Below the pieces are notes generated by a model. That model did not search any database. It was not told where the DNA came from and saw only the letters and a program-made list of their open reading frames with translations. The position numbers were made by a program, and so were the translations under genes. A stretch of DNA of 64,000 bases from the NCBI GenBank assembly GCA_964016885.1, contig OZ024740.1, positions 136,338,001-136,402,000 on the forward strand, in the 5' to 3' direction. Numbering within the stretch: the first letter of the stretch is position 1; the number at the start of each line of letters is the position of its first letter. Below are positions 1 through 64,000 of the stretch, piece after piece. The DNA is from Eledone cirrhosa (Eukaryota).

Positions 1-474
1 CGGGTTAAACTCTGGCCTGATGAGCCTCCGAGCTTCGAACAGACTGTAACAGCCTTGATCTAAGGCATCTTAGTCATGAAAATCTAGTGTTACCAGACAG
101 TTTATCTAGGGCTACATTATTCAATGCCCCACTTTTATTTTAGAAGGCAGGATATTATTTCAGTAAGATTTCTAACAAATAATGACAGGTTATTTTCATG
201 AGAATGCAGCTGAGCTTGTATCATTTGCCAGATGAGTGTTCCTGATTTGGAAACTTGCGTAGTATATTTTTTTATAGCAATTCATTCATGAACATCTTGA
301 GAAAACCTTTAAGGATATCTGCACCATCATTATTATACATATAAATGCAATTCCAAAGGCTTCCCAACGCTCATGACTCGTGCCACCTTATTTTTCATTA
401 CAAGTTTTCTTTTACCCGTACATGCTATTAGGTATGCTTGGAAGTATTTCTAAAAGGAGAAGAAAATAACATAC

Positions 475-569
475 TTTTCAATCAATCCAGAATGTATGTG
501 CATGTAATTGATGAAGTCTTTTTCTCGAATTTTTGCATCATTATCGGGATCAATATCTAGCATAAGTTT
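475..569 (-). CDS. EF-hand protein, internal exon (KLMLDIDPDNDAKIREKDFINYMHIHSGLIEK), second EF-hand loop
   Basis: Acceptor cattgtAG (571-570) and donor GTATGT (474). Phase 0 joins the upstream exon in frame. DxDxDxxIxxxDF is an EF-hand-like loop. The gene probably continues beyond the window start. Confidence 0.75.
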
Positions 570-609
570 CTACAATGAAAAATAATTATTTTTACATATA
601 CAAGTATAA

Positions 610-830
610 AAACTGGATGGCTATGGTCGATTTAATCCACCATAGTACTCAACTAGTACATTTTTCACCCCCGGAAGGATGAAAAACAAATTTGACCTCG
701 AAAAACTTCTTGCACAGGCACAAAGCCTCAAATTTGGGGGATGGGAACTTTCAATTATAGCGACCCCAGTACATGACTAGCACATTATTTTATCAACCCG
801 GTAAGGATGAAAAGTAAAGTTGATCTTTAA
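610..830 (-). mobile_element. degenerate tRNA-derived SINE copies (cephalopod-type family)
   Basis: Motifs gggtcgat..aatcgac and ttttatcgaccccgaaaggatgaaaggcaaagttgacctc recur at 10370-10555, 11905-11970, 14990-15070 and 18355-18680. Confidence 0.55.
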
Positions 831-1207
831 AAGAAACCCCCCCCCCCTCGTTGTTGGCCCCTGTTTGCAAACAAAGATAATACTTTGGAAATTAACTTTA
901 ATAAATTCCTAGCTTTTTTTTAAGCTATCTTCCTTTATTTTTCTAACAATCGTCGCTAGGTTTTTGTATTATTTTTCCAATTAAAGGGAAAAGTTTTAAT
1001 TGTTTGCATGTCATTCAATACACCAGCCTTTAACTTGAATAGGCATTCAATATCTGTTATAGCTGTCTACATACGAATTTACTCCTGCTGTAGTTGCTAT
1101 CGAGTCCAATTTAATCCTCCCATTCATACAGTAAGGTGGAGAGGGACCAATACCATTAACCTTACTGTGTAAGGAACAATAGGAAAATATAAAAGATATT
1201 TTGTTAC

Positions 1208-1348
1208 CTCTAGAAGCAATCTGTTAGAACAACCAAGATATACCATAAGGTTTGAAAACTCAGTGGTCGATAAGTAACCACGATTGTTACTGTCCATAGA
1301 TCGAAATTCTGCCTGAAGATAAATATCAACTGGTGGAGGTTGAGCCAT
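1208..1348 (-). CDS. EF-hand calcium-binding protein (calmodulin-like family), exon with probable start Met
   Basis: MAQPPPVDIYLQAEFRSMDSNNRGYLSTTEFSNLMVYLG contains the canonical F-x2-MD-x-N-x2-G-x-L-x3-EF loop. Donor GAG|GTAACA at 1207; acceptor ctttcAG at 1411-1410 (exon 1208-1409). Confidence 0.75.
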
Positions 1349-1774
1349 CTTTTTTGCTGCTGCTGCACAAACAAGGTGAGGTTTAGTCACAGGTGCCCTC
1401 CTTAACAACCTGAAAGTAGGAAAATTGTAAAGTATACGTTAAGATAGTGAGAATATTCAATTACGTCTAAAACTTCAATGATGCTGTTGGCCGATAAAAA
1501 TTATCAAATTTCACAAATTGTGTAGATTTGTGTATCCCCCAAAAAAGTGGATTCTAACGTTTCGGGCAAAAACTTTTGTTCGGAAGAAAAATTAAAAGTG
1601 CATTGGCTGGTTCGCAACAAAAATAAGCGAAGAAGAGAGAAAGTGATAACCAAGCAACGAGGATGGTAGTAAGTCATAAAACAGTGAGAGAAAATGTGGC
1701 AGGGGAGAATGAGAAGTTTAAACATTGTATTGAATTATTTAGGGGGAAATAAAAAAAATTGTATTGAAAATATG

Positions 1775-1960
1775 TTCCACCTTCCATTTCTTTAAGTCTA
1801 CTTAGCAGAACTTTTAGCAGTACTTTACTGGGATGGCTAATTAGATTGGTGGTTCTACAATTCTGACAGAGTCTTATGTTGCCTTTCTTGGGAATGGGTA
1901 TTATTAGTGATTAAACCTATTCCTTTAGTCACTGCATCATTTCTAATAACTTCTGGCGGG
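1775..1960 (-). mobile_element. RTE-clade LINE RT fragment
   Basis: Minus-strand translation PIPKKGNIRLCQNCRTTNLISHPSKVLL resembles the IPKKG..NYRTISLISH motif of RTE RTs. Confidence 0.6.
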
Positions 1961-3546
1961 TAACACGAACACATTCATAAACACAATTGAAACATGTAAA
2001 AGAAAATATTTGATTGTCAATAGGAGACAGTGGCAACTTGTAAGTTATGTCGATTACAAGGACTCCAGCATATTGCTAATACTATTTTATCGATACTGGT
2101 AAACAAAAATAAATCAATACAGAGAATATAGAGGGTTTAAATTAAAGCATTTGAGGCATTTACTTCAAACCTAATTGTTTCGACTGCAGAAGCCCATGCA
2201 TTTTGTGGGAAGGGTATAGTTGATTAAATGAACGCCACTACCTGATTAGTACGCCTCTCATCGACCAAGGCCTACATTCTTTTTTTTCTATCGCCTGCAG
2301 TTAAATCTCTTCAATTGCATTATAATCTTAAAATGAAGGACAGTCAGGATTATATAGTTCTGCAGAGAGGTGGGGTGATGGGGAAGATGGAGACCTGAAA
2401 AGGGGCGAGAAAGAAAAGAATGGTGAAAACGGTGGGTGCTGGGAAAGTGGGGTTGTGGAGGAATAAATATGTTAGAACTGCAACAGGTGGTGCTTGATCG
2501 AAGTAAAAGTATATAAACCTTGACGCTCGATAAACTATATTGTTTTTAATATCCTTTGTAGTATTTGTTCCAGCTCTTTGTAGTCTGAGTTCAAATCCCA
2601 CCTCAGCCTACCAGTCACCACGGAAAGACTGAAGCCCCACCATGTACACACCCGTAGTTAAATATGGATAGCATTTGTGCGATCCATGGTATTCAACCTA
2701 CTGAGAGCAGATGATATAATTCAGAGTAGAGACCAATTCAATTGACTACGAACATTAGCGGCCGTTTGTCAAAGTTTAAATAATTATTTTTATTTGCATT
2801 ATCGACCGGGAATGGATGGAAAGGCTAAAACTGTCAGAAAATATAGAACGCAGAGGGGCGAAAGTAAATACTGTAAGACATACTGTCGGGCGACCTGTGT
2901 TTTATTTCAATCCGCTACCTTACTTGTCTAAAGTCTTGTATTTAAGTAGGTAAACAAGTGTGTGAGAGCGGTTTGTAACTGAAGTAATTGGTTAAGAGCA
3001 ATGCGGCGTCGAATAGTGTATATAATTTACTTAAGTGTGACAGATTGGCGTTGAACACAAGCGGAAATATTGCAGCATAAAGAGCCCCCCCACCCCAAAA
3101 AAAACATGGTCCGATAGTTTAAAAACTTATGAATAATCGATGTAAATTGTGAGACAGCCGACATGTACATTTAATGCACATTTAATATACATGACTATTT
3201 TAAAATACATGGCAATGACCTTCGTAATATTGATAACGAATGACGCAGGTAATTGAATTCCATTTTCACCCCATCCCTTCTAAAAATAGAGTCTTGTGCA
3301 CATGTTAATAGACGTGTGTGCGTGTGCATATATATATTACTAAAGGTTTGCTTGCCTGCAATATAATACAGGCCAAAAGGGCACAATGGGAAAATACTTT
3401 GAAAGGAAGTTGCCCCTAAAATGGGAATACAAATGCAATAAAACAAGTTTCGCGTAAATCGAAGCACGCGTTCCAGGTATGGGGTTTTCTGGGTACCTTC
3501 ATAAACAGAGAGAGAGTAGACTGAAAGCGAGACAGAAGGTAGGTAG

Positions 3547-5180
3547 GTGTGTGTGTTGGTGTGTGTTGGTGTGTGTTGGTGTGTGTTGGTGTGTGTTGGT
3601 GTGTGTTGGTGTGTGTTGGTGTGTGTTGGTGTGTGTTGGTGTGTGTTGGTGTGTGTTGGTGTGTGTTGGTGTGTGTTGGTGTGTGTTGGTGTGTGTTGGT
3701 GTGTGTTGGTGTGTGTTGGTGTGTGTTGGTGTGTGTTGGTGTGTGTTGGTGTGTGTTGGTGTGTGTTGGTGTGTGTTGGTGTGTGTTGGTGTGTGTTGGT
3801 GTGTGTTGGTGTGTGTTGGTGTGTGTTGGTGTGTGTTGGTGTGTGTTGGTGTGTGTTGGTGTGTGTTGGTGTGTTGGTGTGTTGGTGTGTTGGTGTGTTG
3901 GTGTGTTGGTGTTGGTGTTGGTGTGTTGGTGTTGGTGTGTTGGTGTTGGTGTGTTGGTGTTGGTGTGTTGGTGTTGGTGTGTTGGTGTTGGTGTGTTGGT
4001 GTTGGTGTGTTGGTGTTGGTGTGTTGGTGTTGGTGTGTTGGTGTTGGTGTGTTGGTGTTGGTGTGTTGGTGTTGGTGTGTTGGTGTTGGTGTGTTGGTGT
4101 TGGTGTGTTGGTGTGTTGGTGTTGGTGTGTTGGTGTTGGTGTGTTGGTGTTGGTGTGTTGGTGTTGGTGTGTTGGTGTGTTGGTGTGTTGGTGTTGGTGT
4201 TGGTGTGTTGGTGTGTTGGTGTGTTGGTGTTGGTGTGTTGTTGGTGTTGGTGTTGGTGTGTTGGTGTGTTGGTGTTGGTGTGTTGGTGTGTTGGTGTTGG
4301 TGTGTTGGTGTGTGTGTTGGTGTGTTGGTGTGTGTGTTGGTGTGTTGGTGTGTGTGTTGGGTGTTGGTGTGTGTGTTGGGTGTTGGGGTGTGTGTTGGGT
4401 GTTGGGGTGTGTGTTGGGTGTTGGGGTGTGTGTTGGGTGTTGGGGTGTGTGTTGGGTGTTGGGGTGTGTGTTGGGTGTTGGGGTGTGTGTTGGGGTGTTG
4501 GGGTGTGTGTTGGGGTGTTGGGGTGTGTGTTGGGGTGTTGGGGTGTGTATTGGGGTGTTGGGGTGTGTATTGGGGTGTTGGGGTGTGTATTGGGGTGTTG
4601 GGGTGTGTGTTGGGGTGTTGGGGTGTGTGTTGGGGTGTTGGGGTGTGTGTTGGGGTGTTGGGGTGTGTGTTGGGGGTGTTGGGGTGTGTGTTGGGGTGTT
4701 GGGCTGTGTGTTGGGATGTTGGGCTGTGTGTTGGGGTGTTGGGGTGTGTGTTGGGGTGTTGGGCTGTGTGTTGGGGTGTTGGGGTGTGTGTTGGGGTGTT
4801 GGGGTGTGTGTTGGGGTGTTGGGGTGTGTGTTGGGGTGTTGGGGTGTTGGGCTGTGTGTTGGGGTGTTGGGGTGTTGGGCTGTGTGTTGGGGTGTTGGGC
4901 TGTGTGTTGGGGGGCTGTGTGTTGGGGTGTTGGGGTGTTGGGGTGTGTGTTGGGGTGGTGGGGTGTGTGTTGGGGTGGTGGGGTGTGTGTTGGGGTGTTG
5001 GGGTGTGTGTTGGGGTGTTGGGGTGTGTGTTGGGGTGTTGGGGTGTGTGTTGGGGTGTTGGGGTGTGTGTTGGGGTGTTGGGGTGTGTGTTGGGGTGAGT
5101 GTTGGGGTGTTGGGGTGTGTGTTGAGGTGTGTGTTGGGGGTGTGTGTTGGGGGTGTGTGTTGGGGTGTGTGTTGGGGGGG
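3547..5180 (+). repeat. GT-rich tandem repeat with graded unit change (10-mer GTGTGTTGGT, then 8/14-mers, then 19/20-mer GTGTGTGTTGGGGTGTTGGG)
   Basis: Directly visible. It accounts for the six long low-complexity ORFs at 3195-5376. Confidence 0.95.
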
Positions 5181-5277
5181 TCTCTGTGTGTGTGTGTGGG
5201 GGGGGGGGGGGGGCACACAGTATATGTGTAAGTCTATGACCAGTGTATATATATATATCACAGACACCCACATACAG

Positions 5278-5313
<36 letters not shown>

Positions 5314-5865
5314 GGCCTTCCAGTTTCATTTCACATAAATGAATATTTTAATTATTTAAAAATTATTTTTAAGTGAACATGATTTTTTTTTGATTTTTTA
5401 TTTTGAAGCGAACGTGACCCAGCGGGTCACGGGTGGTCTTATATTTATATATAACCTTACACCGTCAGACTTATTCTATCCTCATCTGGTCTAACAACCG
5501 TCTAGCTCATGAGTACCATTTGCAGAATCTACTCTATTGAAAGTATTCGTGCCAGATCTCCGGTTTAAGGATAAGACATTTACCAGCGCTGTTCTCCCTC
5601 CACTGAATAAGCCATTAAAAACCATAATGATTGACTATTTTAATCTCGCTTCCTCTCCACTCGTAAAAGTATAAAGCACTAGTAACTAGGCTTGTATTAT
5701 TAGAAATAAAGATTTTGATACTTCATATAGCATAAAGAAGGAAACTAAATTATAATAGAGCGTGTTTAATAAATGGAAAATATTGCTTTGCCAAGACAAT
5801 ATTTAAATCTTCAGCCTTGAATACTGTAGGAAAAATGTTATATAGATGAATAAAGTACAAGTTTG

Positions 5866-5896
<31 letters not shown>

Positions 5897-6494
5897 TTCT
5901 CTTTTCTTCCAGTGCTCCCTACATATCTCTTAATTCACCATATATGCATAGCAACACTTGAATGCGCACACTACACAACACAAACATTAAAAAGGTTGTC
6001 CATGCTTGGTTTATATGTTCACCTTGTGTAGACTGTCTCTACTCAGTATACTCAAGATGATTGTAAAGAAGTCCAAAAACTGATTTTTAAAAACAATCAC
6101 CTTCATTGTTGATTAAAATGGCTGTAAAACATTAACCACTGTCATAAACTGATCTGGGTAAGCCGATGAAAGAGTTGATGAAATGGCAACCAAATCTCCC
6201 TCAAATCTAAAATGTTCCCTTACCATCTAGCTTCCAATGCCGTTAGAGACGATTATATTTTCCTCCCCAGGTCTACCAAAATATCAATAATATGGAAGTG
6301 TGATCGATTTAATCAGTTATATCTTTTTTTGCACAACCCTTGTTTTGCTCCAGATTGAACAGTTGTATAACCAAAAGCATTCCGTCATGGCTATATCGTC
6401 CTTGTAAATAAAGGTCTACGTTGCCCATCCTTTGAGACGGTACTTGTGATTTCAGAGAGATTCGGATGCAATATTTAGCAGATCGAGTAACCAC

Positions 6495-6805
6495 GTAGAA
6501 CAGCGGACCACTAAATTCATAATTTTAAATCACCAGACCACTAATATGAATTTTTTGTAAAAGATAAATATATTTGTAAAATAATTATCAGAGAACTTCC
6601 ATTTTATTAAACAATACTGTAGCGTGCGTATGTCACGTTGTTGATAGATGATACATATGTGTTATAAAATAGATTTTAACCGAATATTTGTTTTATTATT
6701 AATAAAACATAAAAATTGCAAATAATGTCCAAATTTTTCTGCAGACCACCAAAATTTTCTCACTAACAAGTGGTCCGCGGACCTCTGGTTGGCGACCGCT
6801 GAGGT
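6495..6805. mobile_element. hAT/Charlie-like non-autonomous DNA transposon remnant
   Basis: The right end ggttggcgaccgctg (reverse complement CAGCGGTCGCCAACC) resembles Charlie termini. Internal gcggacca / tggtccgc inverted motifs are present. Confidence 0.4.
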
Positions 6806-9019
6806 AGAAGCTCCGTCGTTGATAATGTTATATGAGTATACGCAAATATAGAATTGCATATATATATATATATATGCGCGCGTGAGCGAGCGAGAGAGGA
6901 AGAGATAGATGTTTCATGAATAAAACTAAAATATGTAGATCTTTTTGTCTACTTCATTGTCTGAATCTACCAGATTCAAATACATTTTGTTTTGTTTGTT
7001 TTGTTTTTTTTTATTGGATTTCAATCTTTTTTAACTTGCTATAATTTTGCTGTCGTATCCGAGAAAGAATTTTGAACTGACTGTTCGTTGCCTTTGCCAG
7101 ATAACAAGACCTAATTTGTTCAGTAAAGACAAATAGAAGTGTTAAACTATGACATCACATATGACCTCTGATGCATTAGAGAGATAGTGGGTATTAAGAA
7201 TATGTGACAGGCATGCTATTTCTACCGAAGGACATAACGTACATACAAATAAAATGGCTAAGTAGGGAAATAAAAAAAATAGTTAGCAAGTATTTTCTTT
7301 TGATTAGCTCAGAGTTCTGATCGGGTTTACTTATGAGCAATGATGTTTCAATCGTGACTATCCATCTGTTTCGCAGGCAGTGCGTCTAGAACTACACCAT
7401 GCGTCTCATTTTAACCGTAAAGTGAGATTTGACGTCTATTTGGCGGCTAAATGTAGCATATCGAGCCACCGTATAAAGCAGCAGTCGGCAACAGGCTGAT
7501 CGCAACCCACAATTGGGCCATAAAACTTAATTCTGGGCCGTAAAACTTAATTTTTATATGCAAAAGTACCAGTCTGACACTGGGGTCGATTCTTCCCGTT
7601 TATCTTTCACTTTCTATTCTTTGGAAGTAATCTGCTGTGCTCAGGCCTGGAGAGCGATGGGGTCCGTCAGGCTTAAAATGCCCCCAAAACGCCGTATGTC
7701 AATCGGCTCCCTACGACTCCTGCGGGAGTTACTGGGATCATACCATATGAAAAATGCATGTGTGCTATAACAAAGTTATTAAAAAAAAGTTGGGCCGGGC
7801 CATTACAAAAAGAAGTTGCTGATCCATGGTGTAGAAGTTCCCTCAAAATAACTACACAGATAAGAAAAATACCAAAGGAGGAAAATGTCTAAAAAGAATA
7901 AAAAAAATAGGTAAAATCTCGTGTAAAATATAAAAAAAAAAAAATGGTGTTTAATTGAGGTGGTGCTTGAAACAAAGGTAATGAAAATCGAGAATACTTT
8001 ACCGAAAAAAATCTTGTCAAGTCAATCGGTGGACTGAAATAAAACCTAATCAACTAATGAAGATCTTTATAGGTGAGATATGATGGGGGGGAGGGGGGGG
8101 GGGGGGGGGGGGAAGAAGGATACAATAGTCCCTCCCCCACTAAGGAGGTGTGGTTAGATTAAATATCATTTGTCCGCCTCCCTTTCTACTGTTGTTCGAT
8201 TGCTGATATAGAACGGGACATAGCAAAGGAGGGAGATGCGACTGAATAGAATTCAAGCGAGAGAGTGTGAGCGCGCATCCACCCACACCAGTTTTACAGT
8301 CCCCCATTACGTGTACCACTGAGCTGTTCAATAATTTGGTACCTATTTACACCTAGACTAATGACAATAGACGAAGAATATAAGCCACCAGATTCTCGGC
8401 AATTGTGTTACTACCCTATCTAATGGGCCATAAAGTGTGTGTGCTAATTCAAATTCACGATTGAACACAAATCATGTATGCCATATCATTTAGATTTCTG
8501 TTGGAACTGGTGCTACCACTACTAAAAAAAAAAACACAAAAAAGATGTACACAGCTGTTCAGTCCATCAGCAAATACATTAGGTTCTGTAAACTGGAACA
8601 TTAGAATTGTGCGAACGAGAAATTAATGGAAAATATGTGCTGATATTGCAGCTGTTCTTGTATATTATCTAGTTGGACATAAATATGCTTTTAAATAATC
8701 ACCACCACCACCGCTACTACTACAATCACTCTAACCCACAAAACTGCAGCTGCCATAGATATTTCTAATGGAAGAGAGTAAATAGAAAAGGTTCATTATC
8801 ACGTGATTCTACAGAATTGTTTGGACCCCATTGTTCACATAATCTAGGCAATATTGTTGACTGGAATGAAACGGAATTAAAGATGTGCAGAAGACATCCT
8901 GAACTAAGACAGGTACGGAACAATTGGCTATCCTGCCAAAACAAGGATATATAGGATATAACCAGAGAAATTCACGAATCCCACTCCTTCCCCTCCCCTC
9001 AAGCCTAGAGGTTTATTGA

Positions 9020-9205
9020 CCGGAGTTTATACCGGTTTCATTGGCGTTAAGCACCCGAGAGCCCCAGACGCAAGTCCATTGTAGAGTTAACTCTCAGCTA
9101 CTGGTATTCATTTTCAGGTAAATTGACTGGAGCAGCTTGAAACCAAGTGTTTTGCTCAAGATCACAATGCACCACCCGGTCGAGAAATCGAACCCACTCC
9201 TTGAC
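9020..9205 (-). mobile_element. tRNA-derived SINE remnant
   Basis: Reverse strand has the B-box GGTTCGATTTC followed by gtgatcttgagcaaaacactt, a typical SINE central region. Confidence 0.5.
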
Positions 9206-10369
9206 AGGAAAAGCCTGCAACAAAGGTAGTGGGGTTAAGAAACCAATAAACATGGGCCTTCGGAGATACAGCTGGGCGAAGGAAGCTATTATGAAATATT
9301 GTAAAGTATGCAGCCAGTTGGATTATGATTCCTCTTATGATGAATACACGATATGATTCTATTCATAGAAAATCTCATCGGTGTGGGAGCTACGGGCAGT
9401 AGCTCTAGTCGGCATAACTTATCCCTGAACATCCTCAGTACACTAAGATAACAATGCAGATTACCAATGCAGGGAGAAGCGACACCGAGGTGTGTACTCC
9501 TAAGAAAAAATTAAAACCCAACCTTCTGAATGGTGCTAATCACTAGTTTCTGCAGGTGGATTCAGAGAAGGCACTTATGTTCTCAAGCCGTATTCCAATA
9601 ACTAAGCCACGCCTCTAACTTATGGAGTGGTCCAACTTGACAACTTCATTACTAAGTTGATTTTGCCTTGGGAAAGCAATGTGGAGTAGGCACATGAATT
9701 GGGGAAGGATGTCAGTGTACAGTACTTATAAACGGAAGTAGTGTATCTTTCAGAAATATTTCTCTTCGTACCTTTAAGCCTTTTAACCTCAAAGAAACCC
9801 TTATTTCCTGCTTAGTTGCGAGTTTCCATTTCACTTAAGCTATTACTATTTTGATATTTTTGTTGGTCAAAATACTTGTCTAACCCACTTCACTTGTCTC
9901 ACATACACATCTCCGGACAGTTTTCTGCTGGCGTGTGTGTTTTTCGTAACAAATGTATGAAAAGGGAAAACTGCATTTTTTACATGCAACTGATACGAAC
10001 TCGCGCCGACATAGCCTGTAATGATGACCCTCCAGCTTAAGCAAAGATAATATATGAACCAGTAATAAGCAGAGGCATGACTGAACCAGCTCTTTGAAGA
10101 GGTTCGAATCAGTACCGATTTTTCTATGAAACATTTGACTCTCAGATACATATTAGCTTGTAAATATAAGGCAAAACTTTTTTCGTGGCGGAAATAGGAC
10201 ATGAACTTGCAACGACAGTTGCTTTTGCGGTTTTTTAATACGGGAAGATAGGATACTTACATTTTGTCGCGTGCGTGCGTTTTATTTTCTACTGTATTGT
10301 TCATAAAGCTAAAGATAACATTTTGATGATGGCTGTAATTTGAACTACCATCGACGCAATTCGATTTCT

Positions 10370-10557
10370 GGTGGTGGATTGGCAGAGGTATTAGAGCGTC
10401 GGACAATGCTTAGTATTTTTGCGTTCTAAGTTCAAATCCAGCCGAGGTCAACTTTCCTAGTTTTAAACCTCGGAAAGATAAAGTCAGTCAAGTACTGGGG
10501 TCGATACAATCGACTTTGCCTTCCCCTAAATTATTGGCCGTATCAAAATTAGAAACC
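10370..10557 (+). mobile_element. tRNA-derived SINE (cephalopod-type)
   Basis: A-box-like ttggcagagg, B-box agttcaaatcc, and a body shared with the other copies in the window. Confidence 0.6.
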
Positions 10558-11004
10558 ACACGCACACGTACAATATGCTAAGATCCAAAAAAACTAGAAA
10601 CCATTGTAGATGAAATGAAAGGATCCAGTAGAAACATTGTATTGAGAAAAATAATGGAAAAAGTTTTAAAGAGCTCAAACATCAAAGAAAGAGAGAATAT
10701 TAAACATTTAGCAGAACAACTTTATAATTCTGTTTCTAAATTAATCTAATTTAGTACACAAGGTTTAACACCACTTGGTCTATAGGCGAGTTTAGCGGAC
10801 TGCACTGTTGAAAGCATTCCAACTAAATACACGGCTCCCACACTGCTCCTGTTTTTCCTACAGATAATGATCTATAAATGATCTAGCGGAGTATCAGTCG
10901 CATCAATCTCAGCAGTCGGAGTGAGATGACTTCTGCAAAAGAGCATGGGAACTGCTCTTCCCTCCCGACTTATGAAAATAAAATTAACCGAAGTTAGGTT
11001 ATTA

Positions 11005-12610
11005 ATGGTTAACATGCCTTTTCTTCGCCCACTTATTCCTAAGAGGGTCGTGAGGGGAGAGTCCTCAAACATTCCTTCCAGCAGGTCCTGTCTGAAGCAA
11101 CTGTCTCCAACTGATCTGGTTGAATCCCCAAACGAGACCAGCCAAGCTCATGGATTAAACCAACCATCTTGCTCGAGGTCTAACCCTGGGTCTCTTGCCA
11201 GTTCATTTTGCCCGTAAAATCTGTCCAGCGATTCCTTCCCGGGACATTCTAACCACATGCCCATAGTACCGGAGCTTTGACCATTCAATTCGGAGACGTA
11301 GCGGCTCTACCTGGAGTTATTCTGATCCCCGAGCTATTCACTATCGAGTAACATTACTTCAAAGCCCCTTCGGAGAAACCCCATTTCGGCTGCTTGTATT
11401 CGCGATCATATTCTTTCAGTCATTACCAATATTCATGACCATAGGTAAGAGTTGGCACGAACACCGAATTAAAGATAGCGAGTTTGGCTTTTACGCTTAC
11501 ATCCCTTCTTGGCTTTTACACCTCCTTCTGATTATTGAATCTGGCATTAGTGCACCAGTTCCTGTAATTCTTGCACTTAATTCAACCTCCTGCCTTCCAT
11601 CACTATTGAACACGACCCCGAGATACTTGAACTTCACCTGCTTCAGGGGAACTCCATTCACATGTAGAGTGCTCTGTGCAGGCTTCATTGAAAGAACGAT
11701 TATCTCAGTTTTCGCAGAACTGATTTTCATTCCAGCCATGCGGCACTCGGCATCAAGCCTATCAAGTGCAAGTCACAGATCATCTTCTGTCGAATTAAGT
11801 AACACGATGTCGTTTGAAAATTCCAGCCGACTGATTCTACACCTACCAGTCGTGATACCACTTCCAACCCGGCTGCATATGTCAATCCTATTCATGTAAA
11901 TAATTGTTTCTACTTTTGGCACAAGGCCAGCAATTATCCAGTGTATTACTGGTACTTTATTTTATCGACCCTTATTCATGAAAATAATGAACAGGGGATG
12001 TGACAGTAAGCACCCTTGGAGTCCGACTCCCACATTTAATGATTTTGATTTAGCACCATTTATCAGAACACAAATATTCAAGCATTCGTAAAGAGACACC
12101 AGGACAACAAGAAGTTGACCATCGATCACACACTCCTGCAGAACCTTCCACAGGAGATCCCTCTATAATTGGACCAATCAATCTTGTCTCTTTTTGGAAA
12201 TTGATGTTATCACTCCCAACTGCCATTGCTTTTCCACCTGACACACACAAGTCAGCCAGAGAATACCTTCTTTATTTAAAGCTTTCAACATCTCGGGCCA
12301 AATGTCCTCCTTCCCAGCGACCTTGCCACATTAAAACTCTTTAATTGCTCTTGTGACCTCAGCCTCCGAGAGATTAGTCATTACTCCCAGATGCAGCTCG
12401 TGTACATCAGAAGATGCTGTTGTGATCGGGTTTAGGAGATCAGCAAAGTATGTTCTCCACTTCGCAAAGATTCACCTCTCTGAAGAGAGGAGAACCACAG
12501 ATACATTCTTGATAGTTGATGTGGAGGAGGACATCTTATTACGAAGTCGGTGGATGGTCTGCCAGAACACTATTTGCTGATCTGAAGTCAGATTCCAGTT
12601 TAACCCTAAA
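11005..12610 (-). mobile_element. 5'-truncated, decayed RTE-clade LINE (RT and C-terminal region) with an internal deletion and a nested SINE fragment
   Basis: Translated pieces SNYRGIS, VGVGLQGCLLS, MKISSAKTE and FKYLGVVFNSDGRQEVELSARI are typical of RTE ORFs. Multiple stops and frameshifts. Confidence 0.75.
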
Positions 12611-12619
12611 GTTCTCAGC

Positions 12620-12845
12620 TTGTAAGCTCGTGGGTTCGACACCCGAACCAAAAGTTACGTTTTGTCCTTGAGCAAGATACCTCTGTTTCTCCAGTTTACT
12701 CAACTGGAGAAAACCATTACCAGTCGTAGTATCTGGAAGTTAACCTTGCGACGGACTGGCGTCCCGTTCAAGAGACGTTTGTGCTCGGTCGGTTAACACC
12801 ACGTGAAATAGAGATAAGATCCGGCCTATTAAGGCTCGTCGCTAA
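12620..12845 (+). mobile_element. tRNA-derived SINE with V-domain-like core
   Basis: B-box GGTTCGACACC, tgtccttgagcaagatac, and aaccttgcgacggactggcgtcccgttc. Confidence 0.55.
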
Positions 12846-13234
12846 GTGTAGATCACTGAATAACACTGCCCTCTAATGTTCAATGGTGACCCTCAGATTT
12901 AGAAAGTTCATAAAAAAAGGTTCTGCCTATCCAGAATATTCTGAAGCTCCAAACCCGACCGATGACTAGAGAGGTCTAGGCCTGATGAGGCTCTAGGCTC
13001 GAGATCTGAACTTTAGTAAAATAATGTTGAAAGTAAATGGATGAGATTATAGATATAGTATGACAAAACAGTTCAACCCTCTGATACTTCACTGCCTTCA
13101 CACAAGTAACAAGTCAAGACTGAGTAGAGCAAACTATATTTTGAAACCGATACTGAAAGTCTGATTTTAACCCGAACAAAAAGAATCTTGAAGTAGATTG
13201 AGAAAATTGCTTCAGTCCGTCGATAAATATATTA

Positions 13235-13550
13235 CATATGAAATGGACCTCTGTTGGTTTCGATGATGAGTGTTGTAATTGTTCAATCAGCGGAACTGTC
13301 TGCTACTCATGAAATTCACGTTTAAGTGGCTGAGAATTCCACAGGCACGTGTACCCTTATTGTAATTCGTATAGAGAGTCAACGTGGTGCAGTGTGCGGC
13401 AAAGCTGGCCCTTTGTATTACAGGTGCAGTACATCCGACGAATTCCAAACAGTTTCCGTCCACACAGTTTCACTCAAAGTATCGGTCAACTCGAGGCTAT
13501 GGTAACTGGCACTTACCCAAGATGCTGCACAGTGGGATCGAAATAGAGAC
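13235..13550 (-). mobile_element. SINE-like interspersed repeat
   Basis: cttacccaagatgctgcacagtgggatcgaa is the reverse complement of a SINE head and core. Confidence 0.45.
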
Positions 13551-14800
13551 CTAATTATTACTAGTACATACAGAAGGGGTGTTCTATTTACATTTTAACA
13601 GTTGCAATCAGATTTTTAAAAAAAACAGGAATTCTGAACAAGAAGTTTTCCTCTACGCTCATGTGTGAAACTAAAGTTTTTAAAATCTAAAAAATATTAC
13701 AAAACATGCAGTGTGGTTAAAAGATTACTCGGAGTCAATATTTCATGGGGCAACATAGAGAAAGAATTGGACCATTTACAAACTCACCTATTCTGTGATA
13801 AGTTTTAGTCATAGATTCGGCAAGCGAAAAAGATTGGTGGAAAAAAAAAAAAAAAAAAAAAAAAAAACTAACTTTCATTTTCCAATAGTCAAGATTATAA
13901 TGATTGTTTGCATAGGAGAAAGACGACAGTCGATGAAATCGTTTCTCATACACGATTAGTACTTTGTGTCACGAGCCCTGAAAAAACGCCCTCGATAAGA
14001 TTTGAACTCAGTACATAAAGAGCTGTAACTAAAAGTCGAGACATTTTGTCAGACACTCCACTATTTGCGATAATTTAATTTGTAACGCACGTAAAAAAAG
14101 ATTGTGGTGAGCTGTATAATTTTCAGTTCCCAATAGTTAATTTTGGCGAGATTTGAACTTGGAACAGAGATAACTATATGCCCATATTGTAATATTTTCG
14201 TAAGGATTTGTAACATCAATACAAAGTCGGAAATTCAGCCGTTGGAACAGCTGATTAAATCGAGTGTTTTACTAAAACTTAAACAGCCTAGAAGGATGAA
14301 ATACAAAGTCAAACCTTGTGAGATATAATCTCAGAACGCAAAGATGTAAATAACTGCATTTGGGTGAACAGGCTTACGATTATGTCAACCACTACCCCAC
14401 TATATAATATGTATAGAAGACGTTTCGACGAGACATCTGCTATGGCTTACAGAAGGCTTTTTTCTGCTATTTTCTTTAGATTTATGAAAATATATATTTT
14501 ATTGATTCATTTGTATTCATGAGTTACAGTCATGCCTGCTATTAAGTGTAGATAGTTTACTATGTAGGTCTAGGTGAACAGAAAAAAGTGAATATGTGAA
14601 TATCAATATATTTGTTCTTGAATACAAACATTAAAAATGCACACACTATTTATCCTCACTATATCGTAAAAATTTTTATATAAACGATATTAGTCAATAT
14701 ACTTTTCTATACACTAAAATCTGAAACAAAACTACGTTAGACTTTTACAGGTACACAGTCAAGGTTACAAACATTTCCACTGATATAATACATAACACTA

Positions 14801-14948
14801 TTTTTTTTTTTTTATGGTAATCAGTGTACAAAATATAATTTAGAGATATATCAGATGAAAGAATGGTATTTAACTAATGGAGGCGTTTCCCCGGAGGACG
14901 GCAAGTGAGACGCGCTGGAAAAGCCACTCCAACTCGCGGGGCTCACAC
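14801..14948 (-). mobile_element. 3' terminal fragment of the CRE-like element, with poly(A) tail
   Basis: The reverse complement matches 47070-47137 and 47188-47219 (internal deletion between them). It continues ~35 nt further to an A tract. Confidence 0.85.
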
Positions 14949-15608
14949 AAGTAAACTAATTAAATATGTGGTGTGGTCCGCTACAGAAATAATTTCGGGG
15001 GTCGATGAAATAAAGTACCAGTAATGTACTGGGTAATTGCTGGCCTTGTGCCAAAAATAGAAACAATTATATACAAAACTTTTGATTTAGTTTCTAACGT
15101 TTAAGAAGTTAAGTTGAATGTCTCAAGACTTCAATTGATTATATGGCCTCAAAGGACTCGCATGCTAGAGTCATCTTCACTAACAAGAGAAACAGTTTCA
15201 AGAAACTGAATATCTGGAGAGCTATTCTTCAGGTTTTGAATAATTTATACTATTAAATGTCTGAGGCAAAGAAAAAAAAGACTTCAATTTTTACTCTCAA
15301 AAACATTTAGGAATTCGAAGTATTCCGTAGTGTTAAGAAAGTGTCATTTTGTGCACGTAGTCGGACAAATGACTAGATGGGACCACAAATCTATTGTTCT
15401 AGATACTCCTTTGCATTGCTTGGTCAAAGAAGGTATGTACAGTAATTAACTGTATAGAGTGCAGTGTTGAAGACTGAACATATATATTGGTGGGATTTCT
15501 CAGAACTAAAATTAAAATAAAATTTAGGAAACAGAATATATTTCAAGTAGAACACAGAATGCCTGAACAAACAAAACACAGGTTCACACTGGGTGGAAGT
15601 GGAGGAGG

Positions 15609-15642
15609 TTTCGACGTTTCGGACAAATCCTTCATCAGGAAA
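15609..15642 (-). ncRNA. minimal type I hammerhead ribozyme (Penelope-type)
   Basis: Minus strand TTTC-CTGATGA-AGGA TTTG TCC-GAAAC-GTC|GAAA. Intact core, helix I TTTC/GAAA, palindromic minimal helix III (ACGT), GUC cleavage triplet. Confidence 0.8.
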
Positions 15643-17429
15643 GTCCGGATAGGGGAGATCAGGAACTGAGGTTAAAGAAAGTAATTTCCGTTCAAAGCAT
15701 CAACAAATATCGAAAAAACAAATTTCACCTTCAAAGCTCTAACCAAACCTTTCAACTAACTAGCCCTAATTTTTTTTTCTATTAGAGACAGAGTATAAGA
15801 AAAATTTACCATAGAATCTTCGAAAGATTTTCTCAAATTGTAACATGTAGCAAACGGACAAAAAAAATGCAGAATAAATATTACAATATAGGTTGGATTC
15901 TGATAAAATGTGCACTAAAAATCTTATTATACATATGCTTGGTTGCACAAACGGGAGAAATAAAACTCAATAAATAAATAGAGTAACAAGTACTTTATCA
16001 TAGCCGTAAAATGTACAACAGTAACTCAAGAACCTTAAGCACGTCACTCTGCTCTTAAGCATGAAACTCCAGATCCTTGAGTCACTGACGTGACTTTACA
16101 GTTAAAATAAAGTATTATACATATGATTATTGTTGGTGGACTACGTTATAATTAAAACCCATTTACTACGAATATTGGTTAAATAATATTTCTAAAAGAA
16201 AAGTTGTCAGACTTACCCAAAGCAGTTTCCCATGTTTGTTCGCTTGTTGTTGCTTCTACGCCAATGATACTTGTATGTATATATCCGAAAAATTCCTGTG
16301 TGTATATTTTTTATAATTTTGCCCTAAAACACTAGTTGAGTGTATAGTAAATAGATTGACAACTAGAAATTATAAAAACGTTACATATAATAACAATGAG
16401 AAGAGAAAAAAAAAATAAATGACAAAACCGAGAGCCAAGAGAACTGTTGTAAAGTCGATAATAATAATACAACGGCAAAGTCTATACTGACAATATGACA
16501 ACAACAAAAGGTGCTGTTTTATAAATTATCTTAGTTTTTTTTTCCTTCTTTTTTCTTCGTGCAAAAGAATTTCTTTTTTTCTTTTTATCTTTTGCATTAA
16601 AAATAAATTCTATCACTTGATAACAGAAGGTGAACCTAAAGTGTGGAGAATGTTATCAAGGGTGTACGTTAACAGAGAGTAAATGTTTAACTCCTTGGTC
16701 CCTGAGCCTCAGAGTAAAAATTGAGCTGATGTGAGTACCAGAGGGGCCATTTTCGTTCAGAAATGGGCCAAGTATGAACTTTTTCTAAAACATTGCTCAA
16801 GAGAATATTTGGTATTTCACTTCTTGTTAAGGGGGAAATTTCTGAGGCTTGTGAAGCACAAACAAGCACAGACATTACGGTAATTAAAAAGGTCCCTGGG
16901 CAGTAAACAGAAGTGGTCGTTCTTCTAGACATGTCCTCTCAAAGAATGTGCCTTTGCCTGTGCCTCAAATGCCGAGTGAAATGTAGAACAAAGATAGGTG
17001 CTTGACATCTGGAGTGTTCCCAGGGGTACACAATCCTCTACTGTCACATAAGCAAACCGATCGGTAGGAATCTACATTGTATAAACCCTATTCTACTAGT
17101 TGAAAAATACAATATAGTGGTAGTTACATTAAACATGCATGCATACATGCATGATGGCTACAACTCGATTTTGAGTAATGCCATCGCTTGATACTTAAGC
17201 ATGAACACCACGGACGCGGCTTTTTTAGTCCTGCTAGGGACTTCCCTATGGCCAGCAATACCATGCATCGCAAAAAATATCACATATCAAGCGATGCCTG
17301 TGCTTGAAGCTTTTTTAAGTGAGGAAAGGCTTTGCACGATGCCGATCCCACTCTCTGAACATCGAATACATTTGCCAAAAGGAAGAACTGGTCTACATCA
17401 TTGGATACAAACGAAGTCGCAGGTTTTAT

Positions 17430-17700
17430 ATCAGAGTGACCTTCTCCTAGAGAGTTGTCTTAATGAAGACTCGGAGTCTCTCACCCCACAGAATAGATTT
17501 TATTGGATGGCCGTTGACTCTCCTTAGTTCCTCCGCCCTCTAACGGGGTTTGTTTTTTATCCCACAGGGTGTCCAAATTCACCCTCCTCACCAAGCAAGC
17601 TTGGTGGGTTGCCGGTTTAGTCGCCGAAGATCCGACCATGCACATATTGTACTGGGTTACATGTTACCAGTAGCGCCGAAGAGCGACCTGACATACATGC
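17430..17700 (-). mobile_element. probable LINE 5'-region or SINE remnant flanked by (CATA/CATG) microsatellite
   Basis: GC-rich block resembling retroelement UTRs. The family could not be assigned. Confidence 0.3.
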
Positions 17701-18529
17701 ATACATATATGCGAGTGTCACAAACGCAACCTTAACAAATGGAATAGTCTGGGCTTCTTTAAGAATATGATTAGACACATTTTCTAGCAACTTAACTAAA
17801 TTCGCAAAAAAACGCAAAAAATTCAAGATGGCCGCCTTTTTCCTGCTTTTTGACTTTTTTATTACATTATCGGCACCGCCATCTTTGCTTCTTCTTCAAA
17901 TGCAGCCATCTGATTGGCTTAGCCTCGTCACGCGACCATATCCTTGTTTTGGAAAAGAAATGCGACGCCATCTTGTTTCATAATGGCTATCACAGATCCA
18001 CCCTTCGGACTTTCGCTGCTATTTCTTTACTGTGACTGAATTTCTTTTGCTTGCGGCAACTTTTGAGATATTTTTTTTTCTCCGTGAGACATCAGCAACA
18101 TCAATAACAACACAGCTTCATCTTTGATTTATCAACAACCAAAACCAGACGTCAATAGCTTCGCTCTGGCGATTAACCACGTGATGGGATCCCCACCATG
18201 GGACCGTCACGTGCGAATCACTGCAGTCCTTTCTTCCGAACATTAAACATTCCAGGTATAACCAAAGCACTTATTCTTATTGTTGTTGTTGTTTCATCTA
18301 ATAACCGTGTTAATCCATTTGACAATTTCCTATAACATTTAATTGTTATAATCCTTACAGGGTTGATAAAATAAAGCACCAGTAACGCACTGGGGTCGAT
18401 TTAATCGACTTTCCCCTCTCCCAAAAATGTTGTCTTTGTGCCTAAATCAGAAACAATTATTTTTGTATTGTGGTTGAATTTATAACTGTTTTCCAATTGG
18501 GAAGAGAAAATGTTTTACAATACAAAATA

Positions 18530-18680
18530 ATTGGTGCTAGTTTTGGCACAAGGCCAGAAATTATCCCAGTGCATTACTGGTACTTTATTTTATCGACCCC
18601 GTAAGGATTAAAGGCAAAGTTGACCTCGGCGGGATTTGAACTCAGACCGTAAAAGGTCGTAACTCCATGCTGCAAAGCAT
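18530..18680 (-). mobile_element. tRNA-derived SINE, inverted relative to the copy at 18355-18460
   Basis: ttttatcgaccccgtaaggattaaaggcaaagttgacctcggcgggatttgaactcag contains the reverse-complemented B-box. Confidence 0.65.
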
Positions 18681-18739
18681 GACAAACGCAGAGCAAAAAC
18701 TGCCCTAGTATGGAACTTTGCACAATAAGGAATAATAAA

Positions 18740-19070
18740 TAAATATCTAGAGAAAATCATTGTATACCGAGTTGTTTTAGTTAACAAGAACCTATATATG
18801 ACTCACAAAGGAATCTTTCAAGTTACATCTGCGCCATCGCAACAACTCTATCCGCATCACTACTCAAAAAAATACTACAGCACTTTCAAAGGACATTTGT
18901 AAATTCAAAGACTGTCAGCATCTTACGGGTTAGTCTATTAGGATGAACCAAAGTCATGAGACCTCTGCCCAGTAGAGAAATTCCACATAATCTACTATCC
19001 TATTCCAATCTTAAACAAAAAGAATGAATTCATTTAACTTGCCGACACGTGCCCAAATTCCTCCGTGAGA
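18740..19070 (+). mobile_element. decayed Penelope-like GIY-YIG C-terminal fragment
   Basis: Remnant peptides KNTTALSK and LNKKNEFI..CRHVPKFL parallel ILNKKSEAISACKHK in the 40-kb PLE. Confidence 0.5.
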
Positions 19071-20242
19071 TATCCAAAGAAGATCCTTCTGATGCATGCT
19101 GGACTGCAGCCAATGATCTACATCGCATAAAGTTATCTTATTAATTTCAAACCTGGCTACATGTACGATCTATTGACTGAGAACAACTGCAGTCCGGGAT
19201 TGCATTCCGCGTTTATCTCCCAGAAAGTAACACACGTACACACACTTGCCCACTCGCGTTGGTGTATTTGTGTGAGGAGGTGTATGATATACATATGATG
19301 CTTCAATATTCATTCATAAGTCTGTTTTCTATGTCTTTTGCCAGTTTATACATTGGTAACAACACAATTCCCAACGTAATATATAATAATACGTACATTG
19401 ATATATATTTTAATTTGCTAACAACTTTGATTTATGGTAACAACACCCTTTATGTTCTAGATTAATAACGCAATTGCCTCAGGCTTCCACACACACACAC
19501 ACATATACATATATATATATATATATATATGTCTGTGTGTGTGTGTGTGTGTATACAAAGAGAAATAATAGAGAGAAAGTGTATGTGTGTGAGTGTTTAT
19601 GTCTGTGTGTGTGAGTGTGTATGTCTCTGTGTGTGTGTGTGTAACTAAATGTAAGCAAATGTGTCGGTGTAGAATCATGTACGCGTGCGTACATATGATT
19701 ATATTATATTAACTATTCATGAAGTTTTTTCAAAATACTAGGATTTCGTTTATAGGTCAATCGAAGAATTATGTGACATCTGCTTATTTACCATGTATAA
19801 CCTACAATGTTCCATTAATCTGCAATATGACGATGTATGAGACTGGCTGGAGAGGTTGATAGACAGAGGGTGTGGCAGAAGATATATACGATATATAGAA
19901 AATCCATTCAACCTTACCTTGAACTAACTTGGTTAGTTTGATATAAATATATATATATATATATGGAATAGAATGAAACGAAATTTCATTTCTCACTCTC
20001 TTAGTACGGCACTTACTTAAATGTAAGTATGTATGTATGTATACGTACATAAATATATGTATACAGACGTACAGTAGTATGTATATATATACATACATGC
20101 ACACATATATATATGCACATATCGGTTTACCGAACATTTATTATAATGCTCGGTTTGTTTGTTTGTAAACAAACAAACAGCCCGAATTACGCTGTATAGT
20201 ATTTAGGCAACCACGTCACCTTTTTGTTCAACACTGACACAG

Positions 20243-20289
20243 ACACAATGTACTAGTTTCAAGCTTATTAGCTATCGTCAGCATCGTAT
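20243..20289 (-). ncRNA. minimal type I hammerhead ribozyme
   Basis: Minus strand ACGATG-CTGACGA-TAGCT AATA AGCTT-GAAAC-TA-GTA|CATTGT. Helix I ACGATG/CATTGT; GUA cleavage triplet. Confidence 0.75.
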
Positions 20290-20469
20290 ACCTTCCTGCC
20301 AGATGGTTGACGTCTGAAAGTATATACTTTCCTTATGCATATTAACGGCTGGGGAGCCTAATTTGCATATCGAGTGAGTTCAGTCGGCCGGGCATATATA
20401 CATAACAAATCAGAACCGTAGAGCAAATATTTATTAAAATAACAGATTAAACTTTAATCTGTTATTTTA

Positions 20470-20565
<96 letters not shown>

Positions 20566-20720
20566 ATATATAGATTTTGAGTTTATGTTGGTTGTATACC
20601 AACACCTCAGTATGCAGGCTGGAGCACTCGACGAAGTGCGCAGGTTGGTTTGGTTACTCCGGAGTAGTGTAAAATAAAGTTAAATAAAAGTCAAATGATT
20701 AAAATTTAGCTTCGTTTATT

Positions 20721-20775
20721 ACTGCTATATATATTTCAGTGACAGCCATCTTTGGCTGTGACCTCTTCAGGCAGT
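20721..20775 (-). ncRNA. type I hammerhead ribozyme in a Penelope pseudo-LTR
   Basis: Minus strand ACTGC-CTGAAGA-GGTCACAGCCA AAGA TGGCTGTCACT-GAAA-TATATATA|GCAGT, followed by AATAAA. Perfect helix I and a long helix II. Confidence 0.8.
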
Positions 20776-21117
20776 TTGAATTAGTATGGTATAGACAAGT
20801 ACATATGTTGTTGCGGTGTATAATATTGTCGATACTCTGATATGCCCAGTTCCTTGTTAATTCACTGAGGAACTGGAATCATATGAATTCAAACAAACGA
20901 ATTTCAGTGTCAAATGTCCTCTTCTCCTCTCATTGGTCAGTTATTAGAACATTCCTCATTCTAAGTGTTGTTATTGTTGGAGTTAGCTTAAAAGATTGAT
21001 AAAATGGCAGAAGGGACAAGGTGTTAAAGGAACAAAATAACAAAAAAAGTGTCAAACTTCCCATTGGTCAGTTCTGAGAGCATTCCTCAGTCAGAAGTCT
21101 ATTGAATTCTCTCTGGG

Positions 21118-21609
21118 GTGAGGCTCCCTGTAGTGTTTTTGCTCGCAACCAATTACTTACTCCCCACTAACAACAACAGCAATAAAAAAAGAAATCGTAA
21201 CACTAGACAAACTATATGGTTCTCTCCTCCCTTCTCACTCAACGTTAAAACTAATGTAGGCAAAACATTTCTAGACCTCTTAGATAAACACTTTCGCATA
21301 GGTCACAAATCCCGCTCCATCTTTAACAGACACAGAGTAAAACTAGGGTACTCCTTCGCTAAGAATATGAAGGGCCACATCACCAACAGTCCTAAGAGCG
21401 GCACCCCACCAGGATGCTCTTGCCGAAAGCCTGAAGTTTGTCCCCTTCAACAGCAATGCAACACACCCGCTGTAGTTTATGAAGCTGTGGTCACTTCCAA
21501 CCGACCAAACCAACCACAGGAGGTCAAATCCTATGTGGGTATGGCGGAGGGCCGATTTAAGGGACGCTTCCTGAACCATCAGTCGACCTTTAGGTACCCG
21601 GATACATAA
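21118..21609 (+). mobile_element. Penelope-like (Naiad-type) fragment: RT-EN linker, Cys finger and N-terminal half of GIY-YIG endonuclease
   Basis: WFSPPFS; CSCRKPEVCPLQQQC (CxCx5Cx5C); VVYEA..YVG; FKGRFLNH. Truncated at a (TAA)n tract. Confidence 0.85.
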
Positions 21610-22750
21610 TAATAATAATGATAATAATAATTACTATTATTATTGTCCCAAGTTTTAACAAAATGTTTAATTCCAACATTAAGGGAATTTATGTCAACAC
21701 ATGTACGCGACTAACCCCATAGATTCATCGAACGGACATCAGTAACGACAACGCCATCACTACAGTAACCGCCGCCGCCGCCCATCCATCATTACTACCA
21801 CTATCCCATCACCGCCGCCACCACTCCTTCATTGCTACCACCGCTCCCCCCACCCCCCCACCCCCCACTACCTTCTGTTAACTTACGAAAGGGGAGGATG
21901 GCGATATCACTAGACAATATTGATAAACAAGATTAATATTTAATTTTGGATCAGGAATGTTGGAGTCGAAAATGGCAAAATGACTAAACGACTACAGATT
22001 ATTATTTCACCACCAATACCACCACCACTGCCACGATGAAAACTCTGGTCAAATCGACTCAAATGTATACCCCAACTACAACACCATCACTACAGTAATA
22101 CGACCACATCACCACCACTACTAAACGACTACAGATTACTATTTCACCACCAATAACACCACCACTACCACGATGAAAACTCTGGTCAAATAGACTCAAA
22201 TTAATACCCCAACTACAACACCATCACTACAGTAATACGACCACACCACCACCACCACTGCCTCAGTATCGCTACCGCCGCTATTCTCTCCCACTGCCTC
22301 CTACTGGTTGCTGCTAGCACAGCACCACCACCACATTGTAGAATTCCTACTAAAAGAGGACACCATCACTACAGTAATACGACCACATCACCACCACAAC
22401 TGCCTCAGTACGCTACCGCCGCTGTTCTCTCTCCCACTGCCTCCTGCTGGTTGCTGCTAGCACAGCACCGCCACCACATTGTAGAATTCCTACTAAAAAA
22501 GAGGAAGGCATCAAAATATATAGATAGACTCAAAAGTAAAAACAAAAATCAAAATCAAAGCAGCACAGCAACAACAAAACAACAACAACAAAAAAAAAAA
22601 CGTAAAGAGAATAAGAATGAAGAGAGAAACAAACGGACGGACAGAGAAAGGAAGGGAAAAACTAAGTCAGACATTCGAACACTACATTACAATGAAACTT
22701 ATGCTTATTCATTTTTGGGGCTTTTTCTGCCTGTTTGTTTGTTTGTTTAT
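21607..22750 (+). repeat. ACC-rich spacer S1, duplicated at 32660-33690 and partly at 27650-27940
   Basis: Shared strings such as ttattattgt.tcaagttttaacaaaatgtttaattccaa and cgcgactaaccccatagattca. Contains internal ~110-120 bp tandem subrepeats. Confidence 0.8.
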
Positions 22751-22759
22751 TTGTGTTCG

Positions 22760-25700
22760 TCTACAGCGTGATAATGCCACACAAGAGCCACGTGGAGCGA
22801 CGCAACCACCGGAGACGGTGAATCCACCGGTGGTTATGTAACCATACATTCGCCAATCCTCGATAAGAGTGTTTAAATGTCGAACCTAAACAGTTCGAAT
22901 AACGGTGAAATGGAGACTAGAACGTCATGTGACAGACTCTCACCCAACAGGTGCTCCCTGGCTCAGCAGCAGGGACCTGGCTGTCAACCAAATACTGCTG
23001 GTGTCGGAGGAAGAAGAAGAAGAAGGAAAGGGACCAGAACCAACTGGACGAAAGAATTGAATAGAACTGTTATGCAATGTTACCTGAAAAGTAACCCCAA
23101 GGAGAAAGGCTATAGGAAACGGATGCATAACATCTGGAACGAGATTGGTCTATTTAAATTAGATGAACAAAAATTGGCCGGGCAGGCTCGGTTAATAAGA
23201 ACTAATGGCTGGATAAGCGAGCTGGAACTGCAGGAACTGAGCAGAGAGATTAGCTTGGAGATGGAGGGTGGAGTATGCCAGGCAGACGAGCCAGTGGGAA
23301 ATGAAGGTGAAGAGGTCGAGAGAACGGAGGAACCACCCGAAGCAGACAATGATCTGAATGCTGAGATAAATAATACCTGGAACAGAGATACGGCCACTGA
23401 GGAGATGAATGCTGACGGGCTAGGACAAGATTTGGTTGATATCCTAAACTTAGTGGTAGATGAATTGAACAATGATAGTGGGAGACCTATGAACCTAAGA
23501 TTTGTAGACAGGAAAAAGTTAAAAGAAACAACAGCTAAGGTAAACAAAGTCATCCCATACCTTGAGGCGAGGAGCCTTCACCAGTGCAACAATATCCTCA
23601 AAGCAACAGCAAATACGGTGAGGAAACTACTTGCTATAAAAGCGAGAGGAAACAACAGACAAGAAAGAGCAGAGCCTTGGTGGAAGAAACGACTGAGTGG
23701 TCAAATCAGGGAAATGAGAAATGACATTGGAAAGCTTGAGTCCCTACTGAATGGGACACTAAAAAACATAGACACTAAAAATAGACTGGAAATAAAGTAC
23801 AAAACTAGGAGGAAAAAGCTAAATATTATCAAAGAGGAACTGAAGCAACGCATTGTAGCAAAGAGTGCAAAAATCAGGCGATACGAGAACAGAGTCAGTC
23901 AGTATAAACAGAACCGCATGTTCGACAACAACCAGAAGATGCTGTTTGGACAGCTTGAAGGGAAAGAAAGAGGCAACGGCTTGATCCCTGAGGCGGAACA
24001 AACTAAAACATTCTGGAGAGGAATATGGGAGCAGGATGTTAGACATAATGACCAGGCAGTGTGGATTGAGACAGTACAGAAGGAGATTAGTGAACAGGCA
24101 CACCAACAAACTGATTTGAGTATCACAGTTGAAACTCTTAAGGGGCAGGCCAAAAAACTAACCAACTGGAAATCACCAGGCCCAGATGGTGTGCAGGGGT
24201 ATTGGATTAAAAATATAACCTCCCTCCACCCGAAACTGACAACCATGTTCAATGCCTGCTTGATGTCAGGTGAGGTACCAGAGTGGTTGACAAAAGGTAG
24301 CACAGTTCTGATAATGAAAGACCGAAGCAAGGGTAATGATATTACCAACTATAGACATATCACATGTCTGTCCGTAATATGGAAACTGTTGACAAGCATT
24401 ATGTCTGAGGAAATCTACCATCACCTCCACGCTAACAACTTGTTACCGGACGAACAGAAAAGATGCCGAAAGAAGTCACGTGGTACAAAGGACCAGTTAC
24501 TTATTGATAAGATGGTAATGGGGAATTGCAGGAGGAGACACACTGATCTTGCCATGGGATGGGTAGACTACAGAAAGGCATTTGACATGGTGCCTCATTC
24601 TTGGATCACCAAAATCCTGGAGATCTTCAAGGTGGCAGATAACATCAGACAGTTGTTGGGCAAAAGTATGAGGTCCTGGGAAACAGAGTTGACATCAACT
24701 GGAGAATCCTTGGGAAGCGTGAAGATCAAGAGAGGTATCTTCCAGGGAGATAGCCTGTCCCCTCTGTTGTTTGTCCTTGCCCTGATGCCCCTGACCAGTG
24801 TACTGCGAAAAGTGAGAGCAGGATACAGGTTGGGAAAGGGAGGGCTTACCATCAATCACCTCCTCTTCATGGACGATCTTAAGCTCTTCGGGAAGAGTGA
24901 GAAGGAGTTGGATGTGCTTGTTGACACTGTCCGTATTTTCAGCAGTGATGTATGTATGCAATTTGGTATTAGTAAGTGTGGAGTCATTGTGATGAGGAGG
25001 GGTAGGTTGAGCAGAAGTAACGGAATCCAGATACCAACAGGTGAGATGATAAAGGAAATTGACTCTGAGGAAGGATACAAGTATTTGGGCGTTCTGGAGG
25101 CTGATGGCATAAAGAACAAAAAAATGAAGGAATTGTTAAGAACTGAATACATTCGGAGAGTAAGGAGCGTATTGAAGTCACATCTGAACAGCAGAAATGC
25201 CATAAGCGCAGTAAATTCACGAGCTGTGTCTATCATTAGGTACAGTGCGGGAATTCTGAGATGGAATGTTGCTGAACAAAAAGAAATGGATAGGAAGACT
25301 AGGAAGCTATTGACTATCTACAACATGTTCCACAAGAGGAGTGATGTCGATAGACTCTACTTAAAGAGATCTGAGGGTGGAAGAGGTCTTATCAGCATAG
25401 AGGACTGTGTTCAGATGGAGAAAAACAACCTACACAAATTCGTGACTGATAGTAAGGAGCCAATGCTCAGAACTGTACTGAAGGAGAGGACAATAAATCA
25501 GGGGATGTCCAAGGAGGAAATAACATCAAGGAGAAAGAGCAGCCTTCAGGAAAAATCCCTTCATAGTACCTTCTTTGAGAAAACTGAATTTAGAGATCCA
25601 CAGACATGGAACTGGTTGAAAAGAGGAGACCTTAAAAAGGCTACAGAAGGAATGTTAATGGCTGCGCAGGAGCAGGCCCTCAAAACGAAGTGGTTGAAAC

Positions 25701-26373
25701 ACCATATTTACAAGGATGAGGCTATCCCACTGTGCAGGATCTGTGGAGAGAGAGCGGAGACTGTGGCTCACATTGTATCCGAGTGTAAACACCTAGCCCA
25801 GACCCACTATAAGGGCTGGACACATGATGTGATGGGCAGGATGATCCACTGGCACCTGTGCAAAGTAAACAATTTACCACATTCTGAGAAATGGTATGAG
25901 CATAAGCCAGAGGCGGTGATAGAGAACGATCAGGTGAAGGTGCTGTGGGATTTTAGGATACAGACGGACAAGAAACTGGAACACAATAGACCTAACCTGG
26001 TGGTTGTGGACAAAGAAAAAAGATCGTGCCTGATTGTGCAAGAGTGCAAGAGAAGGAGAGGGAGAAAATTAACCGATACCAGGACTTAAAGTGGGAGGTA
26101 AAAAGGATTTGGAACTGCCATGAAGTCAAAGTGATCCCGATTGTCAAAGGCGCACTGGGGACTATCTCCAAAAGTTTCCAGGGATGGTTAAAGAAAATCG
26201 GCCCCTTCACGCTTTTTGGAACGCTTCAAAAGGCATGCTTGCTGGGAACAGCAAGAACCCTCCGATACGTCCTGAATATCTGAGGCTGCAGGTAGTGGCT
26301 TGATACTCATTCCAACAAACTTTCCAGTTAACTAACATCAATGACTGAGACTCAAGGAGTAATAACAATGGTG

Positions 26374-26457
<84 letters not shown>
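22760..26457 (+). mobile_element. R4/Dong-like non-LTR retrotransposon, family A, copy 1 (RT, CCHC and restriction-like endonuclease), (TAA)n tail
   Basis: ORF 22877-26089 has KSPGPDG, GIFQGDSLSP, HLLFMDD, CRIC..H..C and WDFRIQTD..NRP. A deletion/frameshift near 26035 disrupts the RLE; the C-terminus (EKINRYQDL..LQKACLLG) runs to 26283. Confidence 0.92.
22877..26089 (+). pseudogene. family A polyprotein, near full length, endonuclease disrupted
   Basis: 1070 aa. RPN replaces RPD, and the segment with the second acidic catalytic residue is deleted (SCLI then frameshift). Confidence 0.85.
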
Positions 26458-26460
<3 letters not shown>

Positions 26461-27207
26461 TTACCAAGCCAACATAATAAAAAATGGGTGCAGCCCATTA
26501 TGCCGTGTATGCAAAAAACAACCAGAGACCATTGACCATATAATTTCAATGTGCAGTCCTATAGCTCCAACCGAATACCTAAACAGGCATGACAGAGATG
26601 CACAATACATACATTGGATAATGTGTAAGCATTTTGACCTGCCCCATCAAAAGAATTGGTGGGAGCATCAACCACCTCCCATACTTGAAAAAGATCACAT
26701 CTCAATCTTGTGGAACTTTAGCATCCAAACAGACCGAAAAATAGATGCAAATAGACCTGATATAATATTGAAGGACTTTCAAAGGAGGGTATGCCTGCTA
26801 ATTGATATGTCTGTTCCAATAGACAAGAATGTATCTATAAAAACATTTGAAAAATTGAGCAAGTATAAGGACCTGGAGATAGAAATTGGAAAAATGTGGA
26901 AATTGAGAACTAAAACAATACCAGTGGTTGTAGGCGCTCTGGGAATGATACCTAAGGGGTCTAACGACTACTTATCGCAAATCCCAGGAAACCCGCGTAT
27001 AGGAGAAATACAAAAGATAGTACTAATGGGAACTGCCCATATACTAAGGAAGATCCTGTCAATATAAGTACATCACAAGTCTAAACACTAAGGATGCAGG
27101 TGTGAATATGTATGTTCTTTCTTGAACATGGCGGACCTTGTTGTCACTTGAGGTCACTGGTTGTGACTTGGTGATAACTCGTATGAACATAAAGCAAGAT
27201 AAATGCA

Positions 27208-27260
<53 letters not shown>
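26458..27260 (+). mobile_element. R4/Dong-like family B, 5'-truncated copy (zinc knuckle and RLE), (TAA)n tail
   Basis: Near-identical to 31463-32268. RPDIILKD..LIDMSVP..EKLSKYKDL is intact. Starts directly after the TAA tail of A1. Confidence 0.92.
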
Positions 27261-28261
27261 GGGAAGAAGACGCACGAGGTGGCGGAAGGTCATGAAATCG
27301 CTCCCGTAAGTTTTGAATTTTTAACATATTTAAATCATTTGTGAAATAACAACTCTTAGTACAAATGCTACGTAAAGCATCCGGCTTGAGCCCCAAAAAA
27401 TTCGGACCCAAAATATATTGTTATAAGGCTCAAATATTCAAATATTCAACTTTGTATTGTACATCGTATATTCAAAAAAGAAAATGGCTATAAATGGAAG
27501 AAGAACCCCCCCCCCCCTCCTCTGTCTACGCTATATAGAACAGCCAAACAACACCAATCTCACCAACACCAGAAACTAGATACAACACCTACCCCATCAC
27601 CTCTCTGTGTACACTAAACACAACAGCCAGATAACGGCAATTTCACCACCACCACTCACTACTGCCATCATTACCACCATTATCCCATCACCGCCGCCAC
27701 CACTCCTTCATTGCTACCACCGCTACAACACCATCACTACAGTAATACGATCACATCACCACCACCACTGCCTCGGTATCGACATCACCACCACCACTGT
27801 CACCGCTGCCACCACCCCACCCCATCCATCATTGCTACCACTATCCCATCGTCGCCGCCACCACTCCTTCAATGCTACCACCACTATTCCCCTGTTAACT
27901 TGAGAGAGAAAGGGGAAGGTGGCGGTATCACTAGACAAGGGAGAGGCTAGCAAAAGATATAAATAGATTGACTTAGTGACCTGGCCAACGGCCAAACGTC
28001 AACATCAACAACTATGGGACTGCTGGCTCACCCCTTCCTCACCAACAATATAAAAAGCCCCGGCACCACCACCGACATAGCCAACAACAATAACAACCAA
28101 CTACAACAAAAAGTATATTATATTATTGTAATGCACTGGGTGATTGCTGGCCTTGTGTCTGGAGTGGAGACAATTATTAATAATTTCATTCTTAAGCCAC
28201 GCAATGCTCACATTAAGGAACCACTCATGATAATAACAATTTAAAAAAACAACAAAAAGAA

Positions 28262-31200
28262 AACCCCGTGACCAAGAAATACCGGGATGGCGGCCGGCGG
28301 GGAATAGCCGTGTCTCTAGGGGAGAACGACCCCTCTAGTCTTGGTTGACACTCGTTCTAGAAGTGGTAACACGAAATGATTACCCCTTGGCGGATAAGGA
28401 TAAAACGCGACAAAATAAAGTAAATGTCTAATGATAAAATCTCATACCGGATCGGCCGTCACCCGGGTAAAAAAGGGCCGCGTCCCTCAGAGAGGAACCA
28501 GACTGGGGTCGAAAAATCAGCTAATGGTTCAAACCTTCCCATCACTTCGGAGCTGGAGACCTCCCATAACCGGAATACTCCTACTGTTGGCCCTCCATGC
28601 TCACCACCAAGAAATCCAAAGAAAAAGAGAGAAAAATGGTCAAGGGAAGATAATAAAGAAGTCCTTGAGGCTTTCTACACTGCCATGTACTACCCATCAA
28701 ATACATCGAATACAGAACAGACATATATCAACTGGAAAAAGAAACATCCCGAAAACAGAGGCTATATTGGCAGTAACAAACTAGCCAATATACGAAGAAA
28801 TATTGTAAGAAAAAAGTTACTAACTGATATAGAAATTGATCAGATCAAGCTATTAGCACAAAGTCAGCGAAGGGGAAATGAAACATGTGTCAGTGAAAAC
28901 GAGGTAAACTGTAACACTTCGAATCCCAGGGTTGGGGCGGAATCACTGGCAACAGAACAAATTAAAGAAAGGATCGAAAAAGTGGAGGGAGTGCATGCTC
29001 AGGATGAAACTCCAAATGAAAATAATGAGATCGTAAATGATAAAGAAATGAATGAGAATGAACTTGCCATCTTGAAGGATGAAATTATGATCGAATGGAT
29101 GAAAATGAAAGAATCTGACATGGGGAAACGAGACACCCTCCCTAAGATCCAGAACTCCAAACAGAACCAAAAGATAATACACAAGACTAACATAGTTCTC
29201 AAAAACATTATCATCACAAACAAACTAAACATTACTGATTTAAATCATCTCTATTATGCATCGGCTAAAGTCACCACTCACTTATGTGGAGTGAAGATGA
29301 AAAAAACAAAGGAATTCCCACAAGAAATCTACTTGGCAAGAGAACATCAATCGCCAAATAAACCTTCTCCGATCTGACATAGAAATTTTAACAAACTATA
29401 AAGTAGGTGAACATGTTAAACAAACTAAACTTAGAAAATTGAAAAAAAAGTACAGTATAAAATCAACATGTGACATAGACATGCTGATAGAAATAATCAA
29501 GCAAAAAGTGTCGGCCAAAGCTGCTCGTATAAGGCGCTTTGAAAAACGATCTAGATTCTATAAGGACAATAATATGTTCAAAAACAACCAAAGAAACTTC
29601 TACAGAAAAATTGGTAAGTCAACAATAACTGCTAAATCAATACCACCCAAGGAGGAAGTGCAAGAATTCTGGGAAAAGATCTGGGCCGAAGAAAAAGTTC
29701 ATAACATACATGCCCCATGGATAGACAGACAAATGAAAGATGCTCACCTTGAGGAACAAACATGGGAAAATATAACAGTTGAACAGTTGCGCTTGGCTCT
29801 AAGAAAAACCAGCAAATGGAAATCCCCAGGAAAAGACAAAATACAAAACTTTTGGATAAATGCCTTCACATAGTCTCATGAGCTGTTAGCCCAACTTTAC
29901 AATGAAATAGTTAAGGAGCCAGAAAAGATACCTTCATGGCTAGCTAACGGCATTACATTCCTGCTTCCGAAGAATGATGAGACAAACAATCCCAAAAATT
30001 ACAGACCGATAACTTGCTTGACCACAATGTATAAAATTTTAACATCAGTCCTAACTGAATACACATATGACCACCTGATAACAAATGACCTATTTCCCAT
30101 TGAGCAGAAAGGGTGTAAACGAGGCTCATATGGCTGTAAGGATCAGCTTCTGGTTAACAAAATGATACTGGAAGATTGTCATAATAGACACAAAAATCTA
30201 TCGATTGCTTGGATAGATTATAAAAAAGCATTCGATAGTTTGCCACACAGTTGGATTGAAAAATGTTTAGAGATTTTCAAAATATCCCCCGTTGTCAGGA
30301 GGTTTTTGTCATTCAGTATGAAGACATGGAAAACGACACTCCTTTTGAATAGTGAAACAAAATCACTGGAAGCTGGAGAAGTTAATATTAATTGTGGAAT
30401 TTTTCAGGGTGACTCTTTATCACCGCTTTTATTCTGCATCGCACTTATACCATTAAGTAAAATGCTCAATGATACAAAACATCGATATAAAGTCTATGAC
30501 AAAACCATTAATCACCTGTTCTACATGGATGACCTGAAACTATTTGCAAAAAATGATGAACAATTGCAAGGGCTATTATCCACTGTGAAGCAGTTCAGTG
30601 ATGACATTAAAATGGAGTTTGGACTAGATAAATGCGCCAAAGCAACGTTCACCAGAGGAAAGCTGCTGAAGAGTTCAGACATTAATCTTGATCGGGGGAA
30701 CGTGATAAGAGAACTTTATCAAGAAAAAACTTACAAATATCTAGGTGTTTGTGAATGAGACGGAATCAAGCACTCAACAATGAGGGAAAGGATAAGGAAG
30801 GAATGTTACCGCAGAGTAAGAGCAATCTTAAGAACGGAATTGAATGCAAGGAATAGGATCGATGCCATAAACACGCTTGCCATACCAGTAGTAACCTACA
30901 GTTACAATGTCATCAACTGGTCAAGCACAGAGATCCGTAGGCTCGATACAAAATTTCGAAAATTCTTAACCATGCACAGAATGCATCACCCTAAGGCAGA
31001 TATAGATAGAATATATCTCCCTAGGAAAGAAGGAGGACGTGGGTTAATCCAGTTAGACATTGCGTTGAAAACTGCAACAATTGAATTATCTACATACCTA
31101 AGGGAATCACATGATTGGATGATCAAACTCGTTTTGAAACACGAAAGCATCAAAAGATCATATTCCATTACAAAAGATGCACAAAGATACAGTAATGGAC

Positions 31201-32201
31201 TACAAATTTCAGAAGTCCCATTTACTGCTGAAATGGAAAACACAGAAAAAGCAAAGCAGGTAAAAGTAACTGCAAAGAAAGAACTGCTACAGAAACTGGC
31301 TAAGAAATGGCAAGAAAAGCCTCTGTATGGAAAATACCCAGAGCGAGCTAACAATCCTGATGTTGACAAAACTTTAACCCATCAGTGGTTGGCATCCTCT
31401 GGACTGAAATCGGAGACTGAAGGACTGATTATATCGGCACAAGATCAGTGTCTGCCAACAAAAAATTACCAAGCCAACATAATAAAAAATGGGTGCAGCC
31501 CATTATGCCGTGTATGCAAAAAACAACCAGAGACCATTGACCATATAATTTCAATGTGCAGTCCTATAGCTCCAACCGAATACCTAAACAGGCATGACAG
31601 AGCTGCACAATACATACATTGGATAATGTGTAAGCATTTTGACCTGCCCCATCAAAAGAATTGGTGGGAGCATCAACCACCTCCCATACTTGAAAAAGAT
31701 CACATCTCAATCTTGTGGAACAGACCGAAAAACAGATGCAAATAGACCTGATATAATATTGAAAGACTTTCAAAAGAGGGTATGCCTGCTAATTGATATG
31801 TCTGTTCCAATAGACAAGAATGTATCTATAAAAACATTTGAAAAATTGAGCAAGTATAAGGACCTGGAGATAGAAATTGGAAAAATGTGGAAATTGAGAA
31901 CTAAAACAATACCAGTGGTTGTAGGCGCTCTGGGAATGATACCTAAGGGGTCTAATGATTACTTATCGCAAATCCCAGGAAACCCGCGTATAGGAGAAAT
32001 ACAAAAGATAGTACTAATGGGAACTGCCCATATACTAAGGAAGATCCTGTCAATATAAGTACATCACAAGTCTAAACACTAAAGATGTATGTGTGAATAT
32101 GTATGTTCTTTCTTGAACATGGCGGACCTTGTTGTCTGTTGAGGTCACTGGTTGTGACTTGGTGATAACTCGTATGAACATAAAGCAAGATAAATGCAAC
32201 T

Positions 32202-32268
<67 letters not shown>
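28262..32268 (+). mobile_element. R4/Dong-like family B, full-length but with stops and frameshifts, (TAA)n tail
   Basis: ORF pieces 28424-29377, 29439-29873, 30018-30758 (GIFQGDSLSP, HLFYMDD), 30780-31745 (CRVC..H..C) and 31639-32058 (RLE). Confidence 0.92.
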
Positions 32269-33694
32269 GGGAAGAAGACGCACATGGTGGATAGAAGGTC
32301 GTGAAATCGCTCCCGTAAGTTTTGATTTTTAACATATTTAAATCAATTGTGGAATAACAATTCTTAGTACAAATGATACATAAAGCATCCGGCTTGAGTC
32401 CCAAAAAAATTCGGATCCATAATATATTGTTATATCGCTCAAATATTCAATTTTGTATTATACATTTTATATTCAAAAAAGAAAATGGTTATAAATGGAA
32501 GAAAACCCCCTCTGTCTACACTATATAGAACAGCCAAATAACAGCAATTTCACCAACACCAGAAACTAGATACACCACCTACCCCATCACCCCTCTGTGT
32601 ACACTAAACATAACAGCCAGATAACGGCAATTTCACCACCACCACCACCAATCTCAGCATAATAATAATAATCACTATTATTATTGTCTCAAGTTTTAAC
32701 AAAATGTTTAATTCCAATATTAAGGTAATATGTCAACACATATACGCGACTAACCCCATAGATTCACCGATCAAACAAAATACAGTCTATTCAACAAAAC
32801 TCAGTAACGACAACGCCATCACTACAGTCACCGCCGCCGCCGCCGCCCATCCATCATTACTACCACTATCCCATCACCGCCGCCACCACTCCTTCATTGC
32901 TACCACCGCTATCTCCCATTACCTTCTGTTAACTTACGAAAGGGGAAGATGGCGGTATCACTAGACAATATTAATAAACAAGATTAATATTTAATTCTGG
33001 ATCAGGAATGTTAGAGTCGAAAAGGAGGAAAATGACAAAATAACTAAATAACTAAAGATAATTTCACCACCAACACCACCACCACTACCACGATGAAAAC
33101 GCTGGTCAAGTCGACTCAACCGCTATTTCTACTCCAACTTCAACACCATCACTACAGTAATACGATCAAATCACCACCACCACTGCCTCATTATCGCTAC
33201 CGCCGCTATTCTCTCCCCTACCTCCTGCTAGTTGCTGCTAGCACAGCACCGCCACCACCACCACCACCACCACTGCCTCATTATCGCTACCGCCGCTATT
33301 CTCTCCCACTACCTCCTGCTAGGTACTACTAGCACAGCACCGCCACCACCACTAACACCACTGCCTCATTATCACTACCGCCCCTATTCTCTCCCACTAT
33401 CTCCTGCTACATCATAGTGTCCCCACTAAAAGAGGAAGGCATCAAAATATATAAATAGACTGAATTGATGACCCGGTCAAAATCAGAAAAACAAAAATCA
33501 AAATCAAAGCAGCACAGCAACAACGAAAAACGTAAAGAAAATAAAAATGAAGAGAAAAACAAACAGACGGACAGAGAAGGGAAGGGGAAAACTAAGTCAG
33601 ATATTCAAACACTACATCACAATGAAACTTATGCTTATTCATTTTTTTTTTGGGGGGGGGGGGGGCTGTTTGTTTATTTGTTTATTTATGTTCG

Positions 33695-36600
33695 TCTACA
33701 GCGTGATAATGCCACACAAAAATCACGTGGAGTGACAAAACCACCGGAGGCGATGAATTCACCGGTGGTTATGTAACCATACATTCGCCAATCCTCGATA
33801 AGAGTGTTTAAATGTTGAACCTAAACAGTTCGAATAACGGTGAAATGGAGACTAGAATGTCATGTTACAGACTCTCACCCAACAGGTGCTCCCTGGCTCA
33901 GCAGCAGGGACCTGGCTGTCAACCAAATACTGCTGGTGTCGGAGGAAGAAGAAGAAGGAAAGGGACCAGAACCAACTGGACGAAAGAATTGAATAGAACT
34001 GTTATGCAATGTTACCTGAAGAGTAACCCCAAGGAGAAAGGCTATAGGAAACGGATGCATAACATCTGGAATGAGATTGGTCTATTTAAATTAGATGAAC
34101 AAAAATTGGCCGGGCAGGCTCGGGTAATAAGAACTAATGGGTGGATAAGCGAACTGGAACTGGAGGAACTGGACAGAGAGATTAGCTTGGAGATGGAGAG
34201 TGGAGTATGCCAGGCAAACGAGCCAGTGGGAAATGAAGGTGAAGAGGTCGAGAGAACGGAGGAACCACCCGAAGCAGACAATGATCTGAATGCTGAGATA
34301 AATAATACCTGGAACAGAGATACGGCCACTGAGGAGATGAATGCTGACGGGCTAGGACAAGATTTGGTTGATATCCTAAACTTAGTGGTAGATGAATTGA
34401 ACAATGATAGTGGGAGACCTATGAACCTAAGATTTGTAGACAGGAAAAAGTTAAAAGAAACAACAGCTAAGGTAAACAAAGTCATCCCATACCTTGAGGC
34501 GAGGAGCCTTCACCAGTGCAACAATATCCTCAAAGCAACAGCAAATACGGTGAGGAAACTACTTGCTATAAAAGCGAGAGGAAACAACAGACAAGAAAGA
34601 GCAGAGCCTTGGTGAAAGAAACGACTGAGTGGTCAAATCAGGGAAATGAGAAATGACATTGGAAAGCTTGAGACCCTACTGAATGGGACACTAAAAAACA
34701 TAGACACTAAAAATAGACTGGAAATAAAGTACAAAACTAGGAGGAAAAAGCTAAATATTATCATAGAGGAACTGAAGCAACGCATTGTAGCAAAGAGTGC
34801 AAAAATCAGGCGATACGAGAACAGAGTCAGTCAGTATAGACAGAACCGCATGTTCGACAACAACCAGAAGATGCTGTTTGGACAGCTTGAAGGGAAAGAA
34901 AGAGGCAACGACTTGATCCCTGAGGCGGAACAAACTAAAACATTCTGGAGAGGAATATGGGAGCAGGATGTTAAACATAATGACCAGGCAGTGTGGATTG
35001 AGACAGTACAGAAGGAGATTAGTGAACAGGCACACCAACAAACTGATTTGAGTATCACAGTTGAAACTCTTAAGGGGCAGGCCAAAAAACTAACCAACTG
35101 GAAATCACCAAGCCCAGATGGTGTGCAGGGGTATTGGATTAAAAATATAACATCCCTCCACCCGAAACTGACAACCATGTTCAATGACTGCTTGATGTCA
35201 GGTGAGGTACCAGAGTGGTTGACAAAAGGTAGCACAGTTCTGATAATGAAAGACCGAAGCAAGGGTAATGATGTTACCAACTATAGACCTATCACATGAC
35301 TGTCTGTAATGTGGAAACTGTTGACAAGCATTATGTCTGAGGAAATCTACCATCACCTCCACACAAACAACTTGTTACCGGACGAACAGAAAGGATGTCG
35401 AAAGAAGTCACGTGGTACAAAGGACCAGTTACTTATTGATAAGATGGTAATGATGGAATTGCAAGACGAGACACACTGGTCTTGCCGTGGGATGGATAGA
35501 CTACAAAAAGGCATTTGACATGGTGCCTCATTCTTGGATCACCAAAAGCCTGGAGATCTTCAAGGTGGCAGATAACATCAGACAGTTGTTGAGCAAAAGT
35601 ATGAAGTCCTCGGAAACAGAGTTAACATCAACTGGAGAATCCTTGGGAAGCGTGAAGATCAAGAGAGGTATCTTCCAGAGAGATAGTCTGTCCCCTCTGT
35701 TGTTTGTCCTTGCCCTGATGCCCCTGACCAGTGTACTGCGAAAAGTGAGAGCAGGATACAGGTTGGGAAAGGGAGGGCTTACCATCAATCACCTCCTCTT
35801 CATGGACGATCTTAAGCTCTTCGGGAAGAGTGAGAAGGATTTGGATGTGCTTGTTGACACTGTCCATATTTTCAGCAGTGATGTATGTATGCAATTTGGT
35901 ATTAGTAAGTGTGGAGTCAGTGTGATGAAGAGGGGTAAATTGAGCAGAAGTAACGGAATCCAGGTACCAACAGGTGGGATGATAAAGGAAATTGACTCTG
36001 AAGAAGGATACAAGTATTTGGCTGTTCTGGAGGCAGATGACATCAAGAACAAAAAAATGAAGGAATTGATAAGAACTGAATACATTCGGAGAGTAAAGAG
36101 CGTATTAAAGTCACATCTGAACAGTAGAAATGCCATAAGTGCAGTAAATTCCCGAGCTGTGTCTATTATTAGGTACAGTGCGGGAATTCTGAGATGGAAT
36201 GTTGCTGAACAAAAAGAAATGGATAGGAAGACTAGGAAGCTATTGACTATCTACAACATGTTCCACAAGAGGAGTGATGTCGATAGACTCTACTTAAGGA
36301 GATCTGAAGGTGGAAGAGGTCTTATTAGCTTAGAGGACTGTGTTCAGATGGAGAAAAACAACCTACACAAATACGTGACTGATAGTAAGGAGCCAATGCT
36401 CAGAACTGTACTGAAGGAGAGGACAATAGATCAGGGGATGTCCAAGGAGGAAATAACATCAAGGAGAAAGAGCAGCCTTCAGGAAAAATCCCTTCATAGT
36501 ACCTTCTTTGAGAAAACTGAATTTAGAGATCCACAGACATGGAACTGGTTGAAAAGAGGAGACCTTAAAAAGGCTACAGAAGGAATGTTAATGGCTGCGC

Positions 36601-36905
36601 AGGAGCAGGCCCTCAAAACGAAGTGGTTGAAACACCATATTTACAAGGATGAGGCTAGCCCACTGTGCAGGATCTGTGGAGAGAGAGAGGAGACTGTGGC
36701 TCACATTGTATCCGAGTGTAAACACCTAGCCCAGACTCACTATAAGGGCTGGAGACATGATGTGATGGGCAAGGTGATCCAGCATGCTTGCTGGGAACAG
36801 CAAGAACCCTCCGATACGTCCTGAATATCTGAGGCTGCAGGTAATGGCTTGATATTCATTTCAACAAACTTTCCCGTTAACTAACATCAATGAATGAGAC
36901 TCAAG

Positions 36906-36980
<75 letters not shown>
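33695..36980 (+). mobile_element. R4/Dong-like family A, copy 2; stops, a frameshift and a ~450 bp deletion of the RLE
   Basis: Highly similar to 22760-26360. The junction ggtgatcca|gcatgcttgc near 36781 skips the endonuclease. Confidence 0.92.
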
Positions 36981-36981
<1 letters not shown>

Positions 36982-37510
36982 CAAGGGTTTACACAAAGTA
37001 GACATTAAGGAGAGTACAGGACAATACAGGACGGTACAAATGGGCATTTCTGCGTGTAAAAAAAAACAAAAAAAACAGAGGATGTAATAATAGAACAATG
37101 AAAAATTCCCCAATAGAGGGGAGACTTCCGAGGGCCATCGTGGAGAAAGCCCATTAAAAAATCCACGGTGACCCTGACCACCAGGGCAATTGTCCTCTCC
37201 CAGTTTTCCACCTTCAATTTACAGGCATATACTCAGAGTAGGTCCATTCACTCGGGCCATTCTTGCCTCTCTCACCCATCTTTCAACAAAAAGCTGGGAA
37301 GAGAGCACTTCCCTCTCCACCCTGATTTTCCTTGTCAAATGAAATTGGAAAAAGTTAATCAGGACGTCAACGAAGAGGTAAGTGCTCGTCTTCAGCCCTT
37401 TCAAACGTGTCCACCATACTATCTCTTTCGCCATGGCCACCAGACAGATAAAAACTGCCTGCCCTTCCCGGCTAAAGGAAGAGGGCGGGGCAATCCTCAC
37501 GATGGATTCA
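36981..37510 (-). mobile_element. Tx1-clade L1 3' fragment (ORF2 C-terminus and 3' UTR), tail-to-tail with A2
   Basis: MAKEIVWWTRLKGL..ERWVREARMARVNGPTL is homologous to the C-terminus of the 49320-52757 ORF2. Confidence 0.88.
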
Positions 37511-37519
37511 GCTTAAGCA

Positions 37520-37601
37520 AATGCACACAAAAAACCTAAATATATATATAAAAATATATATATATATATACACACACATACACATATATATATGTGTACA
37601 T

Positions 37602-37634
<33 letters not shown>

Positions 37635-38028
37635 CATATATACACACACATATACACACACACACATACGCATACATATAAATATACAAGCACACCCCAT
37701 ACATATAAACACAGCACAGACACAAAAGAGTATATACATACAAATACATATACACGCACACATAAATGCATACAACCACATACACACATATAGTATAAAC
37801 ATTTTTTTAAATAAAAACAAATATAAAAAACTATAAAGTTACATACACACACACGCATAAGTACGTACACACGCACTCACATATACACATATATATATAC
37901 ACATATATATAAATATATACATATATACACACATATACACACCTACACACATACACACACACACATATATATACATATATATATACACGCACACATATAC
38001 ATATATATATATATATATATACATACAT

Positions 38029-38106
<78 letters not shown>
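37520..38106. repeat. (TA)n/(CA)n compound microsatellite
   Basis: Directly visible. Confidence 0.9.
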
Positions 38107-38108
<2 letters not shown>

Positions 38109-38145
38109 CAAGTAAGTATGTTTTGAAACAGTGAGCAGGTTTGAA

Positions 38146-38396
38146 ATTAGAAAATAGAATAGCTTTCACCGTATTTTTGAGCCTGATAATGGGGTTTAGA
38201 ACCCTCAGATAAATGGAAAAAGATGAGCTACCATTACACCATTGGTGTAATGGTAGCACAGTGGTCTGGATAACCAAAGATGTGGGTTCGACTCCCATGT
38301 ACGTCAATACTCATCTTTTTCCATTTATCTGAGGGTTCTAAACCCCATTATCAGGCTAAAAAATTTCTTTAGTCAAAAATACGGTGAAAGCTATTC

Positions 38397-38407
<11 letters not shown>
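38146..38407. mobile_element. foldback structure containing a tRNA-derived head (38242-38305, + strand)
   Basis: Arms 38146-38227 and 38310-38407 are inverted. Nested hairpin at 38227-38257. A-box TGGTGTAATGG and B-box GGTTCGACTCC. Confidence 0.65.
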
Positions 38408-38428
<21 letters not shown>

Positions 38429-38502
38429 CACACAAAAGAAATACATAAAAATTTATTTTCAATTCTATGCATATATACATACATATACACACACATATAC
38501 AC

Positions 38503-38538
<36 letters not shown>

Positions 38539-39835
38539 TATATATATATATATATATATACAGTATATATATATATATGTAGGAGGTGGGTTTTATTGTA
38601 GCACAATAAAGCAATGCAAATATCGGATAAGTAGCACTCTACAATTTGTAGGACTGGAATATAAATAATATAAGATCAAAAGATGGTTAAAAGAGTTCCA
38701 AGTATTTTATTATTAAATCAACATATGAAAAATAAATTAAGATGGATGTATGAGATTGGGAAAAAGTGCGGGGGAGTGGAGGTAAGGAAGAGGAAGGAAT
38801 AAGAGTAAAGGATGGTGGGAGAGAAGTATAAGAAGGCAGGATAAGAGAGGAGGAGAAATGGGTAATAGAGAGAGAGCGATAGCCTTTACAACTGAGAAAA
38901 TATTGTCTCACAGAGAGAAATTAAAAAACCGCTGGAAGATAATAGATAATTTAAAAGATTTTGAAGTTAAAAGTTAATGAGGTTTATGCATGAAGAAAAA
39001 GGAATTAAGAATAGTATTAAATTAAGGTTTGTATATTGAAGGGTTTAATAATATGTGCGAAGAAAATAATTTATTAATATGTATTATTAAGATAAAAATA
39101 TTAATGATATTAAGGATATAATGTGAAAAGAAGGAGAAGAATAAATGAGTTATGAATTTAGAGGAATTAGTTAGGGTTTAAGTTTGTTTTTGTGTATTGT
39201 AATATGTATACGTAAATAGTATGTTTAAAATGAGCACGGAAGGAGAGAAGAAAAAAGAATGTTTAAGGAAGCAAATATCTAACGTCAAAAAGTAAATATG
39301 TTTACGAAATATTTTCTAATGGTAATATTATAATATATTAAAAAGAAATTAGTTAGGGTTTAAGTTTGTTTTTATGTATTGTAATATGTAAAAGTAAAAG
39401 TAAGTAGTGGGTTTAAAATGAGCAGGGAAGGAGAGAAGATAGAAGAAACATTTAAGGAAGAAAAAATATCTAACGTCAAAAAAGTTTATATGTTTACGGA
39501 AATCATCTAATGGTAATATTATAATGTATTAAAAAATATATATATAGTTTTAATGGCCAATAATATGAGGAGAGATGGAAGAATGGATAATGACAAACGG
39601 AGTAGTATAGAGAGAGAGGAGGGGGTAGAAGACTTAGGAAGTAGAGTGACAAACTGAGTTGGAGGGAGGGGTAGAGGTGGAAGGATTCCTTGATCAGTTT
39701 TGATTCGTAGACTTCATGTCGTCGATTTACTGCTATTTGCAGTATAGCAATATAAGGTTGCACTTACCAATGAAACGGTCGTAAATACCTGGATAAAATC
39801 CTTTTTTTAATGCTTACCTGTGTTTTCTCTTTTAT

Positions 39836-39880
<45 letters not shown>

Positions 39881-39883
<3 letters not shown>

Positions 39884-40001
39884 AAAAGAGTCAGGACCCC
39901 GACGGCTGAGCTCCGGCCGTTTTGACAGCTAGATCCGAACAGTTCGGATCTAGGTGTCGAAACAACCGGAGCTCAGCCGTCAGAGTCCTGATTCTTTTCC
40001 T
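39881..40001. repeat. ~120 bp imperfect palindrome between (TA)n tracts
   Basis: aggaaaagagtcagga...ctagatccgaac-a-gttcggatctag...tcctgattcttttcct. Confidence 0.85.
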
Positions 40002-40079
40002 ATTACCCACTCTACTACTCTAAGTATCGAGTGCTCTGGTGCATTATGGTCCACCTGGTTTCTTACTACACTTTCTTTG

Positions 40080-40107
<28 letters not shown>

Positions 40108-40113
<6 letters not shown>

Positions 40114-42712
40114 ATAATAATATATTTGAAGACTAAAATCCAAAGAGGGCTCGATAAAGATAAATATATATCAAATATATAAGAACCGTAGAGCAAATAT
40201 TTATTAAAATAACAGATTAAAGTTTAAGCAAAAAATCGCTGCTTTCACCCTTAACGGGATCTTCTGAAACTAACAAAGTCAATCTGTAAACGCAGAAGCG
40301 GATATTTCAAAAAACGTTGCAACCGGAGCAAGACAGGAAGACGATACTTTGGTTCGTGGAAACGTTCGCTATGCAAATAAGTAATGGTATAAACAAAACA
40401 TATACTTAACTCCCACATCAAGACGTAAAATATCCACGTATAGATCGTACTATCCGTTAGGGTATAACGTGGGGCTGTAATACAGGAAAGTTTTGTGCAA
40501 TTTATGTTTACAAGCCGAAATTGCCTCAGATTTTTTGTTTAAGATGTGGTCTGTGGCGTAGAGTATTTCCAGGGCCTCAGCGGCGCAGAAGTCACATGGT
40601 CTTTTATTTCCGTTATACGATCTAGCCCTAGCTAGGATCTCCCAGTGTAACTTAGATTGGGTGTGGTTGTCTTTTAGACTCCAGATATAAGCTGAAAGTG
40701 ACGTCATATTCCTTCTTAGAGGGTAACGAAAAGAATGGGTATGCATGTAAAGACGCTGCTTGAATCTATTGGCGGTTAACCCTATGTAGGCCCTACGGGA
40801 CGTGGGTGTTACAACCTTACATTTGTAGACAATGTTACTAGAGAGGCATTTCCCGGATAGGGGGCAATTAACCCGATTCCTACAATTACAGTTAGTACTA
40901 ACTACAGGGTTGCACGTGTACCTACGGCTAGGTAGTTTAGCTAAATTTGAAGCTGTGATGTTATGTGCAAGGTTAGGAGTCGTAGAGTAAGACATTTTAA
41001 TAGTATTTCTATTAAAAATTTTACTATATTTATGTGTAGGGGGAAATGCTTCGTAATAAGGGAAAGAAAGAACTTAGGTAATGGTGTGGCCACCTCCATA
41101 TTATATGGTGGGTTATACCAACAAATGCGACGGGATCTATTTCTTCTAGGTCTATTTTCGTACTCTGTATATGCTACCTTATCGACAAATCCACTTCGAG
41201 CAAGAGCTTCATTGTAATAAGTGGAATAGTCGTTGAAAATACGCTCGTTAGTGGAAAGACGGGAAAGCCTCAACGAAACGTTTTTTACCAGGTTCTTGGT
41301 TATGCTGGCAGGATGGTTGGAATGCTTACTTATATAATTAAGCGTATCATTCGGCTTTCTATACGGGTAATACAACCCCAATAAATTGAGGGTAACGTCG
41401 AGGTAATTAACGACCGAGAGATTGGCCTCAACCTGTATAGAGAGGTTGAAGTCTTTAAAGAAGGCTGTGAGTTCTTTTCTGAACCTGTCGCAAGCACGAG
41501 GTCCGCACTTAGTCATGGTCAAAAGACCATCGTCACGGTACAAACCACCGCCCGCGTGGGGAAATTCGTCCTTGATAGAGAAAAGAAGGAAAAGGCCGAT
41601 AAGATCAGTAACCTCCGCAGAATCACTGGCGCCCATACTCACGTCGAATGGGGTACTATTGGATTTTTTAATCCAAATAGAGTCGTCGAAATTAATCACC
41701 GACTTTCGGGCATTAAGGATGACATCAACTTCGAAATCCTTAACCACTGTGAGTGTTTTAGCGAAATTGATAGCTCTAAGGAGAAGTGGTAAAGTGATGG
41801 AGGAGTAGTAATTGTTGATGTCGAATTGGATAAAACGGCAATGTTCCTTGTTACATATGCCGTTGAACCAATCAATCACCGCGAAAGAATTGTTCCACAG
41901 TGCAAGAGGGGCCAAACTTCTAATTTCAGGTATAATTCTATCAAGAATCGTTTTACTAAGTCTACCTAAATCGGACTTCGTAGGATTAATAAGCCGAATA
42001 GAGGGGTTGTTCGGAAAATTGGATTTGTGATCCTTCAGGGTAAAGTGGGGAGAAATAGGGTCCAGAGGTTCGGTCCGGTCCAGGATGTTGAGATCGGATG
42101 TGATTTTAAACCCAGCATCGCTGATTTCATTGATGACGCACCGATTAGTTTTACGGTAATCCTTAGTTACAGCATTATGTAGTAGTTGATGGTAAGTACT
42201 GCGCTCCACTTGATATAGGTTTCCAGTTTTGTCGGAATGGACGTGCACGGCATTAGAATCCTTAATAGAACGAATTCTATTCTTCAGGTCCTGCTGGAAG
42301 GAATTGCTCCTATTCCGAAATTTGATACTCCGTATGAGTTCCAAGACATCATTTTCGAAGGGTAGCAATGCTGGGTTACACGGGAGGTTATTATAGGTTT
42401 TAAATCCAAATGTATCCTGTTTGTTGTCTGCTTTTCGCGGATTATCGAAATAAAAGGCACGCCAACGCAACCTTTTAATGAACGCGTCTGTTTTCAGTAT
42501 CAGGAGTTTTAGGTATGTGTTCCTGCTTGGTACGGGTATGTTCTTTGTAGAAATATTCAGATGTTGTTTCTGCATGATGAATATAAGTCAGTAGAGTGCT
42601 CAACCGAGGGAGCCAAATAGTAATAATAATAAATTTGAAGACTAAAATCCAAAGAGGGCTCGATAAGGATAAATATATATCAAATATATAAGAACCGTAG
42701 AGCAAATATTTA
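40108..42712 (-). mobile_element. Penelope-like element (Naiad-type), near complete, with ~95 bp direct terminal repeats
   Basis: RT 42575-40941 (DKT, RLINP, FDINNYY, MGASDS, YRDD, YLDVTL). One frameshift near 40990, then CNCRNRVNCPLSGKC, VYKC..YIG (GIY-YIG) and CDFC to 40450. Repeats at 40108-40204 and 42618-42712. Confidence 0.92.
40221..40271 (-). ncRNA. hammerhead-like motif in the PLE 3' pseudo-LTR (core CAGAAGA, U4>A variant)
   Basis: AGTTT-CAGAAGA-TCCC GTTAA GGGT-GAAAGCA..TGCTT|AAACT. Helices I, II and III all pair. Confidence 0.6.
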
Positions 42713-42834
42713 TCGAATGAAACACTTCTAGTCCTGTAGAAGCCATTTCTATATTAAAAATGTATACTCTGCTGTGTTGAATACCTTACTTACAGTGGTT
42801 ATCCCCGATTGAACCCATGTTTTTCTAATATTCA

Positions 42835-43100
42835 TGATCGATTTTATATCTTTCCACTGGATACCATCGATTGTAGGTTTATCTACTGGACATCATCGAT
42901 TTTATATCTTTCCACTGGACATCATCGATTGTAGGTTTATCTACTGAACATCATTGATTTTATATCTTTCCACTGGACATCATCGATTGTAGGTTTATCT
43001 ACTGAACATCATAGATTTTATATCTTTCCACTGGACATCATTGATTGTAGATTTATCTACTGGACATGATCGATAGTATGTTTTCCACTGGATATGAACA
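42835..43100 (+). repeat. ~29-30 bp minisatellite (alternating dimer) in the U4 array spacer; also at 44706-44960 and 47770-47860
   Basis: Units catcgattttatatctttccactggacat and catcgattgtaggtttatctactggacat. Confidence 0.85.
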
Positions 43101-43478
43101 ATTGCATGTTTTTTCTAATATCAGTTGACAATGTTCAGAACCTCGTGAAATCTCCCTCAACCTCTCCTCTCAGTGTCCATCTCAATAGCCATGATATATA
43201 ACACAATAGACAGGAGATAAAGTAAACCGATTTTCTCTCGACAACGAATTCTGTTTTTATTGACAAGTATCGAACTTTCAGTTAACGTCAAACAGATCAA
43301 TATTTTATTTTTCGGCCCTGAAAGGATGGAAGAAGAGTTTGACTCCGGTGATAATTCAATGGAGTTTCAAAAAATACTGAGATATATGTTAATTCGGCGA
43401 CTAAATTTGCATATATAACTCAATTTATATTTATCAACTTCACTAATTACAGAAATTGTCTATTTTTGTATTTAAATA

Positions 43479-43619
43479 CCAACCTCGTGTGAGGTTTGTA
43501 AAAATTGCGTCTAGCACCTTACAGGTGCCCTCCGCGGGGTATTGGTAATAGTTTTCAACTAGCAACAACCACGCCTCGGATAAACCTCATTGGCCATGGT
43601 ACCGCCTCTGCGCAAAGCT
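43479..43619 (-). ncRNA. U4: U4 spliceosomal snRNA, copy 1
   Basis: Minus strand AGCTTTGCGCAGAGGCGGTACCATGGCCAATGAGGTTTATCCGAGGCGTGGTTGTTGCTAGTTGAAAACTATTACCAATACCCCGC.., Sm site AATTTTT and terminal hairpin; 141 nt. 3'-box-like TTTAAATACAAAAATAGA downstream. Confidence 0.95.
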
Positions 43620-44215
43620 GTCAATACAAGGTCACAGCTGTGTATTTAAGGTAATATGTAAAATATTCATTCACTGGTTCTACCTGACAGTTTGTAGTTT
43701 ATTATTAATTACTGACGTTAGCTTCTTTTAATATTAAAATTAATCCACTTTTATTTTGATATTTTTAATAATACTTATATAAAAGAAATGTACAGACACA
43801 GATATTTTGTGAACAAAATAGTAAATTACTTCGGTGTATAGTGTCATTCTCTTCATGACGTCACTACATAACTATTTAATCCTTCAATGACTGGCTGGTT
43901 GTTGTCCCTTCTTACGGCCCTTCACCTCTATTAGTTATAACTGGTTTCCTTTTTCTGTTGCATGTCACAAGAGGTTTCTATGGTGTTTTAATGATTTTGT
44001 CACAACATTCCTTAAATTATAATGTTAATTCATATATATATTCTAATAATGTTTTAATGAAAAATGAGACTGAATTCGTAAAAAAAAATTAAATGTAGGT
44101 ATGCGCCTGACATGCAGCATGTATTCAGCATTTTAAACTTGGCGAAGTACATCCCCTCCCCTGGTTTGAACACAACCGATTTCTTCCAGGGAAAGAGAGA
44201 AACTGAGAGAGAGGG

Positions 44216-44271
<56 letters not shown>

Positions 44272-45363
44272 AAAGGCATTTCTAGGAATAATCGATTCCA
44301 GGACCGGACTGGTAATTTTTTTTTATCGACCTCGAAAGTACGAAATGCAAAGTGAATGTGGGAGAGATTTGAACTAAGAGAGCTGACACGACACAAATAC
44401 AATAGAGTTACTGAGTATATTACCTCCTTTACAATTTTCAAGTCCAATGAGTAAAGAGATAGGTTTAGTCAGTATATCACTGGGAGACCCGGAAAACGAA
44501 GGAAGTGACACCTAAATATCTGACACTAATCATATCGTAGCTCCTTTTAAACTGTATAAAGAACACACCTCCCTTTAAGAGGCCTACCTTGTTCGGTACC
44601 GAAAACAATATTGTCCCGCCTTACAATATTTCTCTCCAACGTTCTGACCATCAGTCAGTCTATCCCGTACAAGTTTGTCCATCAGATGGCAGATTTCCTT
44701 CAGTGTTCATGATCGTTTATAAGTTTATCTACCAGACATGATGGATTGTTTGTTTGTTTTTTACTAGACATGATCATAAGTTCGTTCTTTTTACTAGACT
44801 TCATCTATTGTAGGTTTATCCACTCGACATGATCGATTCTATCTCTTTCCGCTGGACATCATCGAGTGTGGGTTTATCTACTGGACATGATCCATTGTAG
44901 GTTTATCTCCTGGACATGATGGATCGTTTGTTTGTTTTTCCACTAGACATGAAGAATTGCATGTTTTTCTAACATCTGTGGACAACATTTAGAACCTCGT
45001 GAAATGTTTCACGTTATCTCCCTCAACCTCTCCTCTCAGTGTCCACCTCAATAGCCATGATATATAAACACAATAGACATTAGATAAAGTAAACCAATCT
45101 TCTCTCGACAACCAATTCTATTTTTGTTGACAAGAATCGAACTTTCAGGTAACGTCTAACAGATCAATACTTTATTTTTCGACCCCGAAAGGTTGGAAGA
45201 AGAAATTGTCTCCGGCGATAATTCAACGTAGATTCGTGAAATACTGAGACATATTTTGTTCTGCTCTCTAACAACTATTCGGCACCGATATTTTAAAACC
45301 TAATTCTACCTATATCTCTCAGCTTGACTAATTATAGAAATTGTCTATTTTTGTATTTAAATA

Positions 45364-45504
45364 CCAACCTCGTGTGAGGTTTGTAAAAATTGCGTCTAGC
45401 ACCTTATAGGTGCCATACGCGGGGTATTGGTAATAGTTTTCAACTAGCAACAACCACGCCTCGGATAAACCTCATTGGCCATGGTACCGCCTCTGCGCAA
45501 AGCT
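45364..45504 (-). ncRNA. U4: U4 spliceosomal snRNA, copy 2
   Basis: 141 nt. Differs from copy 1 by about 3 substitutions in the 3' stem-loop region; ~165 bp of upstream flank is near-identical. Confidence 0.95.
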
Positions 45505-45669
45505 GTCAATACAAGGTCACAGCTGTGTATTTAAGGTAATATGTAACATATTCATTCACTGGTTCTACCTGACAGTTTGTAGTTTATTATTAATTACTGA
45601 CGTTAGCTTCTTTTAATATTAAAATTAATCCACTTTTATTTTGATATTTTTAATAATACTTATATAAAA

Positions 45670-47219
45670 TCACGGCCCCTCTCAACGTTTGGTATCTGGA
45701 TGATGCTACGTTGGGCGGGCCCGTACGGACGGTCTGCCAAGACCTTCAATCGGTGATTCCTGCCCTGGCGGGAATCGGCCTCCAGGTCAACTCGGCCAAG
45801 TCGGAGGTGGTGAACGTCAGCCTCGCGGATGCGAGCTTTGCAGCCTCCGTCTTGGACGTGTGGTCCATTCTCCGCCAGGTTCAGGTGACCCCAAAGGGGA
45901 TGTCCTCATCCTCGGGTCACCGATCCACCCGCCGGCCATCCGCTCCACCATCAGGTCCAGGCTTCAACAGCTCCAGACTCTCACGAGCCGACTGGGCTTG
46001 ATTGACGGCCACCCAGCTCTCTTTCTGCTGAGGAACTGCTTCGCCATGCCGAAGCTCCTCTATACACTCCGCAGCGCTCCATGCTACACCCAGACATCTC
46101 TCCTCGCTGACCTCGATACTTGTATCCGAGCAGCAGCCGAGTGGATATGCAACGTCAAGTTTGACGACATAGGGTGGCAACAGGCCACTTTACTGGTCAG
46201 GTATGGCGGCCTAGGCCTCCGGTCCCCGATCTCACTAGCTTTGCCGGCGTATCTTTCGTCGGTAACCTCGTGCCGCGTCCTCGTCAGCAGGGTTCTTCAA
46301 AACACAACAGGACCCTCTGTGTTCAGAGAACGTGAGGCCGCCTGTGAGACGTGGGACCGGCTGGGACTTAGCCCAGTAGACGTCCCTCCTCCTTCTCCCC
46401 CTGTTGACGTCAAGTCCCCCCAACGCACTTGGGATGCCATCCACTGCAGCCTGGCCTCAGACAGGCTCACGCGCCAGCTCGACCAGCACCGCCTTGCTTG
46501 TTTTTGTGCGGCCTCCAAACCCCACAGTGGTGCCTGGCTCCATGCTCTGCCCTCCTTCTCCACTGGCACGCAGCTAGACAACCATAGCCTGCGCATCGGC
46601 GTTTCCCTGAGGCTCGGCCTCCGGCTCTGCCAACCACACCAATGTCGCTGCGGTTCCACCGTGGACTCTTTCGGCCTCCACTCGCTTTCCTGTCGCCACA
46701 GTGCCGGCCGCATTCCACGCCATACTGCCCTCAACGAGGTCATTAAGCATGGCTTGGACGCTGCAGGCTTCCCTTCCCAGCTCGATCCGGTGGGGCTGGA
46801 TCGAGGGGACGGCAAAATGCCAGATGGCATGACCATCTTCCCGTTCCGCGGTGGCAAACCCCTCGTCTGGGATTCCACTTGCACCGACACTTTGTGCAGC
46901 CGCAACCTGGTGCAGTCTGCGTCTGACCCAGGTTCTGCTGCACGTCGGGCTGAGGGGGCCAAACTCCTCAAATACCGGTCGCTCTCCGACAGGTTTGCGG
47001 TCGTTCCCCTGACAGTGGAAACTTCTGGTGTCCTCGGCTCCAGGGCTATCTCCTTGCTGGCCAGCTGCAGGTGTTAGCCCCGCGAGTTGGAGTGGCTTTT
47101 CCAGCGCGTCTCACTTGCCGTCCTCCGGGGAAACGCCTTCTCCATTCTGTCCGCCGGGGCTCTGGGTGGGCCCCATCGCGTACCAATACATTAGTTAAAT
47201 ACCATTCTTTCATCTGATA
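45670..47219 (+). mobile_element. CRE-clade non-LTR retrotransposon, 5'-truncated (RT C-terminal part, Cys/His finger and RLE)
   Basis: NVWYLDDAT, GLQVNSAKSE, ILGSPI, GGLGLR, CRCG..H..SC..RH, PDG..VWDSTC, KLLKY, VPLTVETSG. Frameshifts near 45895 and 47060. Confidence 0.88.
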
Positions 47220-48269
47220 CAACACAGATATTTTGTGAACAAAATAGTAAATTACTTCGGTGTATAGTGTCATTCTCTTCATGACGTCACTACATAACTA
47301 TTTAATCCTTCAATGACTGGCTGGTTGTTGTCCCTTCTTACGGCCCTTCACCTCTATTAGTTATAACTGGTTTCCTTTTTCTGTTGCATGTCATAAGAGG
47401 TTTCAATATTTTTTTTTATTATTTTGTCACAACATTCCCTAAATTATAATGTCAATTCATATATATTTTAATACTATATTCATTAGATAATGAAAATGAG
47501 ACAGGATTCGTATAGAATTCAATGTATGTACGCTCCTGTAATTTCTGATGTAGTCGAAGGATCGTCGTCGAGACATACAGCATGTATTCTGCATTTTAAA
47601 CCTGGCGAAGTACATCCCCTCTCCTGGTTTGAACACCGTTTTCTTCCAGAGAAAGAGTGAAACTGAGAGAGAGAGGGGTGTGTCTGTGTGTGTGTCTTTG
47701 AAAGGGATTTCTAGGAATAATCGACTCCAGTTTCGGACTGGTAATTTTTTTATCGACCTCGAAAGTACGGTTTTATATCTTTCCATTGGACTTGATCAAT
47801 TGTAAGTTTATCTCCTGGACATGATCGATAGCATGTTTTTCCACTAGACATGAACAATTGCATGTTTTTCTAATATCTGTTGACAACGTTCCCAACCTCG
47901 TGAAATGTTCCACGTTATCTCCCTCAACCTCTCTTCTCAGTGTCCATCTCAATAGCCATGATATATAAACACAATAGACATTAGATAAAGTAAACCAATT
48001 TTCTCTCGTCAACCAATTCTATATTCGTTGACAAGAATCGAACTTTCAGGTAACGCCTAACAGATCAATACTTTATTTTTCGACCCCGAAAGATGGAAGG
48101 AGAGCTTGGCTCCCGCGATAATTCAACGTAAATTCGCAAAATACTGAGATATATTTTATTCTGCTCTCTAACAACTATGTGAATTCAGCACCGATATTTT
48201 AAAACCTAATTCTACCTATATTCCTTCGCTTCACTAATTATGCAAGTTGTCTAATTTTGTATTTAAATA

Positions 48270-48354
48270 CCAACCACGGTGAGTTTTGTAAAAATTGCGT
48301 CTAGCACCTCATAGGTACCATACGCGGAGTACTGATAATAGTTTTCAACTAGCT
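48270..48354 (-). pseudogene. U4: U4 snRNA pseudogene with 5' domain deleted
   Basis: AGCT is joined directly to AGTTGAAAACTA, losing ~55 nt between GCT microhomologies. The 3' part is diverged; flanks are homologous to copies 1 and 2. Confidence 0.88.
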
Positions 48355-48780
48355 GTCAATACAAGGTCATAGCTGTGTATTTAAGGTAATATGTAAAATA
48401 TTCATTCACTGGTTCTACCTGACAGTTTGTAGTTTATTATTAATTACTGACGTTAGCTTCTTTTAATATTAAAATTAATCCACTTCTATTTTGATATTTT
48501 TAATAATACTTTTATAAAAAAAATATACAGACAGATATTTTGCAAATAAAATAGTAAATTAATCCGGTGTATCGTATCTTCCTCTTCATGACGTCACTAC
48601 ACAAGTATTTAATACTTTTATGATTGGTTGTTGTTCTTTCTTATGGCCCTTCACCTCTTAGTTTTAGCTGGTTTCCTTCTTTTGTTGCATATCATAAGAG
48701 GTTTCCATGCTGCTTTAATGATTTTGTCACAACATTCCTTAAATTTTAAAGTTAATTCATATATATTTTAATACTGATAT

Positions 48781-49030
48781 TGTTATACTTTGGGAGGGTC
48801 ATGTTGCCAATAAGAAACACACGCACAAGTTGCTTTCACTTCAATTTATTATAATAAATTTATAAATTTAGGAATTTATAAATTTCCGGTTGGTTGGTTG
48901 GTTCCACAACCAGATGGTTGTTTATATATTGTCAAAGTTCTTTCGTCACACATTCTGTCACCTGGGGATTCTTTTCTTTGTTTTTGTGCCTCTCCTTTGC
49001 TCTGTCCTACGCCATCTTGTTTCTGTAAAA
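48781..49030 (-). mobile_element. probable LTR remnant
   Basis: Minus strand has TATATAAA, then AATAAA, and ends ..ATAACA exactly where homology to the U4 repeat unit stops. Confidence 0.35.
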
Positions 49031-49319
49031 AGATAGATAGATAGATAGATAGATAAGTTTCTTTTATTTGCCACTAGGGCATCAAAAGTGGGACAAGTAC
49101 AAAGGGGGGAGTTTACACAAAAAGGCGTCCTCAATAAGGAGGAGGCAATAACAAAATATAAAAATAAAATAAGATATAACAAAAAATAAAATTTTTAACA
49201 AAATCCTCAATAGAGAGGAGGCGCCTTGGGGGGTCGCACACACCCCCGAAAAAAGTGTGCAACCCTTCTCCTCAGGAGCACAGAGAAGGGGTGCTCCCTT
49301 GGTCTTTCATCTTCCTCAC

Positions 49320-52300
49320 CTATAGTCTGATGTAGAGTGAAGGCCCATTCACACGGGCCATTCTCGCCACTTTCACCCATCTTTCATAGAAACGGCTGGG
49401 GTGCAGCACCTCTCTCTCCATCCTGATCCTTCTTCCGAAATGATATCGGAAGAAACGGACCAGTTGTTGGCCAGAGAGAAAGGTGCCCGACCTCAGTCCT
49501 TTCAGACGCGTCCACCATACAACCTCTTTCGCCATGGCTATTACGCACAGAAACACCGCCTCTGCTTCATCTTTGAAGGGGGGAGGCGGCTTGATCATTA
49601 CAATAGACTCGGTGGTCAACCGGATCGGTCCCACCCTTGACAGCAGTTGTTCGACATAGCCCCACAGATCGGCTACGCCCGAGCAGTGTACTAATGCGTG
49701 TGCAACGGTTTCCTCGTCGCACACGCATCTGGGACAGATCTTTTTGGCGGGGTCCCTACCCGGGCGCCCGTGTCTGTAGAGCCTTTCTCGAACGGGTAAA
49801 GCCCCTCGGTAGCACTGCCAGGCCAGGGACTTCTGGAAGTTGTCCATAGGTCCCGGGCTGAATGTCCTACTGAACAGGCTGGCCAGTTCGTCCTCCTCCA
49901 TGTCTAGGGCTTCTCCGAGGGCGTCGTCGCACCTGCTGCGTACCAGCCCTCTATAGAATGTTGCGGTGGAGTCTCCACTGATAACCGGATCCGCCTGCCA
50001 GAGGGCGGTGAGCGCCTGGGCACACTCAGTGTGCCAGGCGCCCAGTTTTCTCGGTCTTTGCTTGACCCAGGATTGCAGCTCGGTGAGTGAGACGAGTCTG
50101 GGAAAGGTTCGTCTCACAAACGAGGCCCACACCGGTTGTCCGGTGAGGAATACGTAGAGGTGCCGTAGCCTTAATGCGTGTTTACGCATCATTAGCCACG
50201 GCATCCCCAGCCCTCCTTTCGAAGGGTGTTGACAGCAGATGGATCTCCTCACCATAGGAGCCCGCCTCTTCCAAAGGAATTGGAAGAGCGCGCGCTCCAT
50301 CTTGGTGAGGGTTTCCCTTGGGCAGGGCACTACGGTCAGGCGGTAGTAGATGACGGACGCTATGTAGGTGTTCGCCACCTCCGCCCGACCTTTCAGGGAT
50401 AGTTTGCAACTGGCCCACTTCTGGGTCAGTGCAAACACCCTGTTCGTAACCTCCGCCCAGTTTTTCTCCACCTGGAGGTCCGGTCCGAACCAGACCCCGA
50501 GCAACTTCACCGGGCCCTCCGTCCAGCGTCCGACGACGCTATCGGAGGGCATCGGTCTGCCCCTCCACGTGCCGAGTTGCAAACCGATCGACTTGTCCCG
50601 GTTCAGCTTAGCCCCTGTGAACTTTTCGTACTCCTCCAGTAAGGTGCCGACCGCCTCGATTTCGGAGGCCGTCGACACCATTACTGTCACGTCATCGGCG
50701 TAGGCCGACACCGCTTTCCGCAATCCCGGTTCCAAAGGGATGCCCTGCAACAACTCCAACTTCCGCAGTAGTGGCTCGAGAGTCAACACATACAGAAGGG
50801 AGGAGAGAGGGCACCCTTGTCGGATGGACCGCGCGATTTTGAACGGCTCCGAGAGGTAGCCGTTCACCTTGACCCTAGAGCAGATGCGGCTGCTGTGCAT
50901 AGCAGTGATCCAGCCCCTGAAAACGGGTCCGAAGCCTGCCGCCGCTAGCACCGCATCCAGGTAACCATGGTCGACCCTATCGAACGCCTTAGATTGATCC
51001 AAGTTGATCAGAGCCCCACCAAAGCCGGGTTCGTTCCCAACCCTCTCTATGATGTATCGCATAAGGTGGAGGTTGTCATGGATGGACCTGGACGGGATAG
51101 CGCATGTCTGCGCATCTCCCACCAGGTTGCCCACGACAAGCGCCAACCTCTTTGCTAGCACCTTGGCCAAAATCTGTAACTCTGTATTTAGCAGTGTTAT
51201 GGGCCTGAAGTTACTTATTTCGTCCCCCTTGTTCTCGTCCTTCCTCACTAGCGTGACTACGCCCTTGGTCACAGTACAGGGAATTCTCCCGTTCTGTTGC
51301 CAGTTGCAGTAGACCGCCTCGAGGAGATCGGGGAACAAGTCCGGCATAGCTAGATATAATTCGTAAGGAAGACCATCGAGACCCGGGGATTTGCGTTTGC
51401 CGCATTGGCTCAGCACGTCCTCTATCTCAGCGGCCGAAATCGGCTCCTCGCAGGACTTCGCCTCCCTGTCCGAGAGGCGCGGCAGGCCGTCGAGGTATGG
51501 ACCGAAGTCCACGTTCCCAACCGGCTCCCCGCCCCTCCCGAACAGTCGGGCAAAGTGCCTTTGAAAGGCCTCACACATCTGCTTAGGCTCAAGAATCGCC
51601 CGTCCATCCAGGTCTCGCAAAGACCGGATGGTGGATTTAGTTCCACTGTTGGCCTCTGTCACGCGGGCCCAGCTAACAGCTTTGGTCCCCTCGTTCCCTA
51701 GAGCACGTATTTTACTTCGGACAACGCAGCCTTCGTGCTTCGCGTCGAAAAACTGGCTCAAAGCCGTTCTCGACGCTAGCACTCTGGCCACGTCGCCGCT
51801 TCTAATTGCCTCTTCTACTCTATCTATTAGCTCCCTTTCCTTCCTATTCCTATCCGCAGCTAGAACCTTACTAAATTCTATCGAGACTACTCTAATCTCT
51901 CTCTTTAGAGATACCCACCACCTGCTGTTGACGATCGCTCCAGTCAACCGTTCCTTAACTAACGTACTAATCCGATTCCTGTAGGCTCTACTTGCCGGCA
52001 AGGACAAGTTGAGCTTCCAGTAACCGGGGCCCTGTCTATGAGTTCTGTCAAGGTTGACCATGCAGGTCACTAATTTGTGGTCTGAATAGCCAACAATGCG
52101 CATTTTTGGACAACTTAAAAAGTCCTTATCCTTAATTCTAACTAAGAACCTATCTAGGTACGACCTAGATGATCCGCTACGATTTGCCCAAGTCCAGGTT
52201 GGCGCAGTCGGAAAATCTAGTCGATATCTATCGGCCAGGTCAAATCGACCGATTAACCCTTTGAGGCTATTACACCCCTCTCTATCGGGGCAGGCCCCTA

Positions 52301-52757
52301 CGTAGTCCCAGCGTGCATCTAGGATACCATTCCAGTCCCCCACTAATAGCAAGGAGCGGGACGTCCCTAGAAAAGTCTCCAGACGATGGAAGAAGTCCGG
52401 CCGCATTGACCCGAAAGGGCCGTAGGCGGCTACCAACCTAAACGCTCCGCCTTTACCACTGCCAAGGTCCAGAACCACTAGTCGACCCTCCGGGTCCAAA
52501 TGTACCATCTGTGTTGCGAGACCCAGATGTTTTTGCAGCAGAACGACAACTCCACCCCCACCTCCGGGCTGACAGAGAGATGCGTGCATCTCAAAGTCAT
52601 CAAAGGCGGGGGCCAGCTGTCGCACGTTGCTGATCCGGGCCTCGCAAATAACCATCACATCTATACGTTGTGACCTGAGGTCATTTAGAAGCATTGCTTG
52701 CTTCCAAGTTGAGCCCAGGCCACGCGCATTTAAACAGCCTACTCTTAGCATAGCCAT
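49320..52757 (-). CDS. Tx1/L1 ORF2: APE endonuclease, reverse transcriptase and C-terminal Cys/His finger
   Basis: LNARGL, GDWN, YLDR, SDH; KSPGLDGL, DQSKAFD, RQGCPLS, YADD; CPRC..H...C. Confidence 0.93.
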   Translation of the reverse strand: MAMLRVGCLNARGLGSTWKQAMLLNDLRSQRIDVMVICEARISNVRQLAPAFDDFEMHASLCQPGGGGGVVVLLQKHLGLATQMVHLDPEGRLVVLDLGSGKGGAFRLVAAYGPFGSMRPDFFHRLETFLGTSRSLLLVGDWNGILDARWDYVGACPDREGCNSLKGLIGRFDLADRYRLDFPTAPTWTWANRSGSSRSYLDRFLVRIKDKDFLSCPKMRIVGYSDHKLVTCMVNLDRTHRQGPGYWKLNLSLPASRAYRNRISTLVKERLTGAIVNSRWWVSLKREIRVVSIEFSKVLAADRNRKERELIDRVEEAIRSGDVARVLASRTALSQFFDAKHEGCVVRSKIRALGNEGTKAVSWARVTEANSGTKSTIRSLRDLDGRAILEPKQMCEAFQRHFARLFGRGGEPVGNVDFGPYLDGLPRLSDREAKSCEEPISAAEIEDVLSQCGKRKSPGLDGLPYELYLAMPDLFPDLLEAVYCNWQQNGRIPCTVTKGVVTLVRKDENKGDEISNFRPITLLNTELQILAKVLAKRLALVVGNLVGDAQTCAIPSRSIHDNLHLMRYIIERVGNEPGFGGALINLDQSKAFDRVDHGYLDAVLAAAGFGPVFRGWITAMHSSRICSRVKVNGYLSEPFKIARSIRQGCPLSSLLYVLTLEPLLRKLELLQGIPLEPGLRKAVSAYADDVTVMVSTASEIEAVGTLLEEYEKFTGAKLNRDKSIGLQLGTWRGRPMPSDSVVGRWTEGPVKLLGVWFGPDLQVEKNWAEVTNRVFALTQKWASCKLSLKGRAEVANTYIASVIYYRLTVVPCPRETLTKMERALFQFLWKRRAPMVRRSICCQHPSKGGLGMPWLMMRKHALRLRHLYVFLTGQPVWASFVRRTFPRLVSLTELQSWVKQRPRKLGAWHTECAQALTALWQADPVISGDSTATFYRGLVRSRCDDALGEALDMEEDELASLFSRTFSPGPMDNFQKSLAWQCYRGALPVRERLYRHGRPGRDPAKKICPRCVCDEETVAHALVHCSGVADLWGYVEQLLSRVGPIRLTTESIVMIKPPPPFKDEAEAVFLCVIAMAKEVVWWTRLKGLRSGTFLSGQQLVRFFRYHFGRRIRMEREVLHPSRFYERWVKVARMARVNGPSLYIRL

Positions 52758-52781
52758 GTTGGTGGTGAAGAGAAAAGGCAC

Positions 52782-54569
52782 TTACCTCTCTGCGTCCCGG
52801 GTATCGGGCTGCACAATTTCCATTAGGGTGGGGGATGGATTGTTGGGTGGGGTGGTGGTTTGTGGAAGTGTGGGGGCATCAGTGTGTTGTGTGGTTGGGG
52901 AGCTTGGAGTTGTGAGGGTGTTTGGGGAGGGGGTGGGATAGTTTTTTAGGAGGACGCGGTTAATGGGCCCGACGCAGGGGGGACCCACGTCCTCTTTAAA
53001 ATTGTTTTTTAAAGTTTTATAGGTGTCCTGTGGGGCCTTAATCATTTTGAGGTGGGGGAAATCCCCTGCCTGGGTGAAGTTAGGCCCTTGTGTTTTTATT
53101 AGATTGTTGTTGTACACAATGTTTAACAGTTTTTTGTTTCTTGTATTTATGTATGTGTATGCATGTTTTTGTTTTTGTGTGGTGTTTTTTGTTTGCTGTT
53201 GTGAGCTCTTTTGTGTTGGTGTCAGTGTTATGTTTTGGGGAGGGGTTTTTTTCATTTGTGTGTCTGAGGTGTGTTTTCTTTTTTTTCTTTTGATTGTGTG
53301 GAAGTGCTCCTCCTCGTCTGACGACGAACTAGGGTCATCTTCCGCGTTGGAGGGGAGGGGTATATTTTCGGGTTGTGTTTGCGGTACGGGTGTTTTGGAA
53401 ATTGTTTTTGTTTTTTGAGTGGAGGGGATGGGTTGGACATTGTTTTGTTTTGGTTTGAGCTGTGGTGGTTGTTTTTGTAGTGGTAGTTGTGGTGATTGTG
53501 TTGGTTGTGCAGTTGTTGGTGGTGTAGGCAGGATTGGGGTTTTCTTATTAAGTTGGGGACAGACAGCCCTCAGGTGACCTCTGGTTCCGCAGAGGTAACA
53601 CGAGGGCCGTCTACCCTCAACGGTAATGTTGATGAAGGTTAGATCATCCAGTATGACGCGTTCAGGGATCTGGGCGATCCTTTCGGGCCTCATTTGAACT
53701 ACAAGTTCGAGGCTCGTTCCACTGAACGCGTCACCCGATGCCTTTCCCATGGACACCAGCATGTCATCCTCCAGGTCCAGAAAACCTGTCAAAACCCACC
53801 ATATGTCCATAATCGGCAGGATGGTGTGGATTTTTATTTTTTGTGTTCTTCTACCCATGTACGTAGGGTAGAAGGTGTATGCGGTGGATGTGATTGGTTT
53901 GATGGACAGTTTCACTGCTGTGTCCCTGTCCTTCATGAGAATGGATAGACTCCCGTAGAGTCTATCCTTCTGAATGAAGGTGATGTCCTTCATGACGTCT
54001 TTTAAAACCAGCTCTATCTCGCTCTGTGATGGTTGAGCTGGTTTTTTACTTTTGTTCGAGATTGTCCTAAACATGACCGTGTTTAGGAGTCTCTGGCTTT
54101 TTAGTTCCGGGGGGGAATGGATTGTGAATGAACCATTTTCCCCGTACACTATATATTTTTTCGCATCCGCCAGTAGCTCCTTCGCTTTTGTTATATCTAC
54201 TGGCAGATAGTCGAGGGTTTTCCTTGTCGTCTCGGCGAAGGAGAAATTTTGTTTGTTTGTGTTGTTGTTGTCGTTGGTGGTGTTGTTGTTATCATTGTTG
54301 TTGTTGTCACCGTTATTGGTCTTGTTGTTATTATTGTTATTGTTATTGGTGTTGTTTTCGTCCGTCGCATTGTTGTTGTTGTTGCTGTTGCTGCTGGTTC
54401 TTTGGGTTGTTGCCATGGCAACGTCAAGTTGTCGGTTAACAGGTGGAGAGAATTCTTCCTCTGGCTGACCTTTCTTCTTGACCTCTGCTACTGTGACAGT
54501 GGCAGGGGGAAGCTGTAAGTTCATCTTCCCCTTTCCTCCTTCGAATTTTGGTGAAGAAGCTTCGGCCAT
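52782..54569 (-). CDS. Tx1/L1 ORF1: Asn-rich N-terminus, CCHC zinc knuckle, Pro/Gln/Thr-rich linker, basic patch
   Basis: 595 aa; CYLCGTRGHLRAVC; KRKKRKH. Homologous to the E2 ORF1 pieces. Confidence 0.88.
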   Translation of the reverse strand: MAEASSPKFEGGKGKMNLQLPPATVTVAEVKKKGQPEEEFSPPVNRQLDVAMATTQRTSSNSNNNNNATDENNTNNNNNNNNKTNNGDNNNNDNNNTTNDNNNTNKQNFSFAETTRKTLDYLPVDITKAKELLADAKKYIVYGENGSFTIHSPPELKSQRLLNTVMFRTISNKSKKPAQPSQSEIELVLKDVMKDITFIQKDRLYGSLSILMKDRDTAVKLSIKPITSTAYTFYPTYMGRRTQKIKIHTILPIMDIWWVLTGFLDLEDDMLVSMGKASGDAFSGTSLELVVQMRPERIAQIPERVILDDLTFINITVEGRRPSCYLCGTRGHLRAVCPQLNKKTPILPTPPTTAQPTQSPQLPLQKQPPQLKPKQNNVQPIPSTQKTKTISKTPVPQTQPENIPLPSNAEDDPSSSSDEEEHFHTIKRKKRKHTSDTQMKKTPPQNITLTPTQKSSQQQTKNTTQKQKHAYTYINTRNKKLLNIVYNNNLIKTQGPNFTQAGDFPHLKMIKAPQDTYKTLKNNFKEDVGPPCVGPINRVLLKNYPTPSPNTLTTPSSPTTQHTDAPTLPQTTTPPNNPSPTLMEIVQPDTRDAER

Positions 54570-54780
54570 TTAAAAAAATATTGACTTTTCAACAAGAAAA
54601 AACTTTTTTTTTGTTTAACTATTTCGCCTAAAGGCGTAAAATATTTTGAGAGACTGACCAGATCAAAGTTTGACCTGGCAGTCCCTCTACAAAATGGTAC
54701 AAAAATTAAAGTTATCAGACAAGAATTTCTATAGAAATTTAAACAGAACTTACTCAGCAAGTTATACGCGTGTGTCCATC

Positions 54781-54858
<78 letters not shown>

Positions 54859-54870
54859 GGATATAGATAG

Positions 54871-54960
<90 letters not shown>
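54781..54960. repeat. (AGAT)~45 microsatellite: tail of E1b, abutting the 5' end of E1
   Basis: Directly visible. Confidence 0.95.
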
Positions 54961-55335
54961 TTCTTTATTAGCCACAAGGGCGCACAAGAAAAGGGGACAA
55001 TACAAATACATGCCGGGGATTTAACATACAGTCATGTAAAAAATATAAAACAAACAATTATAACAATCGAAATCCCCAATAGGGGGGAAGCGCCACAAAT
55101 GCGTTGTTTAATATCCCGTCGATAGAAAAACCCTCAACTTCAGGAGCGTGTTGTGCAGGTGCTCCTTTCTTCCTTTTGCTCTCTTCTTTAACCTACAGGC
55201 TTACAAACAGAGAAGGCCCAATCACTCGGGCCATTTTTGCCACTTTCACCCACCTTTCAGTAAATTTACTGGGGTTCAGTGCCTCTCTCTCCACTCTGAT
55301 TCTCCTTCTAAAGTGATACTTAAAGAAGGGAATCA
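54961..55335 (-). mobile_element. Tx1 element E1b, heavily 5'-truncated
   Basis: FFKYHFRRRIRVEREAL..ERWVKVAKMARVIGPSLFVSL*, followed by the 3' UTR and AATAAAGAA. Confidence 0.88.
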
Positions 55336-55344
55336 AGATAAAAG

Positions 55345-58300
55345 ATAAATAGATAGATAGATAGATATGTTTCTTTATTAGCCACAGGGGCACAAAAGAA
55401 GGGGACAAATACAAAGGGGGAAGTTTACATACAATAACGTGTAAATTATTATCACAAATGTAATTTAAAAGTTAATCGATTTTCCCCAATAGGGAGAGAC
55501 ATTTCATATAGGTAACACATACCCCCGAAAAAAATGTGCAACCCTCACCTCCAGGAGTACGAAGAGTTTGTACCCCTTTCCTCTCTTCCTCCTTTTCCTC
55601 AACCTACAAGCTGATATAGAGAGAAGGCCCATTCACTCGGGCCATTCTCGCAACTTTCACCCACCTTTCATAAAACTTGCTGGGGTACAGCACCTCTCTC
55701 CCCATCCTGATTCTTCTTCGAAAGTGGTATTTGAAAAAAAGAACCTGTTGTTGGCCGGAGAGAAAGGTGTCTGACCTCAGCCCTTTTAAACTCGTCCACC
55801 ATACAACCTCTCCTTAGTTTTTGAAGGAGGGTGGCGGTTTGATTATGACAATGGACTCGGTGGTCAACTGCGGTCCCACCCGCGACAATAGTCGTTCTAC
55901 ATAGTCCCACAGGTCGGTAACGCCCGGGCAGTGTACAAATGAGTGCGCGACGGTTTACTCGTCGCGCACGCATCTCGGACAAATCTTTTTCGAAGGGTCC
56001 CTGCCCGGGCGCCCGTGTCTGTAGAGTTTGTCTCGAACTGGTAGAGCTCCACGGTAGCACTGCCAGGCCAGGGACTTTTGGAAGTTGTCCATCGGTCCCG
56101 GGCGGAAGGTTCTACCGAACAGACTAACCAGTTCGTCTTCCTCTACGCCCAGAGTTTCTCCGAGCGCGTCGTCGCACTTGCTGCGGACCAACGCTCTATA
56201 GAATGACGAAGTGGAGTCTCCACTGATCGCCGGGTCCACCTGCCAGAGGGCTGTGAGCGCCTCAGCACATTCGATGTGCCAGTCGCCCATTTTCCTCGGT
56301 CTTTGCATGACCCAGGACTGCAGCTCGGTCAGCGAGACGAGTCCTGGGAATGCTCGCCTCACGAACAGGGCCCACACCGGTTGTCCGGTGAGGAATACGT
56401 GGAGGTGCCGCAGCCTGAGCGCGTGTTTGCGCATCGTCAGCCACGGCATCCCCAGCCATCCATTTGAAGGGTGTTGGCAGCAGATGGATCTTCTCACCAA
56501 AAGAGCCCACTTCTTCCAAAGGAATTGGAAGAGCGCGCGCTCCATTTTGGTGAGCTTTTTGGCTGGACAAGGCACGACAGTCAAGCGGTAGTAGATGACG
56601 GACGCTATAAAAGTGTTCGCCACCTCCGCTCGACCTTTCGAGGATAGTTTGCACTCGGTCCACTTCTGGGTGAGTGCAAACACCTTGGCCGTCACCTCGT
56701 TCCAGTTCTTCTCCACCTGGAGGTCCGGACCAAACCGGACCCCGAGCAGCTTTACCGGTCCTTCCGTCCAGCGTCCGACGACGCCATCAGAAGGCATCGG
56801 TTTGCCTCTCCACGATCCGAGTTACAAACCGATGGACTTGTCCCGGTTCAGCTTCGCTCCTGTGAACCTTTCGTATTCCTTCAGTAAGGTGCCAACTTCC
56901 TCGATTTGTGAGGTGCTCGACACCATTACTGTCACGTCGTCGGCGTAGGTCGACGCCGCTTTCCGCAGTCTCGGTTCCAGAGGGATGCCCTGCAATAGCT
57001 CCAACTTCCGCAGTAGTGGCACGAGAGTCAGTACGTACAGAAGGGAGGAGAGAGGGCATCCCTATCGAATGGATCGCGTGATATGGAACGGCTCTGCGAG
57101 GTAGCCGTTCACCTTGACCCTTGAGCAGATGTTGCTATTGTGCATTGCAGCAATCCAGCCCGGAACACGGGTCCGAAGCCTGCCGCCTCGAGCACCGCAT
57201 CCAGGTAACGATGGTCAACCCTATCGAAAGCCTTTGACTGATCCAAGTTGATCAAGGTTAACACCCTACGCTCTCTATGATGTATCGCATGAGGTGGAGG
57301 TTGTCGTGTATGGACCTGGTCGGGATTGCGCATGCCTGCACTTCTCCCACCAGGTTCTCAACGACAAGCGCCAGCCTCTTTGCCAACACCTTGGCCAAAA
57401 TCTGTGACTCTGTGTTTAGCAGAGTTATGGGCCGGAAGTTGGCTATGTCATCCCCCTTATTCTCGTCCTTCCTGACTAGTGTGTCTACGCCCCTGGTCAC
57501 AGAACTGGGAATTCTCCCGTTCTGCTGCCAGTTGCAGTAGACCGCTTCCAGGAGACCGGAGAACAAGTCCGGCATGGCTACGTAAAATTCGTAGCGTAGA
57601 CCGTCGAGACCTGGAGATTTGCGTTTGCCACATTGGCTCAGCATGTCCCCTATCTCAGCGGCTGAAATAGGGTTTTCGCAGAACTTCGCCTCGCTGTCCA
57701 AGAGTCACGGTAGTCCGTCGAGGTATGGACCGAAATCCATAGCCCCTCCCGGCGCGCCGCCCTGCCCGAACAGTTGAGCAAAGTGCCGCTGAAAGGCCGC
57801 ACACATCTGCTTCGGCTCACGTATCACGCGTCCATCTTGGTCCTTCAAAGACCGAATCGTCGACTTGTTGCCACTTTTTGCCTCCGTCACTCGGGTCCAG
57901 CTAACAGCTTTGGCTCCCTCGTTTCCCAGAGCACGTATTTTGCTTCTGACAACGCCGCCCTCGTGCTTTGTGTCGAAGAACTGGTCCAAGGCCGTTCTCG
58001 TTGCTAGCACGCTGGCTACGTTGCCACTTCTAATTGCCTCTTCTACTTTATCTACCAGTTCCTTCTTGGTTCTATTTCTATCTAACGCTAATTCTTTACT
58101 AAAAACTAACGAGTCTAATCTAACTGCCCTCTTGAGAGGTACCACCATCTGTTGTTGACAATGGCCCCTGTGAAGTGCTGTTTAACTAAAGTGCTAATCC
58201 GTCTACTGTAGGCTTTGCATGTCGGTAACGACAAGTTCAGCTTCCAGTAGCCGGGTCCTTGTCTATGGATTCTATCAAGGTTGACCACGCAGGTCACTAG

Positions 58301-61230
58301 TTTGTGATCTGAATAGGCAACCATGAATATTTGTGGACAGCTTAACATGTCCCTATCCTTATTTCTAACTAGAACCCTATCTAGGTACGATATAGATGTT
58401 CCGCTGCGATTAGTCCACGTCCACAGTGGCACAGTCGGAAAATCTAGTCGATATCTATCGGCCAGGTCAAATCGGCCGATTAACTGTTTGAGGCTGTTAC
58501 ACCCCCCTTTATCGAGACGTGCTCCTACATAGTCCCAACGTGCATCTAGGATTCTATTCCAGTCCCCCACTAAAAGCAAGGAGCGGGACGTTCCCAGAAA
58601 AGTCTCTAAATGTTTGAAGAAGTCTGGCTGCCGTGTCCCGGATGGGGCATATGCGGCCACCAGCCTGAAGGCTCCACCTTTATTACCGTCAAAGTCTAGG
58701 ACCACCAGTTGACCCTCCGGGTCCAGATGTACCGTCTGTGTTACGACGTCCAGGTGTTTCCGCAGCAAAACGGCAACCCCGCCCCCACCTCCCGGCTGAC
58801 AGAGAGATGCGTAGATCTCAAAGTCATCGAAGATGGGGACCACATGTCGCTCGCTGTGGATCCTGGACTCGCAAATGGCTACCACATCCATACTGTGCGA
58901 CCTGGGGTCGTTTAAGAGTTTGACCTGTTTCCAGGGCATCCCCAGGCCGCGTACGTTCACACATCCAACTCTTATATTGGCCATGTTGGTGCTGAAAAGT
59001 TAAAAGCAGAGGAAAAGAAATCACTCACCCTTCGTCTCCTGGGGACCAGGGTGCACGATTTCCATGGGGATGTTGGAGGGGTTGTCTGAGTGGGTGGTGG
59101 TTTCCGGCGGGGTCGGAACGGAGATGTTTGGTGGGGAGGGGTGGTAGGGGGTGTCTGGGGTGGGGAGACATTTGAGAAGGACGCGGTTAAGTGGTTTCAC
59201 GCAGGAATTCCCCACATCCTTTTCAAATGTTTCTTTTAGGGACCTATAAATTTGTATAGGGACCCTAATCAGTTTTAGGTTCAGTTTTTTGTTATTTTTA
59301 ATAGAGTGGACGAAAGTTTTCCCTTCGGTTTTCACCGAAGGGTTGTTCGTGATGGTCCCCATTAATGTTTTGTTTTCAGTCTTTATGTATGTGTAAGTGT
59401 AATTTTCTTGTGTTGTGTTTGTTTTTGTCTGTAGTTCTTGTGTGTGCTTTCGTTTTGTTGTAGGTATTTTGTTTTCAGGAGGTGGGGGTTTTGTCTGTGA
59501 TGTTTTTGTTGTTTGTGTTGGTGGTTGTATGTTTGTGGTAGTGTTTGCTGTTTTTTTGTTTTTGTAGTGTCTTTTCTTTCTTTTCGGGCGATGGGGTTCT
59601 CCCTCGTCTTCACTGGGTGATGACGAGATAGCCTCATCTGTTGTATCGTCTGTGTGATTTGGGAGGGGGTATGTCTTGGGGAGCTGTTGTGTCTGTATCT
59701 GATTTTGCAGTGGTTTTAGGTGGAGTGAGTTGGGTGGGACTGTGTTTGCAGTTTGGTTTTTTTTGTTATTTTTGTGTGTTGTTGTTGTGGTGGTGGTGGT
59801 GGTGGTGGTGGTGGTGGTGGTGGTGGTGGTGGTGGTGGTGGTGGTGGTGGTTGTGTTGTTGTATTGGGTGTCGGCAGTAGTGCCTTTTTTTAATGCAGTT
59901 AATTGAGGACAGGAAGCCCTAAGGTGACCAATGCTTAAACACTGATAACAGGAAGGCCGCCTACCCTCAACAGAAATGTTTATGTAGGAATTTCCATCCA
60001 GAGGCACACGTTGTGGTATTCTAGCTATCCGTTCTGGTCTCATTTGGACCAGAACTTCTAAGCTTGTACCGTTGAATATGCCACTGGAGGACTTTCCCAC
60101 CGAAATTACTGTATCTTCATCAAAATTGATGAAACCAGCAGATGTTTACAAAATTTATGAAACCACCAGATGTTTACATTTGGTGTGATATTTGTTACTT
60201 TTATTTTTTTAGTCCTTTTTCCCATATATGTAGGGGAAAAGGTGTAGAGGGGGGACACAATTGGCGACACAGAATATTTATGTGCCGTCAATTGGTCTTT
60301 CATTATTATTGATAAACTTCCGAAGAGTTTTCCCTTCTGTATGAAGGTAATGTCCTTCATGGAGTTTCTTAGAACCAGCTCAATTTCGTTTTGAGTTAAT
60401 TGAGCTGGTTTTCTGGTGGTATTTGAGATTGTCCTAAAAACTATAGTTTTCAGGGCACACGTTAAGACGGGCGTTGCGGAAAGTGAAAGTAAATTTTTTG
60501 ACAACAATGTGAATTTGTTTGTTGTTTTTTTTACAATGAAAGTTACGATACACACGCAATTGTATGGATTTCTTAATATATATATATATGTGTGGGTGTG
60601 TATATGTGTGTATATATATGTGTCAGTATGTATATATATATGTGTGTTTGTATATATATATATGTGTTTGTGTCATCATCATCGTTTAACGTATATCTAA
60701 AGAAAAAATAATCACACACGCAATACTAATTAACACCATATCACTAAAGAGACCTGTTGTAAATAAACAAACAAATTCACAGTGTACACACATATATACA
60801 CACATATACACACCCACACATATATATATATTAAGAAATCCATACAATTGCGTGCGTATCGTAACTTTCACGGTAAAAAAAAAACAAAAACAAATTCACA
60901 TTGTTGTCAAAAAATTTACTTTCACTTTCCGCAACGCCCGTCTTAACGTATGCCGTTTTCAGGACAGTGTCTCTACGCAATTCTTGGGGAGAAGTGATGC
61001 TAAAAGCGCCATTCTCCCCAACAGTTATATATTGCTTGGCATCTCTTAGCAATTATCCGGCATTAGAGATGTCAATCTGTGTATATAGTTCTGTCTTTTG
61101 GACAGTTTGTGCAAACGAAACTTTTTTTTCCTTGTTTGTGGAGTTGTTCTTGTTGGTGTTGTCATTACTGTTGCTGCTGTTGGTGTTGTTGTCATCATGT
61201 TTGCTGTTGTTGTTGTTGTCATTGTTGTCG

Positions 61231-61302
<72 letters not shown>

Positions 61303-61698
61303 TTGTAGTTCTCAATTGCTTGATTTGTGGTTGTGGAATTCATTTGTGAAGTTGTGTTTTTCACTTGTTAAATATTATTTTGTGCCGTATGTGTTTCCAT
61401 ACTTTTGTTTTGGTGTGATTTATCTCGGTCACTACCTGTTGCCATAGTGACATTCATTTCAACGCTCCCATTTCCATTTTTGGCGGGAAGCGTTTTAATG
61501 TTGACATTCATAGTTAAACAAGTTGTTATAAATTTTTATATGAACATTTTTATGAAAATTTCAATGACTCACCCACTGACAGAGGGTCAATCTATATAGT
61601 GGTATATTTTTTTAAAGCAATAATTTTTTTTTTTTATAAATAAAAGACAAAAACTTACCAGCGTGACTGGCACACAACTTCCTCTATTTCAGACAGAA
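55345..61698 (-). mobile_element. Tx1 element E2, full length, decayed; ORF1 interrupted by a MITE
   Basis: ORF1 pieces ~61511-59021 (CYQCLSIGHLRASC). ORF2 from ATG 58984 to TAG 55604 with frameshifts (GDWN, SDH, YADD). Confidence 0.92.
60454..60954. mobile_element. MITE with ~160 bp TIRs and an 8 bp TSD (Merlin-like)
   Basis: TIRs GGCACACGTTAAGACGGGCGTTGCGG.. and ..CCGCAACGCCCGTCTTAACGTATGCC. TSD GTTTTCAG at 60446-60453 and 60955-60962. Excision restores ORF1 DTVLKTIVFRTIS. Confidence 0.88.
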
Positions 61699-64000
61699 GA
61701 TAGATATGTTTCTTTATTAACCACAGGGGCACAAAATAGATATTTCTTTTTATTAGCCACAGGAGCACAAAAGAAAGGGACAAATACAAAGAGGGAAGTT
61801 TACATACAATAAAAACATGTAAAATATTATCACAAATACAATTTAAAAGTTAATCGATTTTCCCCAATAGGGGGAGACATTACATATGGGTAACACATAC
61901 CCCCGAAAAAAATGTGCAACACTCATCTCCAGGAGTACGAAGAGTTTGTACCCTTTCCTCTCCTCCTCTTTTTCCTCAACCTACAGGCTGATATAGAGAG
62001 TAGGCCCATTCACTCGGGCCATTCTCGCCACTTTCACCCACCTTTCATAAAACTTGCTGGGGTACAGCACCTCTCTCTCCATCCTGATTCTTCTTCCAAA
62101 GTGGTATTTGAAAAAAAGAATCAGTTGTTGGCCGGAGAGAAAGGTGTCTAACCTCAGCCCTTTCAACCTTGTCCACCATACAACCTCTTTCGCCATAGCT
62201 ATCATACAAAGGAAAACCGCCTCTCCTTCGTGTTTGAATGAGGGTGGCGGTTTGATCATGACAATGAACTCGGTGGTCAACCGGATTGGTCCCACCCGCG
62301 ACAATAGTCGTTCTACATAGCCCCACAGGTCGGGAACGCCCAGGCAGTGTATGAATGCGTGCGCGACGGCCTCTTCGTCTCGCACGCACCTCGGATAGAT
62401 CTTTTTCGGGATGCCGTGGCTGACGATCGTAAACACGCGCTCAGGTTCGGCATCTCTACGTATTCCTCACCGCACAACCGGTGTGGGCCCCGTTCGTGAG
62501 GCGAGCATTCCCAGGACTCGTTTCGCTGACCGAGCCGCAGTCCTGAGTCAAGCAAAGACCGAGGAATATGGGCGACTGGCCGGGCGCCCATGTCTGTAGA
62601 GCTTGTCTCGAACTGGTAGAGCTCCTCGGAAGCACTGCCAGGCCAGGGACTTTTGGAAGTTGTCCATCGGTCCCGGGCGGAAGGTCCTACCGAACAGACT
62701 GGCCAGTTCGTCTTCCTATACACCTAGAGTTTCTCCGAGCGCATCGTCGCACTTGCTGCGGATCAACCCTCTATAGAATGACGAAGTGGAGTCTCCACTG
62801 ATCGCCGGGTCCGCCTGCCAGAGAGCTGTGACCGCCTGAGCACACTCGATGTGCCAGTCGCCCATATTCCTCGGTCTTTGTTTGACTCAGGACTGCGGCT
62901 CGGTCAGCGAGACGAGTCGTGGGAATGCTCGCCTCACGAACGGGGCTCCGCCGGTTGTCCGGTGAGGAATACATAGAGATGCCGAAGCCTGAGCGCGTGT
63001 TTGCGATCGTCAGCCACGGCATCGCCAGCCCTCCGTTGGAAGGGTGTTGGCAGCAGATGGATCTTCTCACCAAAGGAGCCCGCCTCCTCCAAAAAAATTG
63101 GAAGAGCGCGCGCTCCATTTTGGTGAGCGTTTTGGCTGGACAAGGAACGAGGTCAAGCGGTAGTAGATGGCGGACGCTATAAAAGTGTTCGCCACCTCCG
63201 CTCGACCTTCGCAAACACCTTGGCCGTCACCTCGTTCCAGTTTTTCTCCACCTGGAGGTCCAGACCAAACCAGACCCCGAGCAGCTTTACCTGTCCTTCC
63301 GTCCAGCGTCCGACGACGCCATCAGAAGGCATCGGTTTGCCTCTCCACGATCCGAGTTGCAAACCGATGGATTTGTCCCGGTTCAGCTTCGTTCCTGTGA
63401 ACCTTTCATATTCCTTCAGTAAGGTGCCGACTTCCTCGATTTGCGAGGCGCTCGACACCATTACTGTCACGTCGTCGGCGTAGGTCGACGCCGCTTTCCG
63501 CAGTCCCGGTTCCAGAGGGATGCCCTGCAATAGATCCAACTTCCGCAGTAGTGGCTCGAGAGTCAGTACGTACAGAAGGGAGGAGAGAGGGCATCCCTGT
63601 CGAATGGACCGCGTGATATAGAACAGCTCCGAGAGGTAGCCGTTCACCTTGACCCTTGAGCAGATGCATTGCAGCCATCCAGCCCCTGAACACGGGTACG
63701 AAGCCTGCAGCCTCGAGCACTGCATCCAGGTAACGATGGTCAACCCTATCGAAAGCCTTAGACTGATCCAAGTTGATCAGGGCCCCACCGAAGCCGGGTT
63801 TACACCCTACCCTCTCTATGATGTATCGCATGAGGTGGAGGTTGTCGTGTATGGACCTGGTCGGGATTGCGTATGTCTGCACTTCTCTCACCAGGTTCTC
63901 AACGACAAGCGCCAGCTTCTTTGCCAACACCTTAGCCAAAATCTGTGACTCTGTGTTTAGCAGAGTTATGGGCCGGAAGTTGGCTATGTCATCCCCCTTA
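61699..64000 (-). mobile_element. Tx1 element E3 (RT and 3' end; continues beyond window), decayed
   Basis: DQSKAFD, RQGCPLS, YADD. ORF2 stop at 61981. Close relative of E2, with a duplicated 3' terminus at 61699-61775. Confidence 0.9.

What the first reader, a model, noticed from the sequence alone, without database searches (positions are those of the whole stretch)
49316..59028. Tx1 LINEs whose whole ORF2 sits inside a putative GT-AG intron (ORF1-only splice switch)
Seen in sequence (minus strand). In E1, ORF1 ends GAG AG|GTAAGT (donor G at 52785, overlapping the TAA stop) and ORF2 ends ..ctaTAG|G TGA (49320). Splicing gives GAG AGG TGA, the same ORF1 protein with ORF2 removed. In the divergent E2, ORF1 ends AAG G|GTGAGT (59028) and ORF2 ends ..cttgTAG|GT TGA (55604); splicing gives AAG GGT TGA. 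The donor phase differs (2 versus 1), and the gap from acceptor to the next stop compensates exactly (1 versus 2 nt). E3 (TAG GT TGA, 61981) and E1b (TAG GT TAA, 55193) keep the same acceptor-plus-stop layout after a pyrimidine-rich stretch. Established: L1/Tx1 elements are normally intronless bicistronic RNAs that need excess ORF1p. Inference: these elements set ORF1:ORF2 stoichiometry, or host and tissue control of transposition, by splicing out ORF2, and only unspliced RNA is retrotransposed in cis. Caveat: the polypyrimidine tracts are modest and a CAG lies a few nt upstream.
Basis: partly seen in the sequence, partly recalled or inferred. Interest (0 to 1): 0.88.

Follow-up and report, generated by a model that had tools for sequence, protein, structure and literature searches.

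The report
Jumping gene zips splice sites shut
A large family of jumping genes in an octopus-like genome keeps a strong splice-start signal exactly where its first gene ends, plus two matching RNA stretches predicted to fold over both ends of its enzyme gene, which likely lets it choose between cutting that gene out and keeping the full message, though no spliced RNA has been seen.

Summary
The motifs are real at the stated coordinates. They belong to a Tx1-type LINE clade (about 15,000 RT-motif matches) in an octopod-like genome. The donor is strongly supported: 20 of 20 lineages keep G|GTRRGT at the ORF1 end in three reading phases, a 21st has CAG|GTAATT, and only 29 of 2,099 background windows match. 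The ORF2 stop is a top-ranking acceptor candidate, but a covarying 49-70 bp duplex between the ORF1 end/ORF2 start and the ORF2 end/3'UTR explains much of its look and is predicted to bury donor, AUG and acceptor. The 'exact phase compensation' is weak: 13 of 19 lineages (shuffles 9.3, P 0.047, tree not corrected), and the abundant E1b family fails it. New here: lineages that lost the TAG carry a strong acceptor 158 nt downstream (one event). No processed copies in five searches; no RNA evidence either way. Best reading: splicing to an ORF1-only mRNA, locked by the duplex (0.55). Rival: unspliced U1 site plus fold-back (0.3). This scan noted the layout before in other windows of this genome (8 notes); the duplex lead came from there and was re-tested here.

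The parts
49056..54780 (-). E1, full-length intact Tx1-type LINE between (TATC)n arrays
   Evidence: at least 40 copies 100% identical over 601 nt; 1,440 exact copies of its ORF1-end/donor 21-mer
52782..54569 (-). E1 ORF1, 595 aa, CCHC knuckle, ends AGG TAA
   Evidence: zf-CCHC E=0.051, below cut-off; CCHC residues invariant in 8 ORF1s
49320..52757 (-). E1 ORF2, 1,145 aa: APE endonuclease, RT, zf-RVT; the putative intron is 52785-49320
   Evidence: RVT_1 5e-26, Exo_endo_phos 3e-8, zf-RVT 4e-5
52780..52788 (-). E1 5' splice-site consensus GAG|GTAAGT over the ORF1 stop
   Evidence: best U1 match of 265 GT sites in the element
52758..52779 (-). Pyrimidine-rich inter-ORF spacer ending in ACCAAC before the ORF2 ATG
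   Evidence: 71-81% pyrimidine in all 20 lineages
52730..52800 (-). E1 duplex arm 1 (ORF1 end, donor, spacer, ORF2 start), predicted
   Evidence: -60.1 kcal/mol
49272..49352 (-). E1 duplex arm 2 (ORF2 end, stop, first 48 nt of 3'UTR), predicted
49316..49344 (-). E1 candidate acceptor (tract, CAG at -7, TAG|G) and the TGA that would end spliced ORF1
   Evidence: rank 6 of 266 AGs
49063..49319 (-). E1 3'UTR to AATAAA; would be exon 2
   Evidence: 49060-49360 folds with z=-3.2
55375..61695 (-). E2, degenerate full-length copy of a phase-1-donor lineage (ends approximate); ORF2 58984-55604 broken
   Evidence: the same donor/acceptor pair in 6 other copies
59023..59031 (-). E2 donor AGG|GTGAGT
58955..59043 (-). 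E2 duplex arm 1, predicted
   Evidence: -78.0 kcal/mol
55550..55636 (-). E2 duplex arm 2, holding TAG|GT TGA, predicted
54961..55384 (-). E1b, 5'-truncated 3' end of a family whose donor is phase 2
61700..64000 (-). E3, rearranged ORF2 3' part and UTR, running off the window

Best explanation
These LINEs keep a U1-type splice donor at the ORF1 end and two complementary arms predicted to pair across ORF2, and they likely use them as a switch: splicing would cut out ORF2 and give an ORF1-only mRNA, while pairing would hide donor, ORF2 AUG and acceptor and keep the RNA full length. Shown: the donor, its conservation in three phases, and the complementarity and covariation of the arms. Inferred: U1 binds the donor while ORF2 is transcribed. 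When the ORF2 end and 3'UTR emerge, spliceosome assembly competes with duplex formation. Spliced RNA supplies excess ORF1p with an intact or nearly intact C-terminus. Zipped RNA escapes splicing, makes little ORF2p because the AUG is paired, and is the form copied in cis. The acceptor is likely the ORF2 TAG in most lineages and a CAG 158 nt into the UTR in lineages B and K.
For: Donor: -1G,+1G,+2T,+5G,+6T in 20 of 20 lineages and -2A in 19, at ORF2 DNA identity down to about 0.67. It is the unique best U1 match in 15 of 20 elements and tied or near-top in 5. It is kept in phases 0, 1 and 2, so it is not stop-codon context. Lineage K swaps +5G for T but has the perfect exonic CAG. Splicing there leaves ORF1 intact. 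Acceptor: rank 1 in 8 of 19, top 3 in 13 of 19 (ad hoc score). B/K lost TAG, and 11 of 12 such rows have a U tract plus CAG at +158, where sister lineage F has an A-rich stretch plus CAC (9 of 13 rows, two rows probably one element; motif not found in the rest). None of 9 other TAG lineages with the same motif has an AG right after it. Duplex: the ORF2-end window is the best partner in the element in 18 of 20 lineages; own pairs -60 versus cross pairs -47 kcal/mol in 10 separated lineages; 234 of 320 paired in register versus 86-118 when slid; sense beats antisense in 18 of 20. UTR anti-donors follow the donor type in A, E2b, E1b, B and F. Precedent: Drosophila copia gag RNA (passages) and plant Ty1/Copia.
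Against: No spliced RNA was observed. No processed genomic copy in five searches covering E1, E1b/E2-type, A and B (twice), against 1,440 unspliced E1 junctions; cis preference softens this but does not remove it. The acceptor-like letters are also duplex partners: G of TAG with C-4 in 19 of 20, +1G with C-5 in 18 of 20. Four-fold sites at the ORF2 end are not unusually conserved: 25% of windows score as high. Phase matching fails in 6 of 19 lineages, including the abundant E1b family (22-235 nt read-through). E1's own acceptor ranks only 6th, F's 25th. No convincing branch point was identified. The B/K acceptor gain is one event, found post hoc. The full duplex would block splicing, so the spliced fraction could be near zero.
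Confidence: 0.55

Rival explanations
1. Unspliced U1 site plus fold-back. U1 binds the donor only to protect or process the nascent RNA (suppress premature polyadenylation, or act as a decoy donor). The duplex then releases U1, brings the poly(A) end next to the ORF1 stop to avoid decay, and holds down ORF2 translation. The acceptor look is a by-product of pairing.
For: The duplex accounts for TAG|GT, the tract and nearby TRR stops. Donor and duplex persist in B and K without TAG. No processed copies. 17 of 20 lineages have AWTAAA within about 350 nt upstream of the donor, though A-rich ORF1 makes that expected. Precedents: RSV NRS decoy donor and CU-rich RSE after the gag stop (PMC9143442, passages); fold-back suppresses NMD (PMC2689704, abstract); U1 anti-termination in EVD.
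Against: A strong donor 3.4 kb upstream of the element's best acceptor is costly if never used. Pairing alone would not make that AG top-ranked, nor put a strong acceptor in B/K. ORF2 holds only 0-2 AWTAAA sites to suppress.
Confidence: 0.3
2. A 35-60 nt mini-intron uses the spacer tract and fuses ORF1 to ORF2 in frame.
For: The spacer is a better pyrimidine tract than the ORF2 end. The first downstream AG is in phase with ORF2 in 11 of 20 lineages.
Against: Out of phase in 9 of 20, including all six phase-1 lineages and the phase-0 lineage, and in K if its ORF1 frame is read by homology. The in-phase AGs are mostly weak AAG from an Arg codon. The tract is paired in the duplex.
Confidence: 0.05
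3. The motifs are inherited by-products of codon use, stop context and a template-switch inverted repeat, with no RNA function.
For: All lineages share one ancestor, so counts are not independent. Distant L1/Tx1 elements lack the layout.
Against: The donor survives phase shifts and spacer lengths of 25-56 nt. The arms covary, use G-U pairs and favour the sense strand.
Confidence: 0.05

Closest known systems
Tx1-clade microsatellite-targeting LINEs (Kibi, Koshi, crocodilian Tx1; PMC4494074, passages seen); L1-Tx1 families of Octopus vulgaris (PMC13282606, passages seen)
   Same: Two ORFs, APE-RT ORF2, ends at microsatellites ((TATC)n or (ATT)n tails here).
   Different: The passages seen describe no splice signal or long-range pairing; 'splic' and 'intron' occur 0 times in the main text of the octopus paper. 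Its supplements were not read.
Drosophila copia spliced 2-kb gag RNA (bioRxiv 10.1101/2025.09.17.676627, passages seen)
   Same: Most of the enzyme region is spliced out to give a structural-protein mRNA. This is the closest functional model.
   Different: LTR element with one ORF and demonstrated splicing. Here a bicistronic LINE, with sites on both stop codons, a masking duplex, and no RNA proof.
Plant Ty1/Copia shGAG (EVD; PMC5580714, abstract and section 8 read)
   Same: A conserved U1 site sets the structural-to-catalytic ratio and also blocks premature termination.
   Different: Short intron plus premature polyadenylation, not removal of the whole enzyme ORF.
Human L1 splicing and SpIREs (PMC5860796, abstract and introduction read)
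   Same: A LINE with functional donor and acceptor sites.
   Different: Splices lie in the 5'UTR/ORF1, keep ORF2, are called dead ends, and leave processed copies; none was found here.
RSV NRS and RSE (PMC9143442, passages seen)
   Same: Decoy U1 site, and a CU-rich tract right after the structural-gene stop, in unspliced retroelement RNA.
   Different: Retroviral; no duplex joining both ends of the enzyme gene in the passages seen.

Membership tests
Tx1/L1-group non-LTR retrotransposon | ORF2 with APE endonuclease, RT and C-terminal zinc domain | tested here: met
Tx1/L1-group non-LTR retrotransposon | Separate ORF1 with CCHC knuckle | tested here: met
   CCHC residues invariant in 8 of 8 ORF1s; the Pfam hit alone is below cut-off
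Tx1 clade (microsatellite-targeting) | Insertion at or ending in a specific microsatellite, tandem arrays | tested here: met
   (TATC)n flanks in the window; TATC or ATT tails by lineage; about 5.9-kb tandem spacing
Tx1 clade (microsatellite-targeting) | RT phylogeny groups with named Tx1, Kibi or Koshi | not tested
   No named references were in hand; nearest named hit is Argonauta at 62%. The label Tx1 rests on architecture and recall.
U2-type spliceosomal intron | U1-complementary 5' splice site | tested here: met
U2-type spliceosomal intron | Polypyrimidine tract and YAG acceptor under their own constraint | tested here: inconclusive
   Top-ranked AG and B/K replacement, but confounded by the duplex; four-fold sites not exceptional
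U2-type spliceosomal intron | Branch point 18-40 nt upstream of the AG | tested here: inconclusive
   Inspected by eye only; no conserved YTNAY seen
U2-type spliceosomal intron | Exon-exon junction in RNA | not testable with these tools
   No run on record as RNA; only 15 of 239 contig joints were displayed
Copia-like subgenomic structural-protein RNA | Short RNA more abundant on polysomes than full-length RNA | not testable with these tools
   needs RNA data
SpIRE-like spliced integrated copies | Genomic copies with the exact spliced junction | tested here: not met
   0 matches; a gapped pattern did return 1,775 matches

The most novel reading that the evidence does not exclude
A LINE clade that encodes its whole ORF2 as a self-masking intron: one covarying long-range duplex covers the 5' splice site, ORF2 AUG and 3' splice site, so a single folding event chooses between ORF1-only mRNA and transposition-competent RNA, and lineages that lose the stop-codon AG rebuild an acceptor downstream.
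Probability: 0.45. Interest if true: 0.86.

Novelty: new variant of a known kind. Interest (0 to 1): 0.68.

Why it matters
LINEs need far more ORF1p than ORF2p, and how they set that ratio is known for few elements (recalled). A spliced ORF1-only mRNA would be the LINE counterpart of copia gag splicing, and would show that LINE RNAs can be built around an intron that must be kept. Even if splicing is rare, a covarying duplex that loops out 3.4 kb and covers a U1 site and the ORF2 start is a defined RNA control element with clear mutational tests. The clade is very active here (hundreds to over a thousand near-identical copies per lineage), so it bears on LINE activity in cephalopod genomes. 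I found no paper on this layout in searches (open-access PMC and bioRxiv only).

Tried and rejected
RNA evidence: no RNA holder was listed. Contigs of X4, X1, X5 and X6 laid on E1 showed no ORF1-to-UTR joint among the 15 of 239 joints displayed. The higher ORF1 than ORF2 contig depth in X4 is not used, because the run type is unknown and contig depth cannot rank parts. The junction question in RNA stays open. Processed copies: none (exact motifs only). Metagenome scan with E1 ORF2 alone: nothing. With the alignment: 80 loci, 58 with a long ORF, 4 of 58 with GTRRGT within 90 nt of the first ATG (about chance by my estimate) and 1 with TAG|GT at the end. ORF1 homolog search: none. The profile search found octopod ORF1s without DNA context; two end in GK or GKS, compatible with a phase-1 donor but no test. 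Exact phase compensation rejected as strong evidence. Mini-intron fusion rejected. Synonymous constraint at the ORF2 end not exceptional. mis-anchored some ORF2 ends; corrected. The search for a more distant lineage returned only this clade, adding K. Two papers on cis preference and AUG-independent ORF2 translation were not held; cis preference is cited from PMC5860796 instead.
Full report
Observation. E1 (49056-54780, minus strand) is intact: ORF1 595 aa, ORF2 1,145 aa with APE, RT and zf-RVT domains. E2 and E3 are broken, and E1b is a 3' fragment. The genome is 3.0 Gb; the nearest named homolog is from Argonauta at 62%, so the host is likely an octopod. The clade is large and young: 14,495 matches to an endonuclease motif, 15,209 to an RT motif, at least 40 copies identical to 601 nt of E1 and 1,440 exact copies of its ORF1-end 21-mer.

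Sampling. I fetched 100 chosen genome stretches plus search loci. From the first 80 and the loci came 72 copies with both ORF2 ends; one more was dropped for lack of an anchor. I picked 20 lineage representatives by hand from the clusters. ORF2 DNA identity between clusters falls to about 0.67. The sample is mostly from contig C1 and is not random, and the lineages are related, so counts are not independent events.

The donor is real. 68 of 72 copies have GTRRGT 12-62 nt before the ORF2 start. Positions -1G, +1G, +2T, +5G and +6T are invariant in 20 of 20 lineages and -2A in 19, while flanks vary (sites were chosen by this motif, so the informative result is that every lineage has one there). 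It is the unique best U1 match among about 270 GT sites in 15 of 20 elements and is matched or exceeded by 1-2 sites in the other 5. Only 29 of 2,099 other windows hold GGTRRGT. It occurs in phase 2 (13 lineages), phase 1 (6) and phase 0 (1, where ORF1 reads 12 codons past it), so it is not stop-codon context. A 21st lineage, K, has CAG|GTAATT; a perfect exonic part offsetting loss of +5G is what splice sites show (recalled). Distant L1/Tx1 elements from metagenomes lack the layout: 4 of 58 donor-like, 1 of 58 TAG|GT.

The acceptor is plausible but confounded. The stop is TAG in 19 of 20 lineages, with +1G in 18 and +2T in 18. On an ad hoc score it ranks first of about 260 AGs in 8 of 19 and in the top 3 in 13 of 19; E1 ranks 6th and F 25th. 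Four-fold degenerate sites at the ORF2 end are not exceptional. Lineages B and K end ORF2 with TAA. There, 11 of 12 rows carry a U-rich tract and CAG about 158 nt into the UTR, the best AG in B, 73 nt before AATAAA and with an in-frame stop 58 nt on. Sister lineage F keeps TAG and has an A-rich stretch and CAC at that place (9 of 13 rows; motif not found in 5 rows overall; two F rows overlap). None of 9 other TAG lineages with the homologous motif has an AG right after it. This suggests an acceptor is needed, but it is one event, noticed post hoc.

Phase compensation is weak. With the TAG acceptor, a stop follows within 9 nt in 13 of 19 lineages; shuffled phases give 9.3 (P 0.047, no tree correction). 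The six failures read 22-235 nt into the UTR. Of the first 100 of 1,775 E1b/E2-type junctions, 90 are the phase-2 form and 10 the E2 form, yet the E1b family and several E2 relatives have GT TRA after the TAG. So E1b is a counter-example. On the tree the donor shift and the stop shift lie on different branches. An upstream AG at -7 would rescue four of the six failures, but any AGN codon in ORF2 is phase 2 by construction.

A long-range duplex. Earlier notes of this scan pointed to pairing between the ORF2 ends; I tested it. The 80 nt around the ORF2 stop is the best partner of the 80 nt around the ORF2 start among about 470 windows in 18 of 20 lineages (A and J fail with that window), and among about 220 windows in 3 of 3 K copies. 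Own pairs average -60 versus -47 kcal/mol for cross pairs in 10 separated lineages; 0 of 100,000 permutations reach it, relatedness not corrected; the own arm is the best in only 9 of 20 rows. In fixed register 234 of 320 positions pair versus 86-118 when slid, and the sense strand is more stable than antisense in 18 of 20. The predicted helix has 49-70 bp and covers 5-8 of 9 donor bases, 1-3 of 3 AUG bases and 10-17 of 20 tract bases. The G of TAG, +1G and +2T face C-4, C-5 and R-6 before the AUG, with compensatory changes in D1, D3 and B. UTR segments complementary to the donor follow its type in A, E2b, E1b, B and F, but are partial elsewhere. So pairing explains much of the acceptor look and the nearby TRR stops. 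It does not explain why the donor stays a U1 consensus, since any sequence could pair.

RNA and processed copies. No run is on record as RNA, and the contig overlay is uninformative. Five exact searches for spliced genomic copies gave none. L1 proteins prefer their own RNA in cis (PMC5860796, introduction), so an ORF2-less RNA should be copied rarely. Still, zero against 1,440 counts modestly against abundant splicing.

Mechanism. Shown: conserved donor, covarying complementarity, top-ranking AG. Inferred: U1 loads at the ORF1 end. When the ORF2 end and UTR are made, splicing competes with duplex closure. Spliced RNA makes ORF1p only. Zipped RNA stays whole, translates ORF2 poorly and is retrotransposed (0.55). 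Rival: U1 acts without splicing, as the RSV decoy donor or EVD anti-termination do, and the fold-back shields the ORF1 stop from decay (PMC9143442 passages; PMC5580714 section 8; PMC2689704 abstract) (0.3). A fusing mini-intron fails in 9 of 20 lineages (0.05). By-product (0.05). About 0.05 is left for other uses.

Comparison and novelty. It would work like Drosophila copia gag splicing but is not an LTR element. It differs from human L1 SpIREs, which keep ORF2 and leave processed copies. Tx1 membership rests on architecture and microsatellite ends; no tree with named families was made. Searches showed no paper on this layout from their listings; subscription papers and all supplements, including the octopus repeat library of PMC13282606, were not seen. 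Verdict: new variant of a known kind, strong sequence evidence for an RNA control element, splicing unproven. Interest 0.68.

Noticed in passing
L207, L195, L079 (lineage H): ORF2 is open for 1,145-1,146 codons but starts ATA, overlapping the ORF1 stop (AAA TAG); the first ATG is at codon 35 or later, inside the endonuclease. All 9 two-ended copies share it, which suggests non-AUG initiation.
   Followed up: partly
L231-L233, L236, L249 (lineage K): A distinct ORF1 end and 52-56 nt spacer joined to a B-type 3' end, likely a recombinant; the duplex is kept.
   Followed up: partly
window 60454-60954: 501-bp MITE with 79-nt inverted ends (95%) and an 8-bp direct repeat, hAT-like by recall, inserted in E2 ORF1.
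   Followed up: partly
own-genome lineages: Two tail groups: (TATC)n in the E1/E2/G/H group and (ATT)n in D and B; copies stack in tandem arrays, e.g. six at about 5.9-kb spacing near G000:C1:4.22-4.26 Mb.
   Followed up: partly
window 22877-27260, 28424-32268, 33812-36980: Three plus-strand RT elements ending in (AAT)n, Dong/R4-like by recall; the first has an open 1,070-aa ORF with RVT_1.
   Followed up: no
window 40941-42587 and 21106-21609: ORFs that look Penelope-like by eye; no Pfam hit for the first.
   Followed up: no
window 37228-37509: Another 5'-truncated 3' fragment of this LINE clade, minus strand.
   Followed up: no
L111, L115, L153 (metagenome contigs): Three distant L1/Tx1 elements have a donor-like motif within 25 nt of the ORF1 stop; too few to separate from chance.
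   Followed up: no
window 49068-49075: E1, C and A have a second tract plus TAG just before AATAAA; it is the top-scoring AG in these three but is not conserved.
   Followed up: partly

Follow-up and report, generated by a model that had tools for sequence, protein, structure and literature searches.

The window (64,000 nt of Eledone cirrhosa contig OZ024740.1, positions 136,338,001 to 136,402,000) holds three members of an array of LINE-type elements, E1, E2 and E3, all on the minus strand. E1 abuts an (ATCT)n target tract at its 5' end (54781..54960) and starts with a 29-nt leader, the putative exon 1 (54754..54782); most copies of its family start 4 nt further 5'. The leader is followed by an intron-shaped segment of 67 nt (54687..54753), which runs from a donor-like GTAAGT at 54753 (D1) to a candidate acceptor TAG at 54687 (A1). 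On the minus strand, its boundaries read ..CTGA/GTAAGT..TTTTGTAG/AGGG. A hairpin predicted at 54649..54687 (-27.9 kcal/mol, z=-7.0) begins at the acceptor G. Both ORFs are intact. ORF1 (52782..54569, 595 aa) has a CX2CX4HX4C knuckle in its translation and two internal AATAAA hexamers (53838 and 53100). A second donor-like site, AG/GTAAGT (D2, 52780..52785), overlaps the ORF1 stop and is followed by a pyrimidine-rich spacer (52758..52779), which together with the ORF2 start is predicted to pair with the ORF2 stop region. ORF2 (49320..52757, 1145 aa) encodes an APE endonuclease, RT and zf-RVT, and its TAG stop is a further candidate acceptor (A3). The 3' UTR (49031..49319) has AATAAA at 49068 and runs into (ATCT)n.

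E2 has a 40-nt leader (61659..61698) and again a 67-nt segment (61592..61658), bounded by ..GCTG/GTAAGT..TATAG/ATTG from 61658 to 61592. The hairpin 3' of its acceptor (61566..61590) is shorter than in most family copies through a 9-nt deletion. ORF1 is broken (59021..61511; early stop, palindromic insertion at ~60454-60954), and ORF2 is frameshifted (55604..58984). D2 of E2, G/GTGAGT (59023..59028), lies in phase 1, two codons ahead of the ORF1 stop. The third array member, E3, is present with its 3' part (61740..64000). Its 5' end, beyond the window (locus L091 4672-4605, minus strand), has a 68-nt GTAAGT..TAG segment and a hairpin; a microsatellite scan of the flanks for further 5' ends gave E3 only among the matches listed. 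A preliminary description of the locus had given the coordinates, strand, both boundaries and 67-nt length of the segment in E1 (54753-54687) and E2 (61658-61592), all of which proved exact. In contigs of five sequencing runs, which may derive from DNA, no joint falls on 54430-54785, and one X1 contig crosses the segment unspliced. Over the whole element, none of the 15 joints listed (of 236) in the same contigs, again possibly DNA, is at D1, A1, D2 or A3.

ORF2 matches the Pfam domains PF03372, PF00078 and PF13966 (the last under its curated cut-off), and its best solved relative is human L1 ORF2p (E=3e-48). As in the L1 group, ORF2 has an N-terminal APE endonuclease, an RT and a C-terminal zinc-binding region, a separate ORF1 lies upstream, LTRs are absent, 5' truncation is frequent and AATAAA is found at the 3' end. 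The preference for microsatellite targets, a Tx1 trait, is seen in nearly all of 30 E1 copies, which have (ATCT)n or an AT-rich repeat at the 5' junction; families 7-11 target (ATT)n. We assign the elements provisionally to Tx1 on domain structure and microsatellite targeting, with no named Tx1 reference among 100 ORF2 homologues or their clusters. They are not Penelope-like elements, as they have an APE endonuclease and two ORFs rather than a GIY-YIG endonuclease, a single ORF and terminal repeats. E1-type elements are young, with hundreds of copies at 98-99% identity. ORF2 homologues in other organisms are 39-69% identical, and a search for ORF1 homologues found none; the conservation of donor and acceptor was assessed within this genome (3.0 Gb). 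The open literature (subscription journals and Repbase Reports lay outside the scope) gave no account of such an intron-shaped feature in Tx1 elements. The repeat annotation of Octopus vulgaris reports recently active L1-Tx1 families, and introns and splicing are absent from its main text (PMC13282606).

We surveyed other 5' UTR types with a degenerate ORF2-start pattern that is independent of splice motifs, the E1 type being excluded. The pattern had 5,183 matches, and the 100 listed, all on one contig (C1), were fetched. These copies form 14 clusters, mostly 56-88% identical, and a 5' UTR type was established for 68 of them, the other 32 being truncated or unassigned. A consensus donor (GTRAGN/GTAGGT) is present in 59 of the 68 classified 5' ends. 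The remaining nine comprise one weak donor, one GC, two ends that were not covered and all five copies of type U12, which have no consensus donor; type U11 has a weak one. The GT thus lies in the consensus context of a U2-type intron, and the variants found across lineages (GTAAGT, GTGAGT, GTAGGT, GTAAGC/A) conform to the U2-type donor consensus.

The position of the acceptor is less stable. UTR types U1-U4 have the donor 24-42 nt into the element and a TAG 67-70 nt beyond it, at the foot of the hairpin. In five types (U5-U9) the old donor has decayed, a donor is found ~33 nt further downstream and the first TAG is lost; the next YAG is 59-62 nt on, within a hairpin arm. The ORF1 tree requires four changes for this shifted state, which may nonetheless have a single origin. 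A YAG with a pyrimidine tract is present in E1, E2, E3, U1b and U4 (67-70 nt) and as the second AG in U5 and U7-U9 (59-62 nt). Type U10, which targets (ATT)n, has GTAAGT and only an AAG at 60 nt. The young family 4 (19 of the 100 copies) has GTGAGT in 19/19 copies and CAA at the aligned second acceptor in 18/19; in the one copy examined for it, the next YAG is at 108 nt. Structure predictions pair the first 8 nt 3' of the AG in the E1-E3 and U4 types and the YAG itself in U5, U7, U9 and U10. From these alignments, the donor is the near-invariant part, and the acceptor is usually found at an intron-like distance but is movable and once missing. The preliminary description had taken the 67-nt length and the acceptor to be conserved, which does not extend to the whole clade, as the segment measures 59-70 nt in other lineages and the acceptor moves or is lost. 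Its intron candidate therefore stands in part: the segment is intron-shaped and its donor is kept far beyond the two copies, whereas the acceptor is not kept throughout.

The segments of E1 and E2 had been described as barely alignable. However, 35 of 67 positions are identical without gaps (interior 27/59, shuffle mean 20.8, P=0.04), and a collinear alignment of 5' UTRs from 11 types runs from the leader through the hairpins. The two segments are therefore homologous rather than independent, and their equal length mostly reflects inheritance. Within the E2 family, 67 nt is the length in 15 of 29 copies, with a range of 61-69; of the 30 copies fetched, the unmeasurable one has an imprecise deletion over the acceptor. 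The motif ctgataac of E1, a branch-point candidate, is not kept in the sister type U1b or in E2. No YTRAY precedes the AG in E2, and candidate positions differ between E1 and U1b; U5 and U7-U9 have YTRAC 14-20 nt before the second AG, but within a stem. Between sister types, the segment interior is identical at 45/58 positions versus 55/58 for the downstream hairpin. Apart from the donor, the most strongly conserved motif (GACGTGT-like) falls in the leader, which would be retained on splicing, suggesting that the promoter signals are located outside the segment.

The splice signals of E1 are nevertheless good and exceed chance. A crude, home-made pyrimidine score puts the AG at 54687 in shared first place among the 373 sense-strand AGs. 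The 5.7-kb sense strand holds just two GTRAGT hexamers, D1 and one at the ORF1 end; two is the number expected by chance, so the signal lies in their position and not in their count. Ranked by U1 complementarity, D1 is only about 12th of 281 GT sites.

We searched the genome for copies that had lost the segment. The 23-mer of the E1 leader that precedes the donor is followed by G at 386 places, by a non-G at none and by G and a non-T at none. At three places it is followed by GT and a non-A, and these are one point variant and two 5-nt duplications. Spliced copies of the E1 type thus number 0/386, which bounds them at about 0.8% (rule of three); the count covers exact matches, and a downstream exon beginning with GTA would escape it. 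Spliced copies were likewise absent from the E2 type (0/27, with an exact GTAAGT in 20/27) and from family 2 (none among 100 listed of 275). The comparison of copies with and without the 67 nt, proposed in the preliminary description, hence gave none that was spliced, and its view that unspliced RNA is the template agrees with all genomic copies examined. Retention of the segment in every copy examined is also what is seen for Penelope-type retained introns. In human L1, according to the available part of the report, RNA spliced inside the 5' UTR makes both proteins and retrotransposes once in cis, and spliced copies make up 116 of 6,609 full-length copies, or 1.8% (PMC5860796). Because such RNA leaves copies in human L1, frequent splicing here should have left copies too. 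Either ORF2-bearing RNA is rarely spliced, or templates are sorted. The preliminary description had put forward a promoter within the intron as a possible reason for the retention. This does not account for the pattern, since promoter loss sterilises spliced daughters yet leaves them visible, as in human L1, and none was found here. The GACGTGT-like motif in the leader also speaks against it, as does the Penelope intron, which the available text reports to be dispensable for transcription (PMC2377424).

The explanation that we favour, with a probability of roughly 0.45, is that an L1/Tx1-type LINE clade has inherited the segment as an intron-shaped module of its 5' UTR, which is unspliced in the copies examined, and that the donor of this module is chiefly a landing site for U1 snRNP. 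On the nascent RNA, U1 snRNP would occupy D1, some 30-70 nt in from the 5' end, and shield the A-rich ORF1 from premature cleavage at AATAAA hexamers, raise transcription, or both. Such hexamers are in or beside all nine elements scanned, in eight of nine no more than 1.9 kb upstream of the ORF2 start, that is, in ORF1. With an acceptor that is weak, missing or locked in a stem, ORF2-bearing RNA would seldom undergo excision. ORF2p would then be made from unspliced RNA, which would also be the RNA copied in cis, and no template-sorting step would be needed. D2 at the ORF1 end may offer U1 another site, which a long-range duplex would later cover. This reading is consistent with donors kept at two places, a labile acceptor, a hairpin predicted at or over it and the lack of spliced copies among those examined. 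A splicing-independent role of U1 in a retroelement has a precedent in Arabidopsis EVD, where, in the available part of the account, U1 makes a short mRNA possible and also guards the full-length RNA against early termination (PMC5580714).

Some observations count against a role of the donor as a U1 site. Where an acceptor exists, it stays 59-70 nt from the donor even after the donor shift, as if held to the length of a minimal intron, which points to real excision at some rate; A1 is also the top-scoring acceptor in E1. The lack of a consensus donor in type U12 and the weak one in U11 mean that U1 binding would not be universal. As few AATAAA hexamers lie 3' of D2, a protective effect against early polyadenylation is a poor explanation for D2. 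An anti-donor hairpin in which the leader would sequester the donor was not significant (combined P=0.07; 2/13 types below 0.1). Two further roles for the segment were rejected. Evasion of HUSH by intron mimicry is at odds with the available part of a report in which short engineered spliced stuffers were unprotective and the 5' splice site was dispensable (PMC8770142). A uORF switch is unlikely to operate, as the leader ATG of E1 gives 5 codons whether spliced or unspliced and most types have no leader ATG.

D2 itself is widespread. Of the 100 copies, 44 have GTAAGT, 24 GTAGGT and 23 GTGAGT as their best donor-like site no more than 65 nt from the ORF2 ATG, so that 91/100 have a consensus donor, against a chance of ~0.04 per 60-nt window. 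It is preceded by exonic AG or GG in 98/100. D2 occurs in all three codon phases, 2 (overlapping the stop), 1 and 0, so it is preserved as a nucleotide signal and not as a stop. At the other end of ORF2, the stop is TAG in 46 of 49 located ends (3' ends were fetched for 60 of the 100 copies). Three uses of these sites were set aside. An ORF1-ORF2 fusion through a mini-intron from D2 is disfavoured, as most families lack an AG before the ORF2 ATG (no AG in the interval from D2: 0/19 family-4, 15/16 family-2 and 2/2 family-1 copies); in the youngest families, use of the next in-frame AG would make the intron 39-42 nt long. The same missing AG rules against an ORF2-only mRNA made by skipping from D1 to ORF2. 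A third donor at the ORF2 stop is not conserved.

Joining D2 to the ORF2 stop is the basis of a second reading, the main rival, which we regard as possible but less probable than the first. Transcripts engaged by the spliceosome would shed the 5' UTR intron together with all of ORF2, from D2 to the AG of its stop, and yield an ORF1-only mRNA, and those that escape would stay fully unspliced, make ORF2p and be copied in cis. Because the spliced RNA would lack ORF2, it could be abundant yet leave no genomic copies. This LINE clade would then combine a minimal 5' UTR intron with an ORF2-spanning one in a retrovirus- or copia-like splicing programme, with RNA structure preserving the unspliced pool. 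The hairpin at the first acceptor and a long-range zipper over D2 and the second acceptor would keep that pool, which alone would make ORF2p and be copied, so that sense-strand introns could outlast target-primed reverse transcription indefinitely. The intron-like spacing at D1, which survives the donor shift, is its best support there, and the frequency of D2 in all phases and of the TAG at the ORF2 stop also agree with it. The joined frame reaches a stop within two codons in 8/12 lineages (permutation P=0.025, although the lineages are not independent), and in E1 the D2-A3 join would leave ORF1p identical. The precedent is the shGAG RNA of EVD and Ty1-copia elements, which in the available text likewise uses a conserved donor close to where the structural ORF ends (PMC5580714). 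EVD differs in being an LTR element in which the process was shown experimentally and is coupled to early polyadenylation, whereas the E1 clade offers sequence signals in a LINE (PMC5580714, available part).

However, A3 is a middling acceptor (56th of 373 in E1), the phase does not match in 4/12 lineages, and no ORF1-only retrocopy was present among eight non-consensus matches (seven E1-type and one family-4). The regions of the ORF2 start and stop are also predicted to form a duplex, with own pairs at -58.6 and swapped pairs at -46.5 kcal/mol. It is predicted in 11/11 lineages listed, the own partner ranks first in 6/12, including E1, and it covers D2 in several lineages. If it forms as modelled, this duplex accounts for the pyrimidine spacer and the TAG, and for much of the phase match too, with no need for splicing.

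A third reading follows Penelope and is unlikely. Here the 67-nt intron would be efficiently spliced from a bicistronic mRNA, a separate unspliced pool would be chosen as template, and the intron would be kept for a promoter or for export or translation. The layout is close to that of Penelope of Drosophila virilis, which, as far as the available sections describe it, has a 75-bp 5' UTR intron 46 bp from the start, spliced from most transcripts and needed for protein but not for transcription (PMC2377424). Penelope and Chlamys-3_cRei share with E1 a short GT-AG segment tens of nt from the 5' end that is kept in genomic copies; these are GIY-YIG elements with terminal repeats, and their splicing was shown by RT-PCR or long reads (PMC2377424, PMC8557442, both in part). 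The E1 clade consists of two-ORF APE/RT LINEs known here from sequence, with an acceptor that is not universal and a further donor where ORF1 ends. Efficient splicing would agree with the good donor and top-scoring acceptor of E1 and with the faster divergence of the interior than of the downstream hairpin between sister types. Against this, template sorting would have to override cis-preference with a leakage below ~1% (0/386), and family 4 has no acceptor at the aligned place. A function of the intron in transcription also fits poorly with an AT-rich, poorly kept interior, a conserved motif in the leader and the dispensability of the Penelope intron in that respect (PMC2377424, available part).

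The motif could finally be donor-like by coincidence and go unread by the spliceosome, being a promoter element in the DNA or a binding site for a protein, with the AG as a by-product of the hairpin, which we consider quite improbable. In half of the 5' UTR types D1 is at ~+30, the position of downstream promoter elements; several of the candidate acceptors lie in stems, so that pairing alone could preserve them, and no spliced copy was seen among those examined. Such a site, however, would hardly move ~33 nt between lineages, recur 2 kb away at the ORF1 end behind an exonic AG or GG in nearly all copies and vary in sequence as donors do.

Splice sites in non-LTR elements were already known from L1 SpIREs (PMC5860796) and TART, and the TART paper also cites Tad (PMC1636488), as far as the available parts of both papers go. 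Like the E1 clade, human L1 has a functional-looking 5' UTR donor that is mostly unused, and its sequestration in structure has been proposed; the SpIREs, at 1.8% of copies, skip ~525 nt with promoter sites, whereas the segment here has the size of a minimal intron and spliced copies were absent from those examined (PMC5860796, in part). TART has 53-104-nt introns of similar size and spacing in its divergent UTRs, but they are antisense and so spared by retrotransposition, unlike the sense-strand segment of the E1 clade (PMC1636488, in part). The Tx1 LINEs Kibi and Koshi and crocodilian Tx1 share two ORFs, the APE endonuclease, simple-repeat insertion and tandem arrays with our elements. The targets in the E1 clade are (ATCT)n and (ATT)n, and the available text mentions no intron for Kibi, Koshi or crocodilian Tx1 (PMC4494074).

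In summary, the feature is real as a candidate intron in sequence, and its first interpretation was partly off. With exact junction coordinates and hundreds of copies at 98-99% identity, U1 recruitment and splicing can both be tested directly by RNA-seq. LINEs are regarded as free of introns, since any on the sense strand should be lost when the element is copied through RNA, and Penelope-like elements are the cited exception. Here a young, intact, high-copy LINE clade keeps donors at two fixed places and has no spliced copies among those examined. If the donors serve as U1 sites, a LINE would recruit U1 for the protection of its RNA; if they are used in splicing, a LINE would set its ORF1p:ORF2p ratio by splicing.

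The family of E1, the intact L1/Tx1-type copy on the minus strand, is by its sequences very young, and many of its copies are full length. The exact leader 23-mer was found in 386 copies, the 5' end is sharp and common to copies, and the ORF1 core is 99-100% identical in more than 140 copies. Within the 67-nt intron-shaped segment of the E1 5' UTR lies a perfect 16-bp palindrome, AATTTCTATAGAAATT (54725-54740, minus strand), that is common to the E1 and U1b UTR types and absent from the other types.

Folding of E1 predicts a long-range duplex (52757-52800 with 49275-49350, minus strand) in which the ORF1/ORF2 spacer and the ORF2 start pair with the ORF2 stop region. The ORF2 ATG is placed opposite the TAG stop, and the predicted pairing shows co-variation across lineages.

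Inverted repeats also occur in the two other copies. ORF1 of the broken copy E2 is interrupted by a MITE-like palindromic insertion of ~500 bp (60454-60954); a similar palindrome lies at 37993-38580. ORF2 of E3 carries a 172-nt inverted duplication (62408-63023). Elsewhere in the window, a plus-strand RT element is present in two copies 92% identical (21618-26431 and 31462-36980), neither with an APE match, and in pieces of a third (28424-31745); it looks R2/Dong-like. Two ORFs had no Pfam matches: 40941-42575, which resembles a Penelope-type RT, and 46046-47077, which resembles a retroelement's C-terminal nuclease domain region.

Related family 4 (L123-L136) does not start in (ATCT)n and is preceded by tandem AT-rich units of ~75 nt; it also forms 5.8-kb tandem arrays (contig C1, 4.238-4.256 Mb). 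These flanks may mean that the family inserts into another target, or that its 5' end is repeated.

Across genomic loci, the type of the 5' UTR and ORF1 does not track the type of the ORF2 (L175, L167, L162 and L138 versus E1; L200 and L202 versus L190; L188). Examples include a family-5 ORF2 bearing an E1-like UTR and a family-7/8 ORF2 bearing the U10 UTR. This shuffling suggests that the elements have recombined, either close to where ORF1 ends or inside their 5' part.
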